Source: Mobula hypostoma
Lineage: Eukaryota
Assembly (NCBI RefSeq): GCF_963921235.1
Contig: NC_086108.1
Span: forward strand, 72,294,001 to 72,358,000
Direction of reading: 5' to 3'
DNA length: 64,000 nucleotides
Part shown: piece by piece, positions 1 through 64,000 of the stretch
How positions within the stretch are numbered: position 1 is the stretch's first letter
Layout of the letters: each line of letters starts with the position of its first letter
Translations under genes and position numbers: made by a program
Notes under the pieces: model-generated
The model's database searches: none
Told to the model about the DNA's origin: nothing
The model's input: only the letters and a program-made list of their open reading frames with translations

Positions 1-2498
1 TATCCCATATAACTAATTTAGACATACCCCCTATATCATTAAAAAGAAAAAATTATTTTATGTGGGTTTCAATGAAAGTGACAAAGTCAGAGTTTTGCAA
101 TAATGTCTGAGACTTGCGCCAAGGTGGGCGGGCAAGAATGACATCATCAAATTCAAAAGACAAACTCAGAGGCGCATGATCAGATAGAGCAATGGCGTCA
201 TATTCGCAAGTTCTAACACTAGGCAAGAAGCGGGGATCGATTATAATATAATCGATCCTCGAATATTTTTTATAAACATGTGAGAAGAAAGAATATTCTG
301 TATTATCGTGATAAAGATACCTCCACAAATCAATCGACCCAAAATCAATCAAAAAGGAATTTGGAAGTCGCTGATTAGTTGAGCTCTTATTAATCATAGG
401 ATTTAAACAACAATTAAAATCCCCACCCATTATGAGCATATATTCATTTAAGTCAGGCAGTAAAGCAAATACCTTTTTAAAAAAAGGATCATCTAAGTTA
501 GGACCATACAAATTAACCAAAACAACTTTTCTGTTACAGATTGTTCCTTTAACAATTAAAAATCTACCATTAGAATCTGATTCAATATCCTCTTGAATAA
601 ATATATTAGGTTTAATGAAAATAGACACGCCTTTTGTTTTACTCTGAGAAGTAGAGTGGAATTGCAATCCATTCCACCATCTAAAAAATCTATTTTGATC
701 TCCCGCCCTGATATGTTTCTCTTGAGCAAAAATTATATCAGGTTGGAATCAGTTAATAATTTTAAAAGTCTTCTTTCGTTTAATAGGATGATTCCAACCA
801 CGTACATTCCAACTTATTATATTAATCCATTTGAACAGCATACTATAATTTCATTCTACTTTATACATGCACAAAGCACATACCAATACAGGATGATCAA
901 AGATGGCGGAGATGAAGAATACAACCAAATAAAAAACACGCATGCTCCGGAACCATCCAATGAGAAAAAACTCCTAACTCTAAACCCACCCACCCACACC
1001 CGGAAACCCGCAAAATGCAAGCGATCTATGATAGAGTTTAAAGCTGCTGACTGCTCTGTCTGTGTTTTCTTTCCCTCCCCCCAGTTAGTAAAAAAGTAGA
1101 GTGACCTTGTGAAAAAGACAATAAAGTCTCAGCAAAAAACAGGTATTTACATTCCATCGACTGATAAACAAGAAAGAACCAAAATAATGTTATCTCTTAG
1201 AGAGGAATACAGTAACATGTTTAAGTTTAATATTAATTCCCTAAAAAAGCTTTAAATTCAATTATAAAATGTTAATAATAAAACAGAAAAATATATAAAA
1301 AGCCCTATTAGTAGGAAAAAACTACCAATTAGCTAACAAGTATTAAATTAAAGGAACAAATCGCCTTATCTTCTTCCCTCAGTCATAAAATGTCCAGAGA
1401 TCATCTGAGCAGAGATACTTAAACCATAAATCTTTCCAAAGGAAAACCAATAATATGCAATAAAGAATATTCTCTCAATGAAATATACAAGTGACCTTCA
1501 TAAATCTGCTTTCCAAAATGCAAATAATATACAAATAGCCAAACAGCCTTTCAGATGGATCATTCAACAGCGGTGTTGGTGACAGTGGCAGGCAAAGCCT
1601 GAACAAAATCCAGTGCAGTTTTTGGATCAAAAAATGTACGAGGAGGAGAATTAGCAGGGAAAATTTTAATTCTTGTCAGATACCTCAAAGACAGGAAAAG
1701 ATTCTTATCATATGCTTGTTTCATTACCAGGGCAAATTTTGATCTTTGTTCCATTATCTCTCTTGGATAATCTTCGTAGAAGCGGAGCTCAGATTCCATA
1801 AATCTAAAAACTCTCTGTTTTCTTGCCTGTCGTATTATTTGATCTTTAATTTTAAAGTGATGAAAGCAAACCAGAACAGATCTTGGTTGACAAGAGTCCT
1901 TCGATTTCGAGATAAACGCCCTGTGTGCCCTTTCTATAGCAGGCGGCTTTGATAGAATGGTAGGAAATAAAGTGTGGAAAAGCTTACCAAAGTAAGCCGT
2001 TAGATCTCCATCTTCAGCTCCTTCTTGCAGCCCAACAATTCTTATATTCCTTTGTCGAGACCTAGTTTCCAGGTTTATAATCTTATTTTGATATCTTTCC
2101 AAACCAGTTGTAGCTTCAGACAGCTTTTGCTTTGTTATCTTCAATTCCTCTTCGTGTGAAATAACTTGAGTTTCCAGGTCTTTAAGTTTTCCCAGAAATG
2201 ACTTCATTTAATTACCATTCTTTTCCAGTTGGTCTTTAATTGATCCATTCTGATCCTTAATTGAATTCAGTGTCCAAACGATATCTTCAGCCCACGATGG
2301 CATTTCATCAGATCTTTCCTTTTACAGCTTTCCTTTCCCATTACCTTTATCACTAGGTTCAGGTAAATTCTTCCCACTTCTTGTAGACATAGACATATTG
2401 ATCACCCTCAAGAATCAACAAGTAAAAATTTTAAATTCAAAGCTTAAACTAGGGGGAAAGAAAGAAAACTAAGAGCAGCAGAAAAATACTGCTACTCC
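1..2498 (-). mobile_element. L1-clade LINE, 5' portion (5'UTR, ORF1, spacer, ORF2 endonuclease), degenerate, runs off the window start
   Basis: ORF 1560-2207 resembles L1 ORF1p (LETRSRQRNIRIVGLQEG, IERAHR, RFYEDY); upstream ATG near 2390. ORF 53-667 has APE endonuclease motifs (NLYGPN, MGGDFN, YSRIDY, SDHAP). Confidence 0.9.
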
Positions 2499-2499
2499 C

Positions 2500-3335
2500 T
2501 TGGCAGACAGGGGTGGTCCTCCTGAGGTGGTTCATTTTGGTAGGTCAAATATGATGGCAGAATATAGAATTAATGGTAAGACTCTTGGCAGTGTGGAGGA
2601 TCAGAGGGATCTTTCTTTCTTTATCAATCTTTTTATTAGGATCAGCGGGATCTTGAGGTCTAAGTCCATAGGACACTCAAAGCTGTTGCGTAGGTTGACT
2701 CTGTGGTTAGGAAGGCATTCAGTACATTGACCTTCATCAACAGTGGGGTTGAGCTCAAGAGCCAGGAGATAATGTTGAGGACCCTGGTCAGACCCCACTT
2801 GGAGTATTGTGCTCAGTTCTGGTCACCTCACTACAGGAAGGATGTGGAAACTATAGAAAAAGATGCAGAGGAGATTTACAAGGATATTACCTGGATTGGG
2901 GAGCATGCCTTATGAGAATAGATTGAGTGAACTCAGCCTCTTCTCCTTGGAGTGGCGGAGGATGAGATGTGACCTGATAGAGGTGTATAAGATGATGAGA
3001 GGCATTGATCATGTGGATAGTCAGAGGCTTTTCCCCAGGGCTGAAATGGCTAGCATGAGAGGGCACTGTTTTAAGGTGCTTGGAAGTAGGTACAGAGGAG
3101 ATGTCAGGGGTATTTTTTTTACACAGAGAGTGGTGAATGCATGAAATCGGCCGCTGACGGTGGTGGAGGCTGATACAATAGGGTCTTTTAAGAGACTCCT
3201 AGATAGATACTTGGAGCTTAGAAAAATTGAGGACTGTGGGTAACCTTAGGTAATTTCTAAGTAAGTACATGTTCAGCACAGCATTGTGGGCCAAAGGGCC
3301 TGTATTATGCTGTAGGTTTTCTATGTTTCTATGTT
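2500..3335 (+). mobile_element. CR1 LINE 3' fragment
   Basis: LVRPHLEYCAQFWSP, QRRFTRILPGL, FFTQRVVNA; ends in (ttctatgt)n tail. Confidence 0.9.
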
Positions 3336-3344
3336 TTTTTTTAG

Positions 3345-4000
3345 GTATGGGAGTGTCAGTACATTTGGTGACTCTGACAGGAAATAATAAAGTAATGGTG
3401 ATGGGGAATGTAGTGCAGTGAGTTAGTGGCTGGGGCTGTTGATCACCCTTACTGCTAGGGGAAAGTAATTGTCTTCCATTCTGGTGGTCCTGGTGTGGGT
3501 CCTGAGTAGCCTCCTCCTGATAGGAGTGGGACAAATAGTCTATGTGCAGGGTGAGTGAGATCCTTCATGATGTTACTGGTCTTTTTGCCAGCACATTTCT
3601 GTGCATTCATGTCTTTGGTGGCAGTTTTGACTACCCATTGCAGAGCCTTCCTGTCCTCTGCAGTGCAGTTTCTGCATCTCGCAGTGATGCAGCATGCTAG
3701 GTTGCTCTCTACTGTGCGTCTGCAGAAGATCATGAGTATTGATGTGCATAGTCCAGCACTCTTCAGCCTCCTCAGAATGTAGTGAGCTTTCTTGTTTGTG
3801 TAGGATGTGTTCTGGGACCATGAAAAGTTGTGCAAGTTGTGCCCCCCCAGGAGTTTGAAACTGCTTGTAGTTTCTGCTACTGTGCACCGAGGGCTGTGAG
3901 TGCAATCAATAACCATCTCCCTTGACTTGTTGCCATTAAGGAAAGGGTTATTTGTCACCTCATCCACCTCATCTCTGAAGGCCAACTCATCATTGTTGGT
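3345..4000 (-). mobile_element. Rex1/Babar LINE 3' fragment
   Basis: SSFKLLG..WSQNT..KKAH..LRRLK, VESNL..CITA, HPAHRLFVPL motifs typical of the Rex1 ORF C-terminus. Confidence 0.8.
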
Positions 4001-4614
4001 GACTTGTTAGTATTGCACATTGGTCAAGTAACAAAAGTTACAGACATGTAAACAACTTTATCTGACAGTGTCTGAATGGTCATCTAATTATGCATACAAA
4101 CTTGATATATTGAAATCTATGTTAGCTTCCAGCCATTAGGTATAGTGTTATGTACTGTATTTTACGATTTGTTGGGATGTCTCATTGCATCGAGACCACC
4201 ACTAATTTTAAAGTATAAGCCATATAATCAGAGGAAAATCTATCTTTAGCACTAAATTGACATCTTTCTTCTCATTCATATATAACTGATATAACAGTTG
4301 TGTTCAAATTTTACAAGGATGCATAGTACCATGGCATTATACTGTTAGAGTGAGTTTTTTTTGGTAGATGTTTTGTTTACACTTAAATGACTTTGGCCAC
4401 CAGACTTCTATTTGACAAAGTACTGTGGATTGAGTTCACAACAATTCGCTTCCTAATAAGGTGTGAATAGCAGATGCTTCTAGCGCCATAGTTTGAGCAG
4501 ATGCTGTAGTTTCGAAGATGTTATTATCTATACTTTATAAATATTAATTGTCTTCTATGTTAGCATATAAAATGCCAAATAAATGTATTGTGGATTTAAC
4601 TTGCATTCCTAAAG

Positions 4615-4670
4615 ACTGTGGATACCAATCCAGACATGTTGGCATCGGAAGGAAAGGATGAAATCAGGAG
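4615..4670 (+). CDS. Candidate exon of unidentified + strand host gene (TVDTNPDMLASEGKDEIR+R)
   Basis: cattcctaaag|ACTGTG...ATCAGGAG|gtgtga; open frame ending in phase 2, joins exon 8853 as AG|A (Arg); weak splice sites. Confidence 0.5.
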
Positions 4671-4944
4671 GTGTGATGTTTGTATGTAGCTTCAATAGGA
4701 AGCATTGTCTATAACTTTGTAAGTAGTGATTGCCTTCATGTTTAGCATATAAATATTGAGCCCATTGGGCTAGCAGACCTTTCTACCGAAAGCGTCTCCA
4801 TCTGTATGATGTCTGCTGTACCTTGTTGTGTCGAATAAAGAAGCTGCTTTGTATCTACCAATGACTCTGTCTCTTCAGTGATTTCATCCACGCTACAACA
4901 CAAGTTGTTATAATAATAATCTCCAACACTTTGTAGCCATTTTT

Positions 4945-5455
4945 CTGTACAGCACAGAAGCAAGCATTTCACCCACAATGTCTACCAATTCAAACTAATC
5001 TCAACTTCTACTGTACATGCTCTAATTCTATGCCTATTCATGAGCCTTTCCAGATGTTAAATGTTGCTTTTGTAATCTGCACCATCATCCCTCTCTCTGG
5101 AAGTGCACTGCAGGTCCCTATGGCTTGAGGTGATAATAAAAAACTTGCCTTGTAAATCTCCTTCAAACTATTCCTGTCTCGTCTTTAATATATAGCCTCT
5201 AGAATTTGGCATTTCCTCCTCTGGAAAACGAATCTAGCTTTGATCCTATCTAATTTTATATACTTCGATCAGGTTGCCCATCAGCCTCTGAAGCACGAGA
5301 GAAAACAATCCAAGTTCGTCCAACCACTAATCCTGGAGAACCACATCTACCTCTCCAAAAACTTCACATTTTACTTGCAATGCAGTGAAATGAGCTGCAC
5401 ACATTGTTCCAGATGTGACCTCGCTAAACTTCTATGCAGCTGCAACATGACAAAG
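4945..5455 (-). mobile_element. Old CR1 3' fragment
   Basis: Degenerate similarity to the other minus-strand CR1 3' ends in the window (e.g. 47020-47600). Confidence 0.55.
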
Positions 5456-5679
5456 TAATCGACTAATTGTATTGTGCACAAGTCAGCTCCCTGCTGACTC
5501 CACACCTGTACATTGCGACAGAGAGCTGAGGAGCAGGTTGGAAACCAGGTGCCCGCACATCTGCTTTCTTTGCTGAGTTGCTGGCCTCAGCACTTATCAA
5601 CCTTTTCTGAATTATTCTCACTGCAATCTGCAGCATGTAATTTCCTTCTATGGAGTATACTTTTACATACAGATTTTAC

Positions 5680-8657
5680 GATCTTCTGAAGGATTTGGTG
5701 GATTTGCCTCTCAAGCAAGCAGGTACAGCACCTTTAAACGGACTAAAGTTCATCGCCATAGCCAGATGTGAAACAGAAAGGGGGGTCTCCAAGCCAGGCT
5801 GAAACAGAGGAATGAGATCCCCTCTGCCCAGCATCTTGCTGGCATGTGTGCAGTCGATGGAGAACAAAATTGAGGACCAGAATGCACGATTGATGTAACA
5901 GAGGGAAATGAGAGATTGTTGAGCTATGTTTGATTGAGACACGGCTTACTCCCAGTATGCCAGATATGGCGTTTGGACCCGAAGACTTCTCGATTCACAG
6001 GATGGACCAAACTACTGATTCGGAAAAGGCAAAAGGTGGAGGTGTATGTTTCATGATAAACTTCTCGGTGGTACCCTGATGTGGCGGTTTTGTCAAAATC
6101 ATTTTCCCCTGACATTGAGCACCTAATGATCAAATGTCATCCCTTCTACTTGCCTAAGGAATTCTCATCTGTGAACCAACCGCCAACTATAATCAAGCGC
6201 TTGAGATACTGAATGATGCAAACTCCAAACAAGAAACAATCCGTCCCGATGCATTTCAAATCATGGTCGAAGACTTCAACCAGGCTTGTTTGAAGAAGTC
6301 CCTGCCCAATTACCATCAGCAAATAACCTGTAGCACCAGAAGTCCCAACACTAGACCACTGTTATACTAAGATAAGGAATGCCTACCGTTCCATGCCCAG
6401 ACCACATTTCGGGAAATCTGATCACTTGGCTGTCCTCCTCCTACCTGCATACAGGCAGAGGTTAATGAGCAAAGCTCCAGAGATTAGGACAACAAAGAGC
6501 TGGTCACGGGAGGCAGAGGACCGGCTACAGGATAGCTTCGAGTCAGTGGAATGGGACGTGTTCAAGCACTCATCTGGGGATCTGAATGACTGTCGTGGAC
6601 TTTATTAAAATGGTTGTAGGCAAGTGTGTCTCCACAGAATCATTCAGAGTCTTCTCCAACCAGGAGCCCTGGATGAACCATGAGATCTGTAATCTGCTGA
6701 AGGCCAGATCAGAGGCATTCAAGTCTGGTGACCAAGAGAGTTACAAGAGGTTCAGGTACAATCTCTGGAAAGATATCTCAAAGGTGAATTAGTAATTCTG
6801 GACTAAACTTGAATCAATGAAAGAAGCTCAAAGTTTGTGACGGGGCTTGAATACTATCACCTCTTATCAAGTAAAATCAAGTGACATAGGTGACAACAAG
6901 GCTTCGTTTCCAGGTGAGCTCAATACCTTTTATGCTCACTTTGACCATAGAAACGTGGAGGAACCATCACAAACTGTCACAGCTCCAGATGATCCTGCGA
7001 TTTCGGTCTCTGAGATCTGCTTCCGTCGTGTGAGCACCTTTCAGGATGGTGAATCCAGAAAAGGCATCCGACCCAGACAGGATACCTGGCCAAGCACTAA
7101 AGACCTGTGCTGATCAACTGGCTGGAGTGTTCATTGAGATCTTTAATCTCCCACTTCGGCAGTCGGAGGTACCTACGGACTTCACTTCCACTGGTGCCTA
7201 AGAAGAACTTGATAACCTACCTCAATGATTATCGTCCAGCAGCATTTGCATCCACTGTGATGAAGTGTTTTTTGATGTTGGTGATGAAAAATATCAACTC
7301 CTGCCTGAGAAGCAACTTGGTTCCCTGCCAATTTGCCTACCATTGCAACAGTTCCGTCGCAGATGCCATCTCTTTGGCTCTTTGCTCAACCCTGGAACAT
7401 CTGGACAGCAAAGGCACATATATCAGGATGCTCTTTATTGACTACAGTTCAGCATTCAATACCATCATCTCCTCAAATCTAATCAATAAGCTTCAAGACC
7501 TTTCCCTCAATACCTCCTTCTGCAATTGGATCCTCCATTTCTTCACTTGCATGAGCCCAGTCAGTTCGGATTGGCAACATCTCCTCCACAATCTCCATCA
7601 GCTCAGATGCACGACAAGGCTGTGTGCTTAGCACCCTGCTCTACGCACTTTACATGTATGACTGTGTGGCTAGGCATAGCTACAATGCCGCATTCAAATT
7701 TGCTGACGATACCACTTCTGTAGGCTGAATCAAAGGTGGTGATGAATGGGAAATGGAAAATCTAGCTGAGTGGTGTCATAACAACAGCCTCTCACTCAAT
7801 ATTAGCAAGACAAAGTAGCTGATTATTGACATCAGGAGGAGGAAATCAGACATCCATGAGCTAGTCCTCGTTGGAAGATGAGGTGGAGAAGGTCAGCAAC
7901 TTTAAATTCCTCAGTATTATAAGTTCGGAGGACCTGTCCGAATGCAAGTGGAATTGTGAAGAAAGCACAGCACCACCTCTACATCTTTAGGAGTTTGCAA
8001 AGATTTGGCATGAAATTAAAAACTTTGACAAACTTCTATAGAAGCATGGTGGAGAGTATATTGACTGGTTACATCACAGCCTGATATGGAAACACCAATC
8101 CCCTTGAACAAAAAATCCTACAAAAAGTAGTAGAACTGGCCTAGTCCTCCAAGCCTACCCACCACTGAGCACATCTACGCAAAGCTTTGTCGCAGGAAAG
8201 CAGCATCCATCATCTGGGACCCCACTACTCAGAACATGTTCTCTTCTCGCTGCTGCCATCAGGGAGAAGGTACAGGAGCTTTGGGACTCACAACACCAGG
8301 TTCAGGAACAGTCATTATCCCTCATCCATCAGGCTCCTAAACCAAAGGGGATAACTTCACTCAACTTCACTTTGTCATTGAACTGTTCCCACAATCAATA
8401 GACTCACTTTAAAGGACTCTTCATCTCATGTTCTTGATAATTATTGCCTATTTATGTATTATTATTATTATGTCTTTATTTTTGTATTTGTATTGTGGTT
8501 GAATGCCCAAGTTGATGCAGCCTTTCATTGATTCTATTATGGTTATTTTTCTATTATGGATTTATTGAGTATGTGCACAAGAAAATAAATCTCATGGTTG
8601 TATATGGTGACATATATGTACGTTCAAAATAAATTTACTTTGAACTTTGAACTTTGA
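5680..8657 (+). mobile_element. Rex1/Babar LINE, near full length, degenerate
   Basis: EN motifs (PHFGKSDHLAVLL), RT motifs ([31 protein letters not shown]); 3' tail aataaa-tttac(tttgaac)n. Confidence 0.9.
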
Positions 8658-8852
8658 ATCCAGGTGTGAAGCACAAGCTATTGCGCCTATCCACTCAATT
8701 TTATGGAAGACTTGAGTTTACTTACTCTTGTTGTTTTAGCATTTCCTGTTTGAAAAGTACAAATGGTTGATTAGTCAAAATTAAAGGAATTTAATTTTAA
8801 TTGAAAGATTTTCTAATATTTTTTTAAACTGTTAAAATGTCTTTGATTACAG

Positions 8853-9011
8853 AGCCATTAAGGAGAAAAAGCCATTAGGATGGTCTGGGTCAGAGACTCC
8901 CCAACAGAATCTGCAGCCTGAGGACAATGTGCTGATCATTGACTGCACCACCTTGCCAGACAACCACAGCAGCATACCCTTGAGCTTTATTCAACCCATG
9001 GAGTTTCAAAA
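8853..9011 (+). CDS. Internal exon of unidentified + strand host gene (AIKEKKPLGWSGSETPQQNLQPEDNVLIIDCTTLPDNHSSIPLSFIQPMEFQ)
   Basis: ctttgattacag|A...CAAAA|gtaagt; 159 nt, symmetric phase 2-2, open frame, unique sequence in AT-rich flanks. Confidence 0.75.
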
Positions 9012-9049
9012 GTAAGTACAGCCCCAGTAATAGAAAAATCAATTGTTAA

Positions 9050-9340
9050 TTCCCCTCCATAGATGTTGCCTGACTTGCAAAGTTCCTCCAACATTTTGTG
9101 TGTGTTGATGAAAATTTCCAGCATCTGCAGAATCTCTTGTGATTATGAACATTGGCAATTTGTTGAGCAAGACACAATCCAGCCTAGTGCAATCATAACT
9201 GATAGTTTACAAACACTGCAGATGCTGAAAATCTAAAATAGAAACAGATAAAAGATGGAAATTCTCAGCAAGTCAGACAACACCTTTGAAGGCAGAACGA
9301 GTTAACTTTTCAGTGACCTTTCATCAGCTAATGAAGGACT
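9050..9340. repeat. Two degenerate PLE-terminal-repeat-derived short elements (+ then -)
   Basis: Share the agatgctgcc..agttcctccagcattttgtgtgtgttg..tccagcatctgcag motif with the Penelope 3' end at 29010-29093. Confidence 0.65.
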
Positions 9341-10416
9341 TTCCCTAAAGCAGAAAAATTTGCTCTTTTCACGTATGGTAGGTTCTCCGTTAGGGAGCCT
9401 GGGCCCACAATCCTAATTTATGTGATCCATTCCATTTTCTATTTTCTAGAACGTTCCACTTCTGTGGTTTTTCCAAGAAACTAGTATGACCCTACTGTGC
9501 AGTACCAGTTTAATATGTTACTAAGAATAGATCAATTACTTAAGGCACAGATATTTTGTTCGGCAGCTTGCCTGGGTAGATAGATAATCATTGCTCATAT
9601 GACCTCCCTCCTGAAAGATCTTCGCTTCCAATTTTCTTTGATGAAGATTAATAATTATAGTTTGAAGAATGAATGCTTATGCTACCTTTCTCCCCTTGTA
9701 TTACGTACTGGGCTTTCAAATGACCTGCTATTTAAAAGGTACAAATGGTTGACTTATGATAATGAGAGGAATTCTGTTGCATTCATGCCATTTCATTCTG
9801 TGAAAAGTGATTAAAAATGATGATGCTTGATTCTGCAGTCTGTTGGTTGAGAACTGCACAGTCAGCTGTTGTGGGCCTTTGTGATAGATTCCATCACAGC
9901 TTTCAGCTTCAGCCAATATTTAAAAGCAAGGCTGTAAATAATGCTGGTCATAATGTATTTGGAGTGACAGGAAGGCCAATTTAAGCTGACATCAGTGATT
10001 TTCTGCAGGAGTCACTTTCAATTCTATTTTGGTTAGTAGGCTTTGCAGTTTGGAAATACTAGTGTGAACCTTCTACTGCTGTTTCATCTTATCACTCCCC
10101 ACTCTTGTAGCTGTAGAGTTTAGCAGTTTGGGCAAGAGTTCAGATAATGACATTATTTCAGGCTGTAACATTTTACATTCACCATTTTTGTTTGAAATTT
10201 CCACGTAGTAACCTGTTTTTGGTTGCTTCAGGGCTCTGAAGTGCAGATCAAGATCCATGATTTTGCTTACATCACTGTTGAGGTTGTGGAGCAGGCTGTA
10301 ATGGTTGAATGTTAACTGCTGAGAATAGATGGATTTTGTAGCTTGTGGGCTGTTAAATTAGGGAAATAGTCAGCAAGTTGGGAATTTGACGCAAACCAAC
10401 ATGCTCCTGAATTTTA

Positions 10417-10598
10417 GAAACAAGAGAAAGTCTGCAGATGCTGGAAATCAAAGTAAATCATGCAAAATGCTGGAGGAACTCAGAAGGCCAGGCAGCATCT
10501 ATGGAAAACTCAGTGTCTCAGCCCAAAACATCGAATGTTTACTCTTTTCTATTGATGCTGCCTGGCCGGCTAAGTTCCTCCAGCATTTTGTGAGTATT
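10417..10598. repeat. Inverted pair of PLE-terminal-repeat-derived short elements (hairpin)
   Basis: 10463-10508 and 10545-10590 are imperfect reverse complements flanking a partial hammerhead remnant (gtctcagcccaaaacatcga). Confidence 0.75.
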
Positions 10599-11459
10599 CC
10601 TGTATTTTACCCTAGGATTGTTAGCTAGTGATTGGGAAACCCCTGCAGGAGAGGAGAGCTTGTAGATTAAATGCTAATGGTTCTTTAGCAACAATGTTGA
10701 CTGTAGTTTTGGGATTTAACCCAGAGAGCTCTGTCTTCCTGAGCTCTTTGAAGCTTGTCTGTGAAACCCTGGGATAGAACCGAGTGCTTTGGACAGACGC
10801 TGAGGAGCGGAAAATACAGTTTCCCAATAAACACTGAGCTCCAGAACTGCTCTCCAGGGTAAGGCTTTCTTCACAAGAACTATTGGTTAACTTTCAACAA
10901 ACTCAGGAGGAAGTTTTCAGAGACATTGCTATAATTTCATTGTTCAGCAACTACTCTTTGAAGCTGTTTACTTGTTTACTGTGATCACTGGATCATCACA
11001 AGATAGTAAAATTCATAATGCAGTGGAGGAGCACAAGGATGAATCTTCACATATGAATGGTAGTGGAATCCTGCTGGTGTCTCCAGCATGCCATGGAGAG
11101 TGAGAACTGTGGTCACTTTGACAGTCATTAGCAGAGCAAATCTGGGAAGTCCAGCAGAACAATAAGTTAATGGCTTCGGTCATCAACATCGTCTTGATCA
11201 GCCGAACCAAACCTCTTTTCCAAGGATTAGAAAAGAATTAATTTATTATCAAAGTACCTAAATGATGCCACATACTACCTTGAGATTCATTTTTTGCAAG
11301 CATTTACATGAAATAGAGAAATAAAACAGAATTTATGAAAAACTACATATAAAGACTAACAACCAAGGTGCAAAACTGTGCTTCAACTTGTGGGACAATG
11401 CATATTCATACTAGACTGTGAGTTTGTGTGTACAAACGCAACAGACCAGGCAGCCCTCT

Positions 11460-11577
11460 ACCTGAAACATCAACTCTTTATTTTCTTTCTAAAGATGCTG
11501 CCTGACTCGTTGAGCTCCAGTAGCATTTTGTATGTGTGACTCTGGATTTCCAGCATCTGCAGAATCTCCTGTGTTTG
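11460..11577 (+). repeat. 5'-truncated PLE-terminal-repeat-derived element
   Basis: cctgaaacatcaact...gatgctgcctgac...tccagcatctgcagaatctcctgtgttt. Confidence 0.7.
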
Positions 11578-12194
11578 TGAGTTTTGGATCTATTTTCTGA
11601 TTAAAGTTAGAGTTTATTGTGTGAAATCCCTAGGCAAGAACCTTGTGGTGCAGAGCAGGCTGTCTATCATTGCATCTCTTCAGAACCATACCCCTCCAGT
11701 TTAAAGCAAAACCTCCCATCCTCTCCACAGTGAAGAGTACAGCTGTGCTGTCTACATACACGCAATCTTTATGTGGTTCCTTTCTACTGCTCCAGCAGAA
11801 GTCAATCTATCCGGCTGAATTTATGAACCATTCTCCCTCAGCTTATTTTTTAATTTAGTTTCTTCCACTTTTCTCCTCTTTTTAATCTGCTTTCTTAATA
11901 GCTTTGATATCTAGCTGGGGTTTAGTACTTGAGTCTTGTCTATTCAATTAGTTATGATGACATATTAGGAATTACAGAAAAAATACTGGGACCAATACAA
12001 GTTATCAAAAAGAGCTTTGACCAGGGCCAGTCTGGACAATGGAAGTTTATAAAGGAGGGACTTCAATCGGGTACACTGCTTGAGGATATAAAGGCAGCAG
12101 CAAGTCATGGCAGCGAAAGAGAGCTTTGACACTCCTGTGTTTGGGATTGATTAGAAAGAGCAAATTAAAGGAAGATTCAGGAGCCAGTGCAGAG

Positions 12195-14260
12195 TACCCC
12201 TGTGGCCATTCCCCTGAACAACAGGTATCTCACTTTGGATACTGTTGGGGAGAGGAGGGGGCGAATGACCTAACTGAGGAAAATCACAATAGTTACGTCT
12301 CTGGCACTAAAACTGACTCAGAAGGGAACGGGGGAGAAGAGGCAAATGCGGTGACAGGGGATTTGCTAGTCAGGGGAATGGGCAGGAGGTTGTGTGGGCA
12401 AGAATGAGATTCACAGATGGTATGTCGCCTCCCGGGTGCCAGCAGCTGGGATATCTCGGATCGAGTCCTCAGCATTCTTGTGGGAGGGTGAACAGTCAGA
12501 AGTCGTGGTCCATGTAGGTACCAATGACATCAGTAGGACGAGTCACGAGGTTCTGCATGGGCAGTTCAGGGAGTTAAGTTAAAGGGCAGGATTGTGATCT
12601 CAGGATTGCTACCCAGACCACATGCTAGGAAGGTAATACAGTTTAACATGTGGCTAAGGAGTTGGTGTAGGAGGAAGGGCAAAATATTTTTGGAGCATTG
12701 GGCTCTCTTCCAGTGAAGTTGGGACCTGAACTGGAAGAGGACTAATATCCTAGTGGGAAGGTTTGTTAAGGCTGCATAGTAGGATTTAAACTAGAATTGC
12801 AGGGGGATGGGAACTGGAATGTCAGAACAGTTAGTGGAGATGTTGCAGAGGCAGATGTTAATAAGACCGCAGACAAAGTCAGGAATCTAAAGGTTGAGCA
12901 TGATGCAACCAGTGTGCTGAGCTGCATATACCTCAGTGCAGGAAGTATCGTAGAAACGGCAGGTAATAGTGCTGAAGGTGAGGTAGCTGGTTTACAAACC
13001 AAGGCAAAGTGTAGTGAGGAGAGGCTGATGATAGGGCAAAATTGCTGTCAACAGGATGAGTTGCAATGTAAAAAGGGGACAAAATTGAAAAAGGTGAATA
13101 CAGGGCTGAAGGTGTTGTATTTGAATGTGCACTGTATATGAAATAAGATAGACGAACTTATGGCACAGTTGCAGATTGGCAATTACAATGTTGTACACAT
13201 CACTGAATCGTGGCTGAAAGATTATAGCCGGGAGCTTAATGTCCAAGAGTACACATTTTATCGAAAGGACAGGCAGAAAGGCAGAGGGGTGGTGTTGCTC
13301 TTTTGGTGAAAAATGAAAGTCATAGAGCACTACAGCACAGACACAGGCCCTTCAGCCCATCTAATTGATTCTGGCCTGGTTTTCTGCCTAGTCCCATAGC
13401 CCTCCATACTTTCCTCATGAATGTACCTGTCCAAACATCTATCATTCTATACATTAACAGGACATTTTGACGTTCTGATTCTTATTTAGGAGAGATTTAA
13501 AGGTATTGAAAGGATAGGCAGGAAGGTGGGCGGGGGGTGGCGCATGTAAAAATTGAAATTAAATCATTAGAAAGAGGTGATATAGGGTCAGAATTTGTTG
13601 AATCATGAATAGAACTAAGGAGCTGCAAGAGTAAACAGACCCTGATGCGAGTTGTATATAGACCCCCAAACAGTAGTAAGGATGTGATCTACAAATTACA
13701 ATGGGAGATTGGAAATGCATGCCTTAAGTCAATGTTAAAATAGTCATGGGGACTTCAATATGCAAGCAGATTGGGAAAATTAGGGTAGTGCTAGATTACA
13801 GGAGGGGAAATTTCTACAGTGCCTAAGAGATGACTTTTTAGGGCAGCTCGTGGTTGAACCCACTAGGGGATCAGCTATTCTCGATTGGGTGTTGTTTAAT
13901 GAACCAGAAGTGATTAGAGAGCTTAAGGTAAAAGAACCTTTAGGGGTAGGTGATCATAATATGATCTAATTCACCTTGAAATCTGAGAAGAATTGAAAAC
14001 CAGATGTACCAGTATTACAGTGGAGTAAAGCGAATTATAGAGGCATGAGAGCAAAGTTGGCCAGAATTGATTAGAAAAGAGCACTGGCAGGGATGACAGC
14101 AGAGCAGAAAAGGCTAGAATTTCTGGAGGCAATTCAGAAGACACAGGATATATACATCCCAAAGAAGAAGAAGTGTTCTAAAAGAAAGATGACACAACTG
14201 TGGCTAACAAAAGAAGTCAAAGCCAACATAAAAGCCAAAAAGAGGGCATATAGTAGAGCA
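12195..14260 (+). mobile_element. CR1 LINE 5' portions: ORF1 SGNH esterase-like domain and ORF2 endonuclease, interrupted at about 13320-13550
   Basis: VTGDLLVRG, CRLPGA, VVVHVGTNDI (CR1 ORF1 esterase); KVLYLN, ITESW, VVYRPP (EN). Confidence 0.8.
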
Positions 14261-15369
14261 CAGGTTCCACTAGTCTTTGATGAATTGCCGGATACAACCT
14301 GAAGCAGATGCTATGTGCTGATTTGCTTTTTTCATTGACCTAATATCTGAATATGGTTAGCGCCAGCGTCACCTTGAACAATGTGTTGGCACTTGAATTG
14401 CAGATGCCAATTGGATGAAAAAAGCAATCTCTTAGCCTATTATATGACCAAGAAATATCTAACTAAACTAATTTCATTCATGGAAAGCTTGGATAGACTA
14501 GATTTGATTCCTTTGTAGTCCAGAAGTGTGAGAGGGATCTTCATTTAAACTTATAGATCATGAAAGATCCTGTGGGAAAATCCAAAATTAGTTATTCTTT
14601 AAACATTGGATAGATATATGGACAGGAAAAGAATGGAGGGTTATGGGCTGAGTGCAGGTCGGTGGGACTAGGTGAGAGTAAGAATTCGGTACAGACTAGG
14701 AGGGCCAAGATGGCCTGTTTCCATGTTGTAATTGTTATATAGTTATATGTTATATGGTTATAATGCCAGTCTTTTAAGACAATTATTATCCTCTCAGAGG
14801 ACTGACTCGCTGAAAATCTCTTTTTCAAAGGGTGGAAGAAGCAGAAATTTTGAATACTCTTTCAACGGAAGTAGATAGTTATTTGATGAGCAAAGGGGTG
14901 GAAAATTATCTGGAGCAAACAGGATGGCAGAATAGAGGTCACAATCAGCCATGATCTCATTAAATGGTGGAAAAAGAATAAGGAGCCAAATGACCATCCC
15001 TTGCTCATAATTTGAATATTCATAATAAAGAAACACAGGCTACAGACAAATGTGCTAGGATATTAGAAATAAATAGCTTTGATGGCAGATCTGTCATATT
15101 TCTGGATCAACTTAGTGGTGTTATATGCTTTCAAACACAAAGTCTTTCACATTAGGCATGGACCATCTTGGTTGAAAAATCTGAAGCTGTTGTCTTTTAT
15201 AGCATTGGGAAAAGAAAAATCCGTTGTATAAACATGTTGGGGTTAAACTAACTGAAAGTTACTGTCTTCCTGAATGTTCTGCATAAGACCATAAGATAAG
15301 CAGAAATTGGTCAGTTAGGCACTTCTCCTAATCCATCCTTCAATAAGATAGAGGGCTGATTTTAACCCT

Positions 15370-15975
15370 CGGTACCTTGTGATGTATCTGGATAAGATAC
15401 TTTCTATGGTGCAGCTATAAAAATTGGTAAGGGTAATTTCTTTAGCTTTCTGAAGATGCACCTTCTTGGTCATAGAGTGTACATGGTTGGACCAGGACAA
15501 ACTGTTTGTGATGTTCACTTCTAGGAACAGGAATGCTCTCAAACTCAGTGCTATTAATGTAAAGAGGAGAATCTGCACTGCCTCCTTTCCTGGAGTCAGT
15601 GGCCAGCTCTTTAGTTTTGCTGATATTAAGGGAAAGCTTATCACGACACCATGTCATTAGGCACTCTATCTCTTTCCTGTACTCTGTTTCATCATTATAT
15701 GCTCACTCCAGTTCTGTCATCTGCAAACTCGTGAATGGAGTTAGAGCAAAGTCTGGCCACACAGTAGGGTTCTGAAGACCAGCCTCGTAGGGCACCAGTG
15801 TTGAGGATAATCTTGGAGGTACTATGGCTGCCTATCCTTACTAATTGTGCTCTATAGGTCAACAATTAAATATCCAGTTGTAAAGGGGGCTGTTGAATTA
15901 CAGATCTAAGAGATTCGAATTTAACTTGCTTGGAATTATAGTATTGAATGTGGAGCCGCGGTCAATAAACAATAG
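15370..15975 (-). mobile_element. Rex1/Babar fragment
   Basis: WCRDKLSLNISKTKEL, ITNSLSWSNH, FYSCTIESIL. Confidence 0.75.
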
Positions 15976-16004
15976 TCTAACATAGAATATTCTATATTCA
16001 TATA

Positions 16005-16345
16005 GTACTTATTTACATATTGCCTATAACACTGTTGGTGTTTAGGATAGCAATGAAGGTCCTCTATTTCTGCCTGTCAATACCATTGCACAGAGACAAA
16101 GGAGGATCCTTCATTGCTGTAACAGTTTTGCTTTACCAGTCAAGGGGTAATCTGAGCTGAACCCCTGAACCTGGAGGACCTGTGGACCACTCTTAGTCTG
16201 GTCTCTGCCATTTGACGTGTTTGGCATGGGTGACCCTACCAGGAACCAAAGCCGAAGGCCCTGACTCTAGCCAACACAGCTCTCCAGGTCACTGAGACAC
16301 GCAGGCCTCCAATCCTATGACAAGGTTGTGGTGCTCTTGGAGGAC
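16005..16345 (-). mobile_element. Bipartite non-autonomous RTE-derived retroposon
   Basis: Reverse complement homologous to 44234-44656; RTE-type 5'UTR joined to RTE-type 3' end; TSD attcatata at 15996-16004 and 16346-16354. Confidence 0.7.
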
Positions 16346-16932
16346 ATTCATATAATAGTCTGCATTATATGATCGAGTAATTCAACTGGATTACACTTGC
16401 ACAACTGGATGATGCAAATAGTGAGGAATGAGTACAGTAGGCTTCTCCAATTACAACAGAAGCAGCTGATTTGAGAAGCTGGATAAATACTTCTTTGAAT
16501 TCAGCTCGAAGATGTTTGAGACAGGTGTAGGTTTGTCTTCTGGGTTCTTTGCTGTTGAGTCCATTGTGTCATGCACAAATTTATTAGCCAAGTCTAACAA
16601 CAGAAATCCAATATCATGATACTTTATGGAGTAGAAATACAGTCATCAGTATTAATTAAATACTGGAACATTAGCAGTCTCCCCTTCTGACATTCTACTT
16701 CATTGACTTGAGTTCTTCTGGCTTTTCCCAGAAGAATCCAAAGCAGCAAATTCTTCTTTGTCAGAATATTTGATGTTTATTGTATTATTTGGTAATTTTG
16801 CATGTATAATCAGCCAAGTAATCTAATGTGATTTATAATTGGCCATATTAAGATGACGCAAAATGCCAATTTTACTTTTCCCATGGAATGTCGAATGTTT
16901 CATAGATGTACAGCTTAATGTAACTTCAATAG

Positions 16933-16978
16933 TTTCATGACCCGATTATATCACAGCTCTACATACTGTGTATGGTGA
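16933..16978 (+). CDS. Candidate terminal coding exon of + strand host gene (N-FMTRLYHSSTYCVW*)
   Basis: aacttcaatag|T TTC ATG...TGG TGA; phase 2 matches exon 8853-9011; followed by AT-rich sequence and AATAAA at 17237-17242; acceptor is weak. Confidence 0.45.
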
Positions 16979-17859
16979 TGATAAAAAGGAGATGAAACTT
17001 TTGGAGAAGGTGATAAATTAATGAGAAAAGTGTAAGAAGTGTTTTTTTTAAATTAAGACAATTAAGACAATTTAAGAACAGAAAATGTTAAACCTAAAAA
17101 ACTAATATACTTTACCATGTTATAAATACTGTCAATTACTTTTAAACAGTTTTATATACTTCAAAATATCTAAATAAGAAAGGGATTAAAGATTTCTTTA
17201 AATTTGTAGAAAGATTTAAAGCTATGTTTTTAAGCTAATAAAATATATAAGATATATACAAGGGTCACTTGTAAATTAAAATCTCATTCTATTCACATCA
17301 ATTTAAATCAGGGGAGAACATCCCTTCTCTGTGGTGAGCACTTCACGCAAGGCTGTGGAAGCCAACCACTGTTAAGTTGCTCTTTCATGGTTGGCAGGGA
17401 CTGAGCTGGCTGAATGTCTTCCTCTGTTCCATGAAACTCTACAATTCAATGATTTAACATTATGCCATAATCTGCTTGACTCCAGTGAAAAAATTATCTA
17501 ACTTAAGTTTTTTTTCTGAACTGTAACCCCTTAACCTGATCTTTGTCTCATTTTCCTCAGCTTCTATCTTCTTTGCCTGGTGCATAAATCAAGATAAAAA
17601 AAAACCAATATAGCAGGTAATTGGACCTTAGGCCTCTAAATCCTAAGGCTTAGACTATTGATCAGGAAACATGAGGAAATGTTCTACAACAGAGAAATTT
17701 AAATTTAATCAAATAAATCTCATATTAAAATGTTAGCATCAGGAACAGTGAACCTGAAAGCACGAGATTAAAGGAAAAACCAATCTGAATCACAATGACT
17801 ACATGGAAAGAATTTGCCATCCTTTATCTAGTTTGGCCCAGCAGTGTCCCAAAGGTGAG

Positions 17860-19203
17860 TGTTAGGGAGCAGGAGTGAGTGCCATTCCTATTACAAAGGA
17901 AGAAGTGCGAGGCAAACTCAAAGGTTTGATAACTCAAAGGTGGATAAGTCACCTGGGCCAGATGGACTACATCCCAGAGTCCTGAGAGAGGTTGCTGACG
18001 AGATAATGGAAGCATTGTCCGTGATCTTTCAAGAATTACTTGATTCTGGCATGGTCCCAGAGGACAGGAAAATTGCAAATGTCACTCCACTCCGTAAAAA
18101 GGGAGGAAGGCAAAGGAAGGAAATTATAGGCCTGTTAGCCTAACTTCAGTGGTTGGGAAAGTGGTGGAGTCGATTATTAAGAATGTCGTTTCATAGAAAC
18201 ATAGAACATAGAAAACCTACAGCACAATACAGGCCCTTTGGCTCACAATGCTGTGCTGAACATGTCCTTACCTTAGAAATTACCTAGGGTTACCCATAGC
18301 CCTCTATATTTCTAAGCTCCATGTACCTATCCAGGAGTCTCCTAAAAGATCCTACCGCTTCCGCCTCCACCACCACCACCATCGCCGGCAGTCCACTCCA
18401 CGCTCTCATCACTCTCTGTGTAAAAAAACTTACCCCTGACATCTCCTCGGTAAATACTTCCAAGCACCTTAAAACTGTGCCCTCTTGTGCTAGCCATTTC
18501 AGTCCTGGGAAAAAGTCTCTGACTATCCACACAATCAATGCTTCTCATCATCTTTTACACCTCTATCAGGTCATCTCTCATCCTCCGACGCTCCAAGGAA
18601 AAAAGGCCAGGTTCACTCTCCTCTGCTCCCTTTCTATGATTTCCACATCCTTCCTGTAGTGAAGTGACCAGAACTGAGCACACTACTCCTAGTGGGGTCT
18701 GACCAGTGTCCTATATAGCTGCAACATTACCTCTCAGCTCTTAAACTCAATCCCACGATTGATGAAGGCCAATGCACTGTATGCCTTCTTAACCACAGAG
18801 TCAACCTGTGCAGCAGCTTTGAGTGAACTATGGACTCAGACCCCAAGATCCCTCTGATCTTCCACACTGGGTACTCGGAGACTAATGATAAAATAACTCA
18901 AAGTCAGCATGGTTTCTGTAAAGGGAAATCTTGCCTGACAAATCTGTTAGAGTTTTTTGAGGAAGTAACAAGCAAGGTGGACAAAGGAGAGGTTGTGGAT
19001 GTCATTCACTTAGATTTTCAGAAGGCATTTGATAATGTGCAACACACGAGGCTGCTTAACAAGGTAAAATCCTAGGGCATTACAGGAAAGGTACAGGCAT
19101 GGATAGAAGGGTTGAGTGGGGTCTGGGATCAGCCATGATGGAATGGCAGAGAAGACTTGATGGGCTGAATGGCCTAATTCTGCTCCTATGTCTTATGGTC
19201 TTA
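17860..19203 (+). mobile_element. CR1 RT fragment interrupted by an antisense CR1 3' piece (about 18193-18868)
   Basis: KVDKSPGPDGLHPRVL before and QSQHGFCKGKSCLTNLLEFFE..LDFQKAFD after the insert; insert has an (aacatag)n tail on the + strand. Confidence 0.85.
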
Positions 19204-19269
19204 TAGTATTTTCATAGACAGTCCCTTAGTTATTTTACATATGTCAAATGTGGCCTCTGCAGACATTGA

Positions 19270-21880
19270 GGCAGAATGAGGCCATTTGACCCATCCAGAC
19301 TGCTCTGTCATTTCATCATGGCTGATCCATTTCCCTCTCTACCCCATTTTCCTGCCTTCTCCCAATAACCTTTCATGTCCTGACTAGTCAGGAACCGGTC
19401 AACCTCCTCCTTAAATGTACCCACTGGAGAGTGGCAATGAATTCCACTGATTCACCAGTCTCTGGCTAAAGAAATTGCTTCTCATCTCTATTCTAATTGG
19501 ACTTCCCTCTATTTTGAGGCTGTGCTCTCTGGTCCTAGACTCGCCAACCAAAGGAAGCATCCTCTGCACATCCACTCTAAATGGGCCTTTCAACACTCAA
19601 AAGGTTTCAATGAGATCTTCCCTCATTCTTCCAAATTCCAGTGAATACCTGCCTAGAGCCTTCAATTGCTGCTCACGTGATAACCCTTTCATTCCTGGAA
19701 TTATACTTGAAAATCTCCTCTGAACTCTCTCACCACATCGTTTCTTAAATAACCAGCCCAAACCACTCACAATACTCTGTGAGGCCTCACCAGTGCATTA
19801 CACACCTTAGCATTACCCCCTTGCTTTTTATACTCTAGTCCTCTTGAAATGAATGCTCACACTGCATTCACCTTCCTCACCAACCATACAACCTGAAAAT
19901 TAACCTTCATGGAATCCTGCACAGGGATTTGCACATTGGATTTTTTAATTTTCTGTCTGTTTAATAAGTAGTCTATGCTTTTTATCCTTCTACCAAGGTG
20001 CCTGGCAGTGTATTCCACCTGCCACCTCTTTGCCCTTTCTCCTAATCAGTCTAGGTGCCTCTGCAGCACTAGCTGGCCCTCCACCTATCTTCGTATTGTC
20101 CGCAAACTTGGCCACAAAGCCATCAATTCCATCATCAAAATCATTGACGTATGACATAAAAAGAATCAGTCCCAACACAGACCCCTGTGGAACACCACTA
20201 GTCACTGGCAGCCAGTCAGAAAAGGCTCTCTTTATTCACAACATTTGCCTGGTGCCAATCAGCCAATGCTCTTTCCATACTAGTATGTTTCCTGTAATAC
20301 CCCGGCCTCTTAACTTGTTTAACAGCATCATGCGCAGCACCTTATCAAAGACCTTCTGAAAATCTAGGTACACACCATCAACTGATTCTCCTTTGTCTTT
20401 TTATCATGCTTGTTATTGCTTCAAAGAATTCCAACAGATTTGTCAGGCAAGATTTTCCCTTAAGAAAACCAGGCTGACTTTGGCCTATTTTGTCATGAGC
20501 CTCCAGGTATCCCAAAACCACATCTTTAACAATTAACTCCAACAGCTTCCCAACCACTAAAGTCAGGCTCAAGGGGATATAGTTTCTTCTCTTTTGCCTC
20601 CCTCCCTTTTTGAAGAGTGGAGTGGCATTTGCAGTCTGTCAGTCCTCCGGAACCATGCAATTTTGAAAGATCATGACTAATGGCTCACAATCTCGTCAGC
20701 CACCTCTTTCAGAACCCTGGGGTGTGCACCATCTGGTCCAGGTGACTTATCCACCTTCAGTTTCCCAAGCAGCAGCTCCCTAATAACATCAACTGCACTC
20801 ACTTTTGGCCCTTAATGCTCTCGAACTTCCAGTGTACTACTAGTGTCTTCCACAGTGAAGACTGATTAAAATGCTTATTCAGTTCATCTGCCATTTCCTT
20901 GTCCCCTATTACTACCTCTCCTGCATCATTTTCCAGCAGTCTGATATCCCCTTCCAAATCAATTTTGGTCCGTTCCTCCTTCAAACTTCTGAAATTCCCT
21001 TTACTCCACTGTAATACTGATCTATCTAACTTTAGTTTCTTCCTCTCAAATTGCGGTGTGAATTCTACCATATTATGATCACTGTTTCCTGAGGGTTCCT
21101 TTACCTTAGGCTCCCTAATCATATCTGGTTAATTACACAAGACCCAATCCAGAATTGCTGATTTCCCAGTGGGCTCAACTACAAGTTTCTCCAAAAAGCC
21201 ATCTTGGAGGCATTCCACAAATTCTTTCTTTTGGGATGCAGCATCAACTTGATTTTGCCAATCTATCTGCATGTTGAAATCTCCCATGACTAATGTAATA
21301 TTGCCTTTTTGACATGCTTTTTCTATCTCCCCTGTAATTGGTACCTCACATCCTGGCTACAATTTGGAGGCCTTTAAGTACTCCCATTAGGGTCTCATTA
21401 CCCTTGCAGTTTCTTAATTCTACCCACAATGATTATACATCTTCTGATCCTATGTCACCTCTTTCTAACGATTTGATTTCAATTTTTACCAACAGAGCCA
21501 CTCTTCCTCCTCTGCCTACCTGTCTTTCCTTTCGATAGATTGTGTATCATTGGATATTAAGCTCCCAACTACAATTGTCTTTCCACTATACTCACAACAT
21601 CATATGTTAATCTCTAACTGTGCTATAAGCTCATCTACTTTATTTTGTACACTGAGTGCATTCAAATATAACGTCTTCAGACCTGTATTTATCACCCTTT
21701 TCAATTTTCCCCCCTTTTACAATGCAATCCATGCACTGACTGCAATTTTGTCCTATCTTCTGCCTGTCCTCCCTGACTGTCTCACTATACACTTACTTTG
21801 CTTGTAAACCAACATCCCTATACTCGGCCCTATCACTCCAGTTCCCATCCCCATGCCAGCTTAGTTTAAACCGTCCCCAA
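19270..21880 (-). mobile_element. CR1 LINE, degenerate ORF2 with internal deletions
   Basis: SGVPQGSVLG, KFADNTKIGG, GKSCLTNLLEFF, NSDHNMVEF. Confidence 0.85.
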
Positions 21881-22399
21881 TAGCTGGAATTAAGAAAACC
21901 TCCTCTACAGGATGCATAAGATCAGCAGATGGATCCATACTAACAGATCCAGATAAAGTATTGAGAGGTGGATTCAGTATATAGAGCAGCTTTTTGAAGA
22001 GGGGACCCCCCAAAAATTCAACACCTTAATTCTGGCCCACCTATTACCAAAGAAGAAATAACTAAAGCAATGAAAAGCATGAAACATGGTAAAGCCACTG
22101 GACCTGATGAAATTTCAGTGGCTGGGCATAGATATTCTTTTTGAACTGTTCAATGGCATATGTATATGAGTCTGATGTATTGCCTGACGATCTCTTGAAA
22201 TCAGTATTTATAACTCTGCCAAAAATTCCTGGAACTATTGACTGTGAAAATTATAGAACAATCAGTCTTATGAGTCACATAATAAAGATTTTGTTGAGAA
22301 TTGCTCTGAGTCGAATTAAAAACAAGTTAAGACCAGAAACTTCTAAACTGCAATATGGGTTTATTGAGGATAAAGGAACTAGGAACACAATTTTCATAC

Positions 22400-24604
22400 T
22401 ATGGAGCCATGAGGGAGGAGCTGGCCAAAGTTGACTGGTCAGATATCCTAGCAGAAAAGACAGTGGAACAGCAATGGCAGGTATTCTTGGGAATAATGCA
22501 CAAGGTGCAAAATCAGTTCATCCCCCGGAGAAGGAAGGATTCAAAGGGAGGAAAGTGGCCACAGTGGTTGACAAAGGAAGTCAGAGATAGCATAGTATTA
22601 AAAAAGAAGTAGTATAACAGAGCTAAGGTGAGTGGGAAGATGGATGATTAGGAAATTTTTAAGGAGCAACAGAACTTAACTAAAAAGGCAATACGGGGAG
22701 GAAAAATGAGGTATGAACGCAAGCTAGCTAGGAATATAAAGGAGGATAGCAAAAGTTTTTTAGGTATGTGAAGAGAAGGAAGATAGTTAAGAACAATGTT
22801 AGGCCCTTGAAGAATGAATTGGGAGAAATTGTTATGGGAAACAGAGAAATGGCAGACGAATTTAATAAGTACTTTGGATCTGTCTTCACTAGGGAAGACA
22901 CAAGCAATCTCTCAGATGTATGGATGGCCCAAGGACATAGGGTAACAGAGGAACTGAAACAGATTGACATTAGGAAGGAAACAGTGATGAGTAGACTGAT
23001 GGGACTGAAGGCTAACAAATCCCCAAGTCCAGATGGTTTGCATCCTAGGGTACTAAAGGAGGTGGCTCTGGAAATTGCGGATGCATTGGTGATCATTTTC
23101 CGATGTTCCTTAGATTCAGCATCAGTTTCTGAGGATTGGCGAATGGCTAATGTTATCCCACTTTTTAAGAAAGGAGGGAGGGAGAAAACAGAGAACTATC
23201 ACCCTGTTAGCCTAACATCAGTAGTGGGGAAGATGCTAGAGTCCATTATTAAAGATGAAATAGCGGCATATCTTGATAGCAGTGATAGGATTGGGCCGAG
23301 CCAGCATGGATTTACCAAGGGCAAATCATGCTTGACTAATCTATTGGACTTTTTCGAGGATGTAACCAGGAAGATAGACACGGGAGATCCAGTGGATGTG
23401 GTGTACCTTGACTTTCAGAAGGCATTTGATAAGGTACCACATAGGAGATTGGTGGGTAAAATCAGAGCTCATGGCATTGGGGGGAGGATATTGACATGGA
23501 TAGAAAACTGGTTGGCAGATAGAAAGCAAAGGGTAGCAGTGAATAGGTGTTTCTCAGAATGGTAGGTGGTGACTAGTGGGGTGTCACAGGGCTCGGTATT
23601 GGGACCACAGCTGTTTACGATTTACATCAATGATTTAGAGGAAGGCATTGTGAATAACATCAGCAAGTTTGCTGATGATACTAAGCTGGGTGGCAGTGTG
23701 ACATGTGATGAGGATGTTAGGAGAATTCAAGATGACTTGGATAGGCTGGGTGAGTGGGCAGAAACTTGGCAGATGGCGTTTAATGTGAATAAGTGTGAGG
23801 TTATTCACTTTGGGAGCAAGAACAGGAAGGCAGATTATTATCTGAACGGTGTGGAGTTAGGTAAGGGAGAAATACAAAGAGTTCTAGGAGTACTTGTTCA
23901 TCAGTCTCTGCAGGTGAATGAGCAAGTGCAGCAGGCAGTGAAGAAGGCTAATGGAATGTTGGCCTTTATTACAAAGGGAATTGAGTACAAGAGCAAGGAA
24001 ATCCTTTTGCATTTGTACAGGGCCCTGGTGAGACCACACCTGGAGTATTGTGTGTAGTTTTGGTCTCCAGGGTTAAGGAAGGACATCTTGGCTGTGGAGG
24101 AGGTGCAGCGTAGGTTCACTAGGTTAATTCCTGGGATGTCCAGACTGGCTTACGCAGAGAGGTTAGAGAGACTGGGCTTGTACACGCTGGAATTAAGGAG
24201 ATTGAGGGGGGGGATCTGATTGAGACATATAAGATTATTAAGGGATTGGACAAGGTAGAGGCAGGAAATATGTTCCAGATGCTGGGAGAGTCCAGTACCA
24301 GAGGGCATGGTTTAAGAATAAGGGGTAGGTCATTTAGGGCAGAGTTGAGGAGGAACTTCTTCTCCCAGAGAGTTGTGGAGGTGTGGAACGCGCTGCCTCA
24401 GAAGGCAGTGGAGGCCAATTCTCTGGATGCTTTCAAGAAGGAGCTAGATAGGTATCTTATGGATAGGGGAATCAAGGGTTATGGGGACAAGGCAGGAACC
24501 GGGTATTGATAGCAGATGATCAGCCATGATCTCAGAATGGTGGTGCAGGCTCGAAGGGCCGAATGGTCTACTTCTGCACCTATTCTCTATTGCCTATTGT
24601 CTAT
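22400..24604 (+). mobile_element. Relatively young CR1 copy nested in the RTE element
   Basis: RT in one frame 22768-24057 apart from a TAG at 23563-23565 (LDFQKAFD, SQGSVLGP, KFADDTK); tattgc/tattgt repeat tail. Confidence 0.92.
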
Positions 24605-25319
24605 TGAATGCTTTCAAAAAGGGCAATTGAATATCAAAATGATGCCTTTTTATGTTGTATTGATTTCACTAAAGCATTCGACAAAGTGCAACATGAAAAA
24701 TTATTTCAAATTCTCGCTAAACTAAACATTGACGGAAGGGACCAACAACTGCTTCAAAATTTATATTGGAACCAAACAGCGGCAGTAAAAATTGATGATA
24801 ATATAGGCAGTTGGACTAAAATTCAAAGAGGAGTTAGACAGGGATATCTTACCACACTGAAATTATTTATTATCCATAGTGAAATGATTCTCAGAGAAAT
24901 AGAAGACCTAGATGGGATAAAAATTGGAGCTGTTAACATCAACAATATAAGATATGCAGACGATACCACCCTAATAGCAAATGCTGCAGAAGACCTACAA
25001 CTCCTCCTGGACAAGGTAGTACAAACAAGTGCAGATTTCAGTCTAACCATCAACTGTAATAAAACCAAATATATGGTAATTTCAAAACAGCAGGATACTC
25101 CCGACTGCCAATTGTACATCGATAGCCAAGAGACTGAACAAAAAACCAGCTTTAATTACCTTGGTCACTTTATATCACAAGATGCTAGAAGTAAAGTAGA
25201 AATAAAAAGAAGAATTGCCATTGCCAAAATCGACTTCCAAAAAATGAAACCCATTTTTACCAACAGACACCTGTCTATGACAATAAGGCTTAGGCTGCTA
25301 AAATGTTACATCTGGTCAA

Positions 25320-25472
25320 AGGGGCCTCTGCCCCTTTCCTCTTCAGTCCTGACAAAGGGTTCCAGCCCGAAACGTTGACTGATCGTTTCCACAGATGCTG
25401 CCCGACCTGCTGAGTTCCTCCAGTGTGTTGTGAGTGTTGCTTTGACCCCAGCATCTCTAGAGTATTTTGTGT
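25320..25472 (+). mobile_element. Short PLE-derived element with hammerhead-like motif, inserted in RTE
   Basis: TSD ttacatctggtcaa (25306-25319) / ttacctctggtcaa (25473-25486); AGTC CTGACAA AGGG TTCCAG CCC GAAA CGTT GACT at 25345-25380. Confidence 0.85.
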
Positions 25473-28400
25473 TTACCTCTGGTCAATCTTGCTGTATGCT
25501 TCCGAAACATGGACTATAACACCAGAACTCCAAAGAAACTTAGAAACAACAGAAATATGGTTTCTTAGAAGAATGCCAAAAATATCAAATAGAGATAGGG
25601 TAACTAATGAGACAGTACTCCAGCATGCCCATACAGAAAGATCTTTAATGAGAACATTAAATGAGAGGAAACTTAAATTCCTGGGCCATGTCGTCAGAAA
25701 GGGAGAAATAGAATGCCTTACATTACAAGGCCTTATGCCTGGGAAACGCGAAAGAGGAAGGCAAAGAAGAAAATATATGGACACTGTGAAAGAACTAACA
25801 GATCTAAGTGTGCGAGATATCATTGACGCTGCGAGGGATCGTTCGATGTGGAGAGACATGATCGCCCAAGCGTGTAACACGCAAGGCAAATGAAGAAGAA
25901 GCGCTCTACTGCTTCTGCAAAGCAACAAGTTTCGTGACATGACAGTGATAAGAATCCTGATTCTAATTCTGATTTTCTTTGGTCCCAGCTAGCAAAAACA
26001 GATTGGTTGATCTTTCATGTTCTTGCTGGGGAAGTTGTTGCTTGACTGTATGGTGCTTTCAGCTAAATAATAGCAATCCCTAAACTTCAAAGTGTGTCAT
26101 TATGTGAAATGCTTTCAGATGTCTTTGACAAAGCAGATTTGAAACTCAAGCAGCTATCTGGGGAACTGGGTAGTGTAGCGAGGAGATAATCATTCTACTT
26201 TGAAGACTGAAATACAGCCTGGACTGGAGAATAAAAATAACTCTTGCTGGTTTTAAGAATGCTTTATGTAGTGATAAAATAATTTCAATCTACTTTAATC
26301 TATTTTTTAGTGGCATGAATTTATTTGTGTAATTTAGTGCAAATTAGTAACTTCACACCTCAAAGCCACTAAATGGCTGGTTTGAGATATAGGAAGCTTA
26401 TAAAACTGTTGTAATCAGGTTACATTTTCTTGACTGTGGTCTCTTAATAAGCAGAGAATAACCTCTGAACTTTAACTGTCTGAGGCAGAGTGCGATGTCG
26501 TCAGTAAGGGCCTCACCTTTGTCCCCCTTCACTCACACCTCAGCAAGTTCCACATTCGCCATGACGCGGAACTGTTCTTCCACCAGCTCCGTCTTTGAGC
26601 CTACTTCTTCAGCAAGGACTCTCTCACCCCCACCGATGACCCCTTCTTCCACCTTCAACACTCCTCCTCTTCATGGACACCCTGCTCCGGTCTTCTGCCT
26701 GCTCCGGATCTCTTTATTGCTAACTGCCGACGGGACATCAACTGTCTCGACTTCACAGCACCTTGTTCCCATTCCAACCTCACTCCTTCCGAACGCTCTG
26801 CTCTCCACTCCCTCCGCACTAATCCTCACCTTACTATAAAACCCGCCTATAACGGGGGTGCTGTTGTAGTCCGGCATACTGACCTCTACCTTGCCGAGGC
26901 ACAGCGACAACTCGCGGATACCTCCTCTTATTCACCCCTCGATCATGACCCCACCAAGGAGCACCAGGCCATTGTCTCCAACACCATCACCAACTTTATC
27001 CGCTCAGGGGATCTCCCATTCACTGCTACCAACCCTATAGTTCCCACACCTCGCATTTCCCGTTTCTACCTCCTACCCAAGATCCACAAACCTACCTGTC
27101 CAGGTAGACCCATTGTCTCAGCTTGCTCCTGCCCTACCAAACTCATTTCTGCATACCTCAACACTGTTTTATTCCCCCTTGTTCAATCCCTTCCCACCTG
27201 TGTTCATGACACTTCTCACGCTCTGAATTTTTTTGATGGTTTTGAGTTCCCTGGCCCCCACCGCTTTATTTTCACCATGGATGTCCAGTCCCTATATACT
27301 TCGATCCCCCACCAGGAATGTCTCAAAGCTCTCCGCTTCTTTTTTGGATTCCAAACCTAACCAGTTCCCCTCTACCGCCACTCTGCTCCATCTAGCGGAA
27401 TTCGTCCATACTCTTAATAATTTCTCCTTTGGCTCCTCCCACTTCCTCCAAACTAAAGGTGTAGCTATGGGCACCCGTATGGGTCCTAGCTATGCCTGCC
27501 TTTTTGTTGGCTTTGTAAAACAATTCATGTTCCAAGCCTATACTGGTACCTGTCCCCCATTTTTCCTTCGTTACATCGACGACTGCATTGGCGCTGCTTC
27601 CTGCACACATGCTGAGCTCGTTGACTTCATTAACTTTGCTTCCAACTTTCACCCTGCCCTCAAGCTTACCTGGTCCATTTCTGACACCTCCCTCCCCTTT
27701 GTTGATCTTTCTGTCTCTGTCTCTGGAGACAGTTTATCTACTGATGTCTACTATAAGCCTACGGACTCTCACAGCTACCTGAACTATTCCTCTTCTCACC
27801 CTGTCTCTTGCAAAAATGCCACCTGCTTCTCGCAATTCCTCCCTCTCTGCCGCATCTGCTCTCAGGATGAGGCTTTTCATTCCAGGACAAAGGAGATGTC
27901 CTCCTTTTTTAGAGAAAGGGGCTTCCCTTCCTCCACCATCAACTCTGCTCTCAAACGCATTTCCCCCATTTCTCTCACATCTGCTTTCACCCCATCCTCC
28001 CGCCACCCCACTAGAAATAGGGTTCCCCTTGTCCTCATCCTACCACCCCACCAGCCTCCAGGTTCAACATATTATTCTCCGTAACTTCCGCCACCTTCAA
28101 CGGGATCCCACCACTAAGCATATCTTTCCCTCCCCCCCACCCCACTTTTCGCAGGGATCGCTCCCTACGCGACTCCCTTGTCCATTCATCCCTCCCATCC
28201 CTTCCCACCAATCTCCCTCCCGGCACTTATCCTTGTAAGCGGAACAAGTGCTACACATGCCCTTACACTTCCTCCGTCACCACAATTCAAGGCCCCAGAC
28301 AGTCCTTCCAGGTGAGGCGACACTTCACCTGTGAGTCGGCTGGGGTGATATACTGTGTCCGGTACTCCCGGTGCGGCCTTCTATATATTCGCGAGACCCG

Positions 28401-28666
28401 ACGCAAGCTGGGAGACCGTTTCGCTGAACACCTATGCTCTGTCCGCCAGAGAAAGCAGGATCTCCCAGTGGCCATACGTTTTAATTCCACGTCTCATTCC
28501 CATTCTGATATGTTTATCCACGGCCTCCTCTACTGTCAAGATGAAACCACTCTCAGGTTGGAGGAACAACACCGTATATTCCGTCTGGGTAGCCTCCAAC
28601 CTGATGGCATGAACATTGGCTTCTCTAACTTCCATTAATGGCCCACTTCCCCTTCGTACCCCATCC

Positions 28667-28667
<1 letters not shown>

Positions 28668-28702
<35 letters not shown>

Positions 28703-28705
28703 TTT
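28668..28705. repeat. (TTTA)n microsatellite inside the Penelope 3' UTR
   Basis: Direct reading. Confidence 0.95.
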
Positions 28706-28958
28706 TATTATTAAGTTTTTTTCTCTCTCTCCTTTTTCTCCCTCTGTCCCTCTCACTATACTCCTTGCCTATCCTCTGGGTTCCCCCCTCCCCCTTTCTT
28801 TCTCCCTAGGCCTCCCGTCCCATGATCCTCTCATATCCCTTTTGCCAATCAACTGTCCAGCTCTTGGCTCCATCCCCCCCGCCCCATCTTCTCCTATCAT
28901 TTCGGACCTCCCCCTCCCCCTCCCACTTTCAAATCTCTTACTAGCTCTTCTTTCAGTT

Positions 28959-28994
28959 AATCCTGACGAAGGGTCTCGGCCCGAAGCGTCGACT
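28959..28994 (+). ncRNA. Minimal type I hammerhead ribozyme motif (GAAA changed to GAAG)
   Basis: AATC CTGACGA A GGG TCTCGG CCC GAAG CGTC GACT. Confidence 0.65.
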
Positions 28995-29431
28995 GTACCT
29001 CTTTCTATGGATGCTGCCTGGCCTGCTGCGTTCACCAGCAATTTTTATGTGTGTTGCTTGAAATTCCAGCATCTGCAAATTTGCTCGTGTTTGAGAGAAT
29101 GATAGAGTTTACTTTGTATCTGCTTCTGCTGGTCCTAAATTGGAAGTGGTTATACTAGCATTAATACCTAACTTCAATTTAGAATAGAATGGAGAACTAT
29201 AGTGTCCTTTTTGTCTAACAGTGTCTATTAAGGCCAGACATCTGACCAGAGAGTGTTCTGCGTATGTTCAGTCAACATAGGGCCAGAGCTTGCTATCTGG
29301 CTTGTCATGCTATCACAAAGGAAACAGGGTCATAGCCTCATGCAGCATGAGAACAGGCCCATTGGCCCAACTCATCGATGCCAACCAATATATTTTCCTG
29401 AGCATACATTTGGCCCATACCCCTCTAAACC

Positions 29432-30260
29432 AGTGGTTCCAGAACTTTGTTAGATTACTGCCTCTTGGCTCCCTGACCACATCCCAGGTGTTCCCCTCTC
29501 CCTTTCAGGCCATTACATAAAAACTATAACGAATTTGGATTTACAATGCACAGTGATGGAAACTAGGAACTGCAAATTCAAAGCAGTACAAATAATTGTA
29601 AAAATTATTCAAACCTATTTAACACTACAAATAAGATTATTTCTTTATTTGCATATTTACAGTAAAAACAATCTTCAACAATTTTAGAGTGTAATTTAGT
29701 AGTCCAGCTATTTACTACTTCATTGCTTTTTCACCTTTCAATGAGATGGATGGGCTTGGTGCAGTGATATCAGCTTCTCAACATCAGGCTGAATGTCACT
29801 CAGGAGTTTCAGATCCCCATGTTCAGTAATTTGCAGTCTGTTTCGTTGCTTTGAAAGAAGATGTGTGACTGCACTGAAACCAAGCTTCATTAAGTATCAT
29901 GTTCAAAAGGCAATAAAGAACATCTTGACCTTTTTCCACTGGGCAGGACAGCGTTCAGAGATTTCTTTCTGCACCCAGAAGCCTTGATATGATTTTTTTT
30001 GAACCTCGACTTCAGTTCAGTCATTTTGCAGTGAGATCAGTTATTCCTCCATCCTTCCTGCTAATTCCTCATGACAGGTTTTCAAGAATGGATTTATTAC
30101 CCAAATCTGGGATTTGAATTGAGAGAAGACCCTGAAGTCTCTCTGACATGTCTTTATGCAGCTCAGCCAGGTAGGCACAGGATACTGGGAGATCATTCTC
30201 TCCTATTCTTTCTTTCTCTCCCAACTCAGAGAGGCTCAGAAATTGGAAAAATATTGTGAA
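29432..30260 (-). mobile_element. hAT/Charlie DNA transposon 3' end (ZBED5/FAM200/SCAND3-like transposase C-terminus)
   Basis: TIR-like cagtggttccagaacttt at 29432; minus-strand degenerate translation ...GFSAVTHLLSKQRNRLQITEHGDLKLLSDIQPDVEKLISLHQAHPSH*. Confidence 0.75.
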
Positions 30261-31124
30261 AGCTCATGTTGCAGATAAACAGAGTTAACTTGGGCAGAAA
30301 TGTGGTGATGACTGATTTGACTTTGATAAGATTCACATCATTTCCCTACAATTAAAAATTAATTTCATTAAACTTTGTGAATAATTCTGACAAATAAGCA
30401 ATGTCATGCCTAATATTCTTGAGTTGATTACTGAATGAAGCATTTGAGTCTTTAATGAATTTTATTCCAGTTTCAAAAAGTGCATAGGCGTTTCCTTTTG
30501 AGAATTATCTGATTTCTATTTTGACCCCACTGACATTCATCCAATGTTTTACTAAATCTTATATGACATATTTCACCCCATGAATGTCTAGCAGGTCATA
30601 GACACATAAAGCTCTTCCTTCTACTTTAAGGAAGAATACATATTAATGTCCCTTGGATGACTAAAACTAATATTACCACAATTATTAAAATATGAGAAAT
30701 TATATAGATCCAAGGATTAACTTCAACATTCACATTAAAATATATGTCTCATCCCCAGGGAGGTGGGAATGAGTAAGATTTACAAACACTACGTCGTGAT
30801 CAAGAATGCAAAAGTCAAATTGCAATCAATTTGACACCTACTCGTTTCACAAAAAAAGTCTGGATGAGATCAGTCACTGGTATACAACATTCTCCCACAC
30901 TTATATGCCCACAGTTAGCACATATCACATAAGGTACATCTTTTTATGAAACAATAATATAATTTTCACAAATCACAAAGTTATGAGTGGCTTATAGGGC
31001 CTCAACAGAAGTCAAACATCCAACAAAACATAAGACAAGCATTAAAACAGATCAAAACAAATTTCTGGCAGGTACCTTTAAAAACAAAAGCAGAGAGCTA
31101 GTTAGAAATGTTTTCATTCCCTGT

Positions 31125-31262
31125 TAGCAACACACACAAAATGCTGGAGGAACTTAGCAAGCCAGGCTGTAACTATGGTAAAAAGTACAGTCGATGTTTC
31201 AGGCAAAGACCCTAGTCCTGCCGAAGGGTCTCAGCCCGAAATGTCATCTGTACTCTTTTCCA
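31125..31262. repeat. Inverted pair of PLE-derived short elements with hammerhead remnants
   Basis: Minus piece ending agtcgatgtttcaggcaaagaccct abuts plus piece AGTC CTGCCGA AGGG TCTCAG CCC GAAA TGTC (from 31214). Confidence 0.75.
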
Positions 31263-31747
31263 AATTTTAATAAAATATTCCATAAATATTACTAAAATAT
31301 TTAGTATTTTAGTAATATTTAGGTAATATTGTAAATGTATTATTTGATTAAACATTATTTGTGTTCACACAATACGTTGACGGTTATATGTAAAAGTACA
31401 TGAATGGCATATGTCACCATGCCACCAGGTCATAAATGCATGCCTCACTTAAAGTAAAAAGAAGAAACTAAGACATGTTCTCGGGATTTCCATCTTTTCC
31501 TTTCAATTCAATTTATGTTTTGGAGCTACAAAATAAAACTGTGATGATGAAGAAGCTTTAAATGAACCCGAGATGACTACCTACCTGTTGAAGCACAGTG
31601 AGACAGTCGAGTTTTTAAAAAAGGGAGAAAACTGATAAATTCATAGATTCATAAACATAAATTAAAAAAGCAGAAATAGCTGACTACGCTGGAAAGATAG
31701 ACCTGTTCAATTGCACAAGAGATAACTGGAATATGTAGACTGAGCAA

Positions 31748-31882
31748 CACACACAAAATGCTAGAGGAACTCAGCAGGACAGACAGTGTCCATGGAAATG
31801 AATAAACAGTCTATATTTTGGGCTGAGACCTTTCTTCAGGCTGTAGGAATTTCCAGCTTCTATAGAATATCTTGTGTTTATT
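31748..31882. mobile_element. Short PLE-derived element inserted in Gypsy gag
   Basis: 17-bp TSD atatgtagactgagcaa (31731-31747) / atatgtaaactgagcaa (31883-31899); degenerate hammerhead on - strand at 31808-31842. Confidence 0.8.
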
Positions 31883-34800
31883 ATATGTAAACTGAGCAAA
31901 TTGAGCAGTATTTTGAAGAAAATAAATTAGCCAATGAGAAGCAAGTGCCAGTTTTGCTTGAATGCATCGGGCTTAAATGCATACAGAAATACTAACTGCT
32001 CCAATCAAACCAGCTGAAATGAAATTTGCTGATGTAGTGAAATTAATGCAAGAACATTTAGCACCAAAACCATTCTTGATTTCAGAACACTTTACATTTC
32101 TTCAGTAGAATCAAAATGAAGGGGAGTCCACTTTTAGCGCACATGGTTGAATTGAAGAAGTTCTCTGAGCATTGTCAGTTCAGTAATGGGCTTAATAATG
32201 CATTGAGAGATTGTTTAGTTTGTGGAATCTTACAAGAAATAATTCAAAAAACAGTCCCTAACTGAAGCACAACTTACATTTAAAAGAGCAATTGAAACAG
32301 CTGTATCAATGGATACAGCAGACAGAGATGCAGTTGAGTTGTACTTAGGAATGAAAGTGGGTGTGAACAAAATTGCAATGTCTAAACAGAAACTGGCCTG
32401 GTTGACCAAATTGTGTTACTGTTGTGCCAGGAGCTCACTTACACCAGACCAATTCAGGTTTAAAGGCAAAAGTTGCAGATAATGCAACAAAACAGGAGAC
32501 TAACAAAGAGCATGTCAGGCAAACAAAAATAAATGGACTGAACAAGGTAGAGAAAAAGATAAAAAGTGAAGTTGCAGTTTCAAAAGGAGCACTAATCTGC
32601 ATGCTGTTGATGAAAAATCTGATAATGATAAGAATAACACAGTACTGGGTAGCATTGAGATTTAAAATGTGAAAACTAACAATAGAAAATTGTGAACAGT
32701 AAATTAATTTAAATGGAATTGGGTACTGGCTTGGCTGTTTCAGTCATTCTACAAAATGAGGTCGAACAGCATTTCAAAGATACTGAACTGAAGGTTGCTA
32801 AGAACATATGCTATAGAGAAGATAACTCTTATGGGAATGACATTTGTAACAGTGAAATACAACTAACTAACAGCCACACTGGGCTTGAGTGTGGTAAAAA
32901 CAAGAGGGCCAGCATTGTGTAGCTTTGATTGGATGTAATAACTATATCTTGATTGGAGATCCATCCACCACTTGCATGCCATGTCCCCTGCAATAAAGTG
33001 AACAGACAGCAGATTAAGAAAGGTACTGGATGACACCACAGCAGTGTTCAAGGATGGCACAGGAAAACTCAAACATATCAGTGGTGAAATATTGTAAGAT
33101 GAAAATACTGCACCCTCATTTTACAATGCCCATCAGGTTCCTCATACCATATGTGATAAAGTAGCCAGTGAGCTAATTTGCATGGAAGTTGAAGGAATTC
33201 TTTTTAAGGTTGAGTGGAACCCATAGGCAACACCACTGGTCCCAGTAGACAAGAAGAATGGGTCTGTCAGGATCTGTGGTGATCTTAAGGTCACTATCAA
33301 CCCTGCACTGAAAGTAGATCAATGCCCTCTACCCTGGAATGAGGATGTCTTTGTAAACCTTTCTAGATGGAAACACTTCAAAAAGTCGTCTTAGTCGGAG
33401 ACAGGAGAAGAGTCCAAAGTGTTTCTCACCATAAACACTCACAAAGAGCTTTATCGCTGTAATAGGCTTATTTCTGGAGCAGCATCTGTGCTGCATTCTG
33501 GCATAAAGCTATGGACCAGATGCTGCAAGACTCTATTTTACCTGGATGACATTGTTGTTACTAGTGAGGATGACCAAGAACATCTCCAAAATCCCAAGAC
33601 AGTGTTAAAAAGATTAGAAGATAATGGGCACAGAACACGATGCAAGAAGTGTGAACTCTTCAAACCAAGTATCACTTACTGCGGTCACAGCATTGATGCA
33701 CAAGGTTTACACAAGTGTGCTGAGAAATTTCAAGCAGTGGTGGATTCTCCAAGACCAAAGGATACGTCACAGTTGTGGTTCTTTTTAGGATTTGTCAATT
33801 ACTATAGTAGGTTCCTGTCAAATCTAGCTACTGTGCTGCCCCCCCCCCCACCCCGCCAAGGTCATTACTACTGGGAAGAAATGACAACAGACAAAGCAAT
33901 GTGAGTGAGGGGGCATTTGAAAAGGTAAAGGAAAAGATGAAGTCAGATACCGTACTCACACATTATGATCCACAGTGTACAGTGAAGCCTGCCTGTGATG
34001 CCTCACCTTATGGTATAGGTGCAGTCACGTCACAAGTTATGAGTGATGGAAGTAAATGCTCCACAGCCTTTGCATCACGTTCCCTTACTGCTGCAGAGAA
34101 AAATTGCAGACAGATTGACAGAGAGGCCTTGAGTCTGGCTTGAGAAGTAAAACATTTCAACAGACCCTTTATGGGAGATAGTATACCCTTGTTACTGGTC
34201 ATCAACCACTGGTGTAAATTTCAATCCACAGAAGGGTGTTCCACTAACAGCAGCAGCACAAATGTAGAGACGAGCTCTGATTCTTGGAGGACACATTAAC
34301 AATATTGAATTCAAGAGGATGATTATTCATGGAAATGCTGATGGATTGTCTGATTTATCCTTGGAAAATGAAATACCTGAAAAATTTGCAAAAGAGGATA
34401 GTCCTCTTGATGTGTCCTCCAAATGCAAATCTACTGCTACACTACAATAAAGAAGGCTTACCATTCCTTCCCGAAACCGCATCTTGGCAAGTTGGAACAT
34501 TTGGCTGTACTCCTACTAACTGCATACAGACAGAGCAAGGCTCCAGAGATCAAGACAACTAAGAGGTGGTTGCAGGAGGCAGAGGGCTGGTTACAAGACT
34601 GCCTTGAGCCAGTGGACTGGGCCATGATCAAGAAACCATCTGAGGACCTGAATAACTACATCAGGGTCACGACAAACTTCATTAAAACGGCTGTGCATGA
34701 GTGCGTTCCATGAAATCATTCAGGGTCTTCCAAAATCAGAAGCCCTGGATGAACAATGAAATCTAGAATTTGCTGAGAGTCAGATCAGAGGCATTCAAGA

Positions 34801-35042
34801 ATGCTACAAGAGGTACAGGTATGATCTTTGGAAAGCCATCTCTCGAGCAACGTGGAGATTCTGAACTAGACTGGAATCAACATCAAATTCAGATTGGCAA
34901 AAACACCTCCTACACAATCTCCATCAGCACAGGAGCACTGCAGGAATGTGAACTTAGCTCCCTGCTCTACTCGCTTTACACCTAAGACTGTGTGGCTAAG
35001 TATAGCTTCAACACCATATATAAACTTGCTATTGATACAACT

Positions 35043-37566
35043 AACAAACATAAAAGTTGCTGGTGAACGCAGCAGGCCAGGCAGCATCTCTAGGAAGCGG
35101 TGCAGTCGACGTTTCAGGCCGAGACCCTTCGTCAGGTCTAACTGAAGGAAGAGTGAGTAAGGGATTTGAAAGTGGGAGGGGGAGAGGGAGATCCAAAATG
35201 ATAGGAGAAGACAGGAGGGGGAGGGATGGAGCCAAGAGCTGGACAGGTGATTGGCAAAGGGGATACAAGAGGATCATGGGACAGGAGGACCGGGGAGAAA
35301 GACGGGGGAGGGGCGGGGACCCAGAGGATGGGCAAGGGGTATATTCAGAGGGACAGAGGGAGAAAAAGGAGAGTGAGAGAAAGAATGTGTGTATAAAAAT
35401 AAGTAACGGATGGGGTACAAGGGGGAGGTGGGGCATTAGCGGAAGTTAGAGAAGTCGATGTTCATGCCATCAGGTTGGAGGCTACCCAGACGGAATATAA
35501 GGTGGTGTTCCTCCAACCTGAGTGTGGCTTCATCTTTACAGTAGAGGAGGCAGTGGATAGACATGTCAGAATGGGAATGGGATGTGGAATTAAAATGTGT
35601 GGCCACTGGGAGATCCTGCTTTCTCTGGCGGACAGAGCGTAGGTGTTCAGCAAAGTGGTCTCCCAGTCTGCGTCGGGTCTCGCCAATATATAAAAGGCCA
35701 AATCGGGAGCACCGGATGCAGTATATCACCCCAGCCGACTCACAGGTGAAGTGTTGCCTCACCTGGAAGGACTGTTTGGGGCCCTGAATGGTGGTAAGGG
35801 AGGAAGTGTAAGGGCATGTGTAGCACTTGTTCCGCTTACACGGATAAGTGCCAGGAGGAAGATCAGTGGGAAAGGATGGGGGGGACGAATGGACAAGGGA
35901 GATGCGTAGGGAGCGATCCCTGCGGAATGCGGGGGGGGGAGGGAAAGATGTGCTTAGTGGTGGGATCCCGTTGGAGGTGGCGGAAGTTACGGAGAATAAT
36001 ATGTTGCACCCGGAGGCTGGTGGAGTGGTAGGTGAGGACCAGGGGAACCGTATTCCTAGTGGGGTGGCGGGAGGATGGAGTGAGAGCAGATGTGCGTGAA
36101 ATGGGGGAGATGCATTTAAGAGCAGAGTTGATAGTGGAGGAAGGGAAGCCCCTTTCTTTAAAAAAGGAAGACATCTCCCTCGTCCTAGAATGAAAAGCCT
36201 CATCCTGAGAGCAGATGTGGCGGAGACGGAGGAATTGCGAGAAGGGGATGGCGTTTTTGCAAGAGACAGGGTGAGGAGAGGAATAGTCCAGATAGCTGTG
36301 AGAGTCAGTAGGTTTATAGTAGACATCAGTGGATAAGCTGTCTCCAGAGACAGAGACAGAAAGATCTAGAAAGGGGAGGGAGGTGTCGGAAATGGACCAG
36401 GTAAACTTGAGGGCAGGGTGAAAGTCGGAGGCAAAGTTAATAAAGTCAACGAGCTCTGCATGCGTGCAGGAAGCAGCGCCAATGCAGTCATCGATGTAGC
36501 AAAGGACAAGTGGGGGACAGATACCAGAATAGGCACGGAACATAGATTGTTCCACAAAGCCAACAAAAAGGCAGGCATAGCTAGGACCCATACGGGTGCC
36601 CATAGCTACACCTTTAGTTTGGAGGAAGTGGGAGGAGCCATAGGAGAAATTATTAAGAGTAAGGACTAATTCTGCTAGACGGAGCAGAGTGGTGGTAGAG
36701 GGGAACTGATTAGGTCTGGAATCCAAAAAGAAGCATAGAGCTTTGAGACCTTCCTGATGGGGGATGGAAGTATATAGGGACTGGACATCCATGGTGAAAA
36801 TAAAGCAGTGGGGGCCAGGGAACTTAAAATCATCGAAAAGTTTAAGAGCGTGAGAAGTGTCACGAACATAGGTAGGAAGGGATTGAACAAGGGGGGATAA
36901 AACCGTGTCGAGGTATGCAGAAACGAGTTCGGTGGGGCAGGAGCCAGCTGAGACAATAGGTCAGCCAGGACAGGCAGGTTTGTGGATCTTGGGTAGGAGG
37001 TAGAAACGGGAAGTGCGGGGTGTGGGAACTATAAGGTTGGTGGCAGTGGATGGGAGATCCCCTGAGCGGATAAAGTCGGTGATGGTGTGGGAGACAATGG
37101 CCTGGTGCTCCTTAGTGGGGTCACGATCGAGGGGTAAATAAGAGGAGGTATCCGCGAGTTGTCGCTGTGCCTCGGCAAGGTAGAGGTCAGTACGCCAGAC
37201 TACAACAGCACCCCCTTTATTGGCGGGTTTAATAATAAGGTTAGGATTAGTGCAGAGGGAGTGGAGGGCAGAGCGTTCCGAAGGAGTGAGGTTGGAATGG
37301 GGACAAGGTGCGGTGAAGTCGAGACGGTTGATGTCCCGTCGGTAGTTAGCGATAAAGAGATCCAAAGCAGGGAGAAGACCAGAGTGGGGTGTCCATGAAG
37401 AAGAGGAGGGTTGAAGACGGGAGAAGGGGTCATCGGTGGCGGTGGAAGAGTTCTTGCCGAAGAAGTAGGCTCGGAGACGGCGGAAGAAAAGTTCCGCATC
37501 GTGGCGAACACGGAACTCGCTGAGGTGTGGGCGAAGGGGGACAAAGGTGAGGCCCTTACTGAGTAA
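35043..37566 (-). mobile_element. Penelope-like element, 5'-truncated, young (one stop, one homopolymer frameshift)
   Basis: LSKGLTFVP through FYLLPKIHK, TGA at 36961-36963, RT (YIDD) in the same frame, shift at the G run near 35930-35943, GIY-YIG (VIYCIRC..LYIGET); TSD tgatacaact at 35033-35042 and 37567-37576. Confidence 0.95.
35104..35139 (-). ncRNA. Minimal type I hammerhead ribozyme motif, core intact
   Basis: Minus strand AGAC CTGACGA A GGG TCTCGG CCT GAAA CGTC GACT; GUC cleavage triplet, palindromic ACGU at stem III, one mismatch in stem I. Confidence 0.72.
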
Positions 37567-39103
37567 TGATACAACTGTTGTGGGCTGTATCAAAGGTGCT
37601 GATGAATCAGCATACAGGAGGGAGATTGAAAATTTGGTTGTGTGGTGTAATAGCAACAACCTCTCACTCAATGCCAACAAGACCAAGAAACTGATTGTAG
37701 ACTTCAGGAGAGGGAACCCAGAGGTCCATGAGCCAGTAATCATTGGAGGATCAGAGATGGAAAGGGTCAGTAACTTTAAATTTCTGGGTGTCACAATCTC
37801 AGAGGACCTGTCCTGAGCCCATCATATAAATATAATTGCAAAGAAAGCATGACAGCACTTCTACTTCCTCAGCATTCTGCAGAGATTTAGCACATCATCA
37901 AAAATCTTGACAAACTTCTATAGAAGTGTGCTGACTGGCTGCGTTATGGACTGGTATGGAAACATCAATGCCTTTGAGTGGAAAATGCTACAAAAGGTTG
38001 GGGATTCGGCCCAGTACATCATGGGTAAACCCCTTCCAACTATTGAGCACATCTACATGAAACGTTGCCATAGAAAAGCAGCATCCATTATTAAAGATCC
38101 TCACCACCCAGGCCATGCTCTTTTCTCACTGCTGCCACCAGGTAGAAGGTATGGGTGTCTCAGGACTCGCACCACCAGGTTCGAGGACAGTTACTACCCC
38201 TCAACCATCAGGCTCTCGAACAAAAGGGGATAACTTCACTCATTTAAGGACTCTTATCTTGTTATCTCACGCACATTATTTATTGCCGTTTATTTATATC
38301 TACACCTGCGCAGCTTGTTTACTGTTTACAGTTCCTGATGTTTTACAGTTTACAAATTCTGTTTACAGTTATTGTTCTATAGATTTGCTAAGTATGCTGC
38401 AGAAAAAGAACCTTAGGGTTGTATGTGGTGAGAAGTATGTGCTCGGATATTAAATTTTACTCTGAACCTTGAACATCTCACTATTACTGCACAGATGATC
38501 CAAAGGGAAACCAGAAAAGGCCCTACACTGTCTTGGGTCTATATGGTCACCCAAAATGGCTGGAAGTTGCAGCAAGAATTCCAGTTCCCCCATTTTATTA
38601 GCCCTGGGATGAACTTGCCCTTGATGAGGGTTGCCTTCTGTGGGAATTGAGAGTTGTACTATCCAAGAGGAGAGCTAAAGTGCTGGAGAATCTACCTGCC
38701 AGTCATCTTGGCGTTGTCAGCTTCATCGGCTTGAAACTTTGTCTGGTGGCCTGAGATAGATCAGCAGATCAAGCATCCTGCCATGCACTCTTCAGGATGC
38801 CAACACATCCAGAAGAAAGGTATTCAGAGCTGTCAGAGCCACTTCATGCAGTCCCAGAGTCAACCCCCTACAACCACCACAGAGGAGGTCCCAGAATCTG
38901 AGATTGTTTCACAGCCACAAGTCTCATCTGTCAAGCCGAGTGACCTCCAACCCCCAGTCAGGAAAGATGTTATCCCGCAAAAATAAGAAATTCTCCACAG
39001 TGATGAAATTTTTCATACTGAATGGGACAATATCAAATTTACTACATTGTGTATGTCTATATAGTAGTTGTATTGTACAGTATACCAAACACATACATAC
39101 ATA

Positions 39104-39581
39104 CGAGGGGTGATTGATAAGTTCATGGCCTAAGGTAGAAGGGGTCAATTATAGAAAACCTAGCACATTTATTTTTCCTACATGTACAAACTTAGTCCAG
39201 TGGTCGTGGAGCATACAGAAACCTTCTTTGTAGAAGTTGGCATCTTGGACCTCCAGAAGTGGTCCACAGCAGGGTTGATTGATAAGTTTGTGGCCTAAGG
39301 TAGAAGTAGATGAGTTATTAACTTCAAACTTCCGGCATTTTCATTTAAAGAGTTGAACTGCACGTGCATGTAACAACGGCTGTATAACTCATCTCTTTCT
39401 ACCTAAGGCCACGAAATTATAAATCACCCCTGATGTGGACCACTTCTACAAAGAAGGGATCCGTATGTTCCACAACCACTGGACTAAATGTAGGAGGGGA
39501 CTATGTTGAAAAATAAATGTGCTAGGTTTTCTAAAATCGACTCCTTCTACCTTAGGCCACGAACTTATCAATCACCCCTCA
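39104..39581. mobile_element. Palindromic mariner-derived MITE
   Basis: TA flanks; TIR cgaggggtgattgataagtt / aacttatcaatcacccctca; second internal TIR-like pair; arm encodes FYKEGI..WTKC..GDYVEK* like a mariner transposase C-terminus. Confidence 0.88.
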
Positions 39582-39986
39582 TATATACTGTATGAGTTTA
39601 TCAACGTGGAGCAGAAAGTGAATTTGTAACTCTGGTGGGAGTGAAGGAGGTTGGGAATGGCGAGTTGGAGTGCCCTGGGAAGGGTATGGGACAGGTGGTA
39701 GAGAAGGAGCGCCAGGAAGAGGAATGGTGCAGGTACAGACATACCCAGCCCTGAGATAATTTGATTCCAAACAATTGGTTTATTGATCAGTACAGAATGG
39801 CTCTCTGGTGCTTCCTGCTCCATCCCCTCTCCCTTCCCCTTTTCCCAACCGTGATTTTCCTCTCCCTACTCCCTACCCACTCTCAGTCCACAATAGAGAC
39901 CCACATCAGAATCAGGTTTATCAAGGTATGTCATGAAATATGTTTTTATTTTGTGCATTGGTACAGTGCAATACATAAAATTACTA

Positions 39987-40053
39987 CAGTACTGTGCAAA
40001 ACTCATAGGCACTCTAGCTATATATATTTGCCTAAGACTTTTGCACAGTACTG
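39987..40053. mobile_element. Tiny Tc1-like MITE (67 bp)
   Basis: cagtactgtgcaaaa...ttttgcacagtactg, TA on the left side. Confidence 0.7.
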
Positions 40054-40319
40054 AATGTATAGATGTGAATATCATACATCATCACAACACCACATCATAA
40101 GTGTGCATCTTGCTAAAAGTAAAAATGAAACTAAGACATGTTCTCTTGGGCTACCATCCTTTCCTTTCAATTAATGTTATGTTTTGGAGTTACAAAACAT
40201 AACATGCACCATAGTGAGGAGTTTCTGGAATCGCTTCTGTAAAGAAAGGGGACCAACATTATCCATTTGCCAAATCTGAGCAGGGGCACATCAACAGAGA
40301 ATAGCAACTAGGGGTCCCT

Positions 40320-41545
40320 TCCCATGTCCCTTCATCCTCTGACCAATCAAGAATCTATCAACATCTGCCTTACATATACATAAAGACTAGGCCTCCACAG
40401 CTGATTATGGCAAAAAATTCCAGACATTCACCACTCTCTGGCTTAAGAAATTCCTTCTCATCTCCATTCTAAAAGGACACCCCTCAATTCTGAGGCTGTG
40501 TTCTCCGATCTTAGACACTCCCACCACAGGAAATATCCTCTCCACATCTACTCTATCAAAGCCTTTTACCATTCGGCAGGTTTCAATGAAATCACCCCTT
40601 ATATGTTTGAATTCTAGTGAATACAGGCCCAGAGCCACCAAAAGCTCTTCATATGAAAAGCCATTCAATCCTGGATTCATTTTCGTGAATCTCCAGTTTC
40701 ATCACATCCTTTCTAAGATAAGGTGCCCAAACCTGCTCACAATACTCCAAGTGAGATCTGGCTAGTGCTTTATAATGTTTCAGCATTTACATCCTTGCTT
40801 TTATATTCTAGCCCTCTTAAAATGAATGCTGTCATTGTATTTGTCTTTGTCACCCTGGACTCAACCTGCAAATTAATCCTTAGGGAATTCTGCACAAGGA
40901 CTCCCAAGTCCCTTTGTACCTCAGTTTTTTGTTTGTATTTTCTCTCCATTTAGAAAATAGTCAACACTTGCATTTCTTCTACCAAGGAGCATGACCATAC
41001 ACTTCACAACACTGTATTCCATCTGCCATTTCTTTGCCCATTCTCCTAATCTGTCTAAGTCCTTCTGTAGTCTCTCTACTTCCTGAAAACTGCCTACTCC
41101 TCCACCTATCTTCATATTGTCTGCAAACTTTTCAACAAAGCTATCAATACCCTTTTCCAAATCATTGACATACAACGAAAAAAAAATCAATACCAATACA
41201 GACCCCTATGGAAAACCATTAGTCACCTGCAGCTAGCCAGAAAAGGCTTCCTTTATTCCCACTCTTTGCCTTCTGCCAATCAGCCACTGTTTTATCCATG
41301 CTAGAATCTTTCCTGTAATACCATGGGCTCATAGCTTGTTAAGCAGCCTCATGTGTGACACCTTGTCAAAGGCCTTCTGAAAATCCAAGTGCACATCAGC
41401 TGATTTTCCTTTGTCTATTTTGTTTGTTGTTTCTTCAAAGAATTCTAACAGGTTTGTCAGATAAGATTTTCCCTTGAGGAAACCATGTTGACTATGGGCT
41501 ATTTCGTCATGTGCCTCTAAGTACCCTAAGACCTCATCCTTAAAA
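40320..41545 (-). mobile_element. CR1 LINE 3' fragment
   Basis: KFADNMKIGG, LQKDLDRLGEWAKKWQM, RRNFLSQRVVN. Confidence 0.88.
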
Positions 41546-41549
41546 GCTG

Positions 41550-42850
41550 AGCATGGACAGCTTATCTGACGTGAAGCATTCAGCTCTGTCAGCCTGACTA
41601 GTCCTCATTTCAGCCAGGACCAGTGGGTCCATCGTTATTGAACATCTGAAATAATTTATGAACATTATAAAATAGTTAGGAGGCTCCTAAATCTCCTGGG
41701 CAGGTGAGCCAGCTAGGCAAGAATTCCCCTGGCTGCTGATGTAGCCTTTGGGCTAGGTCCTGTAACTCAGTGACAGTGTAGTTTCGGATAGCGGTCTCAG
41801 TGGTGGCAGGGACAGCCACTGCAGCTTGATATTGTTCATTAGCATTCCGGCATTCCTCTTTAACTTCTATATGTCTGAGGGGACGCTTCTCGATTATATA
41901 ACTTCCATCAACATCAGACCAGATGTCCCTGTCCCAAGTACCTGTTTCCCAATCCTCCTGCAGGACCATAGATCGGATCTTTACAAGATCCGCCATCGTA
42001 CAGCTGAGCAGCATGCAGCACTTTTGTATTATGGTAACCAATCTACTGGCCACAGCAGCTTGTTTAACTTCAGAGTACTCAGAACATTATTGCACTGTGT
42101 GTGCCATTTCGCTTAAAATAGTGTTCTGAGAACTCAGAGAGGCTAGCTCACGCAGCAGTCACTTGTTTCCCTCAGAGTGCTCTGCTGTTTCAGTGCTCAG
42201 CTGTTGCCATGCAGTCATAATAATCCACCGCACTTCAGGCAGAGAATTCCTCTTAGAGCCATTCTGATACTACACACAGAAGCTCAACGTCAGACAATTC
42301 AGCAAATACCTTCTCCCATCACCTGTGTGGACCCCATTTACTCAGAACATTAGCCAGTGATCTAAAACCCTTAGAGTTCACTGTCCATCTGGAGACCTGA
42401 TAAGTCTTGGGTATGGTATCACTCGATTTAATTTGTCCACTTCCATATTTTGCTGGACCCTGCTTGCAGCGCCAAAGTGTAATAGGCTTATTTAATGAGT
42501 CCCAAGCTATTCAAGATTTGGTAATAATCGTACAAGCACAATAAAATAACTTAAGCCTATTTTATTTTCATAAAATAGAATGCACAGAATACTAGATAGC
42601 AAATCACAAAGATTTTGAGGCTCACGATTCTTAGCCACCACCCGATAGTTACTGTTGTCAGGGGAACTCCGAATTCCAACTCACTGATTGCAATCTCTAG
42701 CCCTTGAAGAAGAAGAAGAACCTGGAAAAAGGACACTCACAAGCACAGAGACGTACAGAAACAAACGAACTCTTTGATCTTTTGTCTCAACATTGCTTGT
42801 CTTTTTTCAAACATGTCCTGTGTTCATTAACACAATGTTCAGCACACCTT
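41550..42850 (-). mobile_element. Class III (ERV-S/ERV-L-like) endogenous retrovirus fragment: part of 5' LTR, PBS, gag N-terminus
   Basis: gag-like WDRDIWSD..RNYTVTELQDL..QQPGE..W (41676-42053); PBS TGGCGCTGCAAGCAGGGT (42474-42457) 3 nt after LTR-terminal CA (42478-42479). Confidence 0.7.
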
Positions 42851-42859
42851 CATAAATCG

Positions 42860-44020
42860 ATTAGATTAGATTAGATTCAACTTTATTGTCATTGTGCCGA
42901 GTACAGATACAAAGCCAATAAAATGCAATTAGCATCTGACCAGAAGTGCAAAAGAATAGTATTATTTACAAAATAATCGCGAATAAAAAGTAAGTGCTAC
43001 AGCACACAAATATAAAAGTACTGAGACAGTACAATATGGGTGTAATGCTGCTTAGCACTGTGATGTGAGGTTCAGCCTGGTCACAGCCTCAGGGAAGAAG
43101 CTCTTCCTGTGCCTGCTGGTGCGGGAGCAGAGGCTCCTGTAGCGCCTACCGGATGGGAGGAGAGTAAAAAGTCCATGGTTAGGGTGAGATGCATCCTTGA
43201 TAATGCTTTTCGCCCTGCCCAGGCAGCGTTTATGGTAGATGTTCTCAATGGTGGGCAATTGGGTGCCGATAATCCGCTGGGCAGTTTTCACCACATGCTG
43301 GAGTGCTTTGCGGTCCGATATGGGACAAATTGCCTTACCACACTGAGATGCAGTTGGTGAGTATGTTCTCAATGGTACAGTGGTAAAAGTCCGTCAGTAT
43401 ATTAGGACAGAGGTGAGCTTTCTTGATGCTCCGCAGGAAATAAAGGCGCTGTTGCATCTTTTTGATCAGGATGGAGGAATTCAGGGACCAGGTGAGATCA
43501 TCTGAAATGTGGACACCAAGGAATTTGAAGCATGATACCCTCTCCACTACAGCTCTGTTGATGTAGATGGGGACATGAGTGTGGCTCCTAGCATGCCTGA
43601 AGTCACAATAATCTCCTTAGTCTTCTGGGTGTTAAGGGCTAGGTTGTTATCAGCACACCCAGGTGCTGGACCTCGTCCCTGTAGGCCATCTCATCATCCC
43701 CTCTGATCAGGCCAACCACCGTGGTGTCATCTGCGAACTTGATTATGGAGTTAGAATCGTGTACGGGAATGCAGTCACAGGTGAAAAGGGAATACAGAAG
43801 AGGGCTCAGCACACAGCCTTGAGGCATGCCACTGTTCAGGGTGAGAGTGGAGGAGGAGAGGTTGTATAATTTAACTGATTGGGGCCTGTTACTTCGAAAG
43901 TCCAAGGTCCAATTGCAGAGGGATGAGCTGATACCAAGCTGGCAAAGTTTGGCGATCAGCTTGGAGGGGATCACAGTATTGAATGCCAAACTAAAGTCAA
44001 TAAACAGCATTCTGATATAT
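42860..44020 (-). mobile_element. Rex1/Babar LINE 3' part, well preserved
   Basis: [66 protein letters not shown]; (attag)n tail at 42860-42877. Confidence 0.9.
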
Positions 44021-44233
44021 TTAAACATTGTAATGGTCACTCCTTACATTCCTTGTACTTACAGAAGGGCATTAAAGTTTACGTATAAGTGATAAGGCCA
44101 AATCCAAAAAGAATCCATCAACCCAACTATCAAACCACTTGATAGACATTCACGTGTTAATGGTGCTTGAGATTAAGAAAGAATCCATCTACTATGAACA
44201 TTCTACAGACAGTAACAGACCCCCATGCTACAA

Positions 44234-44656
44234 CCTCCAAGAAGACCACAACCTTGTCATTGGGTTTTGAAGTTTGCATGCCTCAATGACCCAGGGAGCT
44301 ACGTTGACTGGAGTCAGGTCTTTATGCATTAGCTCTTAGTAGGATCACCCATGCCAAACAGCTCAATGGGCCAGACTAAGAGTGGTCCACCAGTCCTCCA
44401 GATTCAGGGCTTTAGCTCAGGCTAATGCCCTTGACTGGTAAAACAGAATTGTTACAGGAACAGCAATGAAGAATCCTTCTACTTCTGAGTGTGATGGTAT
44501 TCCTGAGTCTCCACCCAGGACTTGCATGACAGACAGTAGTGAAAAACGAAAGGAAGCTACTGACATGATGAAGGAAGCCCTGAACACTGCCAGAAATGGA
44601 GGAGCTTCATTGCTGCCCTAAATGCTAATGGTGTAATGGGCAGTCAGTAAGTAATG
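44234..44656 (+). mobile_element. Bipartite non-autonomous RTE-derived retroposon
   Basis: RTE-type 5'UTR (ccacaaccttgtc..ctcaatgaccc..ggatcacccatgcc..agtggtccac) fused to RTE-type 3' end (WRSFIAAL) and (agta)n tail; TSD tgctacaa at 44226-44233 and 44657-44664. Confidence 0.72.
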
Positions 44657-44724
44657 TGCTACAAGATCAGAAAGAGCTAATTGTCATTTTGATCCCTCAG
44701 TGATTTACAAAATCTAATATGATA

Positions 44725-45270
44725 CACTCATCCAACTGCAGAGCAAATTCTGTTGTCCTAAGTATGTTGCCTAATGTGTCTTCCACATTCTCAGACAGTT
44801 TGTCTATTATCTTTCCAGTGAGTTGTCACTGAGTGCAATTGCTTTAATTACTTGGTCTAGTGACTTATGCAAAACCCTACTCAGAACCTCCCTTACCGCT
44901 GGCAGGATCAGTTCTTCTCCAATTGTATGGGGCTTTCCAGATGTAGATATGAGTAATGAAATGTACGAAGCTTGGAAACTATTTCTGTACTGTTGTGAAG
45001 TGCTGGCAAACGTGCTTTGAAATGTTTTCTGTTTCTGAAAGTTTTGACAAAGTGACTGAAAAGAAGCCAAGTTCTTATTTGCTTTATCAGAATGTATTCC
45101 CTTAAAATGTTTAAGGAGCCTGGACATTGTCTTTGCCTCATTTGAAACAACTTTTTCACACAATAGACACATTGGCTGCCTTTGCTTGCTTGGTGCTGAA
45201 GTAAATCATATTTTCGATACTGCATACTATGCTGTCTACACTTTGTCATTTTGTCTGCTTCTGCCATTTA
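44725..45270 (-). mobile_element. hAT/Charlie transposase N-terminal fragment (BED finger; ZBED5/SCAND3-like)
   Basis: CLLCEKVVSN..RLLKH..H, GKPHTIGEELILPA, LSDNS, EFALQLDE. Confidence 0.82.
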
Positions 45271-45849
45271 CATTATGGATTAACATCCGCAGTCAATCAC
45301 CTATTATTTCAGTCCATCCTCAAGTGCTATGATCAATAAAGGGGAAGTTATAATGTCATCAAAGCTCAGACAAAACCTGAGTCTCTGCCTGAAGGTACAT
45401 AAAATGGGGTAGTGATATCTCAGTTAGGCCATAGGCTAGAGAAATGTGGTCAAGACTATATGATAGGGCAGATTCTGGACTTTACCCCATTGCAGGCCAT
45501 ACCCTGATTCATAGGAATTATGTCATTGTGTGGTTAGAGTAAGGAAATCGCACTAGCTAACACTGTACTACAGTAGTGAATGGCAATAATGCTCCGGCTG
45601 GGCCCGGAAATAGCACAATTCCTCCAGTCCAGATTTCTCATGACGTGAATCTAGGAGTTTCACATTGCTTCTCAACAACGATAATGTGTTTCGAGCAAAG
45701 TCTAAGAGAACAGTAGGAGATGAGGTACGTGATCATTGTAATCAATTATGAGGCACTGAAGATCAAATTCTTATAATAAGTAATTAATTTCTTAAATTAA
45801 GCCTGTAAACCCAATCAGGACTTCAATCAGAACTTCACACAGTGTCCTG

Positions 45850-46310
45850 GTGCAGTATCACCAACAACTTGTACAGATATAATATGACATTTGTACAAGC
45901 TGCATCCAGGTCTCTGTTTTATAATATTTTCCAAGATCTCGTCATTCAGTGTATACTCTATATCCTGACCTAGCTTAACTTCCCAAAATGCATCACCACA
46001 CTTGATTGAGTTAAATTCCACTTGCCATTCCTTTACCCATTTTACCAGTTGATCTAGACCCTGTTGTTACCTTAGAAAACTTTCTTCACTGCCTACCCCA
46101 CCATCATTTTTGGTGTCATCTGCAAATTTACTAATCCTGTCAGTTTTATTCATGTATAATTCCTTTATATTTGTGAAAAATAAGAGGGAGATTAGCACTA
46201 ATCCCCGTGGCACATCACTGGTCATATTCCAATTCGAAAACCAATTCTCCTTGTGTGTGTGTGTGTGTTGCTCCACTACCACTGTTGGTGTCCTTCCACC
46301 AAGCCAATTT
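45850..46310 (-). mobile_element. Old CR1 fragment
   Basis: SDVPRGLVL, ISKFADDTK, MEFNSIKC. Confidence 0.7.
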
Positions 46311-47019
46311 ATTTATGCGTGTATTTACAGTTAACTTTTGTGATCGCTGCTGAGTATTTGATTGGTTCACAGCTTAGTATTTCTCCATTGGTGTCCTCTT
46401 TCTGCTATTTACATTGCAAATGTGTAATTATGAGACACCTACCGGGCTGAAGCAAACACCTGAAAGATCCAGCACTAATATCACCAACGGGCATCATTTG
46501 ATTGCATTGAAAATATCTCACTCGTTTTTAACTTTCTGGAAAACGAACTAATCCATTCCATCCTGTCACTCAGATTTGGTGTCTGATATGGGACGGATTT
46601 ATTTTCCATACTATAACATCTGTCACTTCAGTAGATGCAATTTTGATAAATAAATCTGATACTTTCCATGCTCTAAAGCAATAACCGAGGAGACTGGTGC
46701 ACCTTTTGACTGACTGACACCTGAGGTTCCACAGGCTTTGAAAAAGATGTGTGCTGATTTTAAAAAGGAAACATGATCTATTGCATCCTCTTGGTGCCTT
46801 TCATTTGCCCTAGCTGCTGTACCACATTACGAGGATGATACAGGCCGCTCACAGGATCCAGGTTTAAGAGTTCAAATGTAGAGAACATGGGTTAAAGGTG
46901 AGAAGGGAAAGATTTACAGGCCAATCACAGGATAGGGTCAGCTTAGATATGTGTGTTGCTCTCTGTGGATGGGTTGAGGCAAATGGCCTGTTTTTGTGCT
47001 ATGTTAATAAAGTCAGAGG

Positions 47020-47600
47020 CATAGAGTCACAGAAATGTACAGCACAGAAACAGGCCCTTCAGCCCATCTAGTCTGTGCTGAACCATTTACACTAGTTCCA
47101 ACGATTTGTATCTGGATCATAACCTTCCATACCCATATCATCTATGTAACTATCCAAACATCTCTTAAACATTGCAATCAAGCACCCATACACCACTTGC
47201 ACTGGCAGCTCATTCCGTGCTCTCACGACCCTCTGAGTGAAGAAGTTTCCTCTCATGTTCCCCTTGAACTTTTCACCTTTCACACTTAACCCATGACCTC
47301 TGGTTGTAGTCCCACTCAGTATCAGTGGAAAAAGCCTGCTTGCATTTACCCTATCTATACCCCTCATAATTTTATATACTTTTACCAAATATCCTGTCAA
47401 TTTTCTATGTACTAAGGAATAAAATCGTAAACTATTCAATCTTTCCTTATAACTCGCATGCTTTAGTCCTGGCAACATCCTTGTAAATTTTTTTCTGTAC
47501 TTTTTGAACCTTATTTACATCTTTCCTGCAGGTAGGTGACCAAAATTGCACACAATACTCCAAATTAGTCCTCACCAATGTCTTTACAACTTCAACATAA
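47020..47600 (-). mobile_element. CR1 3' fragment
   Basis: MLPGL..SYKERL, VYKIMRGIDRV, TRGHGL, FFTQRVV. Confidence 0.88.
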
Positions 47601-49155
47601 CTTTCTGAGTCCTAATTTTAAAATATGCTGCCTTTTTTCTTAATTTTCAGATTTGCTGTTTTCTGTACATCAAGCATTATAAAGTTGGGTCGCTCCTGAA
47701 CTCTATAAATGCGTATTAAGAAAGCAAGGGCAAGTATACACAATCTCTCATTATTAATTACTTTAGTTTCGTTGAGTTTGACCAGTATATCTTGCTTGGA
47801 GAACAAAGCATGTTCATTTTGTAGCATTTTACACAACATTCAAACTCAGCAGATAAATCTTTTAGAGGGGACATTCAGAGATACAGCAACGAGTTGGGTG
47901 CATATACCTAATGAAGAGGCATTAAATTTTTACTTGGACAAAACAGATTTGAAGATTTAGAGTTTCTGCACCAAAGCACAGCAATTCAGAAACTCCTTCT
48001 GTGATTTTCCAAGGGAAGAACACTGTGAGGCCAGACAATATTAGAAACATTGGGACTTCTACTGTTGATACAGCTCCAAATAAAATTCATATAAGGTCCT
48101 GATGCTTTTATATCGCTGCACAAAATGTGAAGTGTCTTGGTTTTGACATTTTGTGCCAGTTTTACACACTTTCTACTTAAGTCCTCCATGACCCTTTGCA
48201 AAGATGGGGGTCACCGACAAAAGGCCAGTGTCAGCCAAAAAGTTCAATTACTTAAGTTCCAGACTGTTAACAATTATTGTTACAACAAAAATGATCTTTT
48301 TATTTTAAAACTTTTGAAGTCATGTTCTTTGTCAATAAGTAACTTTCCTTTCACAAACAGAACAGTACAAATATTTTAAAAACAAGCTAATTATCAAATG
48401 CTTTACATAATTTTCAGTTTTATGTTCATACTGCCAATACCTTAAACAAACACGTTCAGTCAGTGGGCAAAAGAGAACTTTCCAGTATGAACACAAAAGA
48501 AAACAGTCCAAGGACAAAATCTGAAACACAGAAAAGCATTAATAGAAACTGCTCACTCAGTTTTCCTAACCAGGCTAATCCTGGATAACAAATAGGTCCC
48601 ATCCTTACAGACATCCATAAAATGATTTTGCCCATCCAAAGTACATAAAGATTATTCAATATGGTGACCATACCACTACCAGTATTGCAATGAAAGGTAT
48701 CAAAACACATAAAGTAAAACAATTACTGAAAATGGACAGAGACAGAAGCAGGGACAAGAAGAGAGAGACTAGTCCTGTCATTGATAAGAATTAATGTAAA
48801 TTTCAGACATCTGAAACTAATAAATTGTGGGTACTTGTTCATATGTTGGTGGGGGGGGGAGACGTCACTGTTCTTAACCCAGAAACAGCCTGTAGTACAA
48901 AATAACATTGAGGATGACAGAGAACAGCAATGGAATTAATAGAAGGAACTTATCCTGACCACTCATGTCTTGCCTCATACCAAAAGATGCATTTCAGATG
49001 GATATTGATCTGTTGTGCCAAGAAGCTGGTGAAGATCAGGGAGCAGTAGAAGGAGTGGCTACTGAAGTTGGACTGAAGGGGCATAGAACTTCAAGTCAGA
49101 ACCAATGCATCCTGTGATGGAAATGCTTCTTAGCCACACATATGGGTGAATCTTG

Positions 49156-49211
49156 TCAGGTGCTAGCTTCCCCTGGAACATATGACTGGGAAGACAGGGC
49201 AGACCATAGGC
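49156..49211 (-). CDS. Terminal coding exon of unidentified - strand host gene (G-LWSALSSQSYVPGEAST*)
   Basis: tattcattttcag|GC CTA TGG..ACC TGA; phase 1 matches exon 50883-50967; unique UTR-like sequence follows, with AATAAA on the - strand at 48299-48304. Confidence 0.7.
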
Positions 49212-49647
49212 CTGAAAATGAATACATAGCGGTATTGATTGTGGTCCCAACAGGCAATGAACCAACAGAAACCAGCCGTATCCTGGTTGTCGCAGATGTA
49301 GTCAAGGCCTGGGGGCCCAGTGTCATCTAGAGGTTTAGAATGTCCATTGGCCTCCCACAATCATCTAGTCTTACCATAAATTGCAAGAATCACTCAGTGT
49401 CTGCATCTACAAGCTCAGACAACCGTTAGCTTAGTTCCTTGCAGCACCACTGATGGTACTGGAACATTCATCTCCTGAGGGGTGAACAGAGGAAACCTAA
49501 GTCACTATCTTGTTTTGAAGGACAGCCATGACATAGGGTTTAAAACTATAATCTCAATGTGTGGGCAATGATAGTGTTAAGGCGCCTTGCTGTCTGGGAA
49601 ATACTTCAATCCTGGTAGATATTAATTTAATTCCATATTTTTTAAAA

Positions 49648-50212
49648 TTTAGAGATACAGCACAGTAACAGGCCCAGCTGGCCCAATGAACTCACGTCAG
49701 CCAATTACACCCCAAGTGACTAATTAACCTAATAACCCGTGAATCGTTTGGAATGTGGGAGGAAACTGGAGCACCTGGAGGAAACCCATGTAGTTACGGG
49801 GAGAACTTACAAACTCCTTACACAGAATGATGGAAATCAAACCCTAGTCATCAAACATCAAAGGCATCCGTTAGTCTTGCGAGACCATGGATCTGTGCCT
49901 GGAAAGTCTTCACTCTCCAGGGCGCAGGCCTGGGCAAGGTTGTATGGAAGACCAGCAGTTGCCCATGCTGCAAGTCTCCCCTCTCCACGCCACCGATGTT
50001 GTCCAATGGAAGGGCACTAGGGCCCATACAGCTTGGCACTGTGTCGTCGCAGAGCAATGTGTGATTAAGTGCCTTGCTCAAGGATACAAGACGTTGCCTC
50101 AGCTGGGGCTCGAAAACACGACTTTCAGGTTGCTAGTCCAATGCCTTAACCACTTGGCCACGTGCCCACACTGGCACTGCAAACGCTAACTACTACACCA
50201 CCATGCCACCCC
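49648..50212 (-). mobile_element. HE1/V-SINE-like SINE interrupted by a second tRNA-derived SINE
   Basis: V-domain-like ggagcacctggaggaaacccatg..ggggagaacttacaaactcc; CR1-like tail; head resumes at about 50170. Confidence 0.75.
49850..50167 (-). mobile_element. tRNA-derived SINE
   Basis: Minus strand GGGCACGTGGCCAAGTGGTTAAGG (A box), TTCGAGCC (B box), CCTTGAGCAAGGCACTTAA central motif, RTE-like 3' end. Confidence 0.78.
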
Positions 50213-50882
50213 ATAGGCTTTGCAGACATCCAGGTTGGGTGTCGTTTATGTGAACACAAGCTGCAACCTGTTTGAGTTTACAGTAAATAAAGCTTCTTGC
50301 TATAAGAACAAAGCATCTTATTCAGTGTCTAGATGGATTTCTACTAAAGCAGGCACAGCTAGCAAATTCAGTATATTGTTTGTGCACCATGAGACAGCTG
50401 TCACCCCACTGTAAAAACCCTATCATCTGATGCTCAGCAGCTGGCTGTCTTTAAGATAGTAGTTTCTCTATAGCAAATTTCAATATGTGATTACTGAACT
50501 TTGTCCAACAGAAAAAAAGAAAGTGAGTATTATTAGTGGCTTGCCTTGCCTGTCCTGGCCAGGTTGTTAATTTTATACAATATTGTTCATGGATTCATAT
50601 GTTGACAGAGGTCACCATTTGTCATCAGTAAGATCAGAGAGCCTAGGCTGGATGATAAATCACATAGGTAATAAATTCCTTCAAAAGCTCAATAAAAATG
50701 GATCCGGGATATTACACCTTTATTAACTTGCCATGTACAAGCAGCCTGCTCCAGTGGACTGCTATCGACAGCTCATAGAAACACATGGGCAGAGACAGGA
50801 CTCAATGTGACTTCAGAAAGAAGTCAGAAACAAAAGGATGTCTTAGCAGTTTCATTGACTGCTTTGATATTTAGGAGATTAC

Positions 50883-50967
50883 CAGGTGGATGGATGGAGA
50901 TAACCTGCTGATGGAAATCAATCACGTTAATGTTGTTGCCAGTGAAGTAGGCCATGATCTCGGTTTC
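50883..50967 (-). CDS. Exon of - strand host gene (ETEIMAYFTGNNINVIDFHQQVISIHPP+G)
   Basis: tcattttgtacag|GAA..CCT G|gtaatc; 85 nt, phase 0 to 1, open. Confidence 0.78.
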
Positions 50968-51439
50968 CTGTACAAAATGACCACCCTCCCTGCTTTTAGT
51001 CCTGACTTACAATAGTCCGATTCTTATCAACTACTTTATGACTGTGGGATAGATGTGGAGCAGATCCATTTTAAATTGATGTGTCCTTCTTTACCAGTTT
51101 GAAAAAAGGTTGTCATGCAAATTCCACACTGAGTGATTCTCCACCAGCTACAAGGCACAAGTCAAGATTCTAATCGAATTGACTCTTTTAACCTTGTTGG
51201 GTCTAACATCAAAATCAAGAAGTTTGACAGCTTCCAGATTAAAACAGCTACCTGAATGACAGTCCATTCACCATCTGTGACCTTTATTCCCTCCCTTCCA
51301 CCATCCATCTGTTTAATCTTGTTTTGATTGTATCCTTGTGTCCAAACAATTGCCATAATTATTTCCTCTCGTATTATCTTAGTTGTTTTGTCTTCCTGAC
51401 CATCTTCTCCCAGAAAAATTATACTTCACTCTAAATGAA

Positions 51440-51665
51440 AACAAAAGAAAAAGCTGCCAATGCTGGAAGTTTGAAACAAAAACAGAAGATTCTTGAAGCA
51501 TTTTTCAACTCAAGCAGCATCTGTAAGAAAGGAGAACAAAATTAATGCTTCTAGTCCAAAGACGCTGCATTGGGGAAAGAATCTTGGACTTGAGATGTTA
51601 ACTTTTTTACTCTTTCCTCTGATGCTGCCTGTCCTGCTGAGTGTTTCCAACATTTTCTGTTTTTA
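51440..51665. repeat. Old inverted pair of PLE-terminal-repeat-derived elements
   Basis: aagctgccaatgctggaag..aaaacagaa..cagcatct versus gatgctgcc..ctgctgagtgtttccaacattttctgtttt. Confidence 0.6.
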
Positions 51666-51684
51666 TCAATGTATTTAATGTGTG

Positions 51685-52007
51685 TGTTAGGACAACTTCG
51701 TCAGGCCTGCCATAAGCAGGCGCCTCCCAGTCCCCTCCCAGCTAACTGGAGTCACCTGCCGCACGTTTCCAAGTGATCACCAGCAGCTGATATAAACCCA
51801 GCTCTCTCACAGTTCTTGTTCACCTATTGAACCAGCCAGCATGAACCAGGTTAGGTCAATGGGTGAACAAGGCTCCTAGCCTTTGGTTACCTTGCTGTGT
51901 TAAGTATCCATTCTATCTTGCATTGTGGCCCAGTTTCTTAATAAAGTGATTGCTCTCTGCTAAATTGACTCTGCAGTTGGGTCAAGCCTCCTCTACGTTT
52001 CCTGACA
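51685..52007 (+). mobile_element. Solo LTR
   Basis: tgttagga...tcctgaca termini, internal TATAAA and AATAAA; no clear TSD. Confidence 0.6.
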
Positions 52008-52176
52008 ATCTTGAGTTTTTCAAACCATTACTTTTGAAATTATTTTACTACATACCTTCCAGTTGCTTTAAAATTGAACTGGATGTTTGTGTAATTCATT
52101 TAGAAAACCTCTTTAAATAGCTTTAGAATTGAAGTAAAATTGCTTGTAATTACATTTTAAAGTCTTGGGTACTTGC

Positions 52177-52223
52177 CTTCAAGGTTGAGTTTATTCGTAT
52201 CAAAATTTCCCGAGCTGCTTGAC
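52177..52223 (-). CDS. Exon of - strand host gene (G-QAAREILIRINSTLK) with GC donor
   Basis: gaatcag|GT CAA..TTG AAG|gcaagt; 47 nt, phase 1 to 0, fits both neighbouring exons. Confidence 0.68.
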
Positions 52224-53404
52224 CTGATTCAGTCAAAATGTTTATAGAATGAAGTCTGAGCAATGAGCTCAAAGATAACTGGAGTGTTTGATTTTGACTT
52301 TACGTTGTCATATGTAAAAGAGGGAATAAATTCTCATCTATTCATCAAGAACCCTTTTTACATACACACAAAACCTACAGCACAATACAGGCCCTTGTTA
52401 ATTGATCAATTGACATATTCAATTTGATTTGAGGAGCTATTATTTTATTATAGCAAGGAAACATGAAGCTTTCATTTAGCTTGTTGCAGACATAAAATTG
52501 ATAGATCTCATTGTCATAACTGTAGTCAACAGAGGTCAATTCTACTGACATATAGAACATTGATGGAGCAAAATTTAGACCTTTTTGATCAGTACTAAGA
52601 TGTTTGAACAGACTTTATCATAATTGCATTTTTCAAGCATTGAATGTGCTTTTACATCATTGCAGGGAGAAACAATGTTCTATTATTCTGAGCACGAGAC
52701 AAGCATCGAATTGCACTATGAACTTCTGTTAATCTCTGTGCACACCCTAGTCACTAAGAGATATGGCCTGACCTAAAAACCTGAACATGCAATTTGAACA
52801 AAGGTGTAATTACTGCTTTATCAAATCAGTACACGTAAATAGTTTTCTACTATATCACCTCCACAATGAATTTACTATAACATAAACTGAGTTTAGTTTT
52901 AAAGGGTTTTGCCAAGGATGTTGGCAAACCTGGGTGCAGTGCACAAGGTATCAGAAACCTTTGGATCTCAGGTCAATTGCTCCTGGGAAGGCTAGATATT
53001 TTGGGTTGAACAAAATGTTCACCTACATCTGCCACACTTGGATAGCAGGTTTAAAAATAAGGGAAAATTTTTGACCCACACCTTCTACTTCAAGGCAGCT
53101 ACTGAAATTCTACCCAATTTACCTGTTACACCTCAAGAAGTTCTCACTATTCTGAGAAAAGGCTGAGCTTGTTGATGACTGTAGGAAGAAAGGAAATGAC
53201 GTCGTTTATTAGTCATCGCTGAGCGCCTCAACTCTACTGTCGTATTGACAAGATGTTAGTAGTCTAACCAGAAATTTATCCTTGACTCGTATGAGAATTA
53301 GTGCTTAATGGAAATACAATTACAGAAACCATCTTTGCATAACAGAACAGGTTGTATATCAGCAAACAATAAGAGATTCCAACCTCGGAACATAATGGGA
53401 TATA

Positions 53405-53540
53405 CAAACAAGAGAAAATCTGCAGATGCAGGAAATCCAAGCAACACACACAAAATGCCGGAGGAACTCAGCAGGCCAGGCAGCTTCTATGAAAAAGAGT
53501 ATAGTCGACATTTTGGGCCAAGGCACTTCATCATTCCTGA
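53405..53540 (-). repeat. PLE-terminal-repeat-derived element with decayed hammerhead
   Basis: Minus strand ATGATGA AGTG CCTTGG CCC AAAA TGTC GACT followed by the conserved terminal sequence. Confidence 0.75.
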
Positions 53541-53902
53541 ATGATGGTTCATTATTCCCTCTGGTTCATTATCCATTTCAGTTTACTTGATTATCCGTTG
53601 GACATTTTTTTTTCCTTTTCCAGCACTACATTGCTTGCAGTTAAAATAAGTCAAATTTGTGCAGAGTCCCAGACCCTCTCGTCTTCAGTCATATGATAAA
53701 AATCTTAGGCTTCAGAAGCCCCGAGGAAACCTCTGGAGACAGATCTATACGTTAGCAATCAAAGCTGACAAATGTAGTTTCAGGTCATTTGGTAGAGTGC
53801 ACTACCCTGTGCGGCATTTTCAGCAGTTCCCATTGTTTTTATGGCATTAGCACTGTACACATCCAGGGCAGGCTTGGTGCTGAATACTGTATAACCAACA
53901 GT

Positions 53903-54080
53903 CATCCCACAGGAGTGGAGCTAACCTTCAGAACTAATGGGAAGTTGTTCAACCGACTGTGACAACACTGGAAAACTACCTGAACCTCCGGAGCTGAGCT
54001 ACTATATGCCGATGATGCTTGTGTTTGTACATGATCAGAGAACAAGTTCCAAGTCATTGTTGACTGACTCATTGAAGCAA
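53903..54080 (+). mobile_element. RTE LINE RT fragment
   Basis: GVELTFRTNGKLFN..ELLYADDAC..FQVIVD. Confidence 0.7.
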
Positions 54081-54091
54081 AACTTTGGGTC

Positions 54092-54380
54092 GGCACAGTG
54101 GCATAGCTAGTGGAATGATTGTCTCACAGTGTTGGAGGTTTGTGTTTACAACTGACCTTGGGAGCTGTCTGAGTATGCCTATTTTTCCTGAGCTTCCTCT
54201 GTGTGCTCTAGTTTCCTCCTATATCCAACAGATGTGTGGGTGGCGAGATTAATTAGCCACTATAAATTGCCCCTCGTGTATATGCAAGGTAGAATCTATG
54301 GGGAATTCAGAACGTACGGAGAATAAAAAAACGGGATAAATGTAGGTTTAGAGTAAAATAGGTCATTAATGATTGGTGCT
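54092..54380 (+). mobile_element. Degenerate HE1/V-SINE-like SINE
   Basis: ggcacagtggcatagc head; gtgctctagtttcctcc..taattagccactataaattgcccct. Confidence 0.6.
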
Positions 54381-54452
54381 AACTGAGTGTGACAAACTGC
54401 CTGTTTTTGTGGCCTATCCCTTGATGACTACTGAAAGACAAAGCTACTGTAC

Positions 54453-54515
54453 CAATCTGCACTGCTGCCCCACACTCCACACTCCTCTGCTGCAACAGAA
54501 GTTCATGAAGAGATC
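54453..54515 (-). CDS. Exon of - strand host gene (G-SLHELLLQQRSVECGAAVQI-G)
   Basis: cttcacattttgcag|GA TCT..ATT G|gtacag; 63 nt, symmetric phase 1-1, open. Confidence 0.7.
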
Positions 54516-55246
54516 CTGCAAAATGTGAAGCACTTTGGCAGTCACCTTCACTGCACAACACAATTGTTCATTGTTATTGAGAATTTTAACACTTTAATAA
54601 CCTTTCAACCAGGTTCCTTTTTAAAAGAATTTTTCTTCAAACAATTTTCTTTCAATCATAAATTTTGGCAAAAAGAATGAACTGCGACACTGCAACTTGT
54701 CACAAAAGAATTTCCGCTTTATCACTATTAAGCCATTTAGGAAGCTGGTGTTATCACTAATATAACCAGCAAGTACAGATCTTGCTGGTTAGAATTCTGC
54801 TGTGTGTGGAGCCTGAAGCATTCTTTGTCCATAACAGAACATAGCTTGCAGCTTATCTGAAAAAGAATTGGTACTGACCTGTCTCTCAGCATGGTCACCT
54901 GACTAGATATTTGTCCAAGGAACTGAAAACCTGCAAACCCCATCCCCCTGCAAACTAGAGTTCAAGGGAGATGGGAATCAGAACGCCAGAGCAGATAGTG
55001 GAGTAATTGTGGAGAAAGATGTTATTAAGCCTACATATGAGGTCAGGAATCAAAAGGTTAAGCGTGGTGAGCCTAATGTTCTAAGCTGCATATATCTCAA
55101 TGGAAGGAGTATTGAAAAGCAGATGAGCCTGGAGCATGGATCAGCACCTGGACTTGTGATATTGTAGCCATTAGTGAGACTTGGTTGCTGGAGGGCAGGA
55201 CTGGCAGCTCAATGCCTTGGGTTTCCATTGTTTTAGATGTGATAGA

Positions 55247-55872
55247 CCGCCAGAGAAAGCAGGATCTTCCAGTGGCCACACATTTTAATTCTATGTCTCA
55301 TTCCCATTCTGATATGACTATCCACGGCCTCCTCTACTGTAAAGATGAAGCCACACTCAGGTTGGAGGAACAACACCGTACATTCCGCCTGGGTAGCCTC
55401 CAACCTGATGGCATGAACATTGACTTCTCAAACTTCCGCTAATGCCCCACCTCCCCCTCATACACCATCTGTTATTTATTTATATACACACATTCTTTTA
55501 CTCTCTCTCCTTTTTCTCCTTCTGTCCCTCTCACTATACCCCTTGCCCATCCTCTGGTTTTCTCTCCCTCCCCCTTTTCTTTCTCCCTAGGCCTCCTGTC
55601 CCATGATCCTCTCATATCCCTTTTGCCAATCAACTGTCTAGCTCTTGGCTCCATCCCTCCACCTCCTGTTTTCTCCTATCATTTCAGATCTCCTCCCCCC
55701 TCCCATTTTCAAGTCTCTTACTAGCTCTTTTTTCAGTTAGTCCTGAGGAAGGGTCTTAGCCCGAAATGTCGACTGTACCTCTTCCTAGAGATGCTACCTG
55801 GTCTGCTGCGTTCACCAGCAACTTTTATGTGTGTTGCTTGAAATTCCAGCATCTGCAGATTTCCTCGTGTTT
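55247..55872 (+). mobile_element. Penelope 3' fragment (end of GIY-YIG domain plus terminal region)
   Basis: RQRKQDLPVATHFNS..FRLGSLQPDGMNIDFSNFR*, near-identical to the copies at 26477 and 35043. Confidence 0.92.
55739..55774 (+). ncRNA. Minimal type I hammerhead ribozyme motif, core intact
   Basis: AGTC CTGAGGA A GGG TCTTAG CCC GAAA TGTC GACT; stem I AGTC/GACT, stem II GGG/CCC, GUC triplet. Confidence 0.72.
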
Positions 55873-58860
55873 GAGCAGGTGGGATTAAAGTGTGGGGGGA
55901 GTCAGGGAAAATGTCATGGCAGTCCTCAGTCAGAACAGACTGTATAGCTTGTCTAGTGAAGAATTATGGGTAGAACTGAGGAATAAGAAAGGCATGACCT
56001 TGTTAATGGGATGATATTATAAGCTACCCAACATTCCATAGGATTTAGAGGAGCAAATTTGTAGATAGATTGCAGACTGTTGTAAGAAACATAAGGTTGT
56101 GATAGCAAGTGATTTTAACTTTCCACTTATTGACTGGGACACCCATATCCCTCATCCCTCATCCCTCATCCAAAAGGGATGGGTGGGATAGAGTTTGTTA
56201 AATGTGTTCGGGAAAGTTGCCTTAATCAGTACATAGAAGTCCCAAGTAGAGAGAATGCAATACTTACTCTCCTATTAAGGAATGAGACAGGGCAGGTGAC
56301 AGAGTTTGTGTAGTGGAGCACTTTGCATCTAGTGATCATAATGCCATTAATTTCAAGGTAATTATGAATAAAGCCTTAATGCCTTTAGACATAGGAACAG
56401 GATTAGGCCGTTTGGCCCATTGACTTAGCTCTGCAATTTCTTCATGTCAGATCCAATTTTCCTCTCAGCTCCAATCTCCTACCTTCTCCCTGTATCTCTT
56501 CATTCGCTGACCAATCAAGAATCTATCAATTTCTGCCTTAAATATGTATAAAGATGATCTCCACAGCTGGCTGTGGCAAAGAATTCCACAGAATTACCAC
56601 TCTCTGTCTGAAGAAGTTCCTCTTTGACTCCGTTCTAAAATGATATCACTCTATTCTGAGACTGTGTCCTCTGGTTTTAGACTTTCCCACCATAGGAAGA
56701 TCCACTCCACATCCACTCTGTTGAAGCCTTTCACCATTCGATAAGTTGCAATGAAGTCATCCCTCATTCTTCTGAATTCCGGTGAATACAGGCTCAGAGC
56801 CATCAAATGTTCTTCATATGACAAGCCCTTCAATCCTGGAATAATTTTTGTGAACCTCCTTTGAACCTTCTCCAGTTTCAGCACATTCTTTCTAAGATAA
56901 GGGACCCAAAACTGCTCAAAATACTCTGAGGCCTCATCAGTGCTTTATTACGTCTCAACATTACATCCTTGCTCATATATTTTAGTTGAAATGAACGCAA
57001 ACATTGCATTTGCCTTCCTCACCACAGTTTCAACCTACAAATTAACCTTTTGTGAATCCTGCACAATGACTCCCAAGTCCCTCTCTGCCTCAGTTTTTTT
57101 TTGTATTTTCCCTCCATTTAGAAAATAGCCAACCCTTTCACCAAACTGCATGACCATACACTTCCCGACACTATATTCCATCTGCCACTTATTTGCCCAT
57201 TCTCCCAATCTGCCTAAGACCTTCTGCAGGCTTACTTCCTCAAAACTACACATCCCTCCACCTATCTTCACATTATCTGCAAACTTTGTAACAAAGCCAT
57301 CAATTCCATCATCCAAATCATTGACATATCTAACACGCTGGTTAAGATTTTACTGCTAATGCTGTAGGGTATGTGGTTTAATGGTTTTCTATAGAAGCAG
57401 TTTGTTCTGCTGGTAGTCTTTGGGTTTACCGCAAAAGATGAGGGGTTGTGATGAAGATGCTTAGGAATTCCGTGTCATCCAATCAGGATGTTAGAATTGA
57501 GAGAAGGTTCTAGAGAACTTTGGGTGGAGAGCTTTTGTGATGGGCACTAAGGTGGGTGGAGGTCTCATGTACAGATCCTGTCATTTTTGTCAGTTGGATT
57601 CTGTCACTCTCCGAGAGAAACTACTCCACGCACAAATTGGAATTTCTGACATTGAAATGGACTGTGATGGATATATTAATTGATAATCTATGTGGTGCCA
57701 AGTTCAAGGTGAGGACTGGCAACAATCCATTGACTTATATCTTGACCTTGGCGAAATTCGATGCCGCAGACCAGTGCTGGTTGGCAGTGTTGTCTGTTGA
57801 CAATTTCAGCCTATAGTGCCGGCCAGGGAGCCGGAACATTGGTGCAGATGCATTGTCCCGATGTTCACATGAAGGGCCAGAAATGGACTGAGAGTGAGAG
57901 AACATTCCTGCATCTGGAGTTAAAGCAAGGTGCAAGTTTTCTGCACGGGGAATTCAGAGCCAAAGCTAGGGCGGGATAGAACTGTGGATCATTTGGGAAC
58001 TTCAGGTTGCACCATTCCACAAGCTTAATGCAACTTGACCACCTGAATATGAAAGAGTTGTCTGCGTCGAGTCCTGGGGAGGTGGCAGCAGCTCAGCAAG
58101 ATGACCCTTGTATGGGAACCATTCGGTCAGCTGTTGTGGAAGGGGATATGGCCCAAGCTGAGAAGACAAATCAACCTGTCATACCTCTACAACTGAGAGA
58201 ATGGCACAAACTGGAGTTGAGGAAACAGGTTCTGTACAGGGTCGCATCTCCTGAAGAGAGGCCTTGGCCTCTCCTGTTGGTTTTACCTGAGAAGCACCAG
58301 AGGATTATGTTGAAGTCATTTCATGATGATTCAGGTTATTTGGGATTTGACAAGGCCTATGGATTGGTCCGAGATTGATTCTTCTGGCCTCGAATAGAGC
58401 CTGAGGTCGAAGAGTACTGTAAGTCGTGCATTCAATGTGTTCGGAGGAAGACACTGCCTATGAGGTTCGCTCCCTTTTCCTATTTACAAAGTGCGGGGAC
58501 ACTTGATCTAGTATGTGTGGATTTCCTCTCCACAAAGCCTGATTCCAGCAACATTGCGAATGTCTTGGTTATTACTGATCACTACACCAGATAATGCGCA
58601 AGCCTTCCCTACAAAGGATCAGAGGGCATCCACCATGGCCAAAGTGTTATGAGAAAAGTATTACATTCATTATGGCCTTCCAAGATGGATACACAGTGAT
58701 TAGGGAAGGAATTTTGAGAGTAGGCTGACACATGAGTTACTGAGCATACTTGGAGGTGAGGACTATGCCTTATCACCCTCAGGGTGATCCCCTGCCTGAG
58801 AGGTTCAGCCAGACATTGCTAGACATGCTCAGAACCCTGGATATCAGCAAGAAGAACAAA

Positions 58861-59620
58861 ACGAAACCCACTTCAACTCCGCTTCCCATTCCCATTCGGA
58901 TATGTCTATACATGGCCTCCTCTACTGCCATGATAAGGCTAAGCTCAGGTTGGAGAAGCAACACCTCATACTGTATATCGTCTGGGTAGTCTCCAACCCC
59001 TTGGGTATGAACATTGAATTCTGCATCTTCCAGTAATTCCCTCCCCCTCCCTTCCCCCATCCCAGTTTCACTCCGCCCCTCCCCCAGTTGCCTACTACCT
59101 CCTTCATGGTTCCGCCTCCTTCTACTACTCATTGAAGACGTCCTGGTCATCCACTGCGCCTAATCCCATCTCCAGCCGTCTAGACTCTGTCTTGCCACTG
59201 GATCCAGATGGGAATTGGGAAGAGAGAGTGAGGCTGACGCTGCGCAACTCTCCCTCACTTAAATCCAAATCACACGCTAGTCTTGACACCATCATCAATG
59301 GTGTCGAGGTCCTCATCGATGTCGACGATGGACGAACAACAACAACAACTACTCATTGTGCTTTCCCTTATTCCTTCTTCATCTTTCCTGCCTATCACCT
59401 CCCTGCCTCCCCTCCCCCACCCCTTTATCTTTCCCCTTACTGGCTTTTCACCTGGAACCTACCAGCCTTCTCCTTCCCACCCTCCCGCCACCTTCTTTAT
59501 AGGGCCTCTGCCCCTTCCTTCTACAGTCCTGACGAAGGGTTCCTGCCCAAAATGTTGACTGATCGTTTCCACGGATGCTGCCCGACCTGCTGAGTTCCTC
59601 CAGCGTGTTGTGAGTGTTGC
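58861..59620 (+). mobile_element. Penelope 3' fragment of a second subfamily inserted in the Gypsy integrase
   Basis: HFNSASHSHSDMSIHGLLYC..RLEKQHL; hammerhead remnant AGTC CTGACGA AGGG TTCCTG CCC AAAA TGTT GACT at 59525-59560. Confidence 0.85.
59135..59347 (+). mobile_element. Unclassified 213-bp retroposed fragment with (AAC)n tail
   Basis: Exact 11-bp TSD actactcattg at 59124-59134 and 59348-59358; terminal hairpins. Confidence 0.8.
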
Positions 59621-61914
59621 AGAGGAAGAAATAGACTCAGCGTATTGGGCACCTCGTCCACTGCTACAACTGTACACAGAATGAAGCTACTGGATACTCG
59701 CTGTACTATTTGATGTTCGAGCATGAAGTGAGATTGCCTGTAGATCTCTGTTTTGGAACTGGCAGGGAAGACATGACACAGAAGACCTATTTTAAGTATG
59801 TGTCTGACATGAGAAAGGAATTGCAAAAGGCTCATGAACTAGCAGCGGTTTCCGCCACCAAGCAGAATCAAGGAAACATGAGGAGATATGATCAAAATAC
59901 TAGGTTCGCCCAACTGATGCCTGGAGACATAGTTCTACTAAGGAATCTGGGCCTCCCAGGGAAGCATAAGTTGACTGACCACTGGGTGGCTACTCCTTCC
60001 ACAGTGGAGAGTCAAATGCCAAATATGCCAGTTTTCTGGGTGTAGCGATAAGATGGGAATGGGCCTGTAAAAATTCTCCATCTGAACTATCTATTACCTT
60101 TAGGACAGGAGGAACATGTTGACCCAAAGCCTGGCATGGACCCTATACCTAATAGGAGGACTCTGTGCTGAAGTGGGAGAACAGAAAGACAATCAGTGGT
60201 GTGACCTGAAGAGAATCAAAATGCTGAATGCTGTACAGACTCAGAGGATGAGGAAATGGGGGTGTGGTATTATGCAAACTCCCCAATAACTGATGTAGTG
60301 GGGGTGGGGGGACTAGCAGTGGACAGGAATTCTTGTGGCTGGACAAATAAAGGAAACTGGGTTTCAAAGTAATTGAAGATGAAGCTGTAGCTGACAAGTG
60401 GCAGGTTGACCTGAGCTGCCGGAAGCCACGAGTAATGGACAGGGAGAGGCACCCTAGTAGACAAGGAAGAGCTGAAGGAGTGCTTGAGGCTGAAGAAGCA
60501 GAAGATGGAATAAGGAGGTCTCAAAGAGTCAGGAAACCCACAGATAGGTTGGCCTATGATGCACCGGGGGGACAGAGTGGTGTGTCTATCCCCCTAGTGA
60601 GATACGTCACTACCATTTACAAATGGATTGCAGATCATGGCATCACAAAATTCCTTTGAGAACTGCATTATTAGTGATGGGTCAGTAAATTTCCATGCCA
60701 TGAGGACATGACTATTTTTGGTGGGGGGAGGGTGTAATCCCTGGTTAAGATTTTATTGCTAATGTTGTAGAGTATTTCACTTAATGGTTGTCTGTAGAAA
60801 CAGTGTGTTCCGCTAGTAGTGCTTTGCTACAGTTAAAGATAAGGCATTGTGATGTTCGTGTCATCCAATCAGGATGGTGGAATTGGGAGAAGGTTCTAGG
60901 GAACATTGGGTGGAGAAATTTTGTGATGGACACTGGGGGAGGGAGTCGAGGTCTTTTTTGGCAGGAGATAGAGAGAGAAGAAGATTGAAAGAACCAGCCA
61001 TAGGATTTGACCTAATGGGAATGTGCAATATGATGGAGTCCAAGTGGGGTATCCTACTGGCAAATAGTGAACAGGAGTTGGTGCCATGAGTATTTCGGAC
61101 GCATCAGCTTTTAGAAGATTTGAGCTCCAATCTGTGAACATTTAACTGTTTTAATTATGATGAGCCCTTTTGTTTTTTTCCCTTTTTTGTTTTCTCTTCA
61201 TTAATAATGGTTTTATTATGTTAAAATTCATAAATATACTTTCTTTATATTTGTATGCAGTGCACGGTCTATTATTTATTGCCAACGAGCGATTGCATGG
61301 CGGCAGTAATTACAGTGTTAACACAGATCAGGGTTCAGGTGGGTGAGACATCCCAACCTCCCAGTTGTGGCAGCACCCAAGTCATATCGACCCTAGATAT
61401 ATGGAGTTTGAGTCCGGTAGCTGTAAGTGAGGGACTAATGAGCAGCATCTCTAGAGATGCCCAGTAAAAAGGGGTTTCACATATAACGTAAAAAGAATCA
61501 GTCCCAACACGGACTGCTGAGGAACAGCACTAGTCATCAGCAGCCAACCAGAAAAGGCTCCCTTTATACCCACTCTTTGCCTCTTGCCGATCATCCACTG
61601 CTCTATCCATGCTAGAATCTTTCCTGTAATACCATGGGCCCGTAGCTTGTTAAGCAGCCTCATGTGTGGCACCCTGTCAAAGGCCTTCTGAAAATCCAAG
61701 TACACAACATCAACCAATTCTCCTTTGTCTGTCCTGCTTGTTATTTCTTCAAAGAATTTTAACAGACTTGTCAGGCAAGATTTTACCTTGAGGAAACCAT
61801 GCTGACTACGGCCTATCTTATCATGTGTCTCCAAGTACCCTGAGACCTTATCCTTGATCATCGACTCCAACATCTTCCCAACCACTGAGGTCAGACTAAC
61901 TGGCCTATCATTTC

Positions 61915-62059
61915 AAACAAAAGATAATCTGCAGATGCTGGAAATACAAGCAACTCACACAAAATACTGGAGGAACTCAGTAGTCCAGACAGTATCTATG
62001 GAAAAGAGTACAGTCTACATTTCAGACCGAGACCCTTCAGCAGGACTGGAGGAAGAAAA
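61915..62059 (-). mobile_element. Short PLE-derived element with mutated hammerhead, inserted in CR1
   Basis: TSD ggcctatcatt (61902-61912) / ggcctataatt (62060-62070); minus strand AGTC CTGCTGA AGGG TCTCGG TCT GAAA TGTA GACT at 62012-62047. Confidence 0.8.
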
Positions 62060-62554
62060 GGCCTATAATTCTTCTGCCTCTCTCCCTTTTTGAAGTGAAG
62101 TGCAATTTGTAATTTTGCAGTCTTCTGGAACTTCTCCAGAATGTAGTGATTCTTGAAAGATCATTACTAATGTCTCCACAATCTCTTCAGCCACCTCTTT
62201 TAGAACCCTGAAGGTATACTCCATCTGATCCATGTGATTTATCTACCTTCAGTCCTTTCAGTTTCCCAAGAACTTTCTCTCTAGTAACTTCACACACTTC
62301 AGGACTCCTGACACCTGGAACTCCCATCATACTGCTGGTGTCCTCCACAGTGAAGACTGATGCAAAATACTTATTCAGTTCATCTGCCATTTCCTGGTCC
62401 CCCATTACTACCTCTCCAGAATCGTTTTCCAGTAGTTCGATATCTACTCTCACTTCTCTTTTACACTTTATATGTACTTAAACCACCTTTCACAAGGTAC
62501 TTGAATAAATTATTGGTATCCTATTTAACAGTAATATATTAATATTAATAACAT

Positions 62555-62894
62555 TGTGACGTTTTGTGCATGGGCGTGGTCGACAGCCTGCCCCTGCATT
62601 TCTAATGACCAGCACTGTTTACTGTTCTTGTGTTAAAATGCTTTTGTGAGATTACAGTGGGAAGTTCCAGTTAATTTATTGTTACATAGTGTTATATAGT
62701 TATTTGCTTGTGTATTTGTGGGTCACCCTGACTGTAACCGGGGTGTGTGATGGTCACCTCCCCCGTCTGTGTGAGACTGGTTGGGTTTACTCTCTGGGTC
62801 ATGGTGCCCAGTCTGTTTTGTGTCTATCACAATAAAACCATTGTTGAGTGAAAGAGCTTCCCCGTCTGTCATTATGGACCAAATGCTCGCCACA
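62555..62894 (+). mobile_element. Solo LTR
   Basis: tgtgac...gccaca termini, AATAAA near the 3' end, imperfect 4-bp flanks acat/atat. Confidence 0.65.
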
Positions 62895-62989
62895 ATATAC
62901 TGTTTAAAAGGGTAGGTCTGGTTCTTGAGTTGAGATTACAAATTGGAGAAAGACCAATTTTGATGGTATCAGAAAGGATCTGGAAAATG

Positions 62990-64000
62990 TGGACCGCTGC
63001 TGGTGACGTCCCAGCCGGTCGTTCTGGCTGGAGACTTCAACTGCACCATTGGTGCGGCTGGATGATCCAGCAGTGCCGACGGCAGGCTGGACGGTACCTC
63101 CAGACTCCTGATGGAAATGGTGAAGGCAGCCAAGCTGCGCGACGCCTTTGGCACCCCCACAGGTGGAGCACAGCCACAAGCCACCTGGACACGATCGGAC
63201 AGCTCAGCCCGCACCCAGATCGACTTCCTCTTCCTCTCAGTGTCCATCTCGGTCAGATCCAACCATGTCACGCTGGTGTTCTTCTCTGACCACTGCCTTC
63301 TGCAAGCCACCTGTCACTTACGGGAGGACCGGAAGACAGGCAAGGGGACGTGGAAGCTGAACGTAAAGCTGCTGACCCCAGAGAATATTAAGGAACTAGG
63401 GAAGGAATACACAGGTTGTAGAACCTTGAAAGCCTTCTTTGATTCCCCGGTTCACTGGAGGGAAGCCACCAAGGAGAACATCAAGATGTTATTAATTTGC
63501 AAGAGTATCCAGAAAGCAAAGCGGGAGCAGAGGGAACTGCGAAAACTCCAGACTGAGTTGCAGCAACTCCTCCTTTCAGGGAGGAATTACGAGAGGATAA
63601 GGGCTGGCAAGCCCAACACTTTGCCGCCGGATCCTCCAAGATCATCTTCCGATCAAGGGCCCAAACCGTGGAGCAGGACGAGACATGCTCTCACTACTTC
63701 TTCCAGAAGGTGCACAGGAGGAGCTCTGTGATCCACAGCCTTATGGAAGAGGACGGCTCAGTCGCGCCCTCGCAGACAGACATGTTGAGGATCTCCTTCT
63801 ATGCCAGTCTGTACGACAGCAAGGCCACAGACTCCACAGCCACCCGCAACTTCCAGTCGTCTATCACGCAGGTCTTAGAAGACGCCATGCGGGAGAGTCT
63901 GGATCAGCCACTGACCCTGGACAAGCTGACAGGCTCCGTCCGTTCCTTTGTGTCGAATAGGACTCCCAGAGGCGACGGCTTACTGGTTGAATTGCATTCG
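62990..64000 (+). mobile_element. Tx1-clade LINE ORF2 fragment (endonuclease end and linker), runs off the window end
   Basis: VLAGDFNC, TWTRSDSSARTQIDFLF, FSDHCLL, GKGTWKLNVKLL; GC-rich relative to flanks. Confidence 0.85.

Follow-up and report, generated by a model that had tools for sequence, protein, structure and literature searches.

The 64-kb window, i.e. the whole stretch of DNA analysed, contains a 5'-truncated Neptune-type Penelope-like element (PLE) on the plus strand (26462 to 29093), in which a broken ORF for reverse transcriptase (RT) and GIY-YIG endonuclease, with its stop at 28636-38, is followed by a 3' pseudo-LTR carrying a minimal type I hammerhead motif and a tail of about 100 nt (28995 to 29093). 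Across 2,636 nt this element shares 88% identity with a young genomic copy, and its frames gave no Pfam match. The motif (28959 to 28994, plus strand) is a decayed copy of subfamily A, comprising the 5' strand of stem I (28959-62), CUGACGA (28963-69), an extra A (28970), stem II (28971-82), GAAG (28983-86, with A15.1 replaced by G), CG, UC (28989-90) and the 3' strand of stem I (28991-94), and the predicted cut falls after 28990. Stem I, AAUC/GACU, has one mismatch, and GAAG removes both A15.1 and the palindrome. The family form has the hammerhead core C3UGAnGA9, G12AAA15.1 and U16.1-H17, from which this single copy departs through GAAG and subfamily C1 through C6.

Motifs are present at each of the four coordinates in the original prediction (28959, 35104 on the minus strand, 55739 and 59525). 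The motif at 35104 to 35139 (minus) lies in the youngest PLE copy of the window (35043 to 37563, minus; subfamily A, CCU form), which has RT, CX4CX2C linker, GIY-YIG and a stop at 35436, is 95% identical to a young genomic copy, and matches the Pfam domains RVT_1 (E 2.3e-5) and GIY-YIG (E 9.8e-4), both below the curated cut-offs. Its core and ACGU palindrome are intact, stem I has a mismatch (AGAC/GACU), and stem II is GGG/CCU with G10.1-U11.1, the state of the youngest subfamily. The motif at 55739-55774 (plus), in a short PLE 3' fragment (55247 to 55873, plus), has an intact core and stem I, with AUGU replacing ACGU, while that at 59525-59560 (plus), in a subfamily B 3' fragment (58866 to 59620, plus), has G12 changed to A, AUGU and the GUU triplet typical of B. 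The earlier description of the core as intact at 35104 and 55739 and mutated at 28959 and 59525 thus matches our copy-by-copy reading, and each of the four has some defect, none being a perfect motif. That stems I and II are kept is true of stem I at 55739 and not of 28959 and 35104, with their mismatches, nor of GGG/CCU at 35104; likewise, the palindromic ACGU given for stem III is the family form, present in only one of the four (35104). Stem II, described as 3 bp, is better read as 4-5 bp (GGGU/GCCC), and the distance from stop to motif, put at about 330 nt, comes to 320, 296 and 296 nt for main-subfamily copies and 488 nt in the 59525 copy owing to an insertion of about 214 nt, which lies in the 3' UTR at 59135-59348. 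Four copies also proved too few, as a fuzzy scan of the window finds nine. The additional motifs are one of subfamily B with G8 changed to A (25345 to 25380, plus), a C6-type motif, CUGCCGA (31214 to 31249, plus), in a short inverted pair with 31126-31213, an old decayed motif with a subfamily C2 tail (31808 to 31843, minus), an old decayed, 5'-truncated motif with its tail (53503 to 53538, minus), and one of subfamily C1 with the family-level A6C core state, CUGCUGA (62012 to 62047, minus). Tail-only remnants of the family without a readable motif lie at 9059, 10502 (minus), 10554 and 51621.

The family shows the architecture of EN+ PLEs, a single ORF with RT followed by a C-terminal GIY-YIG, together with partial tandems, inverted 5'-truncated segments (loci L114 and L117-L119) and an optional tail of 30-40 nt. 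At the genomic locus L112 a DKG motif, YIDD and GIY-YIG lie in one ORF, whose RT stretch scores 0.97 to atlas clusters holding RVT_1, HTH_animal and DUF8422. The linker between RT and endonuclease, CKRNKCYTC, is of the form CX4CX2C, and a CX2-5CxxC linker is the mark common to Neptune and Nematis (PMC8557442). We prefer to place the element in Neptune and not in Nematis, since the clades found in vertebrates are Neptune and Poseidon (bioRxiv 10.64898/2026.07.22.740005). This anatomy bears out the combination central to the original prediction, RT and GIY-YIG together with a minimal type I hammerhead in the pseudo-LTR of a PLE. The family is abundant, occupying 22,917 of 510,000 bases of unselected genome stretches.

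A sequence-independent descriptor of the minimal hammerhead has 16 matches in 574 kb, made up of the window and 510 kb of stretches evenly spaced over the genome, versus 0-1 per dinucleotide shuffle (20 shuffles), and all 16 belong to the window's Neptune-type family. The bare core pattern has nine matches in the window, which is not above chance (15 of 100 shuffles reach nine), and the proposed search with hammerhead covariance models was unproductive, the Rfam run on the window yielding six weak matches at E up to 10 and no hammerhead. Throughout the 3.48 Gb genome, exact matches to the intact 36-mer number 4,891 for the CCC form and 32,886 for the CCU form, and the reversed controls do not occur.

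A pattern restricted to the core, with the main stem II left out, has 143 matches in the genome versus five in controls, and revealed two more PLE families, D and E, which are Poseidon-type and unrelated to the family of the window (A); stop-free GIY-YIG frames lie upstream of the motif at three D and five E loci. Family D (Poseidon/Xena-like, with a 7-bp stem II; L126, L129, L131 and L152-L176) reads AGAA-CUGAAGA-A-GCCUCUC GGAU GAGUGGC-GAAACGUC-UUCU in the 25 nearest copies, and closely resembles the fugu Xena and cichlid rows in Fig. S3 of PMC4209133. In family E (Poseidon-like; L125, L147 and L177-L201) the 25 nearest copies have a 7-bp stem II, GAUGGCA/UGUCAUC, at which the frame begins, the ATG opening stem II and lying 26 nt ahead of the cut. 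When one representative each of A, D and E is compared, together with majority rows for D and E, CUGAnGA-A...GAAA-CG-UC is kept in all three while four stem pairs are altered on both sides: relative to A, in stem I a C-G becomes A-U (D) and a U-A becomes A-U (D) or C-G (E), and in stem II one G-C becomes C-G (D) or A-U (E) and another C-G (D) or U-A (E). There are also U-U mismatches, one in stem I of E and one in stem II of D. The extra A between 9 and 10.1 is found in all families and the palindromic helix III remnant ACGU in the A, D and E representatives, and pair 10.1-11.1 is G-C in A (CCC), B, C1, D and E and G-U in the youngest form. An extra base between 9 and 10.1, G10.1 and a palindromic 15.1-16.1 are the published diagnostics of minimal PLE hammerheads (PMC4209133), and the family form has every one of them. 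The original prediction staked itself on core and stems being kept across related PLE families, and this they are, with compensated stems in D and E. A GAG/CUC variant was considered as a further compensated subfamily and rejected, its loci spanning several tail types and resembling pattern-selected decay. At L075, L120 and L068 the 3' end of stem II reads CCG, which breaks pair 10.1-11.1 and possibly marks a small sub-lineage.

Conservation within the family was assessed in 1.11 Mb of evenly spaced, unselected stretches, in which 171 copies were recruited by the tail alone and 150 classified. In young subfamily A non-CpG letters differ at 0/366 in the core, 6/512 in the stems and 37/1,581 in the tail, the last count taking in sub-lineage differences, while the old subfamilies lose the core as fast as the tail (C2, 21/198 vs 75/846; C1, 7/76 vs 24/333). 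Among otherwise intact copies genome-wide, a change at A6 (375 copies, including some members of the C6 subfamily) is about as common as one at a loop U (420). That the core is kept in young A and decayed in old copies indicates constraint at the level of the lineage and not on inserted copies.

The core itself varies at position 6. One type of copy recruited by its tail repeatedly shows CUGCyGA, and among the 30 nearest relatives of one C6 copy, a query that itself has C6, this position is C in 26, T in three and A in one, many of them with an endonuclease end upstream (C1 and C6-type sites: window 62012-62047, minus, and 31214-31249, plus; L202-L231). Matched exactly as 24-mers in an identical 5' context, C6 occurs 1,703 times and A6 982 times, the A6 sites, among the matches listed, being almost all CUGAUGA, a different subfamily. 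The unselected 1.11 Mb has C6 in 14 of 92 readable motifs, and its C1 copies spanning the motif have C in five of seven and A in two. The older subfamily C1 has spread carrying A6C family-wide, and A6 is the state of the younger subfamilies, A and B. Divergence from their own consensus is 9.8% for subfamily C2, 7.2% for C1, 2.8% for B and 2.6% for A. C1 shows no private changes in 395 non-CpG endonuclease columns, the internal splits around it are carried by three sites versus two, which fits either reversion or C1 as a side branch, and an unrooted tree of 74 copies separates A from C1/C2 with support of 1.0, being star-like inside C1/C2 and containing several misaligned long branches. Natural hammerheads with A6C are known; they retain a low but detectable activity that falls strongly in sub-millimolar Mg2+, and A6C ribozymes cleave slowly in Mg2+ and well in Mn2+ (PMC3088659, PMC7151607). 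It is conceivable, though we hold it doubtful, that C1 reached tens of thousands of copies (an extrapolation from the 14 in 1.11 Mb) with A6C crippling cleavage in Mg2+, and that the younger dominant subfamily descended from it and regained A6; here both the slow cleavage and the reversion are inferred. If true, C1 would record, within one genome, how a retroelement ribozyme was naturally knocked down and then rescued. The same core substitution is found in the natural A6C hammerhead of phage Bcep176 (PMC3088659, PMC7151607), a single phage motif for which slow cleavage in Mg2+ and faster cleavage in Mn2+ were measured, whereas C1 is a multi-thousand-copy retroelement subfamily seen only as sequence. 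Our literature search found no PLE report of A6C/CUGCCGA hammerheads; Lunse et al. may already list C6 variants.

The original placement of the hammerhead at the PLE 3' end is right in that the motif follows the GIY-YIG stop, and incomplete in that the pseudo-LTR motif also precedes the ORF in partial tandems. At L112 such a partial tandem runs motif, tail, ORF, motif, with the RT and GIY-YIG ORF flanked by identical motifs separated by 3,271 nt, i.e. one motif per pseudo-LTR of the full element, and with the likely start MPTAKK (ATG) 138 nt past the predicted cut. An upstream motif on the same strand occurs in three of 30 loci containing the 5' part of the ORF. At L115 (1819-2734, minus) a pseudo-LTR tandem with motifs 380 nt apart forms a retrozyme-like unit ending a partial tandem. 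The 3' ends of 93 copies are bimodal, 30 lying 60-74 nt and 46 lying 95-109 nt past the cut, which matches the optional PLE tail (30-40 nt) that Frangieh et al. (2024, PMC11167929) link to reverse transcription starting at two internal sites. Integrated copies continue across the cut site, suggesting that their templates were uncut there or religated. No pile-up of 5' ends was seen at the cut site, where two of the 150 classified copies exactly start. Many short insertions are head-to-head inverted pairs with the fold-back point on or close to the motif's 5' edge (e.g. L062:2488-2579, L099:5663-5724, G000:C1:2546804-2546875 and window 31126-31249).

A branch-point-like word and pyrimidine tract enter stem I at 28930 to 28960 (plus), the AG of stem I reading AA in this copy. 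The pyrimidine-rich tract noted before the motif in the original prediction is general, with a mean of 77-87% pyrimidine in four Neptune subfamilies, and ends in YAG two bases before C3 in 46/49, 8/8, 24/30 and 5/7 of their copies; family D has the YAG and no tract, and family E has neither. Tract and AG are likely to constitute a 3' splice site, a sequence-based assignment that we put no higher because the AG doubles as stem I and the entire 3' region is pyrimidine-rich. Neither a splice donor site nor spliced genomic copies were found: 14 of 100 subfamily A motifs lack the usual upstream flank, with no common upstream exon, and several of these are inverted fold-backs. In Drosophila virilis Penelope the intron's 3' end abuts helix I, whereas here the pyrimidine tract and YAG end 2 nt before C3 (PMC4209133; Schostak et al. 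2008, PMC2377424), and splicing has been shown for the D. virilis element (PMC2377424), while we only infer it for that of the window.

Folding with ViennaRNA, a model that ignores tertiary contacts of the core, forms stems I and II in the isolated intact 36-mer, in which the core GACG also pairs with CGUC. In a 198-nt context an upstream hairpin wins, with a probability of 0.00-0.01 for stem I and at most 0.34 for stem II, and a modelled active dimer reaches -14.7 vs -32.1 kcal/mol for the best two-strand fold. In this model the active form is not favoured, which counts against efficient unaided cleavage and is in line with reports that such motifs have low activity (PMC4209133). The dimer model of PLE hammerhead cleavage is repeated in reviews (PMC6765202), and eight of nine Xenopus dimers did not cleave (bioRxiv 2026.07.22.740005). 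The hammerhead of the Anolis Poseidon element PAc cleaves with the help of protein, while PAc core mutants insert normally in vitro and no RNA ends were observed at the PAc cut site (PMC11167929).

We consider it probable that the motif is a minimal type I hammerhead of a Neptune-type PLE pseudo-LTR, likely cutting slowly at GUC, probably as a dimer or aided by protein, and that the decayed copy at 28959 is a poor cutter. The upstream motif of a tandem donor would then shorten the transcript to a point 138 nt ahead of the ATG, reverse transcription would begin some 65 or 100 nt beyond the downstream motif and copy through the uncut site, and selection would act on a few donor lineages and not on dispersed copies. 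That the motif is instead a chance likeness within a repeat has a negligible probability, for although the bare core pattern in the window stays within the range of shuffles and Rfam has no hammerhead match, the full descriptor far exceeds its shuffles, the motif agrees with the published PLE hammerhead consensus (PMC4209133), and three PLE families share the core with different paired stems; these cross-family swaps rule out a chance origin.

It is more plausible, though still unlikely, that this is a real hammerhead by descent whose cutting is dispensable for movement, the motif being weakly kept as a passenger or as a folded signal (a splice site, protein-binding or priming landmark). Such a state would accommodate A6C in the whole of C1 and C6 in unselected DNA, U11.1 in the most abundant young form, the extension of integrated copies across the cut site, and the Naiad PLEs, which thrive without hammerheads (PMC8557442); it sits less well with a core that Neptune and both Poseidon families retain alongside compensated stems, and with A6 in the younger subfamilies A and B, while A6C ribozymes still cleave (PMC7151607, PMC3088659) and G10.1-U11.1 is found in several published PLE motifs (PMC4209133). 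We think it highly improbable that the host uses the dispersed motifs as functional ribozymes, or that they form a non-autonomous retrozyme family of their own, as the 28959 copy is damaged in its core, copies decay, the four originally predicted copies sit behind a GIY-YIG end and the window has no tandem array, even if the copy number is very high and the L115 spacing of 380 nt is near the mean retrozyme length of 363 bp in one chondrichthyan (bioRxiv 2026.07.22.740005).

Minimal hammerheads in metazoan PLE pseudo-LTRs, including those of fish Xena, Poseidon and Neptune, were described by Cervera and De la Pena in 2014 (PMC4209133), so the pairing of hammerhead and PLE is already published, and what is added here is a lineage and a very high copy number. 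Shared with the published motifs are type I topology, a helix I of 4-5 bp, the extra base after A9, G10.1, a palindromic helix III remnant, one motif per pseudo-LTR and thousands of solitary copies, and the Acropora Neptune motif in Fig. S3 of that paper has a similarly short helix II, GGGC/GCUC. The counts given there reach about 9,000 per genome, compared with at least 37,777 exact intact copies here; its Table S1 and Fig. S3 are without cartilaginous fish, and the Fig. S3 rows compared include no C6 core. A 2026 preprint describes hammerhead retrozymes from a single chondrichthyan and PLEs from five vertebrate classes (bioRxiv 2026.07.22.740005), and a literature search found no paper devoted to the window's Neptune-type family. 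PAc of Anolis carolinensis (PMC11167929) resembles this family in its hammerhead at the junction of pseudo-LTR and ORF, two internal RT starts, an optional tail and a template of uncut RNA, but belongs to the Penelope/Poseidon clade and has an ORF beginning inside stem II, where the window's family has a Neptune linker and a start 138 nt past the cut; family E of this genome has the PAc layout. Non-LTR retrozymes likewise have type I hammerheads derived from PLE pseudo-LTRs and are known in one chondrichthyan genome (bioRxiv 2026.07.22.740005), but these are tandem non-coding arrays, whereas the window copies are dispersed, truncated ends of an element that codes for protein: the window has no tandem series of non-coding units that each hold a complete hammerhead, and the one two-unit tandem is that at L115. 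The PLE hammerhead is near-universal in canonical PLEs, yet was dispensable for insertion in the sole in vitro test. In this genome, young and nearly identical donors, several families with swapped stems and the natural core variants A6, C6 and U11.1 are available for side-by-side assay.

Other retroelement fragments in the window, likely LINEs with APE-type endonuclease and RVT_1 domains, lie at 53-748 (minus), 7101-7631, 22750-25378, 33395-33904 and 61451-61912 (minus), and a tRNA-like stretch at 50105-50167 (minus; 23.7 bits, below the Rfam threshold) is possibly a SINE head.
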